Source: a plasmid
Sequence record: NZ_CP024587.1
Length of the DNA: 64,000 bases
Strand: one strand, 5' to 3'
Position 1 is the first letter of the stretch. Each line of letters opens with the position of its first letter. Under the pieces are notes generated by a model. That model was not told the origin of the DNA. It worked only from the letters and a program-made list of their open reading frames with translations, and made no database searches. The position numbers and the translations under genes are program-made. Of this stretch, positions 1 to 64,000 are shown piece by piece.

Positions 1-302
1 AACCCGCTGCGGCCGAGCTTGCGGGCCAGGCTCGCCAGATAGGCCGCGACGACCACCGGCTGGGCCGGCAGCGCGGCCACGCCGCCGGCGGCGCACCAGG
101 CGGCGAAGTCGGCCCAGTCGGCGGCATAGGCGCGCCTCGTGTTGTCGGCCAGCGCCCGGCCGGCGTAGCGCGCCGCCTCCGCCACCGCCTCGCCAACCGG
201 ACCGGTGAGCACGGCCAGCGCCTCCGGCGGCAGCGGCTCCCGCACCAGGCGCTGCACCGACCGGGGAAGATCGGAGGGCCAGTCGGCAGGCTGATCCGTC
301 AT
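1..302 (-). CDS. int: Tyrosine recombinase/integrase, N-terminal part only; the gene continues beyond the window start
   Basis: Reverse-strand translation from ATG (complement of 300-302) gives MTDQPADWPSDLPRSVQRLV...TRRAYAADWADFAAWCAAGG. The RRAYAxDxxxFxxW pattern is typical of the SAM-like N-domain of XerC/XerD-type integrases. The start overlaps the vapC stop (tcat at 299-302). Confidence 0.5.
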   Translation of the reverse strand, partial: MTDQPADWPSDLPRSVQRLVREPLPPEALAVLTGPVGEAVAEAARYAGRALADNTRRAYAADWADFAAWCAAGGVAALPAQPVVVAAYLASLARKLGRSG

Positions 303-721
303 GCGGCCTCCCACGGGTTCACCAGCGTGGCACCCAGCCCTTCGAAATCGGTCGTGTTCCGGGTAGCGAGGGTCGCGCCATGGGCCAATGCCATCCCCCC
401 GATCAGCGCATCGGCCAGAGCAATGGGCCGGCCCGCGGCCTCTCGCGCCGCGCGGGCCCGCGCATAACGGGCGACACAGCTCGCATCGAGAACCAGGATC
501 CGGTCCGCGAACCCCTCGGCGAGGAAACGTTCGAAGAGGCTCTCGAGACCGGCCCGGCGCTGCCCCTCCGGCAATCGCGCAAGCCCATAGCGGATTTCGG
601 CCACGACCAGACTGGGCAGGAACAGGGTTTCCAGGCGCTGGGCGGCGAGGAAGCGCCGCACCGCCGCATCCGGGCTGGCCCGCATGAGTTCCGAGACGAC
701 GTTGGTATCGAGCAGGATCAC
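299..721 (-). CDS. vapC: PIN-domain toxin VapC/FitB-like (type II TA)
   Basis: 140 aa beginning MILLDTNVVSELMR with conserved acidic residues later (D, TRNTTDF). Preceded by a small antitoxin gene with a 4-nt overlap. Confidence 0.85.
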   Translation of the reverse strand: MILLDTNVVSELMRASPDAAVRRFLAAQRLETLFLPSLVVAEIRYGLARLPEGQRRAGLESLFERFLAEGFADRILVLDASCVARYARARAAREAAGRPIALADALIGGMALAHGATLATRNTTDFEGLGATLVNPWEAA

Positions 722-978
722 CCTTCGTCCTCACCGAAGAGTGGCGGGCGGTCCCGCTCCGTGCCGCGGGGCGGCAGAACAAGGTCAAAGCCCCGCTCGG
801 CACCGAACAAGCGCTCGGCGATGGCAGGCAGGGTCTCGCTGCCCACGGTGTCCCGGGCCATGGCAGCGCGGAGAAGCTCGCGGGCCTCTTCCTCGACAGA
901 ACGCCGGTGCCGGCGGGCGCGGGCCTTGAGCTGCTCCCGCAACGCCTCGTCGACGTTCCGGATCAACAGGCTTGCCAT
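718..978 (-). CDS. vapB: Antitoxin VapB/FitA-like (plasmid stability StbC-like)
   Basis: 86 aa starting MASLLIRNVDEALREQLKARARRHRRSVEEEARELLR, which is RHH/SpoVT-like. Overlaps the vapC start. Confidence 0.7.
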   Translation of the reverse strand: MASLLIRNVDEALREQLKARARRHRRSVEEEARELLRAAMARDTVGSETLPAIAERLFGAERGFDLVLPPRGTERDRPPLFGEDEG

Positions 979-1290
979 GTCGTGCTTCTGCCCAATCCAG
1001 CCACGGACACTATGCTATCAAATGCTATCAAGCTGCACCAAACCCTTATGAGATCCGGCCGCCCTTCAGCCTTGTGGTCCCGGGCAGTTGCCATGCCCCA
1101 GAACCTCCTCGCAGCCTGCTGGCGTTGGTATGCTCGCCAAGGCTTCATCGGGGGCAGGAAACGAAAGCGCTCTCAGTGCCCGGCTTATGAGCACGCCGAG
1201 GAAATAGCGCTCAGGCGTCGATAGGCTTCCAGCCATGGCGGGCCCGGCTGCGTCGTAGAATCGAAAGAGAAATGGTCGCCGCGTGCTGGG

Positions 1291-1650
1291 TCATGGAGCG
1301 CCCTCTCTGGCGACCGTTGGCTGACCGAAGCCGAACACCCCGAAGAACAGCAGGGCCTGCTCCGCCAGCCAGTCCGCTGGTGCCTCGCCCAGCTTGCCGG
1401 CGATGACCGAGCGATCCAGCGTTGCCAGCTTATCGAAGCGCACCACGGACAGGATCTTTAAGCCGGTCCCCGGACTGGCCGCGAGCGCTGCCATATCGGG
1501 GCCGGTGCGGGGCACGGAGGTGATGAAGCAGACCACGAGGTCGGTCCGCCGGTCATTGTCGCGTGAGACCACCAGCGCCGGGCGCCGCTTGTCGCCGGAC
1601 AGGTCGGTGAAAGGAAAGCGGGTGAGAACGATGCTGCCGAAAGCGAACAC
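1291..1650 (-). CDS. MazF/PemK-family endoribonuclease toxin
   Basis: 119 aa with FPFTDLSGDKRRPALVVS, the typical PemK/MazF N-terminal motif. Immediately downstream of a small acidic ORF. Confidence 0.7.
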   Translation of the reverse strand: MFAFGSIVLTRFPFTDLSGDKRRPALVVSRDNDRRTDLVVCFITSVPRTGPDMAALAASPGTGLKILSVVRFDKLATLDRSVIAGKLGEAPADWLAEQALLFFGVFGFGQPTVAREGAP

Positions 1651-1887
1651 CTAGCGCCGCGTCTCCACCAGGTCGTCATCCGAATATAGGTCGGGCTCAT
1701 CCCGCAGCCAGTCGAACGCCTTGCCGTCCTGAGCCATCCTGCCCATGGGAAGGGTCTCGTTCTCGGTGAACTCGACCACGACATGCACACGGACACCCCC
1801 AGGGATGCCACGCCGGGCGAGTTCCGCCGAGACGTCCCCAGCCGTGGCATCGAGAATGATCTGCGGCATCGATTGGCTCTCCTGCAA
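1651..1887 (-). CDS. Putative antitoxin partner of the MazF-like toxin
   Basis: 78 aa, acidic C-terminus (DEPDLYSDDDLVE), directly abutting the toxin gene. Family not recognised. Confidence 0.45.
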   Translation of the reverse strand: MQESQSMPQIILDATAGDVSAELARRGIPGGVRVHVVVEFTENETLPMGRMAQDGKAFDWLRDEPDLYSDDDLVETRR

Positions 1888-2015
1888 GCCCCGGGATTCT
1901 AGCGGTTCCGGCCCGGGTCGTCTTGCCTGATGAGCGACGACGATCTCCGGAGAAGACCATGCTGGAGCTGTTTAGCCTTCCACTCGAAATAGGGCAACTG
2001 CCAGTTCCTCAATCA

Positions 2016-2048
2016 TCAGGCACGATAATAGATGCTTATCGTGCCTGA
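2016..2048. promoter_or_regulatory. Perfect 13-bp inverted repeat TCAGGCACGATAA-N7-TTATCGTGCCTGA in a lower-GC intergenic region; candidate operator
   Basis: Read directly. Lies about 130 bp upstream of the mazE-like start, between the divergently arranged TA operon and the RHH gene. Confidence 0.4.
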
Positions 2049-2447
2049 TAATCGGATAACACATTGTTGTCGCGAGATAGATGGCGCCATCCACCGGCAG
2101 CAGTCCTCGCACCCAGCATCCCATCACGAAGACAGAAGCAGCCATCCCGGCAGAGGCAGGATCGTGGCACATCCTTCTGCCTTCCGCCGGTGGGAATGGC
2201 GGCGCGGCCCCCGATTTTTCCTGTTCCCGTTCGCATCGCGCGGTTCCAGAGCTTGGAGCCGTCGCCGCGAGAGCACAGCACAATGGGTGGATCGGCCGCA
2301 GCGAGGTACGACGAGGTTCCTGGCCCTTCCTGGCTGGCTCGGGCATGCTTCCAGGTGCCAGCACCAACCCCGTATGCCCCCCGCCCCGGGGCAGGAGCCC
2401 CTTGGAACACCAGGATGGTCCGTCCCCTGACCGACAGAACCGCAAGC

Positions 2448-2801
2448 ATGGGAAAGCTCGATACCCCTCTGCCGGCAAACTACCTGAGCGCCATCCAGCA
2501 GCTGGTCGACAAGCGCAACGCCCAGGCCATGCAGGAACAGAAGCGTTTCTTCGCACGCGATCTGCACGAGGAAGCGCTCGCGGAGCTGATCCAGCGTGCC
2601 GAGGCGGGCGAGCCAATCATCTTCATGGCCACCCCCGCCTCCAGGGCCTCCCGCAGAACTTTGTGGGTCGATGAGAAGCTCAAGGCCGGAGTGGATCACC
2701 TGGCCATGCTGCATGGCGTCACCCGCTCGGCAGTGGTCTGGACCGCCTTGCACGGTTATCTGGAACGCCGGGACGCCCTGCGAGGGGCAATCGCCGCCTA
2801 G
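2448..2801 (+). CDS. Ribbon-helix-helix (CopG/Arc-like) DNA-binding protein, function unknown
   Basis: 117 aa from MGKLDTPLPANYLS. The C-terminal VWVDEKLKAGVDHLAMLHGVTRSAVVWTALHGYLERR has RHH character. The upstream part of the same long frame lacks a convincing start. Confidence 0.4.
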   Translation: MGKLDTPLPANYLSAIQQLVDKRNAQAMQEQKRFFARDLHEEALAELIQRAEAGEPIIFMATPASRASRRTLWVDEKLKAGVDHLAMLHGVTRSAVVWTALHGYLERRDALRGAIAA

Positions 2802-3112
2802 AATACTATTTTGCGGAGTTTTACGGCTGGACTTTGGCCAGCATATGCCCGCAATGTCCACCGTCCGGACTCGTCACCCGACGTTTGCGGACATTCCTTC
2901 CACCGTCCTGTGAGGACCCAACCCATAGCGCGCTGAAAAGCAAAACGGCCGGTGCCTGCAAGCACCAGCCGTATCGCACTGAAAACTCTGGATTGGGCCA
3001 AAAATGTCTGACCCCAATCTAGAAACGGGCTCACCCTTCGTCAAGCGACACTTCGCCTGACAACGGGAGAGCCTTGTCGACGGTGCGGCTGCGCGCTCGC
3101 GAGGAGCGAGCC

Positions 3113-4441
3113 ATGTCGAGTTCGGATTCCGACCCCCCGGCCCCACCCCGGCCCACCGGCCGGCGCCGCGTCACCCCGGCGCAGATCCGCAACACCGCGG
3201 ACCTCACCGGCCGCATCGAGGCGGTCAGCCATGTGCGGGTGCTGGCGGTGTTCAAGCGGGTCTTCCCGCTGCTGGGCCTGGACGAGCGCCTGCGCACGCT
3301 GATCGACGTGCTGTTCCGCTACACCACGGCACAGGACTGGAACGGCGAGGGACTGCCGATCGTCTGGCCCGGCCGCTGGCAGCTGATGCGCGACCTCGGC
3401 CTCGGCCTGCGGGCGGTGCAGTACCACCTCGCTTTGGCGCTGGAGGCCGGGCTGATCGTCTCGCACGAGCAGGGCGGCGGGCAGCACTGGGGCATGCGGG
3501 ATGCGGAGGGACGCATCATCCGGGCCTCGGGCTTCAGCCTGGCGCCGCTGGCCGAGCGGCTGCCCGCCTGGGAGCGGCTGCTGGAGGTGCAGCGGCAGGA
3601 AGCGGCCGAGGCGGCGCGGCTGCGGCGCGAATGCGGCTTCCTGCGGCGGCGGACGCTGGAGCTGACGGCGCTGGGCCAGGCGCGCGAGCTGCCCGGTTCC
3701 GACTGGCTGGCGGTGGAACGGGAGGCCGAGGCCCTCACCCTCCAGAGCCGCCGCCTGGACGATCCGCGTCCCCTGGCCCCCATCGCCGGTCGGCTGCGCC
3801 TGTTGCTGGACGAGACCGAGCGCCTGATCCGGGCGGCCATCCCTGCGGATCACGGGGAGGATTCACCCCACGGTGCAACCTTGGTTCACCCCATTACAAC
3901 TACAAACCACCCCTCTATCGCTAAAGCGATTGCACCCGTCGCCTGCGGCCATGCTCAGGAGGCAGGAGCAGGCGGAACCGGATCGCAGGAGCGGTCGGCC
4001 ACGGAAGCGGTGGCAAAGGGAGCAGGAGGCGAGTCAGGACAGCCGGCGGTGCTGCGCGGCTTCCCGATGACGCCGGAGGTGCTGCTCCACCTCGTCCCGG
4101 GCCTGCGGGACCGGAGCCGCCGCGTGCCGGCCTCATGGCGCGATACCTGGGTGCTGGCCAGCGATGCCGGCGCCGAGATCGGCATCTCGAAACACGCCCG
4201 GCTGCACGCATTGAACCTGCTGGGCCAGCAGGGCGGCGCTGTGGCGCTGGGCACCGTGCTGGCCAAGCACGAGGCTGGCCTGATCCGTAATCCTGGCGGC
4301 TACCTGCGGCGGATGCTGGAGAAACACCAGGAGGGCGACCTGCATCTGGATCGGACTCTGCACGGGCTGGCCGATACTGTGGGCCGGACCGGTACGCCGA
4401 CTCGGGCATCGGGCGCGGCGGGATCCGTCATGCGACCGTGA
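3113..4441 (+). CDS. repA: RepA-like replication initiator / wHTH protein of alphaproteobacterial ICEs and plasmids
   Basis: ATG at 3113 has a GAGGAG RBS. The alternative TTG at 3074 is less likely. Sits downstream of an AT-rich region with short repeats, and its position beside the partition genes fits a replication/maintenance module. Homology is a recollection, not checked. Confidence 0.45.
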   Translation: MSSSDSDPPAPPRPTGRRRVTPAQIRNTADLTGRIEAVSHVRVLAVFKRVFPLLGLDERLRTLIDVLFRYTTAQDWNGEGLPIVWPGRWQLMRDLGLGLRAVQYHLALALEAGLIVSHEQGGGQHWGMRDAEGRIIRASGFSLAPLAERLPAWERLLEVQRQEAAEAARLRRECGFLRRRTLELTALGQARELPGSDWLAVEREAEALTLQSRRLDDPRPLAPIAGRLRLLLDETERLIRAAIPADHGEDSPHGATLVHPITTTNHPSIAKAIAPVACGHAQEAGAGGTGSQERSATEAVAKGAGGESGQPAVLRGFPMTPEVLLHLVPGLRDRSRRVPASWRDTWVLASDAGAEIGISKHARLHALNLLGQQGGAVALGTVLAKHEAGLIRNPGGYLRRMLEKHQEGDLHLDRTLHGLADTVGRTGTPTRASGAAGSVMRP

Positions 4442-4550
4442 TCGGCTGAGGGTGAGGATTCACCGCGCCCCGCAACGTCCTGACGCACGGGCTTTGAACA
4501 GGTCGTGTAGCCGCCCGACCAGGCCGTGCTGTCACGAAACCGGGCACAAG

Positions 4551-4565
4551 GTTCTTGTTATGTTC
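4551..4565. promoter_or_regulatory. Alphaproteobacterial LexA (SOS) box GTTC-N7-GTTC
   Basis: GTTCttgttatGTTC read directly, 26 bp upstream of the 77-aa ORF that heads the imuB-dnaE2 operon. imuAB-dnaE2 cassettes are classically LexA-controlled. Confidence 0.55.
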
Positions 4566-4590
4566 TGGATTCGCCAGATAGCTTGCCGGC

Positions 4591-4824
4591 ATGTCCGACG
4601 AGCGTCCCAACGAATCCAGCGGCAATCCGCTGACCCCCGCGCGGCCGGAGGAGGTGGCCGAGGCCCTGTCCTACGCTCTGCGCTACGACGAGCGCGGCCG
4701 GCCGCGACCGCATGGCGGCGAGATGATCGCGGATCTGGCGGCCCAGCACCTGGCCCGCCATCTGGAGCGGGCCGGCTTCGTGCTGATGAAGCGCCCGCCC
4801 GGTCGGCCGCACCATGTCGGCTGA
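4591..4824 (+). CDS. Small protein in the position normally held by imuA, translationally coupled to imuB
   Basis: 77 aa. Its stop overlaps the imuB ATG (ATGTCGGCTGA). No RecA/SulA-like fold is evident at this length. Confidence 0.35.
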   Translation: MSDERPNESSGNPLTPARPEEVAEALSYALRYDERGRPRPHGGEMIADLAAQHLARHLERAGFVLMKRPPGRPHHVG

Positions 4825-6331
4825 CCTGGAGCACGCCCGTCGCGTCGTCGCGCTGCGGCTGCCCTGGCTGGCCGTGGATGCGCTGCGGCGGCGAGCGCCG
4901 GATCTCGCTGGCCAGCCGGTCGCGACCTGGCAGGCCGTGGGCAACCGGCGGGTGCTGGTCTGCGCCGATGCCCCGCCCCTGCGGGCCGGGCAGTCGCTGG
5001 CCGATGCCCGGGCCATGCTGCCCGACCTCGTGCTGCGCCCCGCCGATACCGCCGGCGAGGCCGATCTGCTGCGCCGCCTCGCGACCTGTGCGCTGCGCTT
5101 CACGCCGGCCGTGGCGCTGGATGCTCCGGATGGGCTGATCCTCGACGTTACCGGCGCCACCAGCCTGTTCGGCGGCGAGACCGCCCTGCTGGCGACGCTG
5201 GAGGAGGGCTTCCGGCGAGCGGGCTACCGGGTGCGGGTCGCGATGGCCGGCAATGCCGATGCCGCCGCCGCCCTCGTCCAGGCCGGGTACCACGGCACCG
5301 TGGTGGCACCGGGCGAGGATGCCACGGCGCTGGACCCGCTACCGGTCGCGGCCCTCCGCTTGCCCGCCGGCGTCGCGGGCGGCCTGGCCCGGCTCGGGCT
5401 GCGGAGCGTGGGCGCGGTGCTGCGTCAGCCTCGGGCGCCGCTGGCCCGGCGCTTCGGGCGGCCGCTGCTCGATGCGCTGGACTTCGCCACCGGCGCCAGG
5501 GTCCGGCCTCTGCAGCTGATCCAGCCGCCGCCGGACTTCTCCGCCGCTCAGACCTTCCTGGAGCCCATCGTCACCCGCCCGGCGATCGACCGCGCCGTGG
5601 ACACGCTGCTGGAGGAGTTGTGCGGCGCGCTGACTGAGGCAGGCCGCGGCGCCCGCCGCCTGAGCCTGCTGACCTTCCGCGTCGACGGCGACGTGCAGGA
5701 GGTGGCGGTCGGCGTGGGCCAGGCCAGCCGCGCCCCGGCCCATCTGCGCCGGCTCTTCGTCGAGCCGCTGGGGCGGCTGGAGCCCGATTTGGGCTTCGAC
5801 CGCTTCGTGCTGCGCGCCACGGAGACCAACCCGCTCGCGGGAAGGCAGATGGCGACCGTCCTGGGCGGCGCGGAGGCGAATGGTGACCAGGAGACAGTGC
5901 TGTCGGAGCTGCTCGACCGGCTGAGCCAGCGCGTGATGCTGTGGCGTCCCAGCCCGACCGGTAGCCACTGGCCGGAGCGGGCGGTGGTCCCGGCCAATCC
6001 CTTCGTGCCGGCCATGGCGGCGCCCGAGGGCTGGGGCGAGCGGCGGCGGCCGGTGCGGCTGCTCGACCGGCCGCGCGAGCTGACGGTGATCGCCGAGGTT
6101 CCGGACGGCCCGCCGGCGCAGTTGCGCCTGGACGGGCGCGTGCACCGGGTGCGGCACGCGGCCGGCCCGGAGCGGCTGGAGCCGGAATGGTGGGGCGAGA
6201 CACACGACCGTCCCCGCCGGGACTACTTCCGGGTGCTGACCGGGACGGGGGAGCGGCTCTGGCTCTGCCGCCTCGGGGTGGACGGGCCCACGGCACCCGC
6301 GCGCTGGTTCCTGCACGGCTACCTGGCGTGA
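4814..6331 (+). CDS. imuB: ImuB, Y-family polymerase-like component of the mutagenesis cassette
   Basis: 505 aa. DinB-like N-terminal layout and gene order immediately upstream of dnaE2. An 8-bp gap separates it from dnaE2. Confidence 0.8.
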   Translation: MSADLEHARRVVALRLPWLAVDALRRRAPDLAGQPVATWQAVGNRRVLVCADAPPLRAGQSLADARAMLPDLVLRPADTAGEADLLRRLATCALRFTPAVALDAPDGLILDVTGATSLFGGETALLATLEEGFRRAGYRVRVAMAGNADAAAALVQAGYHGTVVAPGEDATALDPLPVAALRLPAGVAGGLARLGLRSVGAVLRQPRAPLARRFGRPLLDALDFATGARVRPLQLIQPPPDFSAAQTFLEPIVTRPAIDRAVDTLLEELCGALTEAGRGARRLSLLTFRVDGDVQEVAVGVGQASRAPAHLRRLFVEPLGRLEPDLGFDRFVLRATETNPLAGRQMATVLGGAEANGDQETVLSELLDRLSQRVMLWRPSPTGSHWPERAVVPANPFVPAMAAPEGWGERRRPVRLLDRPRELTVIAEVPDGPPAQLRLDGRVHRVRHAAGPERLEPEWWGETHDRPRRDYFRVLTGTGERLWLCRLGVDGPTAPARWFLHGYLA

Positions 6332-6338
6332 GGCTCCG

Positions 6339-9300
6339 ATGTCCCCCGCCTATGCCGAGCTCGGGTGCCGCTCGAACTTCACGCTGCTCGACGGCGCCTC
6401 GCACCCGCAGGAGCTGGTGGCCACGGCCGCGGCCCTTGGCCATGCCGGGCTGGGGCTCTGCGACACCAACTCCCTGGCCGGGGTGGTGCGCGGGCATGTC
6501 GCGGCGCGCGAGTTCGACCTGCCTTATGTCGTGGGCTGCCGGCTGCGGCTGGACGACGGCGCCGAGTACCTGGCCTGGCCCACCGACCGGACGTCCTACG
6601 GCCGTCTGACGCGGCTGCTCTCGCTCGGCCGGATGCGCTCACCCAAGGGCGAATGCGCCATCACCCGCGAGGAGATGCTGGCCCACGCACCGGGCTGGTG
6701 CCTCGCCGCCGTGTCGCCCCTCCGCCCCGACCTCGCCTTCGCCGATCGGCTGCAGGCCGATGCCCGGGCGCTGCGCGGCGTGCTGGCCCTGCCGCTGCTC
6801 TGCACCGCCACGGTGCGCTTCGACGACATCGACGAGGACCGGCTGGAGGCGCTGGCCGAGATGACGGCGGTGACCGGCACCGGCCTGCTCGCCACCAACG
6901 ACGTGCGCTACCACGCTCCCGGGCGCCGTCCCCTCGCCGACGTGCTGACGGCGATTCGCCTCGGCCGCCCCGTCGACCGCCTCGGACAGGCCGCCGAGCC
7001 CAACGCCGAGCGGCACCTCAAGCCGCCCGCCGAGATGGCGCGGCTGTTCCGCGATCATCCGGACGCCCTGCGCAGCACCCTGCGCGTGCTCGACGCGTGC
7101 CAGGGCTTCTCCCTCTCCCAACTCCGGCACGAGTACCCCGACGAGATCCTGGAGCCCGGCCGCACGCCGCAGCAGACGCTGGCCGTGCGGGTGGCCGAGG
7201 CCGCGACGGCGCGCTTTCCGCGCGGCGTGTCATCCGACATCCAGGCGCGCCTTGACCACGAGCTCGCCCTGATCGGGCAGCTGGACTACGCGCCCTACTT
7301 CCTGACCGTGGACGAGGTGGTGCGCTTCGCGCGGGGACGCGGCATTCTCTGCCAGGGGCGCGGCTCGGCCGCCAACTCCTCGGTCTGCTACGTGCTGGGC
7401 ATCACCGCGGTCGATCCCTCCAAACACGACCTGCTGTTCGAACGCTTCCTCTCGGCCGAGCGGGCCGAGCCGCCCGACATCGACGTCGACTTCGAGCATG
7501 AGCGCCGCGAGGAGGTGATCCAGTTCCTCTACCGCCGCTATGGGCGCGACCGCGCGGCCATCGTCGGCACGGTGATCCGCTTTCGCGGCCGCTCCGCCGT
7601 GCGCGAGGTCGGCAAGGTGCTCGGGCTGTCGGAGGACGTCACCGGCCGGCTGGCCAAGGCCAGCTGGGGGCCAGGGCGGGACGACAGCCTGGTCGAGATC
7701 GCCGCGGCCGAGGGGCTGGACCTCGCCGACCGCCGACTGCGCCTCGCCCTGGAGCTGGCGGAGGAGATCCAGGACTTCCCCCGGCATCTGGCCACCCATG
7801 TCGGCGGCTTCGTCATCTCGCGCGGGCCGCTGATCGAGATGGCCGTCATTGGCAACGCCGCCATGGACGGGCGCACGGTGCTGGAGTGGGACAAGAACGA
7901 CGTCGAGGCGCTTGGCCTGCTCAAGGTCGACATCCTGGCGCTGGGCATGTTGTCCTGCCTGCGGCGTGGCTTCGAGCTGCTGCGCCGGCACCGCCTCGCC
8001 GATCTCGACCTGGCCGCCGTGCCGCGCGACTGCGATGAAACCTACGCCATGCTGCGCCGGGCGGACTCCCTGGGCGTGTTCCAGGTCGAGAGTCGGGCGC
8101 AGATGAACATGCTGCCGCGGCTGCGGCCGAGCCGCTTCTACGACCTGGTGGTGCAGGTCGCGTTGGTCCGGCCCGGGCCGATCCAGGGCGACATGGTGCA
8201 TCCCTACCTGCGCCGGCGCTGGGGGGACGAGGCACCGGTCTACCCCTCCCCCGCGCCGGAGCATGGGCCGCCCGACGAGCTGGAGAAGGTGCTCGGCCGC
8301 ACTCTGGGCGTGCCACTGTTCCAGGAGCAGGCGATGCGGGTCGCCATCGTGGCGGCCGGCTTCTCCCCCGGTGAAGCCGACCAGCTCCGCCGTGCCATGG
8401 CGACCTTCAAATACACCCAGGGTGTTGCGGTGTATCGCGACAGGCTGGTCGGCGGCATGGTCCGTCGCGGCTACGACCCCGAGCTCGCCGAACGGGTGTT
8501 CAAGCAGATCGAGGGCTTCGGCAGCTACGGCTTTCCCGAGAGCCATGCCGCCTCCTTCGCCCACCTGGCCTACGCCTCGGCCTGGCTGAAATGCCACCAC
8601 CCGGCGGTGTTCGCCGCAGCACTGCTGAACAGCCAGCCGATGGGCTTCTACGCCCCGGCGCAGATCGTGCGCGACGCGCAACAGCACCGGGTGGTGGTGC
8701 GGCGACTGGACGTGAACGAGAGCCAATGGGACTGCACTCTGGAGCCAGAAGCTCGCAGCGCCGAGGGCCTGGCGCTGCGGCTGGGCCTGCGGCTGGCCGA
8801 GGGACTGGCGGCCGAGGACGGCAAGCGCGTGGCCGAGGCAAGGCGCGCGGGCAACGGCAGCCCCTTCGCCTCGGTCGACGAGGTGGTGCGCCGGGCGGGC
8901 GTCCCCCGGCGGGCGATCGAGGCGCTGGCCGCGGCGGATGGCTTCGCGGGCATGGGACTGGATCGCCGGACGGCCCTCTGGGACGCCAGGGGAGTCGAGA
9001 ACGATACCCCTCCCCTGCTGCGCCTCGCCGGCCAGGCAGCGGCGGCCGGCGAGCCGCCGCTGCTGTCCGAACCCTCCTCTGCCCTGCCGGCCGAGGACGA
9101 TGGGCAAGCGATGATGCTGGACTACGTTGCGACGGGCCTGAGCCTGCGACAGCATCCGCTCGCCCTGCTGCGGCCGAGGCTGCAAGCGCTGGGCTGCCGC
9201 ACGACGCGGGACCTGGACAGCCTGCGCGGCGGCGCCCGGATCCGGCTCGCCGGCCTGGTGCTGATGCGTCAGCGGCCCGGCACGGCCAAGGGCATCGTCT

Positions 9301-9581
9301 TTGTCACGGTGGAGGACGAGCACGGCACCGCCAACCTCGTCGTCTACGCCGACATCGCTGCACGCGACCGCGCTGCCCTGATCGGGGCCCGGCTGCTGCT
9401 GGTGGAGGGACGGATCGAGCGTGAGGCCGAGCGGGCCGAGGTGCCGGTCATCCACCTGATCTGCCGCCGATTGGAGGACCGCTCCGACTTGCTCAGAGGC
9501 CTTATGGATGACGATTTCAGCGGTCAAAGGCCCCCGGCTCAATCACCCAAAGGCATGCCAGCAAGCCGGGACTTTCGGTAA
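6339..9581 (+). CDS. dnaE2: Error-prone DNA polymerase DnaE2 (ImuC)
   Basis: 1080 aa. N-terminal PHP domain (MSPAYAELGCRSNFTLLDGAS...) and PolIIIalpha core motifs. The length is typical of DnaE2 rather than DnaE1. Confidence 0.9.
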   Translation: MSPAYAELGCRSNFTLLDGASHPQELVATAAALGHAGLGLCDTNSLAGVVRGHVAAREFDLPYVVGCRLRLDDGAEYLAWPTDRTSYGRLTRLLSLGRMRSPKGECAITREEMLAHAPGWCLAAVSPLRPDLAFADRLQADARALRGVLALPLLCTATVRFDDIDEDRLEALAEMTAVTGTGLLATNDVRYHAPGRRPLADVLTAIRLGRPVDRLGQAAEPNAERHLKPPAEMARLFRDHPDALRSTLRVLDACQGFSLSQLRHEYPDEILEPGRTPQQTLAVRVAEAATARFPRGVSSDIQARLDHELALIGQLDYAPYFLTVDEVVRFARGRGILCQGRGSAANSSVCYVLGITAVDPSKHDLLFERFLSAERAEPPDIDVDFEHERREEVIQFLYRRYGRDRAAIVGTVIRFRGRSAVREVGKVLGLSEDVTGRLAKASWGPGRDDSLVEIAAAEGLDLADRRLRLALELAEEIQDFPRHLATHVGGFVISRGPLIEMAVIGNAAMDGRTVLEWDKNDVEALGLLKVDILALGMLSCLRRGFELLRRHRLADLDLAAVPRDCDETYAMLRRADSLGVFQVESRAQMNMLPRLRPSRFYDLVVQVALVRPGPIQGDMVHPYLRRRWGDEAPVYPSPAPEHGPPDELEKVLGRTLGVPLFQEQAMRVAIVAAGFSPGEADQLRRAMATFKYTQGVAVYRDRLVGGMVRRGYDPELAERVFKQIEGFGSYGFPESHAASFAHLAYASAWLKCHHPAVFAAALLNSQPMGFYAPAQIVRDAQQHRVVVRRLDVNESQWDCTLEPEARSAEGLALRLGLRLAEGLAAEDGKRVAEARRAGNGSPFASVDEVVRRAGVPRRAIEALAAADGFAGMGLDRRTALWDARGVENDTPPLLRLAGQAAAAGEPPLLSEPSSALPAEDDGQAMMLDYVATGLSLRQHPLALLRPRLQALGCRTTRDLDSLRGGARIRLAGLVLMRQRPGTAKGIVFVTVEDEHGTANLVVYADIAARDRAALIGARLLLVEGRIEREAERAEVPVIHLICRRLEDRSDLLRGLMDDDFSGQRPPAQSPKGMPASRDFR

Positions 9582-9587
9582 AGTCTG

Positions 9588-9878
9588 CTTTCCCGCTTTC
9601 GGGAAATCAGTAGAAACCGATGGCACGTTCGGTCTGCCCTACTTGTGGTTTGAGGGACGGTACGTTTCTCCCGGCAGATCATCAGCGGCATCTTAGTCAG
9701 TACAAGCGCCTGATTTCTCTTACTAGTTCACCCGATACCGAGATGTACCAAAGGGCTGTTTCCGGCTTTCCCGAAATAGGGAAATAGCTCTTTAGGGCTA
9801 TCGGGTTTCCGTGAAAGCGGGTTACAACGAAGAAGGTGAGCGGGAAAGCCCGGTTTCACGAAACCGGTGTTTCGGGAG
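9588..9878. promoter_or_regulatory. Operator/centromere-like region upstream of parA with several inverted repeats built on TTTCCCG/CGGGAAA and CCGGTTTC-ac-GAAACCGG
   Basis: TTTCCCG-CTTT-CGGGAAA (9590-9607), TTTCCC-GAAATA-GGGAAA (9767-9785) and CCGGTTTCacGAAACCGG (9850-9867) read directly. The region is AT-richer than its surroundings. Confidence 0.4.
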
Positions 9879-9884
9879 AGTTCC

Positions 9885-10562
9885 ATGGCCATTGTGACGT
9901 TTGCCCAGGTCAAAGGAGGCTCGGGCAAGACCACCGCCGCGATGTGTACCGTCGCCGAGCTGGTCGCCCGCGGGGAGACGGTGGCTGCCCTGGACCTCGA
10001 TCCGAACCGCCCCCTGAAGGCATTTTTTGCGAAGGTGCCAGAGCTGACGCGTGTCGAGGTGGCTGTTCCGGATGGGGAGCGCCGGGTCACTGCGCTAGTG
10101 CGAGATCTGGCATCCAAGCACAATCATGTCGTGATCGACTTGATGGGCGCTGCCACCAACGACACCCAGGTGGCAATGGCGCTGGCGGACCTCGTCATCG
10201 TTCCGTCCCAGATGAGCGAAACCGACCTGCGCTGTGGGGTAGAGACCTGGCGGCAGGCCGAGGAGGCCCAGGAGATCAGCGGTCGCCGAATTGCGCGCGG
10301 CATACTTCTGACGAGGACGGCGGCCGGCGCCGCCAGGCCAAGAGTGGAAGCCTTTCTGCGCGAGCAGTACCAGCGGGTAGGCGCACATGTTCTCACGGCT
10401 GCCTTCGGTGATCGGGCCGCGTGGAAGGAAATGACTTACACCGCACATATTCCTCACCTCCATGACAGAGGAAGCAATGCCGCCGCTAACTTCGTCGGGG
10501 TCTTTGATGAGATGATGGCCCTGATAGCAGGCGATCCCTCCACCCTGGCCAGCGCCGCCTGA
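9885..10562 (+). CDS. parA: ParA/Soj-family partition ATPase
   Basis: Deviant Walker A KGGSGKTT. GGGAGAG RBS 6 nt upstream of ATG 9885. Confidence 0.85.
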   Translation: MAIVTFAQVKGGSGKTTAAMCTVAELVARGETVAALDLDPNRPLKAFFAKVPELTRVEVAVPDGERRVTALVRDLASKHNHVVIDLMGAATNDTQVAMALADLVIVPSQMSETDLRCGVETWRQAEEAQEISGRRIARGILLTRTAAGAARPRVEAFLREQYQRVGAHVLTAAFGDRAAWKEMTYTAHIPHLHDRGSNAAANFVGVFDEMMALIAGDPSTLASAA

Positions 10563-10573
10563 AGGATCGACCG

Positions 10574-10978
10574 ATGGCCACCAAACCCCTTCGCCCGGTC
10601 CTGCAAGCCCCGGATCTGGGATCTCGCCCCACGCCGGTTCCCACCTCGGCCCACGATCCACGCTTCAGTGCCGCCGAGGTGCTGGAGACCCCAGAAGCCC
10701 TTGAAAGAGGCTTGAGAAGCGGCGCAGTGCGGGTGGTCAACCCGGAGACAGCACCGGCAGCGAAGCGAGCCGAACCAGGACTTGTGACGTCAGGCCGATC
10801 GCCCGAAATTTCACTGTCTACCAAGGCGCCGGAATACGTCCTGCAGCAGCTTCGGCGACGCTATGCCGAAACTGGGGTGACCATTCGCAACCAGCTCCTC
10901 CTTGCTCTGCGCAAGGACGGGATCGAAGTCTTGGAGGCAGACCTGCACGACGAACGGAAGCGCCAACGCAACCCGTAG
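10574..10978 (+). CDS. ParG-like RHH centromere-binding partition protein
   Basis: 134 aa. Disordered N-terminal region plus C-terminal KAPEYVLQQLRRRYAETGVTIRNQLLLALRKDG, which is RHH-like. Immediately downstream of parA, the type Ib parFG-like arrangement. Confidence 0.5.
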   Translation: MATKPLRPVLQAPDLGSRPTPVPTSAHDPRFSAAEVLETPEALERGLRSGAVRVVNPETAPAAKRAEPGLVTSGRSPEISLSTKAPEYVLQQLRRRYAETGVTIRNQLLLALRKDGIEVLEADLHDERKRQRNP

Positions 10979-10980
10979 GT

Positions 10981-11050
10981 CTCGGGTTTTCGAGGTTTCC
11001 GGAAAACCGGAAAGACCGATATAGATCAATCGGTCTTTCCGGTTTTCATG
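10981..11050. promoter_or_regulatory. Palindromes downstream of the partition operon: TTTCCGGAAAACCGGAAA and GACCGATATAGATCAATCGGTC
   Basis: Read directly. Candidate second centromere/operator site or a bidirectional terminator between convergent genes. Confidence 0.3.
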
Positions 11051-11064
11051 ATTGTCTCTCCATA

Positions 11065-12444
11065 TCAAATGCCGGCAACAGCCAGGCGTACCGCCCGCCA
11101 GCACAGGTCGTCGCGTTCGTCCTGGGATTGCCGTGCAGGGCCGCTGAAGGTGTGAGGAACCAGGGGAACAGGCCCCTGTAGGCCGAGACCTTCGGCCGTC
11201 TCGGCGTGGATGCGTCGCTTCCGTTCGCGATAGACCAGCTCCTCGCTACCCATGGTGGCGACCACCACGAGAGGATGCCCTCGGCGCGCAAACTGGTCCG
11301 AACGAAGGATCCAATCCGGGATGCACGGCTCGCGTGCCTCGTCTCTATCCGGACAAAGGTCGTGCAGAGGCCTTTCGATTTCGATCGAAAGTTCGACCTT
11401 GAGGGCGAGCCAACGTTGCAGGCGGCGCAACTGGTTCAGCGTGCAACGTTCCGCGGCGCCATTGACCAGCATGAGGTGGGTCTTTGAAATGCAGGGATGC
11501 AGGTAGGCGCGCAGCGCCTCAGCAGGCTCCTCCGGTCCAGGCCGACCGATAAGACAGATCGCGAGGTAAGGCGCCCGCGCCATCCCAGATTCGATCCCAG
11601 GGACCGCAGGCCCGATCCATTCTTCCCACACGGAGATGCGGCCTCGAACCTCCAGTGGTTCCCCTTGGGCCATCTGCAGCACGCCGGACTTAAACCCGGT
11701 CACAACCGACAGCAGGACACCGTAGGTCCTGCCGCGCATGAAGGCATCCCCGGAGGCCGCGTCGATCCGCCTCAACAGGAGCGGTAAATCAGGCCGCCAG
11801 GTGCAAAGCCACTCGGCCAGTGGCACGCCGCGATCCAGATCCACCTCCTGTGCCGCGCGACGCAGAGCCCTGAACTGCTCTCCAATCGGCGGCGGAAAAC
11901 CGGGGCCCAGCCGTTGCAGGCCGGCCTCGGCCGCGAGATGGGTGAGCAGGCAGGCAAGGCTTTCGCGCCTGCGCTCGTAGCTCCGGCGATGCAGCCCCGG
12001 CGCCTCGGCCGGCGCCGCCCGGTCCTCGGCGAAGCGGCGAAGCAGCCGCAGCCCGGACACGCCGTGCCGCCGGTCGTAGCTGCGGACCAGATCGGCCTGC
12101 TCGGCCGCGTCGAGGAAGAAATCGCATTCCGCCACATGCTCGGCCCAAGGCTCTTCGCTATGGCGCCGGACGTGGCTTTCGGCCACCGGCACCAGCGCGG
12201 GCGGGCGGACCCGATCCGGTCTGCAGTCGCAGAAGAACCACCGTGCCTGTTGCTGGTGCCGGCGCACCACCTCGGCGCCGCGGCTGCGCGCCCGCTCGCT
12301 CCCGAAGCGGCCAAAGGCCGCGCGTAGCACCGCGTCCTCCTCCGCATCGAGCGGGCGCATGCCGGCTCCGTCTCCACGCCTTCCCACCGCCAGCATGCCG
12401 ATCTCCCTCGTCTCCAGTCGCCTTTCCCGAGGCTCGCTCGTCAC
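11065..12444 (-). CDS. Hypothetical protein, 459 aa, no recognised domain
   Basis: Long ORF with coding-like composition. Divergent from the Toprim operon across a shared intergenic region. Confidence 0.45.
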   Translation of the reverse strand: MTSEPRERRLETREIGMLAVGRRGDGAGMRPLDAEEDAVLRAAFGRFGSERARSRGAEVVRRHQQQARWFFCDCRPDRVRPPALVPVAESHVRRHSEEPWAEHVAECDFFLDAAEQADLVRSYDRRHGVSGLRLLRRFAEDRAAPAEAPGLHRRSYERRRESLACLLTHLAAEAGLQRLGPGFPPPIGEQFRALRRAAQEVDLDRGVPLAEWLCTWRPDLPLLLRRIDAASGDAFMRGRTYGVLLSVVTGFKSGVLQMAQGEPLEVRGRISVWEEWIGPAVPGIESGMARAPYLAICLIGRPGPEEPAEALRAYLHPCISKTHLMLVNGAAERCTLNQLRRLQRWLALKVELSIEIERPLHDLCPDRDEAREPCIPDWILRSDQFARRGHPLVVVATMGSEELVYRERKRRIHAETAEGLGLQGPVPLVPHTFSGPARQSQDERDDLCWRAVRLAVAGI

Positions 12445-12592
12445 GGTGCGAACGAGCAGCGAAGGCTGCGTGGCAATCCTCTTTCCGTTCGCATCACGGC
12501 CCGCGAGCCTGAACCCGATTGGTGCGGAGAGAGGCGAGGCATGGAGGGCAGGAGGGGAGGAGCGGGGCCGCTACCGCGAGCACCGGACACGC

Positions 12593-12655
12593 GACAAGGG
12601 TGCGTCGGCTGGCGCCTCCCGCGCCGGGGCAGGCCCCGGCTGCGCCCTTGTCCCG
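12593..12655 (+). promoter_or_regulatory. Hairpin motif copy a (CAAGGGTGCGTCGG...GCGCCCTTG) upstream of the Toprim operon
   Basis: Core ends about 50 bp before ATG 12705. Shares the GCAAGGG/CCCTTGC stem with eight other copies. Confidence 0.45.
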
Positions 12656-12704
12656 CGTCCGTCTCGCGGTTGGCGGGTGGAATCACGGTGAAGGATTCCG
12701 AGGA

Positions 12705-13658
12705 ATGAGTGGCCCCGATGAGGAGTTGGATAGACTGAGGGAGGGCGTGAACTGTGCCGCCCTGCTGGAGCGCCTGCCGCCCCCCTGGAAGCTGGACAAG
12801 GCGGAAAGCACCCGGGACTGCCTGAAGTACCGGCGCGGCAAGGGTGAGATCATCATCGTCAACCATGGCGGCCAGGGCTGGTGGGACGCCGGGAGCACCG
12901 CCAAGGGCGATGTGTTCCGGCTGGTGCAGCACCTCCGGCCCGATCTGAACTTCGGCCATGTCCGCAAGCTGCTCCGCGAGATGGTCGGGTTGCAGCCGAG
13001 CTTTCCCGAGCACGAGCGGGTGCGTCCGCAAGGGGAGGGGAGCGTCCCACCCGCCATGCGCTGGGCTGCGGCGAAGTCTCTCCGTCCGGGATCGCGGGCC
13101 TGGGGCTACCTGGCCGAGGTCCGGCATCTGCCCTCTCCGGTGCTTCGGGCAGCGGCGGCGGCGGGCGCCCTCCGGGAGGGGGCCTACGGCACCGCCTGGT
13201 TCGCCCATCGCGACGAGAGCGGCACGCTGACAGGCTTCGACATGCGCGGGCCGGTGTTTCGCGGCTTCGCCAAGGGGGGCGAGAAGACCCTGTTCCGCCT
13301 GCCCGGCTGGATCCGCTCGCGGGAGGTGCTGCCGCACCGCCTGGCCGTGGCCGAGGCGCCGATCGACGCCCTGAGCCTCGCGGCGGTCGAACGACTGCGG
13401 GGCGACACCCTCTATGTCGCGACCAGCGGCGGCATGGGGCCTGGAACCGTCCGTGCCCTGGACCTTCTGCTGGCCGCCATGGCCGCCCTCCCGGATGCCT
13501 GCCTGGCCGTCGCCACCGACAGTGACCCACCCGGCGAACGCTACGCCGCCTTCCTGGGGGAGCGGGCCGCGGCGGCGGGCGTGCCCAGCGAGCGCTGCCT
13601 GCCACCGCACGGGCTGAACGACTGGAACGACGCCTTGCGACAGGGGAGGGGGGCATGA
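12705..13658 (+). CDS. DUF3991 + Toprim domain protein (primase-like), common in alphaproteobacterial ICEs
   Basis: 317 aa from MSGPDEEL with a GAGGA RBS. A Toprim-like acidic cluster (ATDSDPPGERY). Domain names recalled, not searched. Confidence 0.6.
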   Translation: MSGPDEELDRLREGVNCAALLERLPPPWKLDKAESTRDCLKYRRGKGEIIIVNHGGQGWWDAGSTAKGDVFRLVQHLRPDLNFGHVRKLLREMVGLQPSFPEHERVRPQGEGSVPPAMRWAAAKSLRPGSRAWGYLAEVRHLPSPVLRAAAAAGALREGAYGTAWFAHRDESGTLTGFDMRGPVFRGFAKGGEKTLFRLPGWIRSREVLPHRLAVAEAPIDALSLAAVERLRGDTLYVATSGGMGPGTVRALDLLLAAMAALPDACLAVATDSDPPGERYAAFLGERAAAAGVPSERCLPPHGLNDWNDALRQGRGA

Positions 13659-13990
13659 GCACCACCGAACGCGCGGCTCCGGCCCCGAGCCACGAAGCGT
13701 GGACCCTTGCACGGGCCCTGCACACCGCCTTTCTCCGGCTGCCCGACCGGCTGAGAGCCCGCTGCACGGTGCCGCCGACCGGGGATGCCGCGATCGACCG
13801 GCCGGTGCTGGTCGAGGCCTGCGACGGCTCCGACCACTACCGGGGCGTGGTGGTCGCGGGACAGCGCGACGAGAGCGGCCTCTGGTTGCTGGACGACGCC
13901 TTCACCCTGCTGACCCTCGACCACGACGACGGCCCCGAGGCCGCGCTTGTCGTCTGCCATGGATGGAACTGCCATGCCGACCGCATCTGA
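13655..13990 (+). CDS. Hypothetical protein, 111 aa, translationally coupled (ATGA) to the Toprim gene
   Basis: ORF in operon context. Confidence 0.4.
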   Translation: MSTTERAAPAPSHEAWTLARALHTAFLRLPDRLRARCTVPPTGDAAIDRPVLVEACDGSDHYRGVVVAGQRDESGLWLLDDAFTLLTLDHDDGPEAALVVCHGWNCHADRI

Positions 13991-16013
13991 CACCACAGAC
14001 CACGACCACCTGGTGGCCGGGCTGACCCCTGCCCAGGGAGAGGCGGCCGGGATGCACGGGCCGGTGCTGGTGCTGGCGGGAGCCGGAACCGGCAAGACCA
14101 AGACGTTGACCGCCGGCGTCGTGCTGCGGATCGCCGAGCGCGGCATCCCCGCCTCTCGCATCCTGGCCGTGACCTTCACCAACAAGGCCGCCAGTGAAAT
14201 GCGCGCCCGCATCGTCGCCCTGCTTGACGGCCAGGCGGCGCCATCCTGGATCGGCACCTTCCATGGTCTTGGCGCCCGCCAGCTTCGCCTGGAGCCGGAG
14301 ATGGCCGGGCTGCGCGAGGGTTTCGACGTGCTCGACGCCGACGACAGCCGGCGCCTGCTCAAGCGGATCATGAAGGCCCGAGGTGAGGATGCCGACAACG
14401 AGGGCATGGGCAGGGACCCGGTCAAGACCATCGCCGGACACATCGGACGCTTCAAGGACAACCTCATCACCCCGGGTGAGGCAGCGATCCGCGCCGAGGC
14501 GATGATTGCTGGAGACCGGATGGCCGACGCCTCCGGCCTGCGCGCCGCGGCGCGTGTCTACCCCGAGTATCAGCGGCGGCTGGTGGAGGCCAACGCCGCC
14601 GATTTCGGAGACCTGCTGCTCTGGCCGAGCGTGTGCATGGGACACGACGAGGAACGCCGGCAGCGCTTCGCCAGCCGCTTCTCCTGCATCCTGGCCGACG
14701 AGTACCAGGACGTGAATGCCGTGCAGTACCGATGGCTCCGGCTGATGGCCAGGGACCATGGCGAGATCTTCGCGGTCGGCGACGATGACCAGGCGGTGTT
14801 CGGCTGGCGCGGCGCGGACATCGAATACATCCGCCGCTTCACGCGCGACTTCCGGGATGCAGCCGTGGTGAAGCTGGAGGACAACTTCCGCTCCACCGGC
14901 CACATCCTCGCCGCGGCCAACGCGGTCATCGCGCGCGAGGACGGCCGCCTCGGCAAGACGCTGCGCCCTACCCGCGAGCAGGGCCAGCCCATCGAGGTGG
15001 TCAGGTTCCGCAACGACGAGGCCGAGGCTACCGGCATCGTGGCCGAGATCCGCAAGCGCGGCTCGGAGGGCGTGCTCTGGCACGACATGGCCATCCTGTA
15101 CCGAGCCAACCACCTGTCGCGCAACATCGAGGAGGAGCTGCTCCGCGCAAGGGTGCCCTATGTGCTGGTGGGCGATGTCGGCTTCTACCAGCGCGCCGAG
15201 ATCAAGGATGCCCTGGCACTGCTTCGCCTCGCCGCAAGCCCTGACGATGGCCAGTCCGACGAGGCCTTCCGGCGCGCCTGCAACACCCCACCCCGCGGCA
15301 TCGGCCCCAAGGCGCTCGATCTGCTGGAGCGCGACGCCGAATGGCGCGGCTCCTCGCTGCTCGCCGCCTGCCACACCGCGGATCTGCCGGCCAGGGTGCG
15401 GGGGGCGGCCGGAGCCTTCGCGGACGCCGTGCGTTCGGTCGCGGCCGACACCGGCGCCACGGTGGCCGACCGCCTGTCCATGCTGCTCGACCGGACCGGC
15501 TACCGACAATGGCTGCGCGACAGCCGCGCCGAGACGGTTGAGGGGCGCCTGGAGAACCTGGCCGAGCTGGTGCTGCTGGCCGGAGGCTTCCATTCGGCGA
15601 CCGACTTGCTGGAGCATGCCGCACTGGCCAGCGCCGCGCCGGGCGAGGAGGCCGGGGGGCGCGTCCAGCTGCTCACCCTGCATCGTGCCAAGGGGCTGGA
15701 GTTCGCTCATGTCTTCCTGCCGGCCTGGAACACGACGATCTTTCCGAGCCAGTACGGCGACGCGGCTGAGGAACGGCGCCTGGCCTATGTGGCGCTCACC
15801 CGCGGCAAGGAGCGGGTGGCGGTCAGTTATGCCGAGTTCCGCCGCGGCTACGTCGATCCGTCGCCCTTCCTCGACGACATCCCCGAAGCCAACCGGCATG
15901 AGGGATGGCTGCGCCCCCTGGAGCGGCGGCCGGCGCGACCCTCGCCCCGCCAGGCCGGCATGGACGCCCTCAACGAGATGCTCGCCGGCCTCCGTACCCG
16001 GCCAAGGGCATGA
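13947..16013 (+). CDS. uvrD: UvrD/Rep-family SF1 DNA helicase
   Basis: Walker A AGAGTGKTKT, RILAVTFTNKAASEM, motif II DEYQDVN and downstream SF1 motifs. 688 aa. Confidence 0.85.
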   Translation: MSSAMDGTAMPTASDTTDHDHLVAGLTPAQGEAAGMHGPVLVLAGAGTGKTKTLTAGVVLRIAERGIPASRILAVTFTNKAASEMRARIVALLDGQAAPSWIGTFHGLGARQLRLEPEMAGLREGFDVLDADDSRRLLKRIMKARGEDADNEGMGRDPVKTIAGHIGRFKDNLITPGEAAIRAEAMIAGDRMADASGLRAAARVYPEYQRRLVEANAADFGDLLLWPSVCMGHDEERRQRFASRFSCILADEYQDVNAVQYRWLRLMARDHGEIFAVGDDDQAVFGWRGADIEYIRRFTRDFRDAAVVKLEDNFRSTGHILAAANAVIAREDGRLGKTLRPTREQGQPIEVVRFRNDEAEATGIVAEIRKRGSEGVLWHDMAILYRANHLSRNIEEELLRARVPYVLVGDVGFYQRAEIKDALALLRLAASPDDGQSDEAFRRACNTPPRGIGPKALDLLERDAEWRGSSLLAACHTADLPARVRGAAGAFADAVRSVAADTGATVADRLSMLLDRTGYRQWLRDSRAETVEGRLENLAELVLLAGGFHSATDLLEHAALASAAPGEEAGGRVQLLTLHRAKGLEFAHVFLPAWNTTIFPSQYGDAAEERRLAYVALTRGKERVAVSYAEFRRGYVDPSPFLDDIPEANRHEGWLRPLERRPARPSPRQAGMDALNEMLAGLRTRPRA

Positions 16014-16065
16014 GGGAGCATAAAAGGTAAGGGAGGACGCGACGGCAGGGGAAGGAGATGGACTC

Positions 16066-16140
16066 TGTGCCACCCTCGGCCGGATCGCCGCAAGGGTGCG
16101 TCGGCTCACGCCTCCCGCCGCTGCGCGGCGCCCTTGCCCC
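16066..16140 (+). promoter_or_regulatory. Hairpin motif copy b (GCCACCCTCGGCC...CCGCAAGGGTGCGTCGG...GCGGCGCCCTTGCCCC)
   Basis: Ends 64 bp before GTG 16204. Confidence 0.45.
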
Positions 16141-16203
16141 GCTCCGCCCGGGGCGGCTGCGCGTGGGGGTCTTCGAGAAGAAGATCAGCAGGAGAGGCTA
16201 CCC

Positions 16204-17976
16204 GTGACCCACGCCACCACCATCATGCCCGCGCCGTCCATTCCGATCGCCCGCATCCGCGGCGCCCTGGGCGAGAAGGTGCTGCGCAAGAGCCCGGAGC
16301 TGTTCAACCAGTCGCTGCCCACCGTGCTGGCCGAGGTGCTGCAGAACGCCCGCCGTGCCGGCGCCAGCCGGGTCGAGATCGAGCACTTCGGCGAGGAGGG
16401 CCGGGCCACCCTTGTCGTGCGCGACAACGGGCACGGCATTGCCGACATGGGCAAGCTGGTGACCTTCGGCGCCTCCGCCTGGGACGAGCGGACGGATCTG
16501 GCGGAGAACGCCGCCGGCATGGGGGTGTTCTCGCTCGCCTCGCGCGGCGTGACCGTGCGTTCCCTCGGCCGGCGGGTGACGCTGAGCCGGGCGGTGTTCT
16601 GCGGCGAGGCCGACGCCGCGGTGCTGCCTGACCCCGGGATGGACGCTGGCACCGAGCTGACCTTTCCGGTCACGGAGGCTGGTGTCGCACGGCTCGTGGA
16701 GCGGGCGTGCCGCTTCTACCCATTGCCGGTGACCCTGAACGGCCAGCCCCTGGGGCAGCGCGACTTCCTGGCCGCCGCCGAGCATGTGGTGGAATGGCAG
16801 GGGCTGCGCCTGGGTGTGTTCCGGGAGCCCGGACCTCAGGTGCTGGATCTGTTCGACCGCCACCGTGGCTGGAGCAGCCGTCTGTACCTGAACTTCCACG
16901 GCCACGTCGTGGAATGCGGCACGGCGGTCGCCCTTGCCGAGGTGAGGGGGCCCACCCGGAGCGTGTTCGTGGACGTGATGTCGGCCCCGGACCTGCGCCT
17001 GGTGCTGCCGGCGCGCAACGAGCCGATCGACAACGACTTCTTCCGCGCCATGCGGGCGCGGGCGGAGCGGGCTCTGCTGGAGGCGGTTGCCCGGCAACCG
17101 AAGCATGCGCTGGCCTTCACCGACGCGGAGCGGGCCGAGCGGCTGGGGATCACCCTGCCACCCGTGGAGATCGCGCTGTCTCCCTGGCGGATGGTCACCT
17201 ACGAGACGCGGAGCCGTCTGGATGGCGTGGAGGCGCCCGTGGTGCTCGGAACGGATGGAACCGAGGTGCTGCTGGCGGACGGCGTCAGGTGGAGTGAGGC
17301 CTGCGACCAGGCCAACCTGCACCGCCTGCTGCTGGGCTGGAAGGATGGTCCCCGGGTGGTGGAGTCCAATCCCCGTTTCGCCGGCTATCCCGCCTATGAC
17401 GCGCTGCGCGTCGTGTGGGAGGTGTCGGCGGTCGGCGTCGGTGCGGACGGTATGACCGAGGAGCTGGCGCCGCCGGTCTCAGGCAGCCCGCCCGTGTCGT
17501 GCGAGGACGATCGCCGGGTGGTCGAGACGGTGCGTGCCCGCCTCCTGGTGCAGAACGGAGGCCATTCACCCGGCGTGCCGACCCTTCTGCACGAGGCGGA
17601 GGTTCCCTTCTTCTTTACCTCCGAGGCCTTCGGTGATCTGTTCCCGGACTTCGTCGTGACGCGTGGCACCGCTCCCGGTGATCTGACTGATGCCCTGGTT
17701 GAGGGGTTCTTCAGCTACAGCGACGATGCTGATGCCGACAGCTACGACCGGCAGCTGGAATGCTTCACGGTGGATGCCCTGGACATGGCTCGCGGACTGC
17801 TGCTGGACAATGACGCGGCCGTGGCGGCGCGGATCGTCGACGCCCTCCGGGATTCCCGCTGGGTGCTGCGCACCCTGGGCACCGGGCGCATCGAGCTGCA
17901 GATCACCGAATCCCAGGTAGGCAGCACGATCCGCATCGTCAACGCGGCGGGCAAGGAGGTGACGGCCACCCTGTAG
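16204..17976 (+). CDS. Stand-alone GHKL (HATPase_c/Bergerat-fold) ATPase, MORC/Hsp90-like N-domain with a long unknown C-terminal region
   Basis: N box LAEVLQNARRAG, G1 box VRDNGHGI, G2 NAAGMGVFSLA. A GGAGAGG RBS precedes GTG 16204. The alternative start is ATG 16225. Confidence 0.6.
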   Translation: MTHATTIMPAPSIPIARIRGALGEKVLRKSPELFNQSLPTVLAEVLQNARRAGASRVEIEHFGEEGRATLVVRDNGHGIADMGKLVTFGASAWDERTDLAENAAGMGVFSLASRGVTVRSLGRRVTLSRAVFCGEADAAVLPDPGMDAGTELTFPVTEAGVARLVERACRFYPLPVTLNGQPLGQRDFLAAAEHVVEWQGLRLGVFREPGPQVLDLFDRHRGWSSRLYLNFHGHVVECGTAVALAEVRGPTRSVFVDVMSAPDLRLVLPARNEPIDNDFFRAMRARAERALLEAVARQPKHALAFTDAERAERLGITLPPVEIALSPWRMVTYETRSRLDGVEAPVVLGTDGTEVLLADGVRWSEACDQANLHRLLLGWKDGPRVVESNPRFAGYPAYDALRVVWEVSAVGVGADGMTEELAPPVSGSPPVSCEDDRRVVETVRARLLVQNGGHSPGVPTLLHEAEVPFFFTSEAFGDLFPDFVVTRGTAPGDLTDALVEGFFSYSDDADADSYDRQLECFTVDALDMARGLLLDNDAAVAARIVDALRDSRWVLRTLGTGRIELQITESQVGSTIRIVNAAGKEVTATL

Positions 17977-18030
17977 GGAGGCGGATTCGAGAGGAGGGAA
18001 GGGAGAGGAACGAGGGGGCGGGGGAGGCCC

Positions 18031-18111
18031 TGCCACCCTCGGCCAGGACGCGGCAAGGGTGCGTCGCTCCGCTCCCGCCGCTGCGCGGCGCCCTTGCCCC
18101 GCCCCGGCCGG
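18031..18111 (+). promoter_or_regulatory. Hairpin motif copy c (same GCCACCCTCGGCC prefix as copy b)
   Basis: Ends 55 bp before ATG 18166. Confidence 0.45.
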
Positions 18112-18165
18112 GGCGGCCGGCGGGCTGGGTCTTCGGGAAGAAGACGCAGCAGAAGGAACGGGATC

Positions 18166-18339
18166 ATGGATCTCGCCGACCGCCTCGCCCGCCGCAAAGG
18201 ACGCCGCGAGGACCTCGCCGCCATCGCCGGCCTCCTCGCCTTCCTGGCCGCGATCCTGGCCATCGTGATCCTGCCCGGGTTCCTGGTGCAGAGCGCCTCC
18301 ACCAGCCGCGTGCCCGCCCAGCAGGAGGCGCGGCGATGA
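18166..18339 (+). CDS. Small single-pass membrane protein (57 aa)
   Basis: Hydrophobic stretch LAAIAGLLAFLAAILAIVILPGFLV. First gene after motif copy c. Confidence 0.35.
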   Translation: MDLADRLARRKGRREDLAAIAGLLAFLAAILAIVILPGFLVQSASTSRVPAQQEARR

Positions 18340-18698
18340 GCGGCACCACCCTGACCGGCGGCGCCGGCAAACTCGACGTGGCCGTGGTGGAGGACGTGGT
18401 GGAAGACGGCTACGGCCTGGTCCGCACCGCCGAGAGCCCGGCCCTGGTAGTGGCCGTGCTGCATGACGGGACCTCACGTGGCCACGCCCTGGCCCACGGC
18501 ACCGCCGCCGTGCTCGCCGTGGCGCCCGCGATGCGGCGCCTGCTCGACGAGGCCCTGAACATCTTCCGCGAGCAGTTCGAGGAGGATGAGCCGGTCTCCG
18601 GCGCCGACCTCGTGGACTGGTTCGCGGGCTGGCGCCGGAAGGTCAGTGCCCTGCTGACACAGCCCGCGCCACCACCGGAAACCCGCACGGACCCCTGA
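18336..18698 (+). CDS. Hypothetical protein, 120 aa
   Basis: ATGA overlap with the upstream small gene. Confidence 0.4.
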   Translation: MSGTTLTGGAGKLDVAVVEDVVEDGYGLVRTAESPALVVAVLHDGTSRGHALAHGTAAVLAVAPAMRRLLDEALNIFREQFEEDEPVSGADLVDWFAGWRRKVSALLTQPAPPPETRTDP

Positions 18699-18754
18699 CG
18701 GGCGCGCCGCACCCTCCCGGCTGCCCCCACCATCCCCACCCGAAAGGAACCGCC

Positions 18755-19345
18755 ATGCCCAACCCGGCACGGCCGCCACGGCTGCTTGTCCTGCGTCCCT
18801 ACCTGTCGCACGCCGGTCGTGACGACGCCTACGCGCATGTCGACGCCCTGGTAATGCACACGCGCGACGGCGCGATGCCACGGCGCTACGGCGATCTGCG
18901 ACCGCTGCTGTGGCACGAGGACGGCGCCCGGCCGATCCTGCACGAGGGCTTCCGCTTCACCTGCCAGATCGACGACCGGCATGCCGAGCCCTACGCACCC
19001 CGCTACGGCTATATGCCGGAGTGCGGAGAGGTGTTCACCACCAGCGATCTCGCGCGCTTCGGCAAGCCCCTCGCGGCCCTGCAGCGCGGCATGGCTCGGC
19101 TGGTCGAGCAGGAAGGGCGCAGCGAGGATCTGGGCCAGATCCTGGCCCGTCTGGCGCGGGTGCTGCGGGTCGACGGCATCGTCCTGCTGGCGGTTCGGGA
19201 ACACGGCAGCTTCTTCGCAGAGGATCATCAAATCCGCCTGACGGCCGAGGCGCCGAACTACGGCGAGGTGATCGGTGATCTCGGCTCCGTCGCCCGCGAG
19301 CTGCATCTCCACTGCGCGAAGCGCGCGGGCCGCAGCGTGGCCTGA
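18755..19345 (+). CDS. Hypothetical protein, 196 aa
   Basis: ORF in an operon-like plus-strand array. Confidence 0.4.
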   Translation: MPNPARPPRLLVLRPYLSHAGRDDAYAHVDALVMHTRDGAMPRRYGDLRPLLWHEDGARPILHEGFRFTCQIDDRHAEPYAPRYGYMPECGEVFTTSDLARFGKPLAALQRGMARLVEQEGRSEDLGQILARLARVLRVDGIVLLAVREHGSFFAEDHQIRLTAEAPNYGEVIGDLGSVARELHLHCAKRAGRSVA

Positions 19346-19348
19346 ACC

Positions 19349-20155
19349 ATGAGTCTCACCTGCGATCCCTCTGAAGGGCTCCCGGCGGCCTGCCCCTGGT
19401 GTGGCGGGCCAGCTGTGCTGGAACTGGCCGAGGCGTGGACCGACCACGCCTTCCAGCTGGAGACCTGCTGCGAGGCGGCCCATGAGGAGGTGTGTGCCGG
19501 CCTTGCCGACGATCCCGCCTGGGCGCGCGACCTGCTGCGCCAACTCGGCGCCGAGGTGCTGTTGGGAGGCACGCTTCGCCGGGTGGCCGATACCGGTTGC
19601 GGCCAGCTGCTGCTGGACTGGAAGCTCGAGATCCGGCCCGTGAGTTTCGCGGCCGCGGCCGGCTTCGTGCGGCGGCATCACGCCCACAATGCCGCCCCGG
19701 TCGCCTGGCGCTACGGCGCCGCCATCGCCAACGGGCCGACCCGGCTGCTGGGCGTGGTGATGGTCGGCAACCCTGTCGCCCGCGGCCTGATGGGCCGCGG
19801 CACGGTCGAGGTGAACCGGCTGTGCATCCGCCGCGACGTGCCCCGCGTCCTGGCCTGGAACGCCTGCTCGCAGCTCTACGGCTGGGCGGCGCGGGAGGCC
19901 GAAGCGCGGGGCTTCGAGCGCATCGTCACCTACACCCGTGCCGATGAGGAGGGCGGTAGCCTCACCGCCTCGGGCTGGACCAGGGACGCCCGCGTGCGCG
20001 GCCGTTCCTGGAGTAGCCCGGCCCGGGCGCGCCGCGATCAGGGCGTGCCGATCGACAAGTGCCGTTGGTCCCGCCTCCTGCGGCCTCGCCGGGCAGCGGA
20101 GCGCCCATCCGCGCCGAATCCCGTCATGCCTCTCACCCTGGATGCTCCCGGGTGA
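19349..20155 (+). CDS. Hypothetical protein with N-terminal Cys cluster (CPWCG...CCEAAHEEVC) and a C-terminal region of possible GNAT-like character
   Basis: 268 aa. Begins 4 nt after the preceding gene. The fold assignment is a weak impression only. Confidence 0.35.
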   Translation: MSLTCDPSEGLPAACPWCGGPAVLELAEAWTDHAFQLETCCEAAHEEVCAGLADDPAWARDLLRQLGAEVLLGGTLRRVADTGCGQLLLDWKLEIRPVSFAAAAGFVRRHHAHNAAPVAWRYGAAIANGPTRLLGVVMVGNPVARGLMGRGTVEVNRLCIRRDVPRVLAWNACSQLYGWAAREAEARGFERIVTYTRADEEGGSLTASGWTRDARVRGRSWSSPARARRDQGVPIDKCRWSRLLRPRRAAERPSAPNPVMPLTLDAPG

Positions 20156-20195
20156 GCCGGCCCGTCCGACAACACCAGCAAGGAGGAGCCACGCC

Positions 20196-20576
20196 GTGGC
20201 CACCATCAACATCGTCCTGTCCGCCTATCCCGGCCGTCGCGTGCGCGAGGTGGGCTGCAGCTGGACCTCCATCGGCATCGGCATCGGCGGCGGCACGCCG
20301 ACGCGCCGCCTGGCCGTGCAGGGCCTGGGCGGCATCACCGAGGCCGTGTCCGCCTTCGGCCGCGACGTGCTGGCCGCCAACCCGGAGGCAAGCTTCGTCA
20401 TCTCCGTCACGATGGCAAGCGACCAGCGCAAGCCCCGCGGCTTCGACGACGCCGAGAGGGCCGGGACCTTCGGCCAGCACGCTCATCTGCGCGATGACGT
20501 TGGCGAAGAAGCGAATTACCGGAAGCTGGCCAGTCCGACCGTTTCCGCCCCGACACCGGCTCCAGTCCCGGCATGA
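20196..20576 (+). CDS. Hypothetical protein, 126 aa, GTG start with strong AAGGAGGAG RBS
   Basis: RBS at 20179-20187, 8 nt before GTG 20196. The upstream part of the long frame has no start. Confidence 0.4.
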   Translation: MATINIVLSAYPGRRVREVGCSWTSIGIGIGGGTPTRRLAVQGLGGITEAVSAFGRDVLAANPEASFVISVTMASDQRKPRGFDDAERAGTFGQHAHLRDDVGEEANYRKLASPTVSAPTPAPVPA

Positions 20577-20610
20577 GGCAGGAGAGATGAGAGACAGGGA
20601 GGAGGGGCGT

Positions 20611-20680
20611 GCCGCACCCCGTCCCCCGCCGCAAGGGCAGGGGCCTGACGGCCCGCCGCTGCGCGGCGCCCTTGCCCCGG
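20611..20680 (+). promoter_or_regulatory. Hairpin motif copy d
   Basis: CCGCAAGGGCAGG...GCGGCGCCCTTGCCCC ending 50 bp before ATG 20730. Confidence 0.4.
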
Positions 20681-20729
20681 GGGCACGGGGCGCCGGCGAC
20701 AGGGGAGGTGTTCGGAAAGGAACACCGCC

Positions 20730-21077
20730 ATGGAAATCCGCCGCCTTGCCGCCCGTCCGGGCACGGCCCTGCTCACCCCGCTCGCGCCCGCCGCCGCGAA
20801 CGACGCGATCGCCTGCTCCCGGTGCAGCACGGCCTTCGGCACCGATCCGACGCTTGCGGTTGACTGCCCGGTCTGCCGCGCTCCGCAGGGCGAGCGTTGC
20901 CGCCAGCCGGCGCAGGGCGGCTTCCACCGCTCACACTACACCCGCGCCCGCATGGCGCTGGCCCTTGGTCGCATGGGCGCCTGCCCGGCCCTGACCTGGG
21001 ACGATCTCCACGCCCTGCCAGTGCGCGTGGCGCCGGCATCCCCGACCATCGACCAGCCCGTCCCCGAGAGCCCTTGA
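20730..21077 (+). CDS. Hypothetical Cys-rich (zinc-ribbon-like) protein, 115 aa
   Basis: CSRC...CPVC...C pairs. Confidence 0.4.
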   Translation: MEIRRLAARPGTALLTPLAPAAANDAIACSRCSTAFGTDPTLAVDCPVCRAPQGERCRQPAQGGFHRSHYTRARMALALGRMGACPALTWDDLHALPVRVAPASPTIDQPVPESP

Positions 21078-21087
21078 GGAGCCCCCC

Positions 21088-21366
21088 ATGAGCGCCGTCC
21101 GCACCTTTCTCGACCTGTCCACCGCCCATCTCTCGGATGAGGATCGGACGCTGCTCGAAGCCTGCGCCGGACACGACACCGGCGAGGTCCTCTGCGCCAG
21201 GACCCCCTACGGCTGGTTCGTCTTTGCCTGCGAGGAACGGCCAGAGATCTCCGACACCCTCTGGGGATTGTTCCAGAGCGCCCGGGAGCAGGGCTGCGAG
21301 TACCTCCTGTTCGACCGTGACGCCCCGATGCTCGACGACTTCGCCACCTTCGAGTGGCACGCCTGA
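21088..21366 (+). CDS. Hypothetical protein, 92 aa
   Basis: ORF following the zinc-ribbon gene. Motif copy e begins 40 bp after its stop. Confidence 0.4.
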   Translation: MSAVRTFLDLSTAHLSDEDRTLLEACAGHDTGEVLCARTPYGWFVFACEERPEISDTLWGLFQSAREQGCEYLLFDRDAPMLDDFATFEWHA

Positions 21367-21405
21367 TCCGGTGATCCCGGAAGAAACGGGGCATCGGGAG
21401 AGCAG

Positions 21406-21500
21406 GGCCGTCCCGCACCGGGGACGGCCGCCGCAAGGGGCCGTCGGCTGGCGCCTCCCGCGCTGCGCGCGCCCTTGCCCCAGCCGCCCCGGATGCGGGT
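21406..21500 (+). promoter_or_regulatory. Hairpin motif copy e (extra 5-prime hairpin GGCCGTCCC-GCACC-GGGACGGCC plus core)
   Basis: Near-identical to copy f over about 90 bp. Ends 31 bp before ATG 21531. Confidence 0.5.
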
Positions 21501-21530
21501 TCGGGTCGCATCGCGAAAGGAGACAGGGCG

Positions 21531-21845
21531 ATGACGACCACGATCCACAATCTCAAGCGTGAGGCACTGCGGCCGGGCGATGTGCGGATCGACCGCCGCA
21601 CCGAGTTCGGCAATCCGTTCGTGCTGGGGCGCGACGGCACCCGGGCGGAGGTGATCGCGCAGTTCGAGGCCGCCGAGCGCGCGCGGCTCGCCGACCCGAA
21701 GACCGGCGCGGCGCGGCGGGCGAAGGTGCGGGCGATGCACGGCCGGCGGCTTTTCTGCTGGTGCGCGCCGCTGCCCTGCCACGGCAACGTTTACGCCAGG
21801 CTCGCCGCCGAGCTGGTGCAGGCCGAAGGCGAGGCGAAGCCGTAG
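21531..21845 (+). CDS. DUF4326 family protein
   Basis: 104 aa. RRTEFGNPF and CWCAPLPCHGNV match my recollection of the DUF4326 signature. Confidence 0.55.
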   Translation: MTTTIHNLKREALRPGDVRIDRRTEFGNPFVLGRDGTRAEVIAQFEAAERARLADPKTGAARRAKVRAMHGRRLFCWCAPLPCHGNVYARLAAELVQAEGEAKP

Positions 21846-21897
21846 GGCAGGCGGAGGAGAAGGAAACCAGCGGCAGAGAGAGGGGAGGGAGAGGCGA

Positions 21898-21990
21898 GCC
21901 GTCCCGCACCGGGGACGGCCGCCGCAAGGGTTCGTCGGCTGGCGCCTCCCGCGCTGCGCGCGCCCTTGCCCCGGCCGCCCCGGATGCGGG
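21898..21990 (+). promoter_or_regulatory. Hairpin motif copy f
   Basis: Ends 39 bp before ATG 22029 (ardC). Confidence 0.5.
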
Positions 21991-22028
21991 GGCGGGGAGG
22001 TGTTCCGAGAGAATGAAAGGGAACACCG

Positions 22029-23003
22029 ATGGCCCATCCCCGCCGCCAGTCGTCCGAACGCCCGGCGTCCCGCGACCACTACGCCGAGATCACGGCCCAG
22101 GTGATCGCGGCACTGGAGGCGGGCACCCTGCCGTGGCGCCGTCCCTGGGACCAGGACAAGGCCGGCGCCGGTCCGCTCTCGCCGCGCAATGCCACCACCG
22201 GCCGCCGTTATCACGGGATCAACCTGCTGCTGCTCGGCATGACGGGCATGGCCTTCGCCGGCACCGACCCCCGGTGGCTGACCTACAAGCAGGCCGAGGC
22301 GAAGGGCTGGCAGGTCCGCCGCGGCGAGCGCGGCTCGCGCGTGTTCTTCTTCCGCAAGCTGACCCTGCGCGACGGCGACGCCGCGCCGGATGCCGGCGGC
22401 GAGGGGGAGGGGGCCACCCGCACCGTGCCGGTGCTGCGCGCCTACACCGTATTCCACGCGAGCCAGGTGGACGGCATCGCCCCCTTCGAGGCGCCTTCCG
22501 TCGAGGAGGCGTCCTGGCGCACGCCCGAGGCAGCCGGGACCATCATGCGCAACAGCGGCGTGGTGTTCCGCGAAGGCGGCGACCGTGCCTTCTACTGCCC
22601 CGCCACCGACCACATCCAACTGCCCCCACGCGCCGCCTTCGCGAGTCCGGAAGGCTATTGCGCGACGGCGCTGCACGAGCTGGCGCACGCCTCCGGCGCG
22701 ACGCACCGGCTCGACCGCGACCTGACCGGCCGCTTCGGCAGCCAGGCCTACGCGCAGGAGGAGCTGCGCGCCGAGTTGGCCTCCTGCTTCATCGGCGCCG
22801 AGCTGGGCCTGCCCTGCGATATCCCCAACCACGCCAGCTACGTGGCGTCGTGGCTCAGGACGCTGCGCGAGGACAAGCGCGAGATCTTCCGCGCCGCGGC
22901 GGAGGCACAGAGGATCACCGACTACCTGCTGGCCTTCCACCCCGGATACGCCCGGATCGCGGCCGAGGACGCACGGCGCGACGAGGCCGGCGACGAGGCG
23001 TGA
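22029..23003 (+). CDS. ardC: ArdC-family antirestriction protein (N-terminal ssDNA-binding domain + C-terminal zincin-like HExxH metalloprotease)
   Basis: 324 aa, with LHELAHA as the HExxH motif. Confidence 0.8.
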   Translation: MAHPRRQSSERPASRDHYAEITAQVIAALEAGTLPWRRPWDQDKAGAGPLSPRNATTGRRYHGINLLLLGMTGMAFAGTDPRWLTYKQAEAKGWQVRRGERGSRVFFFRKLTLRDGDAAPDAGGEGEGATRTVPVLRAYTVFHASQVDGIAPFEAPSVEEASWRTPEAAGTIMRNSGVVFREGGDRAFYCPATDHIQLPPRAAFASPEGYCATALHELAHASGATHRLDRDLTGRFGSQAYAQEELRAELASCFIGAELGLPCDIPNHASYVASWLRTLREDKREIFRAAAEAQRITDYLLAFHPGYARIAAEDARRDEAGDEA

Positions 23004-24010
23004 GCGCCACCCTGAGGCAAGGCCAGGCCGGGGATGCGCCCGACCTGCGCTCCTACGACCACGTCGTCCTGTTCACCTCCGGCGGCAAGGACGCCACGGC
23101 GTGCCTGCTGCACCTGCTGGAGCAGGGCGTGGACCCGGCCCGCATCGAGCTGCACCACCACGAGGTGGACGGCCACGGAGCCACCTTCATGGACTGGCCG
23201 GTGACGGGCGCCTACGTCGCCGCCCAGGCGGAGGCCTTCGGCCTGCCGCTGTTCCGCTCCTGGCGCGAAGGCGGCTTCGAGCGGGAGATGCTGCGCCAGG
23301 ATGCACCGACGGCGCCGATCCTGTTCGAGACGCCTCATGGCCTCATGAGGGCAGGAGGCGCGGGGCCACGCAACACCCGGCTGCGGTTCCCCCAGGTCTC
23401 GGCCGACCTCTCGGTGCGCTGGTGCTCGGCCGCGCTCAAGATCGGCGTCGGCGCCGCCACGATCGCCGGTCAGGACCGCTTCCTGGGCCGCCGCACCCTG
23501 GTCGTGACCGGCGAGCGGGCGCAGGAAAGCGCGGCACGGGCACGCTACGCCACCTTCGAGCCGCACCGCACCGACACGCGCGGCGGCACACGCCGGTCGC
23601 GTCATGTCGACCATTGGCGGCCGGTCCATGGCTGGGACGAGGCCCGGGTCTGGGAGGCGCTGCGGCGCCACGGCGTGCGGCCGCACCCGGCCTATGAGCT
23701 GGGCTGGTCGAGGCTGTCCTGCATGGCCTGCATCTTCGGCTCGGCGGCGCAGTGGGCGACGATCCGCCATATCGCGCCAGCGCTGTTCGAGCGCATCGCG
23801 GCCTACGAGGAGCGGTTCGGCCGCACCATCCAGCGCGCCCGCTCGATCCGCGCCCTGGCCGATATTGGCCGTCCCTACCCGGTTGCCCTCGCCCGTCCCG
23901 ACCTCGTGGCGCTTGCCCTGGGCGAGACCTGGGATCTGCCGATCCTGGGGTCGCCCTTGGCCTGGACCCTGCCAGCAGGCGCCTTCGGCGAGGCCGCCGG
24001 GCCTTCCTGA
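23000..24010 (+). CDS. Phosphoadenosine phosphosulfate reductase-family (PP-loop ATP pyrophosphatase) protein
   Basis: GTG overlapping the ardC stop. LFTSGGKDATAC is a PP-loop SGGxDS-type motif. 336 aa. Confidence 0.65.
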   Translation: MSATLRQGQAGDAPDLRSYDHVVLFTSGGKDATACLLHLLEQGVDPARIELHHHEVDGHGATFMDWPVTGAYVAAQAEAFGLPLFRSWREGGFEREMLRQDAPTAPILFETPHGLMRAGGAGPRNTRLRFPQVSADLSVRWCSAALKIGVGAATIAGQDRFLGRRTLVVTGERAQESAARARYATFEPHRTDTRGGTRRSRHVDHWRPVHGWDEARVWEALRRHGVRPHPAYELGWSRLSCMACIFGSAAQWATIRHIAPALFERIAAYEERFGRTIQRARSIRALADIGRPYPVALARPDLVALALGETWDLPILGSPLAWTLPAGAFGEAAGPS

Positions 24011-24234
24011 CCATACCCCTGTTTCCACCCCCGCACACAAGGGAGGCCCCCATGGGCTGGCTCGTTTCCGATCGCCCCCTGACCCACGAAACCCCGGCCG
24101 CCTATCTGTCCCGGGAGTTCGCCTGCGCCAACGAGACCAACCGCACGGAGGTGCTCGCCGCGAGCCAGGTGAAGGGTGCCGTCTACCTGGCGGTGCGCCA
24201 CACCTCCCTCACAGGCGAGCGGGCTGGCCGCTCC

Positions 24235-25753
24235 TACGTAGTCGGCCTTGAACAACGTCTTCAGGCTGTCGCCCCTGCGAGCAGGGTGCGGCCTGTCGGG
24301 ACGCTGGCTTGGCTGATCGGGGTGAGGATTGCCTGTCGGAGGGCGGCGAGGAGAGCGGCCAAAAGGGCCCTGAGGTGGGCGAGGATCTTGCGGATGTTGT
24401 GGCCGCAGCCGCAGAGGACGGCGTAGAGAGCATCGCCGAGCGTGCCCTTGAGGGCGCAGCGGGCGAGGCGGCCATCGGTCTTCATGTGGCCGATCTCGGG
24501 CTCGATGGCGCTGCGGCGGCGGAGCAGCCGGCGCAGGCGGGGCGTGAGGCCGCGGCTGGTGCCGCTGACGAGCACCCTGGTTGCCGTGACGCCATGGCCG
24601 CGGTAGCCGCGATCGACCACGGCGAGGCTGGGACGCTGGCCGGTGAGGGTCTCGACCTGCTGGAGGGCGTCGGCGAGGGTGTGGCCGTCGTAGGGATTGC
24701 CGGGCTGGCTGCGCATGCCGACGACGAAGCCACCGGCGAGGGTGGTGGCGATGCTGACCTTCGTGCCGAACTCGTAGCGCACCCGCGCCTTGCCCTTGGC
24801 GATGCAGTCCACCTCGGGCTCGTGCAGGGCGTAGAGCTTGCGGGACGACTTCGGTGTCTGGAGCAGCAGGCGGGTGACGAGGGCGATGCGCTGCTCGATG
24901 CGCGCCCGCAGTGGCCCGTCAGGGACGGCGCCGAGCTTGCGTTCAACATCGCGCAGGATGCGGCCGGTGTAGCCCTTGAGCGTGCGCAACGCCTTGCGCA
25001 TGCGGCGGAACTGCCGGGCGTGGGCGTAGCGCCCCACCTGGCCGGCCAGGCGCGGCGCCAGGCGATTGTAGTTCTGGCGCAGGGCGATCCCGGCCTTGTG
25101 CGCCAGCGTCACCAGCGAGTGGCGGGCCCGCTCATAGAGGCGGCTGTCGGTCGGATGGGCGATGGCCTTCTCCATCACTGTGGTGTCCACTGCGATCTCG
25201 GCCAAGCTGTTCGACGTCACAGCTCCCGAAGCCTGAGCCGCCTCGATCGTCCTGGTCAGCAACCACTCGACACCTTCCTCACCGATGCGACCGCGCCAGC
25301 GGCTGAGAGAGGAGGGATGGATGGGCGCACGGTGCTGGAAGAAGGTCTCACCCGTGAAGTGCTGGAAGTACGGGTTCTCCACCCAGCGCGCGAGCACCGC
25401 CTCGTCGGAGAGGCCATGGGCGTGCTGGAGGTACATCAGCCCGGCGACCAGACGCGGATGCGTGGCCGGCCGTCCCTCAGCGGCGGGGAAGAAGCCGGCC
25501 CATTCCCGCTCGAACCAGGACCAGTCGATCAGCGCCGCCAGCCGCACCAGTTCGTGCCGCCCATCGATCATGTCGACCAGCCGCGGCCGCAGCAGATCGG
25601 CCTGTTCCGGCGGGCGCGGGCGGTGCTTCATGCCCACAAGATTCGCAGGGTTTGTCGTCGAAAACAATCGAACCCTGCAAATCCAGGTCGCCGAGCCCGG
25701 AAAATCTCACAGCTAGATCAGTGCCTTACGAGTTATTCAAGGCCGACTACGTA
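24235..25753 (-). mobile_element. IS5/IS1182-like insertion sequence, 1519 bp, 22-bp terminal inverted repeats TACGTAGTCGGCCTTGAA(C/T)AAC, no obvious target duplication
   Basis: IRs read directly at 24235-24256 and 25732-25753. One transposase ORF inside. Confidence 0.7.
24261..25667 (-). CDS. DDE transposase, IS5-family (IS1182-like)
   Basis: 468 aa. InsH-like N-terminal region (LLRPRLVDMIDGRHELVRLAALIDW) and a DDE-type C-terminal region. Family call is approximate. Confidence 0.7.
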   Translation of the reverse strand: MFSTTNPANLVGMKHRPRPPEQADLLRPRLVDMIDGRHELVRLAALIDWSWFEREWAGFFPAAEGRPATHPRLVAGLMYLQHAHGLSDEAVLARWVENPYFQHFTGETFFQHRAPIHPSSLSRWRGRIGEEGVEWLLTRTIEAAQASGAVTSNSLAEIAVDTTVMEKAIAHPTDSRLYERARHSLVTLAHKAGIALRQNYNRLAPRLAGQVGRYAHARQFRRMRKALRTLKGYTGRILRDVERKLGAVPDGPLRARIEQRIALVTRLLLQTPKSSRKLYALHEPEVDCIAKGKARVRYEFGTKVSIATTLAGGFVVGMRSQPGNPYDGHTLADALQQVETLTGQRPSLAVVDRGYRGHGVTATRVLVSGTSRGLTPRLRRLLRRRSAIEPEIGHMKTDGRLARCALKGTLGDALYAVLCGCGHNIRKILAHLRALLAALLAALRQAILTPISQASVPTGRTLLAGATA

Positions 25754-26381
25754 TTCTGCGCCGTCGTGCTCGTCTTCAACAACGCCCGGCAGGGCTTTGG
25801 CCGAAAGACCATGGACGAGAGCTGCGGCCCCTGTGAGGTCGACTGCCCGGCCCGGATCATGGCGCTGCTCTCGCCGATCGAGGACATCCCCAATCCTGGC
25901 TACGCAGCGGATTGGCGCGCACGGGTCGCCGCGGCGGCGGCCTTGCGCCGCGAGGCGACCGCCAGCGGCCGGAACCTCGATCCCGGACAGCGGATCAGCC
26001 TTACCCAGCAGATCAGCTTTGACGGCGGGCGGGTCGTCACGAGCGAGTTCGAGGTCGTGCCGACGCCGCCCGGCCGGCGCGGGCCGATCTTCCGGCCCGT
26101 GGGGCACGACTTCCTTTGCCGGGTGCCCCGTCACCTCCTAGCCACGGCGATGCACGTCGCGGGCGGCGCCGCTGACACAGCATCCCGGAGCATGCCGTGA
26201 TCGCCCAGGCGGAGGTCCGGGACGGCAACACCAGCGAGGCGGGCCTGCGCCGCCTACGCCAGTCGGAGAGGACCGAGGCGTACCGGCGGATGGTGCTCAT
26301 CCTCACGGTCGGCAGGAGCGAGACACAACCCGACCTGCTGCTGCCGTGACAGCGGGGCCAGCGTCTAAGCCTCCTGAAAGC

Positions 26382-26640
26382 CTGCAAGCCTGCAAGCCTG
26401 AGTTCGGGAAATCCCGAAAGAGGGAAAGCAGGAAAGCAGGAACGAGAGAATCAGGGGCGAGAAGCTGCTGGCATCCCGGCCGTCCCGGCACCGCTGCGCT
26501 CCATGGCCGGCAGCGCAACCCAGCCCGTCTGGGCCGCAACCCTGCGGGCCGCGTCCTGCGCCGGCCAGGGCCGCTCCCCGGCCATGGTGCCGGCCCGCCC
26601 GCGCTGCCCGCGGCGGAGGGGTCATAGGAACAGACCCACA
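26382..26640 (+). promoter_or_regulatory. Regulatory cassette B: direct repeats (CAAGCCTG x2; GGAAAGCA x2-3), IR TTCGGGAAATCCCGAA, then a ~170-bp GC-rich leader paralogous to 32676-32850
   Basis: Read directly. About 75% identity to cassette C by eye. Confidence 0.5.
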
Positions 26641-26850
26641 GGAGGCTCCATGGGAAACAGGTACGAGGCCTGCCATTCGCACAGCCAGTTCCCCGGCACC
26701 GCCGTCACCGTGACCGCCCCCTGGCCGCTGCGCCAGAGCCCGCCGTCCTGGCTGGCCTGACAGCCTGAGCGGCACCTGAACGGCCCGCTCTCCCCGAAAC
26801 CTCCGCCCCTCCTCCAACCACCGCATCGCACAGGTCACCCGGTCGCCCGC

Positions 26851-29800
26851 ATGGGCCGCCGGGCGGCCGCGCATGCGCGCTCGGGAACCCGCGCCATGGC
26901 CAAGGCCAAGTCCTCCCTCGACCAGCTCAGCCTGTTCGACACCACCGCCCTGACCTCCTTCTCGCTCGACGGCGGCGGCTTCGGTACGCTGCTGCCGCCT
27001 CTCGATGCGACGGAGGAGGAGCCGGACGACGCGCCGATCGCGCCCGCCGTGCCGCGCGTGGTCGCCCACGACTTCCGCCTCGCCGGCGACCGTGGCCTCG
27101 CCAGCAGCTGGAAGGCCCGTGCCGCAGGCAACCTCGCCGCCATCCGGCTGATGCAGCGCATCGAGGCCGAGACGCGTCCGGCGACCGCCGAGGAGCAGGC
27201 GGTGCTGGCGCGCTTCGTGGGCTACGGCGCCTCCGACTTGGCCAACGCGCTGTTCCGCCGCCCCGGCGAGGCATGGCGGGAGGGCTGGGCCGAGCAGGGC
27301 GACGGGCTCGAGCAGGCCGTGTCCGCCGCGGAGCTGGCCAGCCTCGCCCGCTGCACGCAGTACGCACACTTCACCCCCGAATACGTCGTGCGCGCCGTCT
27401 GGGCCGGGCTGACCCGGCTCGGCTTCCGTCAGGGCAGCATCCTGGAGCCCGGTTGCGGCACCGGCCTGTTCCTGGCCCTGCGGCCGGAGGGGATGGCGGA
27501 CTGCTCCACCGTGACCGGGATTGAGATGGACACGGTCACCGCCCGTATCGCGGCGCTGCTCCATCCGAAGGCCTGGATCCGCCAGGAGGACTTCACCCGC
27601 GCCCGTATCCCCGAGACCTTCGACCTCGCCCTCGGCAACCCGCCCTTCTCGGACCGCACGGTGCGGGCCGACGACCCGGCCGGCAAGCTCGGCCTCAAGC
27701 TGCACGACTACTTCATCGCCCGTGCCGTCGAGCGCCTGAAGCCCGGCGGATTGGCCGCCTTCGTCACCAGCCACGGCACGCTGGACAAGGTGGACCCCAA
27801 GGCACGCGAGCACATCGCGGGGATGGCCGACCTGGTGGGCGCGATCCGCCTGCCCGCCGGCAGCTTCGCCGCGGCCGCCGGCACCGACGTCGTGGTGGAC
27901 ATCCTGTTCCTGCAGCGCCGCGAGCGCGGTGCCGAGCCGAACGGGGTGGAATGGGCCCATCTCGCGGAGGTGGTCCCGGCCGAAGCCGGCGAGGCGGCGA
28001 TCCACGTCAACGCCTGGTTCGCCGCGCACCCGGAGACGGTGCTGGGCCGCCACGGATGGACCACCGGCCCGTTCGGCCTGGCCTACGACTGTGCCCGCGA
28101 CGGACGTGACCTGGACGCCGCCCTGGCCGAAGCCGTCGCCCGGCTGCCCCAAGGCATCCACCAGCCGCCGGCGGACGCCGTGGCGGCGCGCCCGGCGAGG
28201 ACCGCCGCCCGGGCCGGCACCGCCGCCGAGGGTGCGACGATCAAGGAGGGCTCCTACCTGATCGGCGAGGGTGGCGTGCTGTTGCAGGTGGTGGACGGCA
28301 CCGCCGAGCCGGTCGCGGTGAAGTCCGGCAAGGGCACGGTCGGCCTGTTCGCGAAGCACGCCCGCATCATCCGCGGCCTGATCCCGGTCCGCGAGGCGGT
28401 GCGCGGGGTGATCCGTGCCCAGGAGGCCGACCAGCCCTTCGGCGCCGCCCAGGTGCGGCTGCGGGCGGCCTATGGCAGCTTCGTGCGCGCCTTCGGGCCG
28501 ATCAACCTCACCAACATCAGCACCAGCACGGATGAGGAAACGGGTGAGGTCCGCGAGACCGTGCGCCGGCCCAACCTGCAGCCCTTCCTCGATGACCCGG
28601 ATTGCTGGCTGGTCTCCTCGATCGAGGAGTACGATCCCGAGACCGGCACCGCCCGCAAGGGGCCGATCTTCACCGAGCGGGTGATCCACGCCCCGGCCGA
28701 GCCGATGATCGTCTCGGCCGCCGACGCGCTGGCCGTGACGCTGGCCGAGCGTGGCGTGGTGGACCTAGCCCATGCCTGCGACCTCCTCGGCCGCGACCGC
28801 GAGACGGTGCTGGCCGAGCTGGGCGACACCGTGTTCCTCGATCCTGACCTGACCACCGAGGGCTTCGAGGCCTGGCAGACCGCCGACGAGTACCTGTCGG
28901 GGCAGGTCCGCCGCAAGCTCGCCGCGGCCCGTGCCGCCGCGACGCTGGATGCGCGCTACGCCCGCAACGTCGTGGCGCTGGAGCGGGTGCAGCCCGAGGA
29001 CCTGCGCCCCTCCGACATCACCGCCCGCCTCGGCGCCCCCTGGATCCCGGCCCGGGACGTCGCGGCCTTCATCCAGGAGGTGATCGGGGTGGAGACGCCG
29101 GTCCGTCACACCGTCGAGGTGGCGCATTGGAGCATCGACGTCCACCGTTTCGTGGGGCTGGCCTCCGCCACCTCGGAGTGGGGGACGCACCGCCGCCACG
29201 CGGGCGAATTGCTGGACGATGCCCTGAATGCCTCGATCCCGCAGATCTGGGACGTGTGGCGGGACGCCGAGGGCGAGCACCGGCAGCTCAACGCCCAGGA
29301 AACCGAGGCGGTGAAGGACAAGCTGGCGAAGATCAAGGACGCCTTCGAGCGTTGGGTCTGGACCGACAGCGACCGCGCCGAGCGACTGGTCCGCCTGTAT
29401 AATGACGCCTTCAACAGCCTGGTTCCCCGGCACTTCTCGGGCGAGCACCTGCAGCTGCCGGGCGCCTCCACGGTGATCCAGCTGCGCCCGCACCAGAAGC
29501 GTGTCGTCTGGCGCATCGTCGCCTCGGGGCAGACCTACGTCGCCCACGCGGTCGGCGCCGGCAAGACCTTCACCATCGCCGCCGCGATCATGGAGCAGAA
29601 GCGCCTCGGCCTGATCTCCAAGGCCATGCTGGCCGTGCCCGGCCACTGCCTGGCCCAGGCCTCGCGCGAGTTCCTGCAACTCTATCCGGGTGCCCGCATC
29701 CTGGTGGCCGACGAGACCAACTTCTCCAAGGACAAGCGCGCGCGCTTCCTGGCCCGGGCGGCCACCGCCAACTGGGACTGCATCATCATCACCCACTCGG

Positions 29801-31968
29801 CCTTCAAGTTCATCGCCGCCCCGGCCGCGTTCGAGCGTGGTCTCGTACAGGACCAGCTCGATGCCTACGCGGCCCTGCTGGAGAAGCTCGATGGCGACGA
29901 CCGCATCGCCCGCAAGCGCATCGAGCGCATGAAGGAAGGCATGCAGGAGAAGCTCGAAGCGCTCGCCTCGGCCAAGGACGACATGCTGACCATCGCCGAG
30001 ATGGGCGTCGACCAGGTGATCGCCGACGAGGCACAGGAGTTCCGGAAGCTCTCCTTCGCCACCAACATGGGCAACCTCAAGGGCATCGCCCCGGACGGCT
30101 CGCAGCGCGCCTGGGATCTGTTCGTGAAGTCACGCTTCGTGGCGACCGTGAACCCGGGCCGGGCGCTGATCCTCGCCTCCGGCACTCCCATCACCAATAC
30201 CCTGGGCGAGATGTTCACCCTGCAGCGCTTCATGCAGCCGGAGATGCTGGAGGAGCGCGGCATCCAGGAGTTCGACGCCTGGGCCGCCAACTTCGGGGAC
30301 ACGCGCACCGAGCTGGAGCTGCAGCCCTCGGGCCTCTACAAGCCGGTGACCCGCTTCTCGGAGTTCGTCAACGTCGCCGACCTGATCGCCATGTTCCGCT
30401 CGGTCGCGGACGTCGTGCTCAAGGACGACCTGCGCCAGTACCTGAAGCTGCCCGCCATCCAGGGCGGCCGGCGCCAGATCGTCACCGCCCCCGCCAGCCC
30501 GGCCTTCCGGGACTACCAGAGCGCCCTCGCGGCGCGCATCAAGGCCATCGAGGCGCGCAAGGGCAAGCCCCAGAAGGGCGAGGACATCCTGCTCTCGGTC
30601 ATCACCGATGGCCGCCATGCCGCCATCGACCTGCGTTTCGTCGTGGCGGAGGCGGAGGATGACCCCGGCAACAAGCTCAACGCGCTGATCGACAACGCCT
30701 TCCGCATCTGGTCGGAGACGCGCGGCAAGGTCTTCCGCAACCCGGACGGCACGCCGCACCCGACCCCCGGTGCCACGCAGATGATCTTCTCCGACCTCGG
30801 CACCGAAGGGGCAGCGGCGACGCGGGGCTTCTCGGCCTACCGCTGGATCCGGCAGCGCCTGATCGGCCTCGGCGTGCCGGCCGAGCGCATCGCCTTCATG
30901 CAGGACTACAAGAAGGCCGAGGCCAAGCAGGGCCTGTTCACCAAGCTGAACAACGGCCAGGTGGATTTCCTGCTCGGTTCCTCGGCCACCATGGGAACGG
31001 GGGTGAACGCCCAACGCCGGCTGGTGGCGCTGCATCACCTCGACGTGCCCTGGCTGCCCTCCGAGATCGAGCAGCGCGAGGGCCGTATCGAGCGGCAGGG
31101 CAACCAGAACGACGAGATCGGCCTCTACGCCTACGCGACCCTGGGCTCGATGGACGCCCAGATGTGGCAGAACAACGAGCGCAAGGCGCGCTTCATCGCG
31201 GCGGCGCTGGGCGGCGACCGCTCGATCCGCCGGCTGGAGGATATCGGCTCCCAGGCGAACCAGTTCGCGATGGCCAAGGCCATCGCCTCGGGCGACCCCC
31301 GCCTGATGCAGAAGGCTGGGCTGGAGGCCGAGATCGCCCGGCTGCAGCGCCAACGGGCGGCGCATTTCGACGACCAGCACGCGGTGCGGCGGCGCGTCGC
31401 CGAGGCGCGCTCGGCCATCGGCCGTGCCACCCAGGCCATCACCGACACCGAGGCGGACCTCGCGCGCCGGGTATCGACCCGGGGCGAGGAGTTCCGCATG
31501 GAGGTGCAGGGCAGGACCTTCGCCGAACGCAAGGAGGCGGGGGCCGCACTGCTGAGGATCCTGCGCACTGTGCAGTTCGAGGGCCGCCAGGGCGATTGGG
31601 AGCTCGGCGCGGTCGGCGGCTTTCCGCTGACGCTGGAGGCCCGCCGTTACCGCCAGGGGGCCGATCTGGACATCCACCTGCTGCTGGGCCGCGCCTACGG
31701 CCAGCAGGAGATCCAGGTGGAGGACGACCTGTCCGCGCTCGGACTGGTGGCCCGGCTCGAATACGCCCTGGGACGCTTCGAGGCGGAATTGGCCGGGCAC
31801 CGGCGGGACCTGGAGGAAGCCGAGCGCCGGCTGCCGGCCTACCAGGCCCGGCTGGGCGACGCCTTCGAGTTCCAGGCCGAGCTGGATGCCAAGCTGGCTG
31901 AAATGCAGGCACTGGAGGCGGATCTGGCGCAGAGTGGCAAGGAGGAGGCGGTTGCCGCGGCGGCATGA
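26851..31968 (+). CDS. Large fusion protein: N6-adenine DNA methyltransferase (NPPF) + SF2/SNF2-like helicase; phage P1 DarB-like antirestriction candidate
   Basis: 1705 aa. MTase motif I EPGCGTGLF and motif IV LGNPPF. Helicase GAGKT, DEAQ, ASGTP and QREGRIERQG. The alternative start is ATG 26896 (MAKAKSS). Confidence 0.85.
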   Translation: MGRRAAAHARSGTRAMAKAKSSLDQLSLFDTTALTSFSLDGGGFGTLLPPLDATEEEPDDAPIAPAVPRVVAHDFRLAGDRGLASSWKARAAGNLAAIRLMQRIEAETRPATAEEQAVLARFVGYGASDLANALFRRPGEAWREGWAEQGDGLEQAVSAAELASLARCTQYAHFTPEYVVRAVWAGLTRLGFRQGSILEPGCGTGLFLALRPEGMADCSTVTGIEMDTVTARIAALLHPKAWIRQEDFTRARIPETFDLALGNPPFSDRTVRADDPAGKLGLKLHDYFIARAVERLKPGGLAAFVTSHGTLDKVDPKAREHIAGMADLVGAIRLPAGSFAAAAGTDVVVDILFLQRRERGAEPNGVEWAHLAEVVPAEAGEAAIHVNAWFAAHPETVLGRHGWTTGPFGLAYDCARDGRDLDAALAEAVARLPQGIHQPPADAVAARPARTAARAGTAAEGATIKEGSYLIGEGGVLLQVVDGTAEPVAVKSGKGTVGLFAKHARIIRGLIPVREAVRGVIRAQEADQPFGAAQVRLRAAYGSFVRAFGPINLTNISTSTDEETGEVRETVRRPNLQPFLDDPDCWLVSSIEEYDPETGTARKGPIFTERVIHAPAEPMIVSAADALAVTLAERGVVDLAHACDLLGRDRETVLAELGDTVFLDPDLTTEGFEAWQTADEYLSGQVRRKLAAARAAATLDARYARNVVALERVQPEDLRPSDITARLGAPWIPARDVAAFIQEVIGVETPVRHTVEVAHWSIDVHRFVGLASATSEWGTHRRHAGELLDDALNASIPQIWDVWRDAEGEHRQLNAQETEAVKDKLAKIKDAFERWVWTDSDRAERLVRLYNDAFNSLVPRHFSGEHLQLPGASTVIQLRPHQKRVVWRIVASGQTYVAHAVGAGKTFTIAAAIMEQKRLGLISKAMLAVPGHCLAQASREFLQLYPGARILVADETNFSKDKRARFLARAATANWDCIIITHSAFKFIAAPAAFERGLVQDQLDAYAALLEKLDGDDRIARKRIERMKEGMQEKLEALASAKDDMLTIAEMGVDQVIADEAQEFRKLSFATNMGNLKGIAPDGSQRAWDLFVKSRFVATVNPGRALILASGTPITNTLGEMFTLQRFMQPEMLEERGIQEFDAWAANFGDTRTELELQPSGLYKPVTRFSEFVNVADLIAMFRSVADVVLKDDLRQYLKLPAIQGGRRQIVTAPASPAFRDYQSALAARIKAIEARKGKPQKGEDILLSVITDGRHAAIDLRFVVAEAEDDPGNKLNALIDNAFRIWSETRGKVFRNPDGTPHPTPGATQMIFSDLGTEGAAATRGFSAYRWIRQRLIGLGVPAERIAFMQDYKKAEAKQGLFTKLNNGQVDFLLGSSATMGTGVNAQRRLVALHHLDVPWLPSEIEQREGRIERQGNQNDEIGLYAYATLGSMDAQMWQNNERKARFIAAALGGDRSIRRLEDIGSQANQFAMAKAIASGDPRLMQKAGLEAEIARLQRQRAAHFDDQHAVRRRVAEARSAIGRATQAITDTEADLARRVSTRGEEFRMEVQGRTFAERKEAGAALLRILRTVQFEGRQGDWELGAVGGFPLTLEARRYRQGADLDIHLLLGRAYGQQEIQVEDDLSALGLVARLEYALGRFEAELAGHRRDLEEAERRLPAYQARLGDAFEFQAELDAKLAEMQALEADLAQSGKEEAVAAAA

Positions 31969-31976
31969 CTGTCCAT

Positions 31977-32016
31977 CCCGAATATCCATATTTTCTGGAT
32001 ATTCGGGATCCGGATC
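31977..32016. promoter_or_regulatory. Perfect 12-bp inverted repeat CCCGAATATCCA-N7-TGGATATTCGGG followed by palindrome GATCCGGATC; candidate brnA operator
   Basis: Read directly. AT-rich, about 100 bp upstream of brnA. Confidence 0.45.
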
Positions 32017-32113
32017 TCGGCCGCGAGGCGCTTGAAGCAGGCAGAGGAGGAGGAACGGGTACGTCTCGTCAGCGCGCGGCGGGCGACCAGGGCGGAACGG
32101 AGGGCCTACGAGG

Positions 32114-32398
32114 ATGGCAGCGATCAGTAAGGAGCAGCGCGAGCGCCTGGAACGGCTGGCCGCCGCGCCGGAGGATGAGATCGACACCACGGACATTCCG
32201 GAAGTCCGGGACTGGTCCGATGCGGTGCGCGGCGGCCTCCACAGGCCGCGCAAGGAAGCCATCACGATCCGGCTGGATGCGGATGTGCTGGCCTGGTTCA
32301 GGGAGCACGTCCAATCGGGCCGGGGCTATCAGACCGAGATCAACCGAGTGCTACGCAAGCATGTGCGGAATGCCGCGAAGGGGGGCAAGACCCTGTAG
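32114..32398 (+). CDS. brnA: BrnA-family (DUF4415) antitoxin-like protein, apparently orphan (no BrnT/DUF497 partner)
   Basis: 94 aa. DTTDIPE...ITIRLDADVLAWFR...GYQTEINRVLRKH matches the BrnA pattern as I recall it. Only 145 bp of non-coding DNA lie upstream. Confidence 0.6.
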   Translation: MAAISKEQRERLERLAAAPEDEIDTTDIPEVRDWSDAVRGGLHRPRKEAITIRLDADVLAWFREHVQSGRGYQTEINRVLRKHVRNAAKGGKTL

Positions 32399-32616
32399 CT
32401 CGGCCTTGGACCGGCCGTGCAAAAAGAAAGGCGGCGCCCGAGGGTGCCGCCCAAGTTTAGGGAGGAAACGTCCAAGTAAGGCGGCAACCCAGCGGGTGCC
32501 GTGTCGCCGCACCCCGCACCATGACCCAGGCTGCCCTTCGGGTCCAATCAAATGACGCGCCGCAGCAGAACGGGCCGAGCCGGTGTCCTCGTGCTCCGCT
32601 CTCATGCCTGGGATGT

Positions 32617-32850
32617 TGGAAAGCCGGAAAGCCGGAAAGCGGGAAATCGGGAAACACGGAAAGCGGGGGAGAGGAGGAGCAGGAGCGCTGGCATCCGGGC
32701 ACCGCCCGGCACCGCTTCGCTCCACGGCCGCCTGCGCAGCCCTGCCCCGCTGGGCCGCAGCCCGCCCTGCCGGGCTGGGCCGCGTCCGGCGACGGGTCAG
32801 GGCCGCTCGCCCGCCGTGGTGCCGGACGGCCCCCGGCCGCCGGCGTGGGA
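32617..32850 (+). promoter_or_regulatory. Regulatory cassette C: six tandem 8-bp repeats GGAAAGCCG/GAAAGCGG/GAAATCGG/GAAACACG then a ~170-bp leader paralogous to cassette B
   Basis: Read directly. Confidence 0.5.
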
Positions 32851-32906
32851 GGGGTCAGCCCAGGAATGGGGTGACGGGAACCCCGGTCCGGAGAGCCACT
32901 CTCGCC

Positions 32907-34673
32907 ATGAAGATCGTCCACGCCAACCCGCGCAAGCTGCGCGACAACCCCGAGAACCCCCGCCGCACCAGGCCGAGCGCGGAGGCCGACGCGCAGTTGC
33001 TCGCCAATATCCAGGCGGTCGGCATCCTGCAGCCGCCCACCGCGCGCGAGATCGCGGGTGAACTGGTCCTGATCGCCGGCCACCGTCGCCGCGACGCGGC
33101 CATCAAGGCGAAGCTGAAGGAGATCGCCGTCCTCGTCCGCGAGCCCGGCGACGACGCCGCGCAGGGCGGCGACGGCGTGCGGGCGCTGGCCGAAAACATG
33201 GTCCGCACCGCGATGAGCCCGGTAGACCAGTGGCGCGCCGTCGAGGCGCTGGTCGGGGAGGACTGGACCGAGGACGCCATCGCAGCCGCGCTGAACCTGC
33301 CGGTGCGCCGCATCCGCGCCCTGCGCCACCTCTCGCGCGTGCATCCGGCGATGCTGGACCACATGGCACGCGGCGACATGCCGACCGACCAGCAGCTCCG
33401 CACCATCGGCCTCGCCTCGGCCGAGGATCAGGCCTCGGTCTGGCAGAGGAGCAAGCCGAAGCGCGGCGAGCGCGCCCACTGGCACGGTATCGCCGCCGCC
33501 CTGGAGAAGCGCCGCATCCCCTTCGCCGTCGCCAGGTTCGGCGAGGCCGAGACCGAGGCCTTCGGGATCGTCTGGCAGGACGACCTGTTCGCCCCCGCCG
33601 GAGAGGAGGGCCGCTTCACCACCCAGCTCGACGCCTTCCTGCAGGCGCAGCAGGCGTGGCTGGAGGCCAACCTGCCAGACCGCGCCGTGCTCCTGGGCCT
33701 CGACGAGTGGGGCCGCGTCATGTTCCCCAAAGGGGCGCAGGAGCTCTACTACAAGCAGCCCCGCGACGAGTTCGACCGCATCGGCCTCACCGTCGATCCG
33801 CGCTCCGGCGAAGTGCGGCAGACGCTGTTCCGGGAGGCACCGCCCCGCGAGGAGCGCGGTGGCCGGGGCCGTGAGGCATCGGCCGATGGCACGGTGCTGC
33901 CCAAGGTCACCCGCCCGCCGCTGACCCAGAAGGGCGACGCCATGGTGGGCGACCTGCGCACCGACGCGCTGCACGAGGCTTTCGCGCAGGCCGAGATCCC
34001 GGACCAGACCCTGATCGGCCTGCTCGTGCTCGCGCTCGCCGGGCAGAACGTGCAGGTCCGCAGCGGCGCCAAGGGCGACGACCTGTACGCCGGAGCGCGC
34101 GCCGCGATCGCCGCCGGCCTCCTCGAAGGCGGCGTGCTCACCGCAGACGCGGACGCCCTGCGTGCCGCCGCCCGCGCCATGCTGCGCCAGGCGCTGTCCT
34201 GCCGGGTGGGCTTCTCCACCTCGGGCCTGGTCGCCCGCTACGCCGGGGTGGCTGTCGATGCCGACGCCTACCTTCCCACCACCGCCACCGAGGAGTTCCT
34301 GGCCCATCTGAGCAAGGACGCGATCATGGGCACGGCCAGCGCCAACAACGTGGCGCCGCGCAACACCGGCAAGGCAACCCGTGCTGCGGTGGTCGAGCGC
34401 TTCAAGGGGCAGACCTTCCTCCACCCGCTGGTGCGCTTCGCGCTGACCACGGAGGAGCAGCGCAAGTTGGCCGAGCAGCGGCAGCGGGAGGAGAGCCGCG
34501 CCGCCCTGCGCGCCAGCTGGCAGTCCTCTGGGGAGGATGATGGGGAGGACGAGAGCTCCGGCGAGGAAGAGACCGCGGGCAACATGGATATGGATGGCGA
34601 GGAGGTGGATCTCCCTACCGATGGCCTCCATCCGCCGTCCGGCAGCCAGCCCCCGGTTGTCCATACCACCTGA
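32907..34673 (+). CDS. ParB/Sulfiredoxin-domain protein (ParB-like nuclease/KorB-like), 588 aa with long C-terminal extension
   Basis: N-terminal MKIVHANPRKLRDNPENPRR...LIAGHRRRDA is ParB-box-like (GHRR). Acidic tail. Confidence 0.7.
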   Translation: MKIVHANPRKLRDNPENPRRTRPSAEADAQLLANIQAVGILQPPTAREIAGELVLIAGHRRRDAAIKAKLKEIAVLVREPGDDAAQGGDGVRALAENMVRTAMSPVDQWRAVEALVGEDWTEDAIAAALNLPVRRIRALRHLSRVHPAMLDHMARGDMPTDQQLRTIGLASAEDQASVWQRSKPKRGERAHWHGIAAALEKRRIPFAVARFGEAETEAFGIVWQDDLFAPAGEEGRFTTQLDAFLQAQQAWLEANLPDRAVLLGLDEWGRVMFPKGAQELYYKQPRDEFDRIGLTVDPRSGEVRQTLFREAPPREERGGRGREASADGTVLPKVTRPPLTQKGDAMVGDLRTDALHEAFAQAEIPDQTLIGLLVLALAGQNVQVRSGAKGDDLYAGARAAIAAGLLEGGVLTADADALRAAARAMLRQALSCRVGFSTSGLVARYAGVAVDADAYLPTTATEEFLAHLSKDAIMGTASANNVAPRNTGKATRAAVVERFKGQTFLHPLVRFALTTEEQRKLAEQRQREESRAALRASWQSSGEDDGEDESSGEEETAGNMDMDGEEVDLPTDGLHPPSGSQPPVVHTT

Positions 34674-34742
34674 CACCGCAAGCCTGGTCGCATGGCCGAC
34701 GCCCTGGGAAGGCTGAGAAGCGGACGCAGGACACGAAGGCCC

Positions 34743-34840
34743 CTGCCGCATCCGTCCCCCGGCGGCAAGGGTGCGTCGCTGCGCTCCCTCGCTCCGCTCG
34801 CCCTTGCCCCCGGCGGTCCGGAACGCGGCGGCTGGGGAGG
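34743..34840 (+). promoter_or_regulatory. Hairpin motif copy g (CCGCATCCGTCCCCCGGCGGCAAGGGTGCGTCG...CGCCCTTGCCCCCGGCGG)
   Basis: Near-identical to copy h. Ends about 20 bp before ATG 34861. Confidence 0.5.
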
Positions 34841-34860
34841 GATCAAAGTAGGAGAAAGCC

Positions 34861-35058
34861 ATGCGCGCGAGCGAAACCGAACTCGACCGCCTCTGGAACA
34901 GGTGCGCGAGCCTCGCCAACGACCTGGAGGAAGGTCTGTGGTCCATGTTTCCGCGGGAATGGGAAGACATCGCCGGGAAACTGGATGAACTGCTGGGCGA
35001 GATGGAGGAACTGTCTCCGTCCAGACGCCAGACATTCGCGGAAAGCCTCGGCCGCTGA
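34861..35058 (+). CDS. Hypothetical acidic protein, 65 aa
   Basis: GGAGAAAG RBS. Confidence 0.4.
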   Translation: MRASETELDRLWNRCASLANDLEEGLWSMFPREWEDIAGKLDELLGEMEELSPSRRQTFAESLGR

Positions 35059-35213
35059 CACGCACCCGGCGCCCTAGGCGGCGCCGGGCCCTCCTTGCTC
35101 CCTCGCAAGCACCAATACGAGTGCGCGCCCTTGCGGCGCGCGCCGCGTGATCCACGCATGCCCGGCATCCAGCCGGGCCCCCCTTTCCACGATAATCAGA
35201 ACGAGGTGGCCCA

Positions 35214-35510
35214 ATGGCCTTCATCAGCGTTGCCACGCGAGGCTCGGAATCCGAGCCGTTCCAGCTCTCCGGCAAGAACCCGATCCAGCACACGCCGGGT
35301 GCCTGCGAGAGCCACGACCGCTTGTTCGAGTATGCCGGAGGCCACCTGGGCTTCTACGGCTTCCTGCGCGTCGCCAACGCCCGCATCTCCCGGCGCCTTG
35401 GGATCGGGCTGGCGGATCTGCCGGACCGGCTCTGGCGGGATGCCTACGACGACGAGGCGCACCCTTCCGAAGCCGCCGACGAGGCGATCGAGGAAGAAGC
35501 CGGCGAATAG
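35214..35510 (+). CDS. Hypothetical protein, 98 aa, acidic C-terminus
   Basis: ORF with a plausible RBS (GAGGTGG). Confidence 0.4.
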   Translation: MAFISVATRGSESEPFQLSGKNPIQHTPGACESHDRLFEYAGGHLGFYGFLRVANARISRRLGIGLADLPDRLWRDAYDDEAHPSEAADEAIEEEAGE

Positions 35511-35523
35511 GAGCGGAGGGAGC

Positions 35524-35624
35524 GCTGCCGCATCCGTCCCCCGGCGGCAAGGGTGCGTCGCTGCGCTCCCTCGCTCCGCTCGCCCTTGCCCCCGGCGGCC
35601 CGGAACGCGGCGGCTGGGGAGGGT
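35524..35624 (+). promoter_or_regulatory. Hairpin motif copy h
   Basis: About 95% identical to copy g over about 95 bp. Confidence 0.5.
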
Positions 35625-35693
35625 CGAGGAGAAAGCGGCCGGCAAGGCCGGGGCCACCTCGGCATCCCGAATCCCTGATGGGAGTTGAGCAAT

Positions 35694-36392
35694 ATGGACA
35701 CCCTGGTTGAGCGCGCCCTGCGCTCGGCAGCCGAGGATCTCGGCCTTTCGCCCGATGGATGGAGCCGGATCCGGGGCGATTCCGGCACGAGCCAGGCCTT
35801 CCGGCACACCGCCCGCCCCGCCCTGGTGGTCGAGGTGAGCATGGATGGGCCCGGATGGAGCTGGACGGCCAGCCTGGCGAAGTCGCATCGCCAGCCCGCC
35901 CTTGGTCCTGCCCAGCCCTGGGCGTGCATCGACGGCCTTGCCGTCCGGGTCAGCCCCAGCCAGCGCGGGGCGCTCCTCGATGCCCTGGCGATCGCCGGCG
36001 ACAACATCGCGGAGGCCAACGCCTGCTCGACCGCGATGCTGCAGACCCGCCTGGACGTGCTGGTCAGCCGTCGCGGTTTCGACCTGTTCGTCGCCCCCGT
36101 GCAAAACCTCGACAGGAGGCAGGCCGAGCCGGCTGCCCCGCTGCGCCTGGATTGGAGCTACCGAGGGCAGACGCCGGACGGCGACGACGTCGCGGGCGTC
36201 GTTCAGGGCGCAGACGAGGCCGAGGCCATCGAGGCGGTCGAGCGCCTCTGGGCCGGCCTCGACCTCATGGAGCTATCACCACGCCTCGCCGGGCTGGCGC
36301 CCTTGTCCTCCGCTGCCCGCCGCTTGGCCGAAGATGGATTGCGGCAGGCGGGAGCCCAGGGGCCCGCATCGGGTCTGCCCGCGCTGCACTGA
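35694..36392 (+). CDS. Hypothetical protein, 232 aa
   Basis: ORF with a GGAG RBS. Followed by a strong palindrome. Confidence 0.4.
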   Translation: MDTLVERALRSAAEDLGLSPDGWSRIRGDSGTSQAFRHTARPALVVEVSMDGPGWSWTASLAKSHRQPALGPAQPWACIDGLAVRVSPSQRGALLDALAIAGDNIAEANACSTAMLQTRLDVLVSRRGFDLFVAPVQNLDRRQAEPAAPLRLDWSYRGQTPDGDDVAGVVQGADEAEAIEAVERLWAGLDLMELSPRLAGLAPLSSAARRLAEDGLRQAGAQGPASGLPALH

Positions 36393-36424
36393 TCCTCCCA
36401 CCCCCCGAAACAGCCATCGGCATC

Positions 36425-36458
36425 GCGAACGGCAGGGCCTGGGCCCTGCCGTTCGCGT
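36425..36458. terminator. Perfect hairpin GCGAACGGCAGGGCC-TGG-GGCCCTGCCGTTCGC followed by GTTT; terminator of the upstream gene and/or operator of the MTase gene
   Basis: Read directly. Only a short T-tract. Confidence 0.35.
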
Positions 36459-36475
36459 TTCAGGAGCCCCGCGCC

Positions 36476-38284
36476 ATGATTTCCGAGCACGGCCACGCCA
36501 CCATTCTGCACGCCCACCTCTTCGCCGGCCTCGGCGGAGGTGCCCGCGGCTTCAACCGCGCCACCTCGCGGGTGGGCAACCTCACCGCCAGCTTCCGCTG
36601 CCTCGGCGGCATCGACGTCGACGCCGGGGCGATCCGCGACTTCGGCCGCCTCGCCGGTGTGCCCGGCACCTGCATGGACCTGTTCGACCGCGAGCAGTAC
36701 CGCGACTTCCACGGCCAGGAGCCACCGATCGGCTGGCGCGAGGCCACCGTGGACGATGTGCGCGCCGCCTTCGGCCACGAACGCCCCCACGTCCTGTTCA
36801 CCTCGCCACCCTGCAAGGGCTTCTCCGGCCTGCTCAGCGAGACCAAGAGCAGGACCCGGAAATACCAGGCGCTGAACCGCCTGACGCTGCGCGGCATCTG
36901 GCTGGCGCTGGAGGCCTATCGCGACGATCCGGTGGAGCTGATCCTGCTGGAGAACGTGCCGCGCATCGCGTCGCGCGGGCGTCCCCTGCTCGACCGGATC
37001 ACCGGCCTGCTACGCGCCTATGGCTACGCCGTGGCCGAGACCACCCATGATTGTGGGCAGTTGGGTGGCCTGGCGCAGTCGCGCCGCAGGTTCCTGCTGG
37101 TGGCCCGCCACACCGCCAAGGTGAAGCCCTTCCTCTACCAGCCGCCGAAGCGCCCGCTGCACGGCGTGGGGGACATTCTTTCCCGGATGTCCCTGCCGGG
37201 CGATCCGGCGGCCGGGCCGATGCACCGGGTCCCGATGCTGCACTGGTCCACCTGGGTCCGGCTCGCCTTCGTCGAGGCCGGAAGCGACTGGCGTTCCCTC
37301 GGCAGGCTCAAAGTCGAGGACGGGATGTTGCGCGACTACGCCCTTGCCCCCTGCGGCGAATGGCGCGGCGGCGTTCTCGGCGTGAACCGCTGGGACGAGC
37401 CGTCCGGCACCGTGGCGGGCCGTTCCGGTCCCTCCAACGGCGCCTACAGTGTCGCCGACCCGCGCCGCGCCGAAGGCGTGGCCGCCTTCGGGCAGTACGG
37501 GGTCAAGCGCTTCGACGAGCCGTCCCAGGTGGTGATCGGCAAGGCCGCGGTCGGGGCCGGCCATTTCGCCGTGGCCGATCCTCGCCACGCCGGGCCGCCC
37601 AAGCACAGCAACGAGTTCCGCATCGTCCCCTGGGACGGGGCCGGACGGGCGGTCACAGGCGCCCATGGCACCGGCCAGTGCGTGGCGGATCCGCGCGGAG
37701 ACGTGCGCCGCTCCGGAGCGCTGGGCGTCGTGTCGTGGGAGTCCAATGCCGGCACCGTGGCGGGTGAGAGCCTGCCATCCAACGGCACCTTCGCGGTCGC
37801 CGATCCCCGGCCGCGCCTGGAACGGGAGAAGGGTGACGACTACTACGGCGCCGGCCATTACGGCGTGGTGCCGTGGCGGGAGCCCACGGGTGCCGTCAGC
37901 GCCGCCGCCGGCTACGACAACGGCCGCTGGAGCGTGGCGGACCCCCGCCCGATCCTGCCCAGCGCGACCGAGAAGGTCGTGGCCCGCATCCGCGCCCTCG
38001 ACGGCACCTGGCACCGGCCTTTCACCACCGCCGAGCTGGCGGCGCTGCAATCGTTGTTCGACCCGGAGGAGCAGGCCGAGCTGGACGGGCTGAGCGATGC
38101 CGACTGGCGCGAGCGCATCGGCAACGCCGTCCCGCCCGACGCCGCGCAGGCCATCGCCGAGACGATGGGCCGCACGCTCCTGCTGGCCTGGTCGGGCGAG
38201 GGCTTCATGCTCTCGGCCCTGCCGATCTGGGTACGTCCGGTCGCGGTGGCCCTCTCCGTACGCCAGCCCCAGGACGAGGCCTGA
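36476..38284 (+). CDS. dcm: DNA (cytosine-5) methyltransferase with an unusually repetitive variable (TRD) region
   Basis: Motif I LFAGLGGGARGF, motif IV PPCKGFS, motif VI ENV, motif VIII QSRRRF, motif X GNAV. Between VIII and X are five roughly 40-aa repeats, each ending in VADPR. Confidence 0.85.
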   Translation: MISEHGHATILHAHLFAGLGGGARGFNRATSRVGNLTASFRCLGGIDVDAGAIRDFGRLAGVPGTCMDLFDREQYRDFHGQEPPIGWREATVDDVRAAFGHERPHVLFTSPPCKGFSGLLSETKSRTRKYQALNRLTLRGIWLALEAYRDDPVELILLENVPRIASRGRPLLDRITGLLRAYGYAVAETTHDCGQLGGLAQSRRRFLLVARHTAKVKPFLYQPPKRPLHGVGDILSRMSLPGDPAAGPMHRVPMLHWSTWVRLAFVEAGSDWRSLGRLKVEDGMLRDYALAPCGEWRGGVLGVNRWDEPSGTVAGRSGPSNGAYSVADPRRAEGVAAFGQYGVKRFDEPSQVVIGKAAVGAGHFAVADPRHAGPPKHSNEFRIVPWDGAGRAVTGAHGTGQCVADPRGDVRRSGALGVVSWESNAGTVAGESLPSNGTFAVADPRPRLEREKGDDYYGAGHYGVVPWREPTGAVSAAAGYDNGRWSVADPRPILPSATEKVVARIRALDGTWHRPFTTAELAALQSLFDPEEQAELDGLSDADWRERIGNAVPPDAAQAIAETMGRTLLLAWSGEGFMLSALPIWVRPVAVALSVRQPQDEA

Positions 38285-38443
38285 GCGCCATGCACCCCAC
38301 ACCATCCATCCCCTGCCGCCGGACCTGGCAGCGGATCCTGCACCGCCACAGCCATCGTGCCCCGCCGAAACTGGGGCACCGGCGTCGCAGCCAAGGGTCC
38401 GGCCGGGGCACAGCCTGCCGGCAGGACGGCGAGCGGCCTAGCC

Positions 38444-38995
38444 CGCCGCGGCGCGGATCCGGGCGAGATCGAGGACGCCCTTCGCGCCCCAGCCCTTCGT
38501 CCCGGCTGCCACCTCCGGGCGGAACTGCTCATAGAGCCGGAAGGCCACCCGGTTCAGCTCATCCGGATCCAATGTGGCCGCCAACTCCTCCATCGCCTTC
38601 CTGACCGGCGCCAGATCCTCCCCGAAGGCCCTCCGGACATACCCGGCTGCCGCCTGCGCGGACGCCGGCTTGTCGTGATCGAGCGCGCGTAGCGACCCAT
38701 CCACCTCGACCACCGGCAGGTCGCGGCCGAGCAGATGCACCGCCTTCTGCCGATGCCTCCCCTGACCCTGCTTGCGCGCCTCGTCACGCAGGTCGCCGCT
38801 CTCATGCCCCTCCTCGGCGATGCCGATGGACTTCGCCTTCGCGCGGGCACTGAGGCCGGCGACGGCCCGGCCAAGCGTGATCGCCGTTTCGGGGTCATGC
38901 CCCAGGCGCTCGGCCACCACCGCGGCCCAGAGCGTCAACACCGGCGCCCGGTTCACCTGGACCGTCGGCCCCGCCTTCGTCCCGGTCATGCGCGT
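38444..38995 (-). CDS. Hypothetical protein, about 183 aa (MTGTKAGPTVQVNRAPVLTLWAAV...)
   Basis: The C-terminal part of a long reverse frame looks genuinely coding. The start is chosen at the first plausible Met. Upstream of that the frame runs antisense to another gene and is rejected. Confidence 0.35.
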
Positions 38996-39118
38996 CCATC
39001 CCATCCATCCCGCTCGCCTCAACGAGCGAGCGGCGGGACGGATGCGCCACGCCGGCTTCCACCATCCCGGCCATTGGCCGAGCCGGCGCCTCGCGGATTC
39101 CGGGGCAGAGCCAACACC

Positions 39119-39613
39119 ATGAAGATCGAACTCCGCAGTGTCAGCTACAACGCCGCCCTGAGCGAGGAGACGATGAACTTCCACGCCGACATCTGGATCG
39201 ACGGGAGGAAGGCGGGCTTCGCCCATAACCACGGGACCGGCGGCAACACCAACGTGCAGCCCAACACCCTGCGCCAGCGCCTCGACGAGTACGGCAGGAC
39301 TCTCCCGCAGGTGGACATCGGGACCGCCACGGGCGGCGAGCCGCGCATGATCACCCAGGACGCCGAGTGGATCGTGGACAGCCTCCTGACGGAATGGATC
39401 GTGCGGCGTGACCTGAAGCGGGCACTGAAGAACCGCGTCCTCTACACCCACACGGAGATGCCCGGGGTCTACCAGACCAAGGTGCTGAAACCGGACGAGA
39501 TGGCGAAGATCCTCGCGTCGACGGAGGTGAAAGCAAAGTGGAAGGTCAAGGCTTGGCTGAACACCATGCCGGAAGAGGAGGCCATCGCCATCTACCGGAA
39601 CAACGGTCGCTGA
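39119..39613 (+). CDS. Hypothetical protein, 164 aa, noticeably lower GC than its neighbours
   Basis: MKIELRSVSYNAALSEETMNFHADIWIDGRKAGFAHNHGTGGNT... Codon usage differs from the flanking DNA. Confidence 0.45.
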   Translation: MKIELRSVSYNAALSEETMNFHADIWIDGRKAGFAHNHGTGGNTNVQPNTLRQRLDEYGRTLPQVDIGTATGGEPRMITQDAEWIVDSLLTEWIVRRDLKRALKNRVLYTHTEMPGVYQTKVLKPDEMAKILASTEVKAKWKVKAWLNTMPEEEAIAIYRNNGR

Positions 39614-39642
39614 AACGCGCACGAGGGCAGGACGGAAGATGG

Positions 39643-39735
39643 CTGCCGCATCGTGGCGTCCGCCGCAAGGGAAGGCGGCTGCGCCGCCCGCGCGAAGCGC
39701 GCGCCCTTGCCCCGGCCGCCGCCGTCGCGGCCGGC
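39643..39735 (+). promoter_or_regulatory. Hairpin motif copy i (CTGCCGCATCGTGGCGTCCGCCGCAAGGG...GCGCGCCCTTGCCCCGGCCGCC)
   Basis: Followed by a 12-codon mini-ORF (39756-39794) and then the gene at 39826. Confidence 0.45.
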
Positions 39736-39825
39736 CAGAACGGGACAGGGGAAAGAATGGCCAGGCGCGGCAGCGGGCGTCCGGCAAATCCCTGATCCAT
39801 CCATGACGCTGCGGAGATCAGCCCA

Positions 39826-40037
39826 TGTCGGACCCGTTCCACGATGTTCACGCTCCGGGCCTGGAGGCCCGGACCTGCGGCGGAACCCATGATGCATGCG
39901 TGGAGATGGACCGCCTCTCGCAGCTGCTGTGCGCCTGCGACGACGGCGTGCTGACGGAGGAGGGCCTCCACGAGGCGGCCGTCCTCGCCGAGCGGCTGGG
40001 ACGCACTGACGAGCTGTTCGACGCACTGATGAAGTAG
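39826..40037 (+). CDS. Hypothetical protein, 70 aa, acidic
   Basis: ORF with a GGAG RBS. Confidence 0.4.
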
Positions 40038-40072
40038 CCGATGCCGCCCGCGCCCGGCCGGGTCATGATGGG

Positions 40073-40261
40073 CTACGCTGACTGCCTCTCCAGTAGCCGC
40101 AGGATCACCACCACCTCTCCCGGAGGGCCGATCTCGGCCCATCGGCGGACGCTGCGCGCCACGTCTCGCGCAGGGTGCCCGTGGTCCGTCAGCCACCGGC
40201 CGAACGCCGCCTGGGTGAACCCCAGATCAGCGAGGGCGGCGCGGAAATCCTCAGCGGTCAT
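40073..40261 (-). CDS. Small putative HTH DNA-binding protein (62 aa)
   Basis: MTAEDFRAALADLGFTQAAFGRWLTDHG... has an HTH-like character. The start is chosen at an internal Met, which gives an 11-nt overlap with the upstream gene. Confidence 0.3.
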   Translation of the reverse strand: MTAEDFRAALADLGFTQAAFGRWLTDHGHPARDVARSVRRWAEIGPPGEVVVILRLLERQSA

Positions 40262-40595
40262 CAATGATGCTCCTCCGGAGCGCCCGCATCCGACGCCCCC
40301 ATTCCCGGTGGTAGTCTGCTGTCGCCACAGCGGCGTCATAGGCTGCCTGTGCGTCCCCGGGCGGGCACATGCCCTGCCGGATCGTCATGACGCGACCCTG
40401 CACGGGCGATCCGTCCCTGAGCGGCATCACCAGATGCCACTCATCCCTGCGGGTCACCGGGTCGTGGACCTCGACCGCCAGGCATCCGCCACCCAACTGT
40501 CCGGTCAGGGCGCGGCGCATCGAGGCGGCGCTGTCCACCTCGTGCATGGAGCGCGGCGCCGCAGCCGACGAGTGTGCGAGTATCGCGATCCGCAT
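40251..40595 (-). CDS. Hypothetical protein, 114 aa
   Basis: ORF in a minus-strand trio. Confidence 0.35.
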   Translation of the reverse strand: MRIAILAHSSAAAPRSMHEVDSAASMRRALTGQLGGGCLAVEVHDPVTRRDEWHLVMPLRDGSPVQGRVMTIRQGMCPPGDAQAAYDAAVATADYHREWGRRMRALRRSIIDDR

Positions 40596-40604
40596 CGTCG
40601 CCTC

Positions 40605-40991
40605 TCACGCGTAGTAGGCGTAACGGACGGGCTCGCCCCACAGCGTGCCCTCGGCCTCACCAGCAAAAAAGCCGCGGCCGAAACCCGTGAACCGCAGTTC
40701 CTGCCCCGCCTCGGTGATCACCTGGGGAGCCACACTGCCGTTGTCGCGCATCAGGCGACGGGCCGTCCAGGACCGGGCGCTGGGGGCCGGGCGCGCAACC
40801 GGCGCGGCCGGGACAGCCATCGCGCCGATCGCTGCGATGACGCGGTCGGCCTCGCGACGGTTCACGAACACCGTGACGGTCAGGCCGTCCACCGAGCTGT
40901 CACGCGCGCCGGGCGCCAGCATGGTCTGCACCAGGGCAGACACCGCGCCCTTGATGCGGGGCAGTGGCGTCGATCCGGGTCTTGGCGCCAA
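40605..40991 (-). CDS. Hypothetical protein, 128 aa
   Basis: ORF. An AT-rich promoter-like region lies just upstream at 41000-41137. Confidence 0.35.
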   Translation of the reverse strand: MAPRPGSTPLPRIKGAVSALVQTMLAPGARDSSVDGLTVTVFVNRREADRVIAAIGAMAVPAAPVARPAPSARSWTARRLMRDNGSVAPQVITEAGQELRFTGFGRGFFAGEAEGTLWGEPVRYAYYA

Positions 40992-41137
40992 ACCGGCTGG
41001 TGGTGATAGAAACGCTCATCGTCTCGGTCTCTCCCGGCCGGACCTCATTGCCCTTGCCGATAACCAACATATAGGCGCATTTCACCTATCTAGTAACAGG
41101 AAAACGTACTCACCGGCCGATTTTTCGGAAACCACCG

Positions 41138-41743
41138 ATGCCCGCTGATATCCCCTGCGCCGAGGCCAACGCCACGGCCATCGCGTTCATGCGCCGAGGC
41201 GAAACCATGCCTGGCTGGTCAGGGCCAAAAGAGGAAGGGGTCCGTCTGATCTTGGACGCATCAGGGCTGACGCTGCTCAGCCTTTATGAAAGCCCCACCG
41301 CCCGGGAGATCCGTGGGGCGCGGACGGGGAAGATGCGTGTCGGCCTGCTGCCGATCGGCATGCACACACTGATGCTGCTCTACGATGTTGATCTGCTCAC
41401 CAACAGCTGGTCGGATGCCCCGTTCGCGCTGGGAGCGCAGGGCCCCGGGAACCGCACGCTGATGGCGCGCGAAAGGGGGCAGGGACGCCTCCTCATGTCC
41501 ATCATGGCGGACGCCACGAGCGGCATGGTGCATGCCCTGCGCGGCTTGAGCCTTACGCCGAGCTTCTGTGATGTCCTAGACGATCTGGTGGAAGCGCAGC
41601 GCGCTGCCCTGCCAACCTACACCCCGCAGGCCTATGCCGCTGAGCTGAACGCCGCCTATGCCCGATGGCCGACCTCGACGGCGATGGTGCCGCATGCCCG
41701 GATCGTCGAACGCGTCGGGTTGCCGATCGGCGAAGCGAGCTGA
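41138..41743 (+). CDS. Hypothetical protein, 201 aa
   Basis: ORF divergent from the minus-strand trio. Confidence 0.4.
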   Translation: MPADIPCAEANATAIAFMRRGETMPGWSGPKEEGVRLILDASGLTLLSLYESPTAREIRGARTGKMRVGLLPIGMHTLMLLYDVDLLTNSWSDAPFALGAQGPGNRTLMARERGQGRLLMSIMADATSGMVHALRGLSLTPSFCDVLDDLVEAQRAALPTYTPQAYAAELNAAYARWPTSTAMVPHARIVERVGLPIGEAS

Positions 41744-42525
41744 GTTAGTCAATCATCCTGGACGCCAGTCGGGCAACCGTTCGGACCCAAGGCTCGCACG
41801 GCGCATCTTCAACGCCTGGCGCATCGGAACCGCCATGCCGATGCCCGACATCGCTCGCCTGCTGGACGTCTGCGGCCATGGGGCGGCTGCCAGCCGGATG
41901 CGCCAGACGGCGCTGGAGGGCGGCAGCAATCCCGGCCTGACCCTCGAAGAAGTCACCGATCTCATCTCCTGCTGGGCGGACGAAACACGGGCTGCGCGAC
42001 GCAACGCCACGCCTTGAGGCGGGCTCGCGGGGTGCCCCCTTTCGCCGCCGTCGACCGCGATCCCGCGGAAAGGATGGCATTGGCGCCGCTGATGCCCGGC
42101 TCCTGACCAGTCCATAGAGGTCGGATCAGGGATAGGATGGAGGGGGAGGAGGGGAATAGAGGAGATTGGAGACGGGCCAGGGGAGATGTCCGAAGGACGA
42201 GAGTGGGGAGACGTGTGTCGGCTACCTGCCCGTGCCGGCCGCATATCCTCGGGGTGCTGCGGTCTGAGCCACGGCGCCGGCCGCTCCTACCCCCGCTTTC
42301 CCCGAAGCCGGGGAAAGCGCCTCCGGCTCGGCACGCTCGGTCAGGGGCCGGGGCCGCGCCTTGCGCGGGGCGATGCCCCGCTGCGGCGCAACCCCAACCC
42401 CCTCCCTCACATGCCTCGGGGGTAGGACCGCCCGCCACCGCGCCTCTGTTCGACCGCACCCGAGGATACGCGACCGGCACGGGCCGGAAGCCTCTTCGGG
42501 GAGAGAGAATGAAGAGGATCTGACG

Positions 42526-43014
<489 letters not shown>

Positions 43015-43123
43015 CGGCTCGCGCTCCGGTGCCCTTGGCGGGGCACCGGGCCGCTTCCCGCTGCTCCCGCTCCACCCCACCGGGCCGCCTGATGGCTGGC
43101 CCGGCTCACGAGGATTCCGCCCG

Positions 43124-43408
43124 ATGCCCGCAAGCCTGCTCGCGTCCATCGCCCCGCCGCGCCCGCATGCGCTCACCACCATCATCTGGGATACCATCCA
43201 CGAGGAGGGTTTCCAGGGCCTCTATGGCCGCTGCCACCTCACGAGCTCCTACCATCCCTATCGTTTCGCCTCACGCGAGGCCGCTGGCCGCTTCGCCGCC
43301 GCGATGTGCGAACGCCTCGGCTACGACGGCTTCCGCCTGGACACGCCCGGCCACCGACCGCCGCCGTTCCCTGCGGTGATGTTCGACGACTGCGAAATCC
43401 CGTTCTGA
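43124..43408 (+). CDS. Hypothetical protein, 94 aa
   Basis: ORF. Confidence 0.35.
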   Translation: MPASLLASIAPPRPHALTTIIWDTIHEEGFQGLYGRCHLTSSYHPYRFASREAAGRFAAAMCERLGYDGFRLDTPGHRPPPFPAVMFDDCEIPF

Positions 43409-43418
43409 GGAGCGTGGC

Positions 43419-43670
43419 ATGGGTTTCGTACTGATCTTCGACCCCGAGCCGCTGCTGAGCGCGCCGCAGTTCTTCGGCCCCTTCGCCTCCCAGTCAGCGG
43501 CCAAGCGGTATGCCGAGGCCACGGGGATGACCCTCGGTCGCGACTTCGACCAGGCCGCCGCCGAGGCGGACAGTCCGGAGGGGCACGGAACGACCGACTT
43601 CCCCTGCGCGGTGGCCGCCCTGCGGCCCGGCAATGCTGGCCCCCGGAACACCGTGGAGGAGCGGACCTGA
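43419..43670 (+). CDS. Hypothetical protein, 83 aa
   Basis: ORF. Confidence 0.35.
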   Translation: MGFVLIFDPEPLLSAPQFFGPFASQSAAKRYAEATGMTLGRDFDQAAAEADSPEGHGTTDFPCAVAALRPGNAGPRNTVEERT

Positions 43671-44059
43671 TGCTGCGCCAGTATCACGCCCCGCGCCGCC
43701 AGGGCGGCGACAACCCGCTCGGCGTCGGCACCATCGCCCTCGGCTCCGTCTTCTATCTCCAGGACGACGGCCACTGGCGCGCCCGCTTCCGCGGCGGCGC
43801 CAGCTGTCGCGCACCCTGGATCGTCGAGGCCTTCCTCAACGGGCAGTACCACGCCGCCCGCCGCGATCCCGCCACGGGCCACTGGCTCAGCATCTACGCC
43901 GCCAACCGCACCGACCTGGCCCTGGTGCGCTCCCTGCGCGACGGCCGCCGCCTCACCGTCGCGATCCGCCTCCTCCAGCTGCACGAGGACGAAGGCCTGG
44001 GGCTTCCGGACAACCGCTACCCGTCCTTGCCCCGGCCGCGTCAGCGCCCGGCGCACTGA
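43670..44059 (+). CDS. Hypothetical protein, 129 aa (ATGA-coupled to the previous gene)
   Basis: ORF. Confidence 0.35.
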   Translation: MLRQYHAPRRQGGDNPLGVGTIALGSVFYLQDDGHWRARFRGGASCRAPWIVEAFLNGQYHAARRDPATGHWLSIYAANRTDLALVRSLRDGRRLTVAIRLLQLHEDEGLGLPDNRYPSLPRPRQRPAH

Positions 44060-44334
44060 GGCCGCCCGCCCGGCCGAGGGGGGGTGGCCACGCCACCTTC
44101 CCTCCCCCCGACAGAAGGCCACCACCATGCCCGCGACCTCGTCCCACGACCGGCACGCTCATGCCCTCACCATGGCCAGCAGCCTCGCTTCCGCCCGTCG
44201 CTGGCAAAGCGAGGCCTGCGCCCTGCGCGAGCACGCTGCCCTGCCTCGCCTCACCGCCGCCCAACGTGCGCAGCTACTCCGCGAGGCCGAGGCCGCCGAC
44301 CGTCAGGCCCGCTTCTGGCTCGACGGCCCGCCCG

Positions 44335-44925
44335 TCACCCCGCCGGGCGACCGGCGCGACTGAGCGACCCACGCGGGGACGGCGGCAGCCACCACTCGTC
44401 CCCCGCCGCGTCGCGCTCGGCCGCAGGCCGCCACGTCTCGCCCCGGCGCGCCATCGACACCACCGTCGCCGCCGCCGACGCCTCCAGCGACAGACCATAG
44501 GCTTCCAGCGCCAGACGAGCCGCCTCCGTGGCCATCTCGTCCGCCCGGCGCCGCAGCACCTCCAGCCCGGCATCGCCACGGCGCTGCGACAGATCCGCCA
44601 CGCGAGCCTGCGCCGTCTCCGCCGCCGCCCATGCCTCGTCGGAGACCTCCCGCGCCGCTGTCGCCCGGCTGTCGTAGTCCAGCAGCAGCGACCGCAGCGC
44701 CGCATCCCGCCGGGCGCCCCGCTCCGGCGGCACGTTCGCCTCGACGAACCCCGCTACCGCCGCTTCCGCCCGCTCCCGCAGATCCGCCGCCGGCATGTCC
44801 AGCTGGAACGCCTCCGCGATCTGCAGCACGACCCGCACGTCTGGCACCGCCTCGTGCGCTGCGGCCTCCCGCTCGGGCAGCACCCGCAGCAGCGGGAACC
44901 GCACCACCTTGCCAACCTCCGTCAT
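44335..44925 (-). CDS. Hypothetical protein, about 196 aa
   Basis: Starts at MTEVGKVVRFPLL. An AT-rich divergent promoter region lies at 44926-45077. Confidence 0.4.
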   Translation of the reverse strand: MTEVGKVVRFPLLRVLPEREAAAHEAVPDVRVVLQIAEAFQLDMPAADLRERAEAAVAGFVEANVPPERGARRDAALRSLLLDYDSRATAAREVSDEAWAAAETAQARVADLSQRRGDAGLEVLRRRADEMATEAARLALEAYGLSLEASAAATVVSMARRGETWRPAAERDAAGDEWWLPPSPRGSLSRAGRPAG

Positions 44926-45077
44926 CGCCGCCTCCTGGCCGGATGATTCCATGGGGCGGAACATAGCCGGGATTTTGCGGAGAAGCAAGTAAGTAATTGA
45001 TATCACTACAATAAATTGGGGAGCCATGCCCCTTGCTCGCCCGCTCCGACCGTTCGTGTCACAAGGAACCCACGACC

Positions 45078-46058
45078 ATGGATCATCCGCAGCCCGACAT
45101 CCTCGGCGAGCTGGCCGCCGCTTACGCGAACCGTCCGGCGTTGCCCGACTGGTCCAGCGCCTGGGCGGCCCAGGGCGCCGCGGCCGCTGCCTCGCCGATC
45201 GCCGAGGCCCTCGCCCCGATGCTCAGCCAGCCCGACACGCCCCATGAAAGGGGCAACGCCGTCATCGCGCTGCTCCGCCGCCTGCACGGCATTCTCCCCG
45301 GTCTCCCGCCGGTCAATGCTGGCCCCATCCATGACCTTTGGCCGCCCGATCTCCGCGGTCGTTTCGTCCTCGCCGACGAGCGCATGGTCCACCCCTGGAA
45401 CCGGACCTGGCCCGCGGATGACGTCCTGCTGCTGGCCGAGGCCCTGGGTCGCGCCCAGCATCACCTTGGCGGCCGCGACGCCCTGGAAGCCGAGCTGATG
45501 CGTCTCGCCACCGGCCCCTGCGCCGAGGCCAGGCGCTCCGCTGAGGCTCATCGGATCGCCGCCGACGAGGGCCGGCGCCGCATCGAAAGCGTTCGCCGCT
45601 CGGCCGACGACACCCTGCTCCGCTATCTCCTGGCCGCCCTGACCCTGAACACCCTCCATCACGTCGACCAGGAGCGCTCCGACGAAGCCCGGCAGGCAGC
45701 CAGCCTCCGCTCCGAAGCCGGCATGTGGACCCTGGGGCCGCCCGACAGGGCCTACCTGAACACATGGGTGCGGCAGCTCTCCGATCTCCTCGCCGGACAG
45801 CCAGATCCATCAGGGATGCGCTACGCCGAGGAGTTCCTCCGCTGCGAAGCCTCCTATCACAGCACCGCTCTGCCGGAGGACGCCTCCCCAGCCGAGATCG
45901 TCGCCTGGCTCGTGCCGTTCCTGTACGCCGACGAGGCCATCGAGCTCTACCACCGCCTGGGCGCCGAGCCCTTCGAGGTGGACGCGACTGACGAAGCGGA
46001 CGACGCGGACGACGCGGACGGGGACGACTGCCCCGATGCCCCGCACTTCTCCCCGTGA
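45078..46058 (+). CDS. Hypothetical protein, 326 aa, acidic tail
   Basis: ORF from MDHPQPDILGEL. Confidence 0.4.
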   Translation: MDHPQPDILGELAAAYANRPALPDWSSAWAAQGAAAAASPIAEALAPMLSQPDTPHERGNAVIALLRRLHGILPGLPPVNAGPIHDLWPPDLRGRFVLADERMVHPWNRTWPADDVLLLAEALGRAQHHLGGRDALEAELMRLATGPCAEARRSAEAHRIAADEGRRRIESVRRSADDTLLRYLLAALTLNTLHHVDQERSDEARQAASLRSEAGMWTLGPPDRAYLNTWVRQLSDLLAGQPDPSGMRYAEEFLRCEASYHSTALPEDASPAEIVAWLVPFLYADEAIELYHRLGAEPFEVDATDEADDADDADGDDCPDAPHFSP

Positions 46059-46545
46059 GCCCCGCCATGGATGCAGCCGACCCACCATCCAAACCGGCCC
46101 CTGTCCAGCGTCCCGGCCAGCCAGCCCGATCCCGCTCGCGCCGGCCGCATCGTCGCCACCCCTGGCCTGCCCTTCGAGCACAACCGCGGCGTCTGCGGCC
46201 GCTGGGGCGCTCTGCGCCTCGCCTACGATCCCGCCAAGGGCAGCGACGGCACCTGGTTCTGCGAGGCACACGTCCCCGCCTCCTTCCACCGCTACCGTGG
46301 CGCCTGAGCCGTCTCGGCAAGACCGGCAGCAGAAACAGGGCACGTCCCCGCAAGCGGGGACCGGGCTCTACTCGGCCGCTTCGCGACCTCCCCAAGCCCC
46401 CTTCGGGGTCTTGGCCCTTCGGGTGACGATCCCTCGCGCAGGCGCCTGACCCCGGTGTAAACAGCAGCGGCCGCAGAGCAGGCTGAGCCGTCTTTCCTCG
46501 CTGGCGATGGCTTCCGCAGCGCCCGTCACCCGTTCCGGCGCCCCG

Positions 46546-46812
46546 TGTGTGGATCAGCCTTTCCCTCGCCCCTCTCTCCGGGCGGTAGCAGGACCGGGCT
46601 CCGCCCTGGCACGCCGGCTTAGGGCGACGACCCCGCGCCGCTGGCATGGCGAGTATTCGCTTGGCATTGCAAGTATAGCCGAAATATTCATGCGTCTCGA
46701 TTTGCCCCCGCCATGCCATCGTCTCGGGGCAGCCGCCCACGCCCGCGCACCAGGCCGGAACCCGGTCCTACTACCTGAGAGATGCGCGAGGGAAAGGCTG
46801 ATCCACACAAAC
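46546..46812. repeat. Long imperfect inverted repeat (arms about 70 bp at roughly 85% identity, spacer about 125 bp AT-rich) inside an 800-bp non-coding region; cruciform / MITE-like / structured RNA candidate
   Basis: Left arm GTGTGTGGATCAGCCTTTCCCTCGCC...GGACCGGGCTCCGCCCTGGCACGCC pairs with the reverse complement of ...GCGCACCAGGCCGGAACCCGGTCC...GCGAGGGAAAGGCTGATCCACACAAAC. Confidence 0.5.
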
Positions 46813-47106
46813 CTCCCGGCGCGCCTCCACTACCGTCCGTGCGCGCCCTCAACCCCCCCACAAGGGGGGGGCGTCGGACGCGCAACCTCCGGCGGGCAAA
46901 GGGCTCCGCCCTCTGCACTCCCGGCGCTCAGGAAAGTCTGATTATCTTCCTATTACTTGGGATGCCGCAGTTGATCGTTAGACTTTTACTGTGGACACCG
47001 GGCAGGATTACTTATATTCTTCTCTTGTTCCCGAGAGAGGGAACGGCCGGAAGGGCGGGCTGGAACCCCACCCCCCCGGCCTCACCAGAGACAGGAAATC
47101 GGATCA

Positions 47107-47822
47107 TGTCCCAGGCTCAGCAGAACATCGCTTCCGGCACCGTTTCCGACAAGGGCGAGGCTGACAACGCCATGGCCCAGGCCATCAAGGGCGCTACCCC
47201 CCGCAAGCCCGCTTCCAACAAGGGCAAGGGCAAGCAGCCCCAGCCCGCCAAGGACCAGGCCCGCGCGCCCGTTCGCGGCTCCATGGGCAGCCGCCAGACC
47301 ATCACCCTTGCCACCGCCGCCGCCCAGGCGCCCACCGCCGACCAGATGGCCCGCATTTGCAGGATGTTCGGCACCGAAGCCGTGGACGTGGACGGCATCC
47401 ATTCCGCGACCTCCGACAGCCTCATGCAGCAGGCGGAAGCCCTCCGGCCCAACCTCAGCGACAAGGCGATGGAGATGCACTTCCAGCGGATCGTCGGCGC
47501 CTATGTCGGCAGCGCCTATGGAGCCGCGCAGTTCTACGACGCGAAGCGCCTCGTGGCCCGCGACATGGCCAGCAAGTTGAACGAGATGCGCGACGAGGAC
47601 CGCGACGGCCCGAGCGGTTTCGAGAGCCGCTTGGAGCGTGCCCAGATGTTCGCCGCCGACATGGCCGCTCAGAGCTTCGCCACCCTGGCCGCCGCGGAAG
47701 GCGCGGTTGCTGCCTATGCCGAGATCACCGGCAACGAGTGGAAGCCTTACGTCGCCAACACCCCCGACACCCAGGCCGTCAGCCGTCAGGCCGCCACCCT
47801 CCGCGCTTCCGCTTTCGACTGA
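47107..47822 (+). CDS. Hypothetical protein, 238 aa, Ala/Gln-rich, lower GC
   Basis: MSQAQQNIASGTVSDKGE... with an AGGAAA RBS. Preceded by an AT-rich promoter-like tract at 46920-47100. Confidence 0.45.
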
Positions 47823-48311
47823 TCCCGCGATGGGCGGGGGCTTCGGCCTCCGCCCTGGCGGAACCCGCGGCCAGGGGGGCGCCGCCCTCCGGGCTTCGCC
47901 CCCCTGGACCCCCCAGGTTTCCCCAGGACCCACCGTTCCACACAAGACGCCCTGGCCGCCGGATCATGCGGACGGCGCTTCGCGCCGGACCATGCCTCAT
48001 GGCGTCCCCTTCGGGGCCGCGCCAGACCAGACCTCACCGCCCGGGGCCATGCCCCCTCCGGCGTGGCGGGGCCGCCCCTGCCGCAACGCCGCTTCGCGAC
48101 GCCGCGTCCGGCGCAGCCCAGCCACGCCAGGGCGCATGGCGGTGCCCACCATCACACACGGTTGACTAATTATAAAGATTATGTATCTAAAAAATGCTAC
48201 AGTACCAAATTAGATTTCAACCCGAGCTTCCGGCAATGCGGGTGTTCAGGACGTGGCCTTCCGCCAACGCCCTGCGAGGCCGGGCGCACCATCGAGCAGG
48301 AAGCCACAACC

Positions 48312-48593
48312 ATGTCCCAGACCTTCAGGATCAGGCTTCGAGAGATCACCTCCGCCAGCGGTTGTGTCGATTTCTACGTCACCGCCGAAACGCCCGAGGA
48401 AGCCGCCCAGATCCTCAGCACGGCCTACGAGGCCGCCCGCGCCAGCAACACCTCCGTCGTCACTCTCCCCGACGGCCAGGTCGGCATCATCGACCCCGAA
48501 AGCCCGGAGGTTGTCGGCGTGAGCTATCACCTTCTCGACGGCGCGGACGCCGAGATCGCCACCATCGCGCCTGCCGCCCCGAAGCCGAACTGA
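48312..48593 (+). CDS. Hypothetical protein, 93 aa
   Basis: ORF after an AT-rich tract (48150-48300). Confidence 0.4.
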   Translation: MSQTFRIRLREITSASGCVDFYVTAETPEEAAQILSTAYEAARASNTSVVTLPDGQVGIIDPESPEVVGVSYHLLDGADAEIATIAPAAPKPN

Positions 48594-48658
48594 CCTTCCT
48601 CGCCGGCAACCCCGGACGATCCGCGACACAACGTCACACCTCGTCCGACACCTTCCCC

Positions 48659-49070
48659 TCATCTGCCGGCCCGCTGCCAGGACAGCGGCAGGCTCCCATC
48701 CTCCGCCCGCGTCGCCCCCGGCCGGACCGCGCAGACCTGCCGCTCCCCGCCCTGGGCCTGCACCACCGCCCCTTCCGAATAGCCCTGTCCCGCGAAAACG
48801 CACTCGGCCCGCGGCAGCGACGTCCGCTCCGACACGTTTCCCGACCGGCGCGGCGTCACATCGCTCTGGAAGGGCGCGCCGTCGAACGGTGCGCTGCTGA
48901 AGGGAGAGCTGCTGAACGGACCACTGGAGAGTGGCGGGGTCACGACCACGCCACCGCCGAAGGCCGGCGGCATCGCTCCACCCTCCGGCCCCACATACTG
49001 CGCCGGCGACGGCTGCGCCGCCGCCAGCACCGGCCCCAGCAACAGTGCCGATACCACCACAACCTGCCTC
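48659..49070 (-). CDS. Putative secreted protein (signal peptide), Gly/Pro/Ser-rich
   Basis: MRQVVVVSALLLGPVLAAAQP. Confidence 0.4.
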
Positions 49071-49309
49071 ATCCCGACCTCTCCCGGCACCCGGCATGCC
49101 CTCCGCACGCCATGGCCGCAGCCTCACCCCTCACCGTGCGAACCGGAAATCCGCGTCCTCGTCAGGCCGCCATTCGCATCGCCCGGCGTCAGCCTTGCCC
49201 CATGCCCGATGCCCTGCCAGACTTCCTCCGCCTCCTTCCCCCGGAAGCGGGCCCCTGTGTTCAAAACGAACACACCTCCCCGCCGCCTTCCGTCCAGCCG
49301 CCTTTTCCG

Positions 49310-49534
49310 ATGTCGGGACACCGACTGAGCCGGTGCCTCATCGTCATCGGCTGGAACGAGCGCGAGCTGGCCCGGCGCACCGGCCGTCACCAGACCCAGG
49401 TGCGCCGCTGGATCAAGGGCGAGAGCCCGATCCCTTCACCCGTCGCCGCCTGGATCACCGAGCTCGCCGATTTCATCGTGGCCCATCCGGGACCGCGCCT
49501 CGTCAGCGCGCTTTCGGCCACTTCCGGCCACTGA
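49310..49534 (+). CDS. XRE/Cro-type HTH transcriptional regulator (74 aa)
   Basis: LIVIGWNERELARRTGRHQTQVRRWIKGESPIP. Confidence 0.5.
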   Translation: MSGHRLSRCLIVIGWNERELARRTGRHQTQVRRWIKGESPIPSPVAAWITELADFIVAHPGPRLVSALSATSGH

Positions 49535-49774
49535 CCGCCAGGATCAGCACCACGAAGCCGATCGCCCCCCACCACCCCAGCTGGGCGACCTCGCGGGCCT
49601 GTGGCCCGTTCGCCATCAGCGCACCCAGCACGCAGAACACGGCCCCGGCCACGAACCAGGGCAGTCCTGGCGGCCCCCGCAGCGAACCGACGCGTCCGGC
49701 ACAGGATCGTAGCAGGCCGGAAAGGGATGCATCGCGAAAACGGCTGGCTGGCCATGGAGGCCAGCCAGCAGCCC

Positions 49775-50191
49775 TCAGCGCGGCGGCCGGATATAGTCGA
49801 AGCCCAGGCGGCCATTCGACATCATCGCCGGCACGCAGCGCACGCCGGGAGCGTTTCTGTTGACCCACGGCACCAGCACCCTCTGGTCAACCCATCCCGG
49901 CCGGCCATCGAGGTGCATCACCTCCAGGTAGCCGTTGCGTGCGACATGCGGGCTCTTGACGATCACCGAGATCGTCGCGATCCCCACCTGCGGGGCATTC
50001 GCCCGGGGCTCTGCCAGCACGCGTGGCAGTTGGTCCCATGTCGCCTCCTGGAAGCCGTCCCGCAGTCCCATGCACTCATAACCCGCGATATGGCCTGTCA
50101 CCTTGAGGCCGGCAGACGGCGCGCCTTGGGCATGGCCAGCGCCGCTCCAGGCACCCATCGCGAGCGCCAACAACAGAATGGTCTTCTTCAT
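49775..50191 (-). CDS. Putative secreted/periplasmic protein, 138 aa
   Basis: MKKTILLLALAMGAWSGAGHAQG signal peptide. Confidence 0.45.
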   Translation of the reverse strand: MKKTILLLALAMGAWSGAGHAQGAPSAGLKVTGHIAGYECMGLRDGFQEATWDQLPRVLAEPRANAPQVGIATISVIVKSPHVARNGYLEVMHLDGRPGWVDQRVLVPWVNRNAPGVRCVPAMMSNGRLGFDYIRPPR

Positions 50192-50194
50192 GTT

Positions 50195-51037
50195 CTAGCT
50201 TCCCAAAAGGACCGGCTGCGTGGCCGCGTCACCCATGCGCGCCGACATCATCGTCCTCCACTCTCCGACCGTGGTACTCCGCGTAATGCCGTTCTGGGTA
50301 AAGACCTTGTCGGAGGCATTGAACATGATCTGGCCCATGGTCTCGGACGAGGCCGCCTGGGCAATCGCAGCACTGTAGGACTGACCGAAGTTGTACCCAC
50401 CGCGCACGTCCAGCACCGTAGGATTGGAAACGCCGCTTTGCTGCAGGGTTTCGGCCAACGACCGCATGTAGGCGGCCGCGCTGTAGGCCTGGTTCCCGGC
50501 GTCCATCGACCCATCGACCCCACGCTCGATGGTCCCTGCCAGGCTCGAATTGTAGCTGATCGCCTGCGTCACCCCCCACTCATAGGTGGAATCCAGCATC
50601 TGGAACGCACCGCGTATGCCCGAAGCTGACCCGTTCACGCTCTGGCACTGGCTTTCCACCATGCAGGTCGCCGCCAGCGCCGAGGGGTTCACCCCCACCG
50701 CCGTCGCCGCTTCACTCGCCTGCGTTCCCCATGACCGCGAACTCATCAGGTCCAGCGCCGTGCTACCACCCGCCGCCGTCGCCCCGCTGCTGCCACTCCC
50801 GTCACCGGACCCGGTCCCCGAGCTGCTGGTGTCCGGCGTGACGGAACCCTGGGTCGGCGTGATCGTGAACGAGCCGAGCCCCAGCTCCATCACACGCGGG
50901 ATCACCTGCTCCGGCGCCCCGCTCATGCTGACCACGCCCGATTGTGCCAGCGCCGGCATGCCAGGCCCGGCCCCCATGGCCATGCCCAGCGCGATCGTCC
51001 AACCTCCCGCCCGGGAGCCCTCTCGATACCGCTTCAT
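50195..51037 (-). CDS. Lytic transglycosylase (SLT domain), VirB1-like, T4SS-associated
   Basis: ES...Q...GIRGAFQM catalytic motif, signal peptide, Ser/Gly-rich linker. Confidence 0.7.
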   Translation of the reverse strand: MKRYREGSRAGGWTIALGMAMGAGPGMPALAQSGVVSMSGAPEQVIPRVMELGLGSFTITPTQGSVTPDTSSSGTGSGDGSGSSGATAAGGSTALDLMSSRSWGTQASEAATAVGVNPSALAATCMVESQCQSVNGSASGIRGAFQMLDSTYEWGVTQAISYNSSLAGTIERGVDGSMDAGNQAYSAAAYMRSLAETLQQSGVSNPTVLDVRGGYNFGQSYSAAIAQAASSETMGQIMFNASDKVFTQNGITRSTTVGEWRTMMSARMGDAATQPVLLGS

Positions 51038-51118
51038 CGCCGTCGCCTCCTTCGCGACGGCGATGACCCTTCCAGATCGTGGTGCGAATGACGGCCGGCG
51101 TGAGCGCCGGCCGCTCCG

Positions 51119-51784
51119 TCACCGCCGCTCCTGCGCCGGCCCCTGCGGCCCCGGCGCGGGCTGCGGCGTGCCAAGCACATTCGCCGCCAGGCACCAGCCC
51201 CGGCCATCGGGGGCATGCACCACCCCGGCCCGGCAGCGTTCCACGCCGCTGACAGCGGCGTAGGTCTGCCAGTAGGAAAGCAGGAACCCCACCAGCAGCA
51301 CCGACCCGAACATCCCCGCACCCTGCAGGTAGAACAGCAGGCGCCGGCGCCGTTCATAGTGCCTGGCCTTGATGACCAGGGTGCCGCCGAGCTTGTCCAC
51401 CAGTCCCGGCGCCACCTTCGCGATCATGCTCTCGATCACCTGGTCCCGCTGCACCTCCGTCGCCGCCGCGGCGGCCTTCGCCTGCGCCGTCGCCGCTTCG
51501 GCCACCCGGATCGCCTCCCGAAGCTCCCGGATCTCGGCCTCGACCAGCGCCTTGGCTCCCTCCTGGGTATTCGCGACAGCCAAGGCCATCTCCGCCGCCA
51601 TGTCCCCGAAGGCCAGCTGGCTGCTGGTCATCGCGTGCAACAGGACGCTTTCGGGATGGCCGGGCCGGACGCCGAACTCGCTCATCGCGCGCCGCAGCTC
51701 TTCCGTGCGTTCGGCCAGGTTCGCCATCGCCGTCGTCACGATTTCCTCGGTGCCGCGCATTCCAGGCTTGATCGACCCGTCCAT
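51119..51784 (-). CDS. Membrane protein of the transfer region, unknown function
   Basis: Starts MDGSIKPG. C-terminal TM segment LLFYLQGAGMFGSVLLVGFLLSYW. Confidence 0.4.
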   Translation of the reverse strand: MDGSIKPGMRGTEEIVTTAMANLAERTEELRRAMSEFGVRPGHPESVLLHAMTSSQLAFGDMAAEMALAVANTQEGAKALVEAEIRELREAIRVAEAATAQAKAAAAATEVQRDQVIESMIAKVAPGLVDKLGGTLVIKARHYERRRRLLFYLQGAGMFGSVLLVGFLLSYWQTYAAVSGVERCRAGVVHAPDGRGWCLAANVLGTPQPAPGPQGPAQERR

Positions 51785-51785
51785 G

Positions 51786-52628
51786 TCACGAGCCCTTTCC
51801 CGGTGCAGGGATGTGCGGCATCCAGGCCGCCGGGATGCGCCCGAAGAACGCCGGCATCTCCTTCTCCCACCAGAGCGCCGTCCGCTCTTGGTCGAAGAAC
51901 GACGTGTCCTCGTGGCCTTCGGCCTGGACGTCATTGGCCATGTCCTCGAAGGTCAGCCCCCGCTTGGTCACCTCGCTCATGCAGCTCAGGGACGGCATGA
52001 CCACCGTCTCGGCCCCGGTACCCAGCGCGGCAATCATCGCCGGGTGCGCTCTCACCTCCTGAAACGCGACCGCCGACGAGTTGCCCGACGTGATGAGCCC
52101 CTCGTTCATCACCATGAGCGTCGCCTTCGGCATGAAGGTCCGGCTCTCCATGAAGCGTCTCAGGTAGTCGAGGTCCGCGGGGTCCGGACCGAGCAGGTGA
52201 ATGCCGACCACCCGGATCTTGCGTCGCTCCAACGCCTCCACCAGCCGCAACTCCTGGACCAGGCGGTTCAGCGCGGTCTCGCCGCCGCCCACATCGAGGA
52301 TCACGTCATACCGGTGCCGCGTCTGGTCGCGAATGCGCTCCTCCAGCCAGTCCACGACATCCGACATCGAACCCGACGGGGCGGAGACCGCATCGCCATG
52401 GAAGGCCGTGAGGTTGTTCGTCGTGTTCTGGTGGTCCGCGTTCCATACCTGAAGGTTTGCCCCTCGCTTCCTGTAGTATTGGGCCGTTGCATTGAGCAGC
52501 GTGGTCTTCCCGACCCGCTGCCGCCCAACCGCCACGATGGTCACGGGCATGAGCTCCGCTCCAGCGGCATCCATCGGCGGGGCGTCCATGGTCGTCGTCA
52601 TGTGCTCGGATCCCTTTCTCGCCATCAC
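51786..52628 (-). CDS. P-loop NTPase, possibly a TraL-like conjugative transfer ATPase
   Basis: Walker A GRQRVGKTT. Walker B-like VILDVGGGE. ATGA-coupled to the upstream gene. Confidence 0.5.
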   Translation of the reverse strand: MMARKGSEHMTTTMDAPPMDAAGAELMPVTIVAVGRQRVGKTTLLNATAQYYRKRGANLQVWNADHQNTTNNLTAFHGDAVSAPSGSMSDVVDWLEERIRDQTRHRYDVILDVGGGETALNRLVQELRLVEALERRKIRVVGIHLLGPDPADLDYLRRFMESRTFMPKATLMVMNEGLITSGNSSAVAFQEVRAHPAMIAALGTGAETVVMPSLSCMSEVTKRGLTFEDMANDVQAEGHEDTSFFDQERTALWWEKEMPAFFGRIPAAWMPHIPAPGKGS

Positions 52629-53200
52629 GGCTTCTTCCTCGTCACCGGCATGCCCATCCAGGCATCCGTTCGCCTGAACTGCTCGTCCAGCAGCCTCTGG
52701 TTCCTCGCGATACGTTCCTCCGGCGTCTCATTGGGCGGGATGACGCAGCTCGGAACCTTGGGGAGTGGCAGGGCGCTGTCCGGCACCTCGGCAAAGCTGG
52801 GCCTCGGCGCTTCCTTGGTGACATGGCCCGATGCGAACGGCGCGGCGGTCGGAGGCTTCGAACGGTTGCCTTCCGCCGAAGGGGGGTGTGCAGAGATGCG
52901 CCTTTTGGCCTTGCCCACTCGGCTTCTTGCCTCCTGCTGGGTCTCGGCGCGTTCCTTCCGGCGGCAAACCACAGCCCATGTTCTGGCTACCTGCCAGCGA
53001 GATGCTTTGCCGCCATACCTGCCGGAAGCTCCCGCCACGCGGATGCGCTCGCTGATCGCGTCCCAGCCGACAAAGCCTGTCCTCATGCTTTCCTGAATCG
53101 CTGCGTGGTTGTCCCAGAGCCACTGGAAGATGGCACCGTCCGCCTCGCGTCGCCGCTCCTTGAGAGCAGCCGTAAGCTGTAGGTCTTTCCACTTCGCCAT
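52625..53200 (-). CDS. Hypothetical basic protein (about 191 aa), candidate relaxosome accessory / oriT-binding protein
   Basis: Starts MAKWKDLQLTAALKERR. First gene divergent from the repeat-rich oriT-like region. The remainder of the longer reverse frame lies inside that repeat region. Confidence 0.4.
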   Translation of the reverse strand: MAKWKDLQLTAALKERRREADGAIFQWLWDNHAAIQESMRTGFVGWDAISERIRVAGASGRYGGKASRWQVARTWAVVCRRKERAETQQEARSRVGKAKRRISAHPPSAEGNRSKPPTAAPFASGHVTKEAPRPSFAEVPDSALPLPKVPSCVIPPNETPEERIARNQRLLDEQFRRTDAWMGMPVTRKKP

Positions 53201-53290
53201 CGGCGCTACGTCCTGCTGCCGAAGGCACAGGATGAGATCTTGCCGTATCGCGACGCCAAGGCGCCGCCTGATATGCGAGCGGCTATTGGG

Positions 53291-53378
53291 CATCGGGCGA
53301 GCATCGCGAGGGCATCGGGCGAGCATCGCGGAGGCGTCGGGCGAGCATCGCGGGAGCATCGGGCGAGCGCCGCCCGAG
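53291..53378. repeat. Four tandem roughly 22-bp direct repeats (CATCGGGCGAGCATCGCGRGG) in the divergent intergenic region between the accessory gene and the relaxase operon; oriT/iteron candidate
   Basis: Read directly. Followed by the IR CGGGCC-TGC-GGCCCG at about 53465-53480. Confidence 0.45.
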
Positions 53379-53556
53379 TTTCGCGGGAGCGCCGCTCGGT
53401 CAGCCGATGTGCGGGTGGCGAGCAGGTAGACAGGCAGCTCCATACACCATTGCACCCTATGTGCGCGGGCCTGCGGCCCGATCCCCTTTCCGACACGTCG
53501 GATTCTCCGTTCGCATGGACCATCGGCAGGCTCTTCCCCGGTCAAAGGAGAGCCCC

Positions 53557-53874
53557 ATGGACGGCGCAGCCAACACCACCCCGATGCGAACGGCGGAAAC
53601 GGAAAGCAGGATCCTCGATCTGCTGCAGGAACACGGCGTCATCCTGCGGACCCAGAGCGAGCAGCTGGCCGCGATCCTCAAGGCCCTGACGCCCCCGCCG
53701 CAGGAAGGGCCCACCACGAGCGAAATGCTGCAGGCCATCATCGCCCTGCTGGGCGAGCACACCACGCTGCTGCAGGACAACAACGGCCACATCCTGGCCC
53801 TCCCGGCCTCCCTGCCGGGGCTGGTCGCCCGCGAGATCCGCCGCGGCCAGCGCCTCGGGGATCTCGCCGAATGA
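53557..53874 (+). CDS. Small protein (105 aa) immediately upstream of and ATGA-coupled to the relaxase; candidate relaxosome accessory (TraC/TraD-like)
   Basis: AAAGGAGAG RBS. Confidence 0.45.
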   Translation: MDGAANTTPMRTAETESRILDLLQEHGVILRTQSEQLAAILKALTPPPQEGPTTSEMLQAIIALLGEHTTLLQDNNGHILALPASLPGLVAREIRRGQRLGDLAE

Positions 53875-56800
53875 TGACCTTCCGCAAGCTCTCGGCCGCC
53901 GGCTCGGGCAAGCTGCTCCGCGCCTACTTCACCGAGAACACCCCCGAACCCGCGCGCGACCCGGCGACGACCCCGGGCCGACACCTCGACCCCGGCGGCC
54001 GCCTGACCGCCTACTACACCGGCCGCGACAGCCGCGCCTCCTGGCGGCCCGACATGCCCCGCGCCATCGCCAATGCCCTCGGCATCGACACCACCCGCAT
54101 GCCGAAGGACGAGGCCCTCGACCGGCTGTTCGAGGCCAGGCGCGCCGACACCGGCGAGGCCTGGTCCGACCAGAAGCGCGAGATCAGCGCCTACGACCTG
54201 ACGCTCGCGCCGCACAAGTCGGTCTCCCTGGCCGCCGAGTTCGCCGCCACCCCGGCCGAGCGCGCCGCCATCTGGTTCGCCATCGACCGCGCCAACGATG
54301 CCACCATGCGCTACGTCGCCCGCGAGCTGGGCTGGGCCCGCAAGGGCAAGGGCGGCTCCCTCGGCGCCGATCCGGGGGCGGTCGGATGGGTCAGCTTCCG
54401 CCACCACACCGCCCGCCCCACCGTCACCGTCCGCGACGGCAAGGCCGGCCCCACCTACCTCGCCGAGGTCACCAGCATGGCCGGCGACCCCCATGCCCAC
54501 ATCCACAACGCCCTGTTCAACGCCGTCGTGACCGAGGACGGCCGCGTCGGCTCCCTCGACACCCAGCGCCTCCATGCCCGGGTCCACGAGTTCGGCGCCT
54601 ACTTCCAGGCCCGGCTGGCCGACCACCTGCGCGAATTGGGCGCCCGCGTCTCCTACGACCGCCAGCAGCAGGCGGCGGTGCTCGACGCCATCCCCCAGGC
54701 GGCCTCCGACCTCTTCTCCAAGGGCCGCCGCCAGGTCGAGCGCTCCGCCCGGGCCTACGCCAGCAGCCAGGGCCTCGACTGGGACACCCTCTCGGCCGAG
54801 GGCAAGTTCAAAATCCTGGCCACCTCCGGCCTCGCCGCCCGTCTCGACAAGAACGCCGCCAAGGGCGACCGGGAGACCTGGCTGGCCCAGGCCGAGGCCA
54901 TCGGCTGGCGCCACGTCACCGTCATGGAGGAGGTGGAGCACACCCGCCTCCCCGACGCCGAGCGCCTCGACCGCGCCTACCGCTTCGCCGCCCGGCACCT
55001 GGCCACCGAGTTCCACACCGCCGCCGTCATCGACCACGACCGGCTGCGCCTCCACGCCGCCCGCGGCCTGATCGGCACCGGCATCGGCGGCGGCACCGGC
55101 GACATCGACCGGGTGGTCGAGCTGATCGAGCAGCGCGGCATCACCCTGCGCGGCGAGCACGTCGCCCTGCTCGTCGGCCTCTCCGGAGACAAGGTGCGGG
55201 TGACCAACACCGCCCAGCTGCGGCTGGAGGAGAGCCTGCAGGCCCAGGCCCACCGTGCCGCCCGCGATCGCTCGGGCGCCCTCCCGGCCGCCGCCATCAC
55301 CGCCGCGATCGACGCCGCCATCCGCGCCGGGCGGATCGACCTCACCCGCGAGCCCGCCCAGGCCGCCGCCCAGCGCGCGGCCATCTACGCCCTCGGCCAG
55401 GGCGGCGCCCTGTCCATGCTCACCGGCGTCGCCGGTGCCGGCAAGACCACCCTGCTGCAGCCGCTCGTGGCCGCCTGGAAGGCCGACACCCGCTTCGGCG
55501 CCGGCGGGCGCGAGGTGATCGGCGCGGCGACCGCCTGGCGCCAGGCCAGCGCCCTGGGTGATGCCGGCATCGAGCATACCGTGGCCATGGACCCGCTGCT
55601 GCGGAGCATCGAGGCCGGCCGCCTGGTGCCGACCCGCAACACGGTGCTGGTGATCGACGAGGTGAGCCAGGTCGCCCCGCGCGCCCTGCTGCGGCTGCTG
55701 GAGGTGCAGGCCCGCACCGGCATGACCATCAAGGTGCTGGGCGACCGCGAGCAGGCGCAGTCGGTCGAGGCGGGCGACGCGGTGGAGCTGATGCGCCGCG
55801 CCCTGCCCCGCTCCGAGCAGGCCGAGCTCCTCGACACCGTGCGGCAGGCCAGCCAGGAGGACCGCCACGTCGCCGGCCTGTTCCGCGAGGGCCGCGCCGC
55901 GGAGGCGCTGGCCCTCAAGCGGGCCCGCGGCGACGGCTCCGCCCGGCTGCTGGGCGGCGACCAGGACCAGGTGGTCGAGCAGATCGCCGACCTCTACATG
56001 GCCCGGCGCGACGCCCTGCTGGCCGCCGGCTCGAAGCTCGGCGTCACCATCTCGGCCCCCACCAACGAGGACGTGGCCGAGATCAGCCGCGCCATCCGCG
56101 GCCGCATGAAGGCCCGCGGCGAGATCGGCGCCGACGAGGTGGCCTACCAGGCGATCGACCAGCGCGGCGAGACCTACGACCTGCCGATCGCCACCGGCGA
56201 CAGGGTGCGCCTGTTCAGCCGCACCTGGGCGACGCTACCGGACGGGAAGCACACCTACATCGGCGCCAATGGCGACGTGCTGACCGTGGTCGGGCAGAGC
56301 CAACAGGGCCTGCGGCTGCGCAACAAGGACGGGTTGGTCGGTGACGTCGAATGGCAGCGGCTGCAGGACCGGGCGACGGGGCGGCTGCAGCTGGGCTTCG
56401 GGCATGCGCTGACGGTGGACGCGGCCCAGGGCATCACCTCGGCCGAGCACATCGACGCCCTGCCGCGCGGCACCGCCGGCGTCACCGCCTTCAAGGGCTA
56501 CGTCGCCGAGAGCCGCGCCAAAGGGACGACCTGGACCCTGATCTCCGAGGCCGCCACCTTCGAGGCGATCAAGCGTGGCCGGGCGCTGGGCGACGCCACC
56601 CCGATCACCAGCGAGGACCTCTGGGCCAAGGCGGCCGAGGGCCTGTCGCAGAAGCCCTACAAGCCGCTCGGCAGCGACCTGCTGGAGGACATGCGCGCGA
56701 GCCGCGAGAAGGCCACCAGCGCCTTCATCCGCTTCTCGCACCGCATGGAGATGGCGGAGCACCAGGGCCGCGACTTCGCCCGCGAAGTCCGCGACCACCG

Positions 56801-56993
56801 CGAGGCGATGGCCATCCAGGCCGAGATGCCGCGCAACCTCACCGCGCTGGACGAGGCGCTGCGGCAGATGCGGGGCGGCGCCGTCACGCCGGCGGAGGAG
56901 CACCTGCGGCGGCTGCGCGTCGAGACCGAAGTGGCGCGACGGGAGATCGAGGCATCGGTCCGCCCGTCGTCGCCCTCTGCAGCGGTAGGGTGA
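53871..56993 (+). CDS. traA: MOBF-family relaxase with C-terminal SF1 helicase (TrwC/TraA-like)
   Basis: Relaxase motif III-like HHTARP...GDPHAHIHNALFN (His triad). Walker A GVAGAGKTT about 500 aa in. 1040 aa. Confidence 0.85.
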   Translation: MMTFRKLSAAGSGKLLRAYFTENTPEPARDPATTPGRHLDPGGRLTAYYTGRDSRASWRPDMPRAIANALGIDTTRMPKDEALDRLFEARRADTGEAWSDQKREISAYDLTLAPHKSVSLAAEFAATPAERAAIWFAIDRANDATMRYVARELGWARKGKGGSLGADPGAVGWVSFRHHTARPTVTVRDGKAGPTYLAEVTSMAGDPHAHIHNALFNAVVTEDGRVGSLDTQRLHARVHEFGAYFQARLADHLRELGARVSYDRQQQAAVLDAIPQAASDLFSKGRRQVERSARAYASSQGLDWDTLSAEGKFKILATSGLAARLDKNAAKGDRETWLAQAEAIGWRHVTVMEEVEHTRLPDAERLDRAYRFAARHLATEFHTAAVIDHDRLRLHAARGLIGTGIGGGTGDIDRVVELIEQRGITLRGEHVALLVGLSGDKVRVTNTAQLRLEESLQAQAHRAARDRSGALPAAAITAAIDAAIRAGRIDLTREPAQAAAQRAAIYALGQGGALSMLTGVAGAGKTTLLQPLVAAWKADTRFGAGGREVIGAATAWRQASALGDAGIEHTVAMDPLLRSIEAGRLVPTRNTVLVIDEVSQVAPRALLRLLEVQARTGMTIKVLGDREQAQSVEAGDAVELMRRALPRSEQAELLDTVRQASQEDRHVAGLFREGRAAEALALKRARGDGSARLLGGDQDQVVEQIADLYMARRDALLAAGSKLGVTISAPTNEDVAEISRAIRGRMKARGEIGADEVAYQAIDQRGETYDLPIATGDRVRLFSRTWATLPDGKHTYIGANGDVLTVVGQSQQGLRLRNKDGLVGDVEWQRLQDRATGRLQLGFGHALTVDAAQGITSAEHIDALPRGTAGVTAFKGYVAESRAKGTTWTLISEAATFEAIKRGRALGDATPITSEDLWAKAAEGLSQKPYKPLGSDLLEDMRASREKATSAFIRFSHRMEMAEHQGRDFAREVRDHREAMAIQAEMPRNLTALDEALRQMRGGAVTPAEEHLRRLRVETEVARREIEASVRPSSPSAAVG

Positions 56994-57045
56994 CGGGTTC
57001 GGGGCTTATGGAGGAAGGCCGGCCGGGTGGGATGGGAGCCTTGCA

Positions 57046-59493
57046 TCAGCCGGTCGGGTCGGTGCGGAAAGCCGCCCGTTCCCGGTGCTTCGCCAGGAGC
57101 TCGGAGGCCCGTTCCAGGATGCCGCCCGGCATGCCCGCCCTGGCGGCCACGCGCAAGCCGTAGGACTGGCCCGCCCGCCCGGGCTTGACCTTGTAGGCGA
57201 ACATCTCCTCGTGCCGCCCGGCCGCGGCGTCCATCATCATGCAGGCCCCGTGCTCCATCGCCTCGGCGACGTCGGCGAGCTCGTGGTAGTGCGTCGCGAA
57301 CAGCGTGCGGCAGCCCACGACGTCGTGCAGGTACTCCATGCACGCCTGGGCGATGGCCAGGCCGTCGTGGGTGGAGGTGCCCCGGCCGACCTCATCGAGG
57401 ATCACCAGCGAGCGATCGGTCGCCTGGTTCATGATGGCCGCGGTTTCCAGCATCTCCACCATGAAGGTCGAACGGCCGGCGGCTAGGTCGTCGGACGCGC
57501 CGATCCGGCTGAACAGCTTATCGACGATCCCGACCCGGGCGTGGCTCGCCGGCACGAAGGAGCCGATCTGGGCCAGCAGCACGACGATCGCGACCTGCCG
57601 CAGGAAGGTGGACTTGCCTGCCATGTTGGGACCGGTCAGCAGCCACAGCCGGTTGCCGCCTCCCATCACGCAGTCGTTCTGCACGAAGGTCCGGCCCTGC
57701 CCTTCCAGCAGTCGCTCCGAGACGGGATGACGGCCGCCCTGGATGGCCAGCACGCCCTCGGTGGTCAGCTCCGGCTCGGTCCACAGGCTCTCGGCCGCTG
57801 CCTGGGCCAGCCCGCACACGAGGTCCAGCGCCGCCGCCGCATGCGCCACCCGCATCAGCGCTTCGCGGAGGCCCAGCACCGCTGAGGCGAGGGACCGGAA
57901 CACCGCCTGCTCTACCGATCGGGCCTGTTCCGTGGCTGCCTCCAGGGCGCCGGCGAGCTGATCCAGCTCCGTCGTCGAGAAGCGGGTGGTGGACGCCAGA
58001 CCCTGTCGCAGCCGGAATTCGGAACCGAGGCCCCTGGCGGCAGCGGAGGGGACTTCGACATGGTACCCGAGTACCAAATTGGATCGGATCTTTAGGGTCT
58101 TGATCCCGGTCTCCTGCGCGTAGCGGCCCTGCAGCGCCTCGATCGCTGCCTTCGTCGCCTCCACCTCCGTGCGCAACTTGTCCAGGCGCTCGTCATACAG
58201 CGGGGCGACGAAGCCCGGCTCGGTCACCGAGAGGGGCGGCGCCGCGATCAGGGCCCGTCGCAACATGGCGGCCACGCCGCGCCGCACGCCCTCGGCGGCG
58301 CCAAGCTCCCGACGGGCCGTCGCCAGGCCGGGTGGCAGATCCGAACTCTCGTCCAGGCGCGCCGTCAGCACGGCGGCACAGCCCAGACCGTCCCGCACCG
58401 CTGCAAGGTCCCGGGGGCCGCCCTTGCCGAGCGACAGGCGTCCGCAGGCCCGCAGCAGATCAGGCATGCCGGACAGGCCTTCCCGGCAGCTGCGGCGCAG
58501 GCCGACGTCCGCCACGAGGTAGCGCACCATCGCCAGCCGGCGGCCGATCACCTCAATGCTGGTCAGCGGCGCGCAGAGCTGGCGCCGCAGCAGCCGGGCG
58601 CCGGCGGCCGTCACCGTGCGATCAAGTACCGCGAGCAACGACCCTTCGGCACCGGACGCCGAGTCCAGCACTTCCAGGCCCCGCAGGGTCGGTGCATCGA
58701 TCTCCATGGTGTCGCCAGTCGCCGCCCGGCGCGGTGACGGCAGCGCCGCCGGCAACTGCCCGACGACAACCCTGACATGGTCCAGCAGGGCGGCCAGCGC
58801 GCGCAGCTCCGGCGGCGAGAAGCCACGCATCGCGGTCCGCCCGGCCGGTCCGAACGCCTCGGACAGCACGGCCTCGACCGCTTCCGGCGTCAGGGACGGA
58901 CGGCCGAGGTCGCCATGGCGAAGGCCCGCGCTGCGGATGGCGACGGCGAGCGCATCCGAATCCTCGGGCCACTGTGCCACCAGGATCTCGGAAGGGCCAA
59001 TGCGGGCCAGGGCCGGCCCGCATCCCTCGAGCGAGGCCATGCAGGTGCTGATCTCGCTGGTGGACAGGTCGATCCAGGCGAACGCCACCGCCCGACCCTC
59101 GGCCAGGGCGACGGTCAGGTTGTTGGCCCTGCCCGCAACCAGCACGTCGGCATCGACCGAGGTGGCCGGCGTCATCAGACGCAGGGGGCGCTCGCCCCCC
59201 GCCTCGACGGGCTGCTCGGAGAGAGCGACCCTGTGCCCGGCGGCCAGCAGGCGGGCGACGGCCCCGGCGGCACTGGCCGATGGCACGCCGCACATCGGCA
59301 CGTCGGGCGCATCCCTCTGCCGCCGGTGGGTCAGCTGCAGGCCGAGCGCCCGGGAGGCGATCGGGGCATCGGAGCCGAGGATCTCGTAGAACTCGCCGAC
59401 CCGGTACAGCACCAGGTAGCCCGGCGCCGCCGCGCTCGCCTGCGCGTGAGCGGCCATCATCGGGCTGGCGGGGGGCCGGGTAGGTGTGTCCAT
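57046..59493 (-). CDS. mutS: MutS-family mismatch-recognition ATPase, full length (815 aa)
   Basis: Domain I motif LYRVGEFYEIL (the GxFYE Phe-x-Glu mismatch-contact motif). C-terminal ABC ATPase TGPNMAGKSTFLRQVA ... LVILDEVGRGTSTHDG. Confidence 0.8.
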   Translation of the reverse strand: MDTPTRPPASPMMAAHAQASAAAPGYLVLYRVGEFYEILGSDAPIASRALGLQLTHRRQRDAPDVPMCGVPSASAAGAVARLLAAGHRVALSEQPVEAGGERPLRLMTPATSVDADVLVAGRANNLTVALAEGRAVAFAWIDLSTSEISTCMASLEGCGPALARIGPSEILVAQWPEDSDALAVAIRSAGLRHGDLGRPSLTPEAVEAVLSEAFGPAGRTAMRGFSPPELRALAALLDHVRVVVGQLPAALPSPRRAATGDTMEIDAPTLRGLEVLDSASGAEGSLLAVLDRTVTAAGARLLRRQLCAPLTSIEVIGRRLAMVRYLVADVGLRRSCREGLSGMPDLLRACGRLSLGKGGPRDLAAVRDGLGCAAVLTARLDESSDLPPGLATARRELGAAEGVRRGVAAMLRRALIAAPPLSVTEPGFVAPLYDERLDKLRTEVEATKAAIEALQGRYAQETGIKTLKIRSNLVLGYHVEVPSAAARGLGSEFRLRQGLASTTRFSTTELDQLAGALEAATEQARSVEQAVFRSLASAVLGLREALMRVAHAAAALDLVCGLAQAAAESLWTEPELTTEGVLAIQGGRHPVSERLLEGQGRTFVQNDCVMGGGNRLWLLTGPNMAGKSTFLRQVAIVVLLAQIGSFVPASHARVGIVDKLFSRIGASDDLAAGRSTFMVEMLETAAIMNQATDRSLVILDEVGRGTSTHDGLAIAQACMEYLHDVVGCRTLFATHYHELADVAEAMEHGACMMMDAAAGRHEEMFAYKVKPGRAGQSYGLRVAARAGMPGGILERASELLAKHRERAAFRTDPTG

Positions 59494-59949
59494 TATCGAG
59501 AGATGCCGCGTCCCCGGCCCGGTTTCCAGTTCGTCCAGGCGGTGCCGCCCGCCATGTCCCCGGCTGCGAGGTGCGGGCCCGGGTCGGCATCGGTAGCGCC
59601 GAGTTTGCCCGGACCTACGCCACCGTGCCGGTCCGGGCGGATGCGGTGCTGATCTCCCTCGGCGCCAACGATGGAGCCCGATCCGATACCCTGGAGCAAC
59701 TGGCGGCCGTCCGCGCCGCGGTGATCGCCCGCCGGGTCACCTGGGTTCTGCCAGCCCGGGGAGAGGCCGCCCGCTCCACCTCCCCCAGCCGGCGCGCCGG
59801 CAGGCCGGCGACCCCTCCGGCCGACACGCCCGCCGGGGTGGCGGCGACCGCGACCAGGAAATCGAGCGCCGTCCGCACGTCCCGTTCGGTGATGAAGTGC
59901 GGATGATCGGGGCCGCGATAGCAGATCGGGATGGCGCACGGGACGAAGG

Positions 59950-60876
59950 TCACGACGTAGCCTCCTGGGCAACGCCGGTCAGGGGCGGCCGCCGCTGTGG
60001 GCGTCGCAGGTTGGCTGGTGGCAGGGCCGGCGTGCCGGCGCGGGCATACCGACCCCAGCCGACGCGAACGACCTCGCCGGACGCCTGCAGGGCGCGGAGA
60101 TGGCCGGTGACGTTGGAGATCGAACGGCCGACATGGCCGGCGATCTCGCCCGCCTGACGCGGCTCCGACAGGAAGCTCAGGATGGCATCGCCCACCCGCC
60201 GCCCCCGCGTGCGCGAATCTCCACCGCAGGGCGCCGGCAAGGCAACCAGTCCGGCAGAACGGGTCCCGGTCGGGGCGTAGAGGCCGGGCCCCAGGTGGGC
60301 CACTTCACCGCGGCGAAGCATCGCCTGCAGCAGGTCGTTCATCCGGGCCGGGGGCAGGCCCAGGAGCCTCGCCAGATGGAAGCTGCGGATCGGCCGGGCG
60401 GGCTCGGCAAGGACCGCGCCCCGCGCCAGCATCCGGACCAGGGCCTGGCGCTGGGAGGGGGTCGGCACCCGGATCCCGGCCCGCCGCCATGATCCCTGCG
60501 GGCCACGCTCGGCGGCACCGAGGCGCATCAACGCCTCCACCTCGGCCCCGATCACGGCGGGCGGCAAGGCGGTATGGGACCATAGATGGGCCAGGGATAC
60601 CCCGCCGGTGACCGGCAAGGCCGCGGCAATGCGACGGCTGGCGGACCACTCCGGGTCCACCGGGCCATCCCGCAGCTCGGCTACGGAATCGGTCCGGATC
60701 ACGAGGTCCTGGCAGTAAGGGCGCAGATGGTCCCGGGCGGAAAGCCCGAGCAGCACCAGCGCCACCTCGGCCGGGCTCGCATCGCACTCCCGCGCGAGAG
60801 CGCCCACGCCGAGAGGGCGTGTCAGAGCCGTCCAGAGCCTCGCCGCCAGATCGCCCGCCAGCTCCTGACCGGCCAT
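59950..60876 (-). CDS. Winged-HTH DNA-binding protein (about 308 aa) translationally coupled (ATGA) to the coupling-protein gene
   Basis: Start at MAGQELAGD. wHTH-like segments GDLAARLWTALTRPLGVGALARE and ILSFLSEPRQAGEIAGHVGRSISNVTGHLRALQASGEV. Confidence 0.45.
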   Translation of the reverse strand: MAGQELAGDLAARLWTALTRPLGVGALARECDASPAEVALVLLGLSARDHLRPYCQDLVIRTDSVAELRDGPVDPEWSASRRIAAALPVTGGVSLAHLWSHTALPPAVIGAEVEALMRLGAAERGPQGSWRRAGIRVPTPSQRQALVRMLARGAVLAEPARPIRSFHLARLLGLPPARMNDLLQAMLRRGEVAHLGPGLYAPTGTRSAGLVALPAPCGGDSRTRGRRVGDAILSFLSEPRQAGEIAGHVGRSISNVTGHLRALQASGEVVRVGWGRYARAGTPALPPANLRRPQRRPPLTGVAQEATS

Positions 60877-63179
60877 CACGAAGCCAGCCGCGCGGTCAAG
60901 AGGCGTACCCGCCCGGCCAGCTCCTCCGGACCCATGGCGGGCGGCTCCGGCAGGATGACGAGCCTCGCCTGCGCGAGGGCCTGCCCAACCGCTGCCGCCG
61001 CGGCCTGGGCTTCCTCCGGGCTCTGGCCGGCCAGCACCTCGATCGCGGCCACCGCACGCTCGACCTGTGGCGAACGGCGCAGCCAAAGGGCTGAGCCGGG
61101 GCCGGCCGGAGGGAGCGGCTCAGCCGGCGTCGTCCCGCTCTCCAGCATGGCCGTGCTCGACGTCACAGGAGGCTCGGTTCCGGGATCACCGGCCGGACGT
61201 GGCACCATCACGAGGCCAGCCGCGGCGACGGCCGCCGTGGCCCTTTCCGACAGCGAGGCGGACCCTGACGCCGCGAACACCTCCACCATAGCGGCCAGCG
61301 CGGCGTCCGGCTGCTCCGGGACACCCATGGGCACCCGGCCCGTCTCGATATGCCCCAGGACGTCGATGATCCGCCTGGCCTCCTCCTGCGTCTCGTCCGT
61401 GGGCCCTGCCAGCATGACCGGCCGGTTGCGGCGGATCGGACCCTCGACCTCGATCGCCGCGTGGTACAGCTTGGCGTAGACGCGCCGGCCGCCGAGCAGG
61501 ATCACCGCCTCGCCCTCCAGCAGCTTCTGCAGGTCGGACCAGGCAACACGGTTGACCTTGCGAACCTCGGCCGATGGTCCTTCGCGGTAGTTTCCCGCCT
61601 CGCCCGCGACGAAGCTCGTCGCCTGCGTCACCTCAGTCTCGCCGGCGGTCTTCTCGATCCAGTTCCGGGTGCGCTCCGCATCCTGCTGGCGCATGGCGAT
61701 GGTCAGGTTGGCGTTGCCCAGCAGCGAGGCGGTCTTCTCGCCGAGACGGGCCCAGACGCCGCTGATCTCCTGGAAGGCCAGCCAGAAGGCGATGTTGAGG
61801 CCGCGCCCCATGGCCAGCATGCGGTCCATGCCGTTGGTCGCATAGTAGGCCAGCTCGTCGAAGACGACGTAGAACGGGCCCTCGCCCATCCCGGGCTTGA
61901 GCGAGAAGATCTCCCGGGTGTCGCCTTCGAGGCGGGCGCCCAGCAGCTGCGCGAGCATGCCGCGCAGGCTGGCCACGACGATCTTTCCCAGCGACGCCAG
62001 GGTGTCGTCGGAGTTCTCCAGCGCCGGCAGGTTGACCACGAGGATGCGCCGGTTCAGCACCACGTCGCGCATGTCGATGTCGCCATGCGTGACCTTGAAG
62101 ATGTGCCCCAGGCTGACCGACAGCTGGGTGAAGGGGCCGGTGAAGTAGAACAGCGCGAAGCCGTGCTGCTTCGACGGCTCCTCGCCCTTCTGCTTGTTGT
62201 AGGGCTGGGTGGTGTCGTAGCCCGGCAGCTCGCCGAGATAGGCGTTCAGCGGGTAGAGGATCTCCTCGGGGATATCGTTGACGAAGATCTCCCTCACCGT
62301 TCCCCTGATGCCCTCGCGGTGCAGGAAGACCTTGCGGGTCGCCAGCATGCCGATGGAGCGCAGCTCCAGCGCGAAGCGGATCGTCTCGATGTTGATCGGG
62401 ATGCCCTTCTCGTCGCGCATCCACACCAGCACCGGGGCGATGGTCCCGACCAGCGCGATCGCGCGGGTGCGGAAGACGCCGTTGCTGTCCTCGGAGCGCT
62501 GCTCGCCCAGCTGGCTGACCAGCATCTCGCGCAGCGCATCGGCATTGCCGTGGGCAAAGGGATTGAAGGTGTTGCTGTCCTTCACGCCGGAGGCCACGAG
62601 GAGGTTGAGGGCCAGGAGGTCATCCTCCCGGCCATAGTGCCGCAGCAGCGCCGCGACCTGGCCGTAGAGCTGGTTGTCGGCCTTGCCGTCGACCAGCACG
62701 AAGCCGGTTCCCTGGGCCAGCGCATTGGTCAGCAGGCTGAGGATGGCCGTGGTCTTGCCGGCGCCGGTGGTGCCGGGGATGGTGCAGTGCTGGCGCGCAT
62801 CCTCGTTGGTGATCCACAGCTCCTGTCCGGTCACCTGGTCGGTGCCGAGGTAGAGGCTGCCCGCGGCCATGCGAGGCGAGCGGTCCTTCGGGCTCGGGTA
62901 GTTCCAGTCGAGCTGGCCCGCGCTCTGTGGCAGGCGCAGCGGCAGCATGACATGCCGGCGCATGACCCAGGCCGCATAGGCGATCGAGGTGGGCACCAGC
63001 AGATCGAGGGCCGCCGGGAAGAAGAACGCCCCCGCCGCGGTCACCCCCAGCAGGAGGCCGGAAAACTGGCTGCCGAGCAGTTCGGCGAGCCGCACGGTGA
63101 GCGGCCGCACGTCGCGGTAGCCCATGCCGCCGCCACGCTCGAAGCGGCCTTGCGGACCGGAAATCTCGCGCTGGATCAT
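60876..63179 (-). CDS. traG: Type IV coupling protein (TraD/VirD4/TraG family)
   Basis: 767 aa. N-terminal TM region. Walker A TIPGTTGAGKTT. Walker B/DE region FYVVFDELAYYATNG. Confidence 0.85.
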   Translation of the reverse strand: MIQREISGPQGRFERGGGMGYRDVRPLTVRLAELLGSQFSGLLLGVTAAGAFFFPAALDLLVPTSIAYAAWVMRRHVMLPLRLPQSAGQLDWNYPSPKDRSPRMAAGSLYLGTDQVTGQELWITNEDARQHCTIPGTTGAGKTTAILSLLTNALAQGTGFVLVDGKADNQLYGQVAALLRHYGREDDLLALNLLVASGVKDSNTFNPFAHGNADALREMLVSQLGEQRSEDSNGVFRTRAIALVGTIAPVLVWMRDEKGIPINIETIRFALELRSIGMLATRKVFLHREGIRGTVREIFVNDIPEEILYPLNAYLGELPGYDTTQPYNKQKGEEPSKQHGFALFYFTGPFTQLSVSLGHIFKVTHGDIDMRDVVLNRRILVVNLPALENSDDTLASLGKIVVASLRGMLAQLLGARLEGDTREIFSLKPGMGEGPFYVVFDELAYYATNGMDRMLAMGRGLNIAFWLAFQEISGVWARLGEKTASLLGNANLTIAMRQQDAERTRNWIEKTAGETEVTQATSFVAGEAGNYREGPSAEVRKVNRVAWSDLQKLLEGEAVILLGGRRVYAKLYHAAIEVEGPIRRNRPVMLAGPTDETQEEARRIIDVLGHIETGRVPMGVPEQPDAALAAMVEVFAASGSASLSERATAAVAAAGLVMVPRPAGDPGTEPPVTSSTAMLESGTTPAEPLPPAGPGSALWLRRSPQVERAVAAIEVLAGQSPEEAQAAAAAVGQALAQARLVILPEPPAMGPEELAGRVRLLTARLAS

Positions 63180-63188
63180 GGTGGGACC

Positions 63189-63650
63189 TCAGCGTTCCAG
63201 GCCAAAGGCATTGCGGGCCGGGGCGCCGGACGGCGCCGGCCCCTGAACCTGGGTGCCGGGCGTGGAGGGCATGACGATGCGCGGGCGCTCTGCCAGTTGC
63301 TGCTGCAGTCGCGGCGGGAAGGATGGCGGCATCGCGGTCACGGCAGGTGCTGGCACCGCCCCCGGTATCGCCGCGGATCCAGCGGCGAAGGCGGCAGGGT
63401 CCATTCCCCCGGCGGTCAGGTAGCCCGCGAGGAATATGGCCGCCCCGAGACCGAGCATGGCGCCCAGCCTCAGCAACGGGCGCCGCTGACGCCGTTCCTG
63501 GCGCTCCGGCGCCTGAGCTGCCGCCATGGCCTCGCCGAGATGGATGTGCAGATGCACGACCTGCGGCCCGGCGCCGGGTTCCGCCACTCCCTCCTGGAGC
63601 CCGGGAAGGTTCACCACCAGCCCGCCCTCCGCCATTGCAAGTTTCGCCAT
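63189..63650 (-). CDS. Hypothetical membrane protein (about 153 aa) immediately upstream of the coupling protein
   Basis: Start MAKLAM. Hydrophobic LLRLGAMLGLGAAIFLAGYL. Confidence 0.35.
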   Translation of the reverse strand: MAKLAMAEGGLVVNLPGLQEGVAEPGAGPQVVHLHIHLGEAMAAAQAPERQERRQRRPLLRLGAMLGLGAAIFLAGYLTAGGMDPAAFAAGSAAIPGAVPAPAVTAMPPSFPPRLQQQLAERPRIVMPSTPGTQVQGPAPSGAPARNAFGLER

Positions 63651-64000
63651 CACCCCTGCTCCCTTCGCTTCGGCTCGGAGCGATCCTGCTGGACGGTCAT
63701 GCGAATGGCGCTCACGGCTTCCTCGACGCAGGGCTGGAACAGGGCATGCCGCGCCGTCCGCTCGGCCTGCCAATGGGAACGGGCGCCGACCGCCTCGACG
63801 CGTGGATTGGGGTGGCTGTTCTGCCCTGGCCCGTGCCCGGGAAAGCCCAGCGAATGCAGCGCATACCAGAGGTTGCGATCCACCAGCTTGAGGCCGTTGA
63901 ACTGCGCCGGCGCCAGTACGCCGGAGGCCAGTCGAGCGGCATTGAGGAGCCCCATCAATGCGGTGGTCTCGTAGCCATGGAGATTGGCGGCGATGTCAGC
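63650..64000 (-). CDS. Partial ORF open to the window edge, unknown function
   Basis: The reverse frame continues without a stop to position 64000 (…ADIAANLHGYETTALMGLLNAARLAS…). Confidence 0.3.
   Translation of the reverse strand, partial: ADIAANLHGYETTALMGLLNAARLASGVLAPAQFNGLKLVDRNLWYALHSLGFPGHGPGQNSHPNPRVEAVGARSHWQAERTARHALFQPCVEEAVSAIRMTVQQDRSEPKRREQG

Follow-up and report, generated by a model that had tools for sequence, protein, structure and literature searches.

Single-strand promoters and priming signals set the expression of plasmid genes, including those for anti-restriction and SOS control, in the first minutes after entry into a new host cell. To our knowledge, such signals have been demonstrated experimentally only for enterobacterial IncF and IncI plasmids, and the searches for further examples that we are aware of have largely relied on similarity to the IncF/IncI signals or on the E. 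coli promoter consensus. Other structured signals on single-stranded DNA, such as the G4-type and phiX174-type (PriA) priming signals found on plasmids, start complementary-strand synthesis. The A site of the ABC primosome is reportedly an ssi in the form of a DnaA-box hairpin (credited to Masai, Nomura and Arai, 1990, and Masai and Arai, 1995), and the A-site templates described are short hairpins with a single DnaA box. Frpo and ssi1-3 (IncF, IncI1; class 1) and the class 2/3 signals of pESBL are T-strand hairpins of 200–330 nt in the leading region, upstream of ssb or early genes, a description that also fits the locus reported here. The new ssDNA promoters of pESBL came from homology-independent, sliding-window mining for DNA-fold hairpins (PMC12672017), an approach that corresponds to the fold scan used below.

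The 64,000-nt stretch analyzed here (NZ_CP024587.1; hereafter the window) represents the leading region of a conjugative plasmid of the Roseomonas type (repABC/MOBF). The host belongs to the Acetobacteraceae, alphaproteobacteria with, in this case, 70 % GC, and the plasmid family is present in Roseomonas from human skin. Genes for a MobF/TrwC relaxase, ssb, ArdC, a ParB_N protein, two DNA methylases, UvrD, and a Toprim/DUF3991 protein all lie on the plus strand and are directed toward an oriT-like gap (near 53.4 kb) ahead of the relaxase operon, which is the leading-region layout of plasmid F. Within this gap, a candidate nic region (Table 1) with direct repeats nearby (ca. 53290–53370) is similar to the nic site of R388 (hairpin plus single strand, proximal arm GGTGC), a likeness that is a resemblance only (PMC4176350). 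Given the published rule that the T-strand is the template for the leading genes (PMC11541004), the analogy to MOBF systems, and the nic-like motif on the minus strand, we infer that the minus strand is the one transferred.

Directly upstream of the gene that we call p238 lies an island of ca. 800 bp that the first-pass annotation had described as gene-free and as the largest such stretch of the window. It is not uniformly empty, as it holds at least five separate conserved features (Table 1), and its rank as the largest is not confirmed: a rough GC3-based gene call shows several longer stretches devoid of a convincing ORF (e. g., 23004–24260 and 59494–60875). The gene behind the island starts one base earlier than first annotated (47106, not 47107), and its GC content is indeed lower, albeit only slightly (68.3 % compared to 70.4 % for the window).

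Table 1. Features of the island and of its plasmid setting (positions within the window).
Feature	Position	Strand	Description
Giant hairpin H1	46546–46809	minus	264 bases; DNA folds, fold scan, compensatory changes
H1 arms	left 46546–46651, right 46709–46809		ca. 105 nt; three collinear segments joined
H1 apex/loop	46652–46708		57 nt, AT-rich, 45.6 % GC
H1 basal stem	46546–46569, partner 46786–46809		24 bp, perfect
H1 imperfect core	46570–46596, partner 46764–46785		conserved
DnaA box TGATCCACA	46548–46556; 46799–46807	minus; plus	perfect Caulobacter type, in H1 basal stem
Giant hairpin H2	42219–42492	minus	34 nt between its end and the ssb start codon (42526)
R1 multi-hairpin element	46338–46440	plus	ca. 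100 nt; covariance model
C7-ACAA-G8 hairpin	46840–46884		outer stem TGCGCG/CGCGCA, internal loop, C/G stem
Conserved block CCTCCGGCGGGCAAAGGGCTCCGCCCTCTGCACTCCCGGCGCTCAGGAAAGTCTG	46886–46940		just upstream of P2; highly conserved
Predicted promoter P2	46992–47020	plus	sigma-70-type, for p238; TGGACA-N17-TATTCT
p238 gene	47106–47822	plus	238 aa; Shine–Dalgarno AGGAA at 47093–47097
Candidate oriT nic region	53437–53466	minus	GCGCAC-ATAG-GGTGC-AATGGTGTAT/GG
MobF/TrwC relaxase gene	53871–56993
repC (repABC-type replicon)	3074–4441		42 kb from the island

The most conspicuous of these features is a long inverted repeat, which proved to be real and far beyond chance. When the segment 46530–46830 is folded as single-stranded DNA, the minus strand reaches −121.9 kcal/mol (z −13.7) and the plus strand −94.8 kcal/mol (z −10.2), with none of 100 shuffles being as good. 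The dimensions given in the first-pass annotation (arms of ca. 70 nt around a spacer of 125 nt) had to be revised, however, to arms of ca. 105 nt and a loop of 57 nt, and the resulting giant hairpin, H1, contains 98 Watson–Crick and six G⋅T pairs on the minus strand. Its core carries fixed purine–purine mismatches and a 4-nt bulge in the 3′ arm of the minus strand (TCGCgCAtCTCTCaGG/TAGTAGGAC vs. GTCCTGCTAccgcCCgGAGAGAgGgGCGA); both the sequence and the mismatch positions of this core are identical in the distant copies L021 and L055, and a comparable 4-nt bulge is present in H2-type hairpins. DNA folding of 1062 scan windows (300 nt each) over the whole 64 kb yielded just two outliers, both on the minus strand, namely H1 as the top hit (z −5.8) and a second giant hairpin, H2 (z −5.55), followed by a next best value of −3.7. 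H2, located upstream of ssb, folds to −127.7 kcal/mol on the minus strand (z −9.95) and to −103.4 kcal/mol on the plus strand (z −4.7). Related hairpins occur upstream of ssb in Komagataeibacter pKOB1 and on contig L018; since no strong hairpin was found upstream of ssb in Acetobacter orientalis pAOF1, the association with ssb is not universal.

Both hairpins favor the same strand. The minus-strand fold is better than that of the plus strand by 27 kcal/mol for H1 and 24 kcal/mol for H2, and by 19–34 kcal/mol in all nine other copies of H1. A strand-neutral comparison of arm versus arm revealed 7–12 wobble positions on the minus strand as compared to 0–1 on the plus strand, and 10–13 purine–purine mismatches as compared to 2–7; the validated Frpo1 and Frpo2 of plasmid F lean in the same direction. 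Among eight sequences each, changes on both sides of a pair preserve the pairing at 25 of 90 pairs in H1 and at 14 of 103 in H2, and the H1 stem has been kept by such compensatory change across a protein divergence down to 42–49 % identity. In the L021/L055 form, the basal stem has even been rebuilt completely in this way and is still 94 % complementary. Since the changes affect both sides of pairs, up to an entirely rebuilt basal stem, the pairing of H1 and H2 is, judged by this covariation, under selection.

Every H1 copy found in genomes and metagenomes is situated 300–400 nt upstream of a p238 homolog. The PLSDB plasmids with H1 are all from Roseomonas and carry one copy each, and a single scan of the whole metagenome collection returned H1 on just three contigs, all at the same locus; a self-comparison of the island with the 64-kb window gave no second copy. 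The protein itself has no match in Pfam, NCBIfam, or PHROG, none of its 311 homologs is named, and its gene always has the same orientation as ssb and the relaxase gene. Six distant p238 loci were examined first, of which L019, L020, and L022 are without a giant hairpin and L018 is doubtful, and the hairpin is thus dispensable for p238. At L017, the position of H1 is occupied by a different hairpin (ca. 190 nt, z −6.2), whose apex matches that of the L018 ssb hairpin with 98 % identity over 46 nt; a similar relationship exists between Frpo1 and Frpo2 of plasmid F. In one natural copy (L006), most of the left arm of H1 is gone through insertion of an IS5 element.

The remaining features of the island differ in how widely they are shared. 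R1 consists of a closing stem (P0), a stem P1, and hairpins A–D connected by the invariant joiners GGGCTCTACTCG and GACGATCC, and its covariance model produced 47 hits in 39 fetched loci plus the window, spread over the Alphaproteobacteria. Its paired cells amount to 94 % (80.6 % in shuffles), with compensatory pairs in 18 of 31 cases, and it precedes the p238 family in all six distant loci (E-values from 2.4e-13 to 0.11, the weakest two being 0.012 and 0.11). Wobble pairs are distributed 14 versus 18 over the two strands and hence carry no strand signal, nor do the loops tell the strands apart, being UNCG if read from the plus strand and C-GNA-G if read from the minus strand. Of 20 genes located downstream of R1 copies, 19 lack a Pfam domain, and a literature search with the core sequence returned unrelated primer matches only. 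By its covariation and spread, R1 is a widespread and hitherto undescribed structured element. Its minus strand, a cluster of short hairpins capped by C-GNA-G triloops, may be compared to the G4-type and phiX174-type signals, although we know of no sequence relationship between them.

The C7-ACAA-G8 hairpin of the first-pass annotation is present as well, embedded in a longer stem (C run at 46853–46859, G run at 46864–46871). Compensatory changes keep its outer stem paired in Roseomonas homologs, and a deletion has removed the entire hairpin from the Plastoroseomonas copy L021; on this comparative evidence, it is a lineage-specific accessory. An intrinsic terminator was considered for this hairpin and rejected, because it has no T-tract, and no terminator-like site was found on either strand. 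The adjoining block CCTCCGGCGGGCAAAGGGCTCCGCCCTCTGCACTCCCGGCGCTCAGGAAAGTCTG is almost invariant across all homologs, L021 included. The AT-rich tract that follows (46930–47030, 41.6 % GC) had been called promoter-like, and this holds for the part termed P2: the corresponding alignment position reads TTGACA-N17-TATAGT in L021, and the equivalent region of the hairpin-less lineages reads TTGCAG-N17-CTATTC. Going by this conservation, the tract is an ordinary double-strand sigma-70 promoter. Independently, the AAGTATTC motif was considered as a window-wide operator and rejected, as it is not enriched in the 64-kb window.

How, then, may H1 function? Its best fold lies on the probable T-strand, and its most likely role is accordingly to initiate early gene expression or the copying of the incoming strand. 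With moderate confidence, we thus consider H1 a cis signal of the folded T-strand, namely a priming site or an ssDNA promoter of the Frpo kind. Under this scenario, the minus strand would be nicked near 53.45 kb and enter the recipient in 5′ to 3′ direction, with coordinates decreasing, and reach H1 after ca. 6.6 kb and H2 after ca. 11 kb. Both regions would then snap back into duplex-like rods of ca. 100 bp with fixed mismatches and the 4-nt bulge, and these rods would serve as single-strand initiation signals by one or both of two mutually compatible mechanisms. On the one hand, the rod could recruit RNA polymerase, as do the Frpo/ssi signals of F and ColIb-P9, and the polymerase would run down the 5′ arm into p238 (H1) or ssb (H2) before the complementary strand is made; the transcript might also prime DNA synthesis. 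On the other hand, in the Roseomonas lineage, DnaA bound to the duplex box of H1 could load DnaB as well as primase by the A-site mechanism of the ABC primosome (PMC6127211). Once the plasmid is double-stranded again, the hairpin would be gone and p238 presumably transcribed from P2.

With regard to the first mechanism, no canonical sigma-70 −35/−10 pair was found on the stem arms of H1. The same scan is also blank on the validated Frpo2 of F and the result is, for this reason, a weak negative; moreover, sigma-70 promoters may be weakly defined in this lineage. Neither sigma-70 hexamers nor sigma-54 sites (the latter by eye) are conserved on the arms, and the promoter-like matches in H1, all of which span the unpaired apex, lack conservation in L021 and L003. 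All-against-all blastn of H1 with Frpo1/2 and ssi1-3 gave chance 9–10-mers only. As to the second mechanism, exact DnaA boxes of the alphaproteobacterial/Caulobacter definition (PMC4285127) occur three times in the 64 kb (0.29 expected), two of the three being those in the basal stem of H1, where in the folded strand the copies of both arms form one duplex box. The box is invariant in six of six Roseomonas-type copies. Neither H2 nor L017 nor the L021/L055 form of H1 has it, however, and it therefore cannot explain the whole hairpin class. A broader proposal, which we put forward only tentatively, is that H1/H2-type hairpins and R1 jointly form an undescribed set of T-strand signals of alphaproteobacterial conjugative plasmids and ICEs that start transcription or complementary-strand synthesis and are recognized without a rebuilt sigma-70 promoter. 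The recognized features may in that case be the purine–purine mismatch core with its 4-nt bulge, the DnaA box, or the R1 junction.

Alternatively, the palindrome might act in double-stranded DNA, as a cruciform or as paired protein sites that control p238 from P2 or from an apex promoter. The proteins concerned could be DnaA on two inverted boxes 242 bp apart or a repressor on the palindrome AAGTATTCG...CGAATACTT that several homologs have at the apex. In fact, the apex offers promoter-like hexamers on both strands (TTGGCA-N16-AATATT and TCGAGA-N17-TATACT), several homologs combine a perfect 9-bp apex palindrome with GAATACTT half-sites in P2, an HTH regulator gene lies downstream, and the Roseomonas lineage shows no sequence variation in the 24-bp basal stem. 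We nevertheless regard a duplex function as unlikely, as it predicts neither a mismatch spectrum so strongly biased to one strand nor the full compensatory rebuilding of the basal stem; in addition, the apex motifs are missing from L021 and L003 and not enriched elsewhere in the window, and H2 is devoid of them.

The structured sRNA suggested in the first-pass annotation would have to be read from either strand. A plus-strand RNA is disfavored because the mismatches on that strand are C⋅A, C⋅C, and C⋅T, and a known family is excluded by Rfam, which returned nothing for H1, the C/G hairpin, or R1, either at gathering score over the whole window or at E-values up to 10 in the island, where the best match had an E-value of 0.32 (17.6 bits). 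For a leftward, minus-sense transcript antisense to the leading genes, which would form a long dsRNA and act, for example, as RNase III substrate or antisense regulator, the G⋅U pairs of the minus strand suit RNA as well as DNA, and a promoter-like site exists on the minus strand of the apex. This site, however, would cover one arm only, neither a conserved minus-strand promoter right of the hairpin nor a terminator was found, and the Frpo of F, which is known to act as DNA, shows the same bias. Together with the missing Rfam match, this renders a minus-sense RNA quite improbable.

Even less can be said for a selfish palindromic insertion without function for the plasmid, be it a MITE, an IS remnant, or some other element. 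Long terminal inverted repeats around a short center would fit such an origin, as would the lack of the hairpin in L019, L020, and L022, which implies gain or loss as a block between R1 and P2, and IS5 elements have inserted next to H1 in two plasmids. Yet a flanking direct repeat is not visible, the stem has been maintained by the compensatory changes described above, and H1 is single-copy and always upstream of the same p238 family (in the window, PLSDB, and metagenomes), for which reason we consider this explanation, also raised in the first-pass annotation, very unlikely. Finally, a second vegetative replication origin (oriV), as the two DnaA boxes and the AT-rich center might suggest, is extremely improbable given the distant repABC-type RepC, the absence of iterons and of an adjacent initiator gene, the L021/L055 form that keeps the hairpin but loses the boxes, and the similar box-less hairpin upstream of ssb; of the second origin proposed initially, it is thus the ssi half that agrees with the favored reading, by strand asymmetry, covariation, leading-region position, the twin hairpin at ssb, and the DnaA box of the stem.

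Reading H1 and H2 as signals on the transferred strand, the window offers two candidates from a high-GC alphaproteobacterial plasmid family that are backed by covariation and strand bias, share no sequence with Frpo, and in one case contain a host-type DnaA box. Should they be active, the mechanism would be general and the rules of recognition wider than a rebuilt −35/−10 promoter, and R1 would represent a further widespread motif. Compared to the A site, H1 is likewise an ssDNA hairpin, the stem of which rebuilds one consensus DnaA box (host-type TGATCCACA) in the Roseomonas type only. It differs in being a rod of ca. 100 bp instead of a short hairpin and in that the box is limited to one H1 lineage and missing in H2, with DnaA binding to H1 being predicted. 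Compared to Frpo/ssi, which are experimentally demonstrated whereas H1 and H2 are known from sequence and predicted folds, there is no sequence homology to H1 and no recognizable −35/−10 on its arms. In addition, the host is a 70 % GC member of the Acetobacteraceae with a repABC/MOBF instead of an IncF or IncI1 plasmid, and the ca. 300 nt between H1 and its gene include a separate promoter of the ordinary kind. Common to both are the AT-rich apex and the imperfect stem with fixed mismatches, the occurrence of two or more copies on one plasmid at the head of different operons (here H1 and H2), and a T-strand fold that beats that of the complement. The orientation of H1 also agrees, as its presumed T-strand is the template of the gene behind, just as for Frpo/ssi-type promoters, and its fold energy of −121.9 kcal/mol is comparable to those of Frpo1 (−137 kcal/mol) and Frpo2 (−119 kcal/mol) of plasmid F.

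The first-pass annotation had placed the gene-free gap at 46310-47106, with the next gene at 47107; the island spans 46308-47105, and the 238-aa ORF that follows it begins one base earlier than stated. The long imperfect inverted repeat described within the gap exists and was understated: each arm, about 105 nt long, is made up of three collinear segments (36, 40, and 30 nt with 92, 80, and 80 % complementarity, respectively), and the two arms enclose a 57-nt centre (45.6 % GC) to form a giant hairpin termed H1. The C7-ACAA-G8 hairpin and the AT-rich tract (41.6 % GC) are present as proposed; the claim that the island is the largest gene-free stretch in the window could not be confirmed, several longer gaps remaining after a rough gene call. 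In Roseomonas, the C7-ACAA-G8 hairpin is kept and its outer stem shows compensatory changes; it is deleted in Plastoroseomonas hellenica (locus L021), is followed by no T run, and is a lineage-specific accessory. Downstream, a block with almost no change across all homologs precedes P2, an ordinary and conserved promoter of the 238-aa gene (TGGACA-N17-TATTCT; TTGACA-N17-TATAGT in L021). IS5 is found within the AT-rich promoter tract of L005 (3583-4485) and replaces most of the left H1 arm in L006 (2078-3000).

Features of the plasmid and its island, with gene assignments by Pfam where indicated
Feature	Position	Strand	Basis or remark
RepC, repABC type	3074-4441	+	Pfam
imuB-dnaE2	4814-9581	+	Pfam
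Toprim/DUF3991 protein	12519-13658	+	Pfam
UvrD	13947-16013	+	Pfam
ArdC	22029-23003	+	Pfam
Methylase-helicase, 1705 aa	26851-31968	+	Pfam
ParB_N protein	32583-34673	+	Pfam
C5 methylase	35759-38284	+	Pfam
H2	42219-42492		second giant hairpin
SSB	42526-43014	+	Pfam
78-aa ORF	46071-46307	+	flanks island
Non-coding island	46308-47105		
R1	46338-46440	+	conserved structured element, ~100 nt, six stems
H1 arms	46546-46651 / 46709-46809		giant hairpin
TGATCCACA	46548-46556	-	H1 basal stem
TGATCCACA	46799-46807	+	H1 basal stem
C7-ACAA-G8 hairpin	46840-46884		
Nearly invariant block	46886-46940		
AT-rich tract	46930-47030		
P2	46992-47020		promoter
238-aa ORF	47106-47822	+	flanks island
oriT-like gap	about 53250-53560		precedes relaxase operon
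MobF/TrwC relaxase	53871-56993	+	Pfam

Folded as single-stranded DNA, the H1 region (46530-46830) reaches -121.9 kcal/mol (z -13.7) on the minus strand as compared to -94.8 kcal/mol (z -10.2) on the plus strand. A window-wide search for inverted repeats also turned up H2, which ends 34 nt before the start codon of ssb; its minus strand reaches -127.7 kcal/mol (z -9.95) and its plus strand -103.4 kcal/mol (z -4.7). When GC-corrected energies were compared across 1062 windows of 300 nt, H1 (z -5.8) and H2 (z -5.55), both on the minus strand, were the two outliers, the next window reaching -3.7. Every H1 copy examined favours the minus strand, by 19-34 kcal/mol. Mismatches were furthermore classed by aligning one arm to the reverse complement of the other, which avoids any bias of the folding program: H1 would hold 7-12 G.T positions as minus strand versus 0-1 as plus strand, and 10-13 purine-purine mismatches on the minus strand versus 2-7. 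By these counts, the mismatches are of tolerated kinds (G.T, G.G, G.A) when the minus strand folds and of the worst kinds (A.C, C.C, C.T) when the plus strand does. In plasmid F, the validated Frpo1 and Frpo2 have the same strand leaning, in weaker form.

The plasmid setting bears on which strand is sent into the recipient. The window has 70.4 % GC, and the island shares 75-97 % identity with plasmids of Roseomonas gilardii and R. mucosa. Within the oriT-like gap, the stretch 53290-53470 carries about four direct repeats of GGGCGAGCATCGCG and, on the minus strand, a hairpin with tail, GCGCAC-ATAG-GGTGC-AATGGTGTAT/GG. This candidate nic motif resembles the R388 nic site, where a hairpin with the proximal arm GGTGC is followed by nine single-stranded bases, the nick, and then a purine (PMC4176350). 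In F, the leading genes aim at oriT and share the direction of the tra genes, and the rule in the literature is that the transferred strand is the template of the leading genes (PMC11541004). From the R388-like motif, the F layout, and this rule, we infer that the minus strand is transferred, entering at about 53.45 kb towards lower coordinates. The UvrD and Toprim/DUF3991 genes share the orientation of the leading genes. Elsewhere, imuB-dnaE2 represents a mutagenesis cassette, and the plasmid also encodes a full-length MutS homolog (57046-59493). At gathering score, Rfam recognises a single element in the window, a full-length suhB/mmgR (RF00519; 32414-32489, minus strand; 57.2 bits), which precedes the ParB_N gene by about 90 nt and runs antisense to the leading genes.

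In PLSDB, H1 is confined to Roseomonas plasmids with one copy on each; every record gives two hits since the palindrome also aligns with itself. Readings of H1 as a MITE, a known RNA, or a vegetative origin were rejected. More distant loci were reached through homologs of the 238-aa protein. P. hellenica, whose 238-aa homolog is 45 % identical, has the same hairpin; seven basal-stem pairs are swapped on both sides, and the arms are still 94 % complementary. Scanning a metagenome collection with the conserved H1 core returned three contigs, in all of which H1 lies 320-400 nt upstream of a 238-aa homolog (66, 49, and 42 % protein identity) and folds best as minus strand. Both-sided changes occur at 25 of 90 pairs in an eight-sequence alignment, while a core with fixed purine-purine mismatches and a 4-nt bulge in the 3' arm of the minus strand stay constant. 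Among the six distant loci first examined, no giant hairpin was found in L019, L020, and L022, and that in L018 was doubtful; L017 has a different hairpin of about 190 nt at the H1 position (z -6.2).

At the H1 apex, several homologs (L002:3330-3420, L004, L006, L007, L054) carry a perfect palindrome, AAGTATTCG-N4-6-CGAATACTT, together with half-sites, GAATACTT or ATTACTT, within P2. Motifs of this type lie at 46651-46659, 46955-46962, and 47009-47016 of the window, with no enrichment elsewhere in it. Palindrome and half-sites have the appearance of an operator at which a local repressor would bind.

The upstream element R1 is widespread on alphaproteobacterial plasmids. In BLAST, R1 was the only part of the island to match plasmids of Methylobacterium, Skermanella, Bradyrhizobium, Mesorhizobium, Sphingomonas, Caulobacter, and others, and a covariance model built on it gave 47 matches in 39 fetched loci. 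In its six-stem structure, 94 % of cells are paired (80.6 % in shuffles, 33-53 % in slid controls) and 18 of 31 pairs are compensatory. R1 has no family in Rfam 15, and a text search of published papers did not find its core. All six distant loci examined have R1 ahead of their member of the 238-aa gene family (weakest two E-values 0.012 and 0.11). Copies outside the window include L009:5003-5101, 6374-6472, and 7929-8026, L010:2297-2396 and 4998-5092, and those of L017-L050; where one locus has several, they always share one orientation. It is also found upstream of ardC in Skermanella and of a thermonuclease gene in Methylobacterium. R1 has no obvious promoter or terminator, and wobble counts favour neither strand; it may act as plus-strand RNA or minus-strand DNA. 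Exact cores in contigs L031, L046, L049, L028, and L040, labelled Winogradskya (Actinomycetota), Ectopseudomonas/Pseudomonas, Acidimicrobiia, and Binatia, could reflect transfer outside the Alphaproteobacteria or mis-binning. On R. gilardii plasmid 1 (L001:11930-12010), natural rearrangement has left one end of a block inside hairpin D of R1; the block bears catB, a GST gene, and a repeated unit that combines a tyrosine recombinase with RelE/ParE.

H1 is best read as a hairpin of the transferred strand that acts like the Frpo/ssi signals: it would start early transcription of the downstream gene, prime synthesis of the complementary strand, or do both. The separate P2 promoter of the 238-aa gene and the loci lacking a hairpin argue against a simple Frpo. 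Frpo/ssi sequences showed no similarity to H1, and a promoter scan gave no convincing -35/-10 pair on its arms, a negative of little weight since the scan was equally blank on Frpo2 of F; promoter-like sites spanning the unpaired apex are not conserved. Both arms of the invariant basal stem carry TGATCCACA, the high-affinity DnaA box of Caulobacter crescentus (PMC4285127), with three exact matches in 64 kb (0.29 expected). The folded strand presents one duplex DnaA box within a hairpin and so fits the definition of an ABC-primosome A site, where DnaA loads DnaB on SSB-coated single strands, followed by primase (PMC6127211). In the Roseomonas lineage, H1 has the look of such a site also, the box occurring in all six copies of this type; it is absent from the L021/L055 type, L017, and all ssb hairpins and is accordingly a lineage extra rather than the basis of the hairpin class. 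With neither Frpo homology nor convincing promoter boxes found, H1 is filed as probably working like the Frpo/ssi and A-site families and as a member of neither.

H2 has compensatory changes at 14 of 103 pairs across eight Roseomonas plasmids, and upstream of ssb, Komagataeibacter oboediens pKOB1 (-89.9 kcal/mol, z -9.5) and the metagenomic contig L018 (z -4.0) have related hairpins, which share TCAGRCCGCAG as their core, a bulge of 4 nt, and the pairing of CCCGAGG with CCTCGGGTGCGG; an Acetobacter orientalis plasmid has no giant hairpin upstream of ssb. The apices of the L017 hairpin (2750-2800) and the L018 ssb hairpin (90-140) share 98 % identity across 46 nt, which suggests that modules are exchanged between hairpins. 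By this identity, the hairpins of the 238-aa gene and of ssb form one family, like Frpo1 and Frpo2 in F (PMC9849209).
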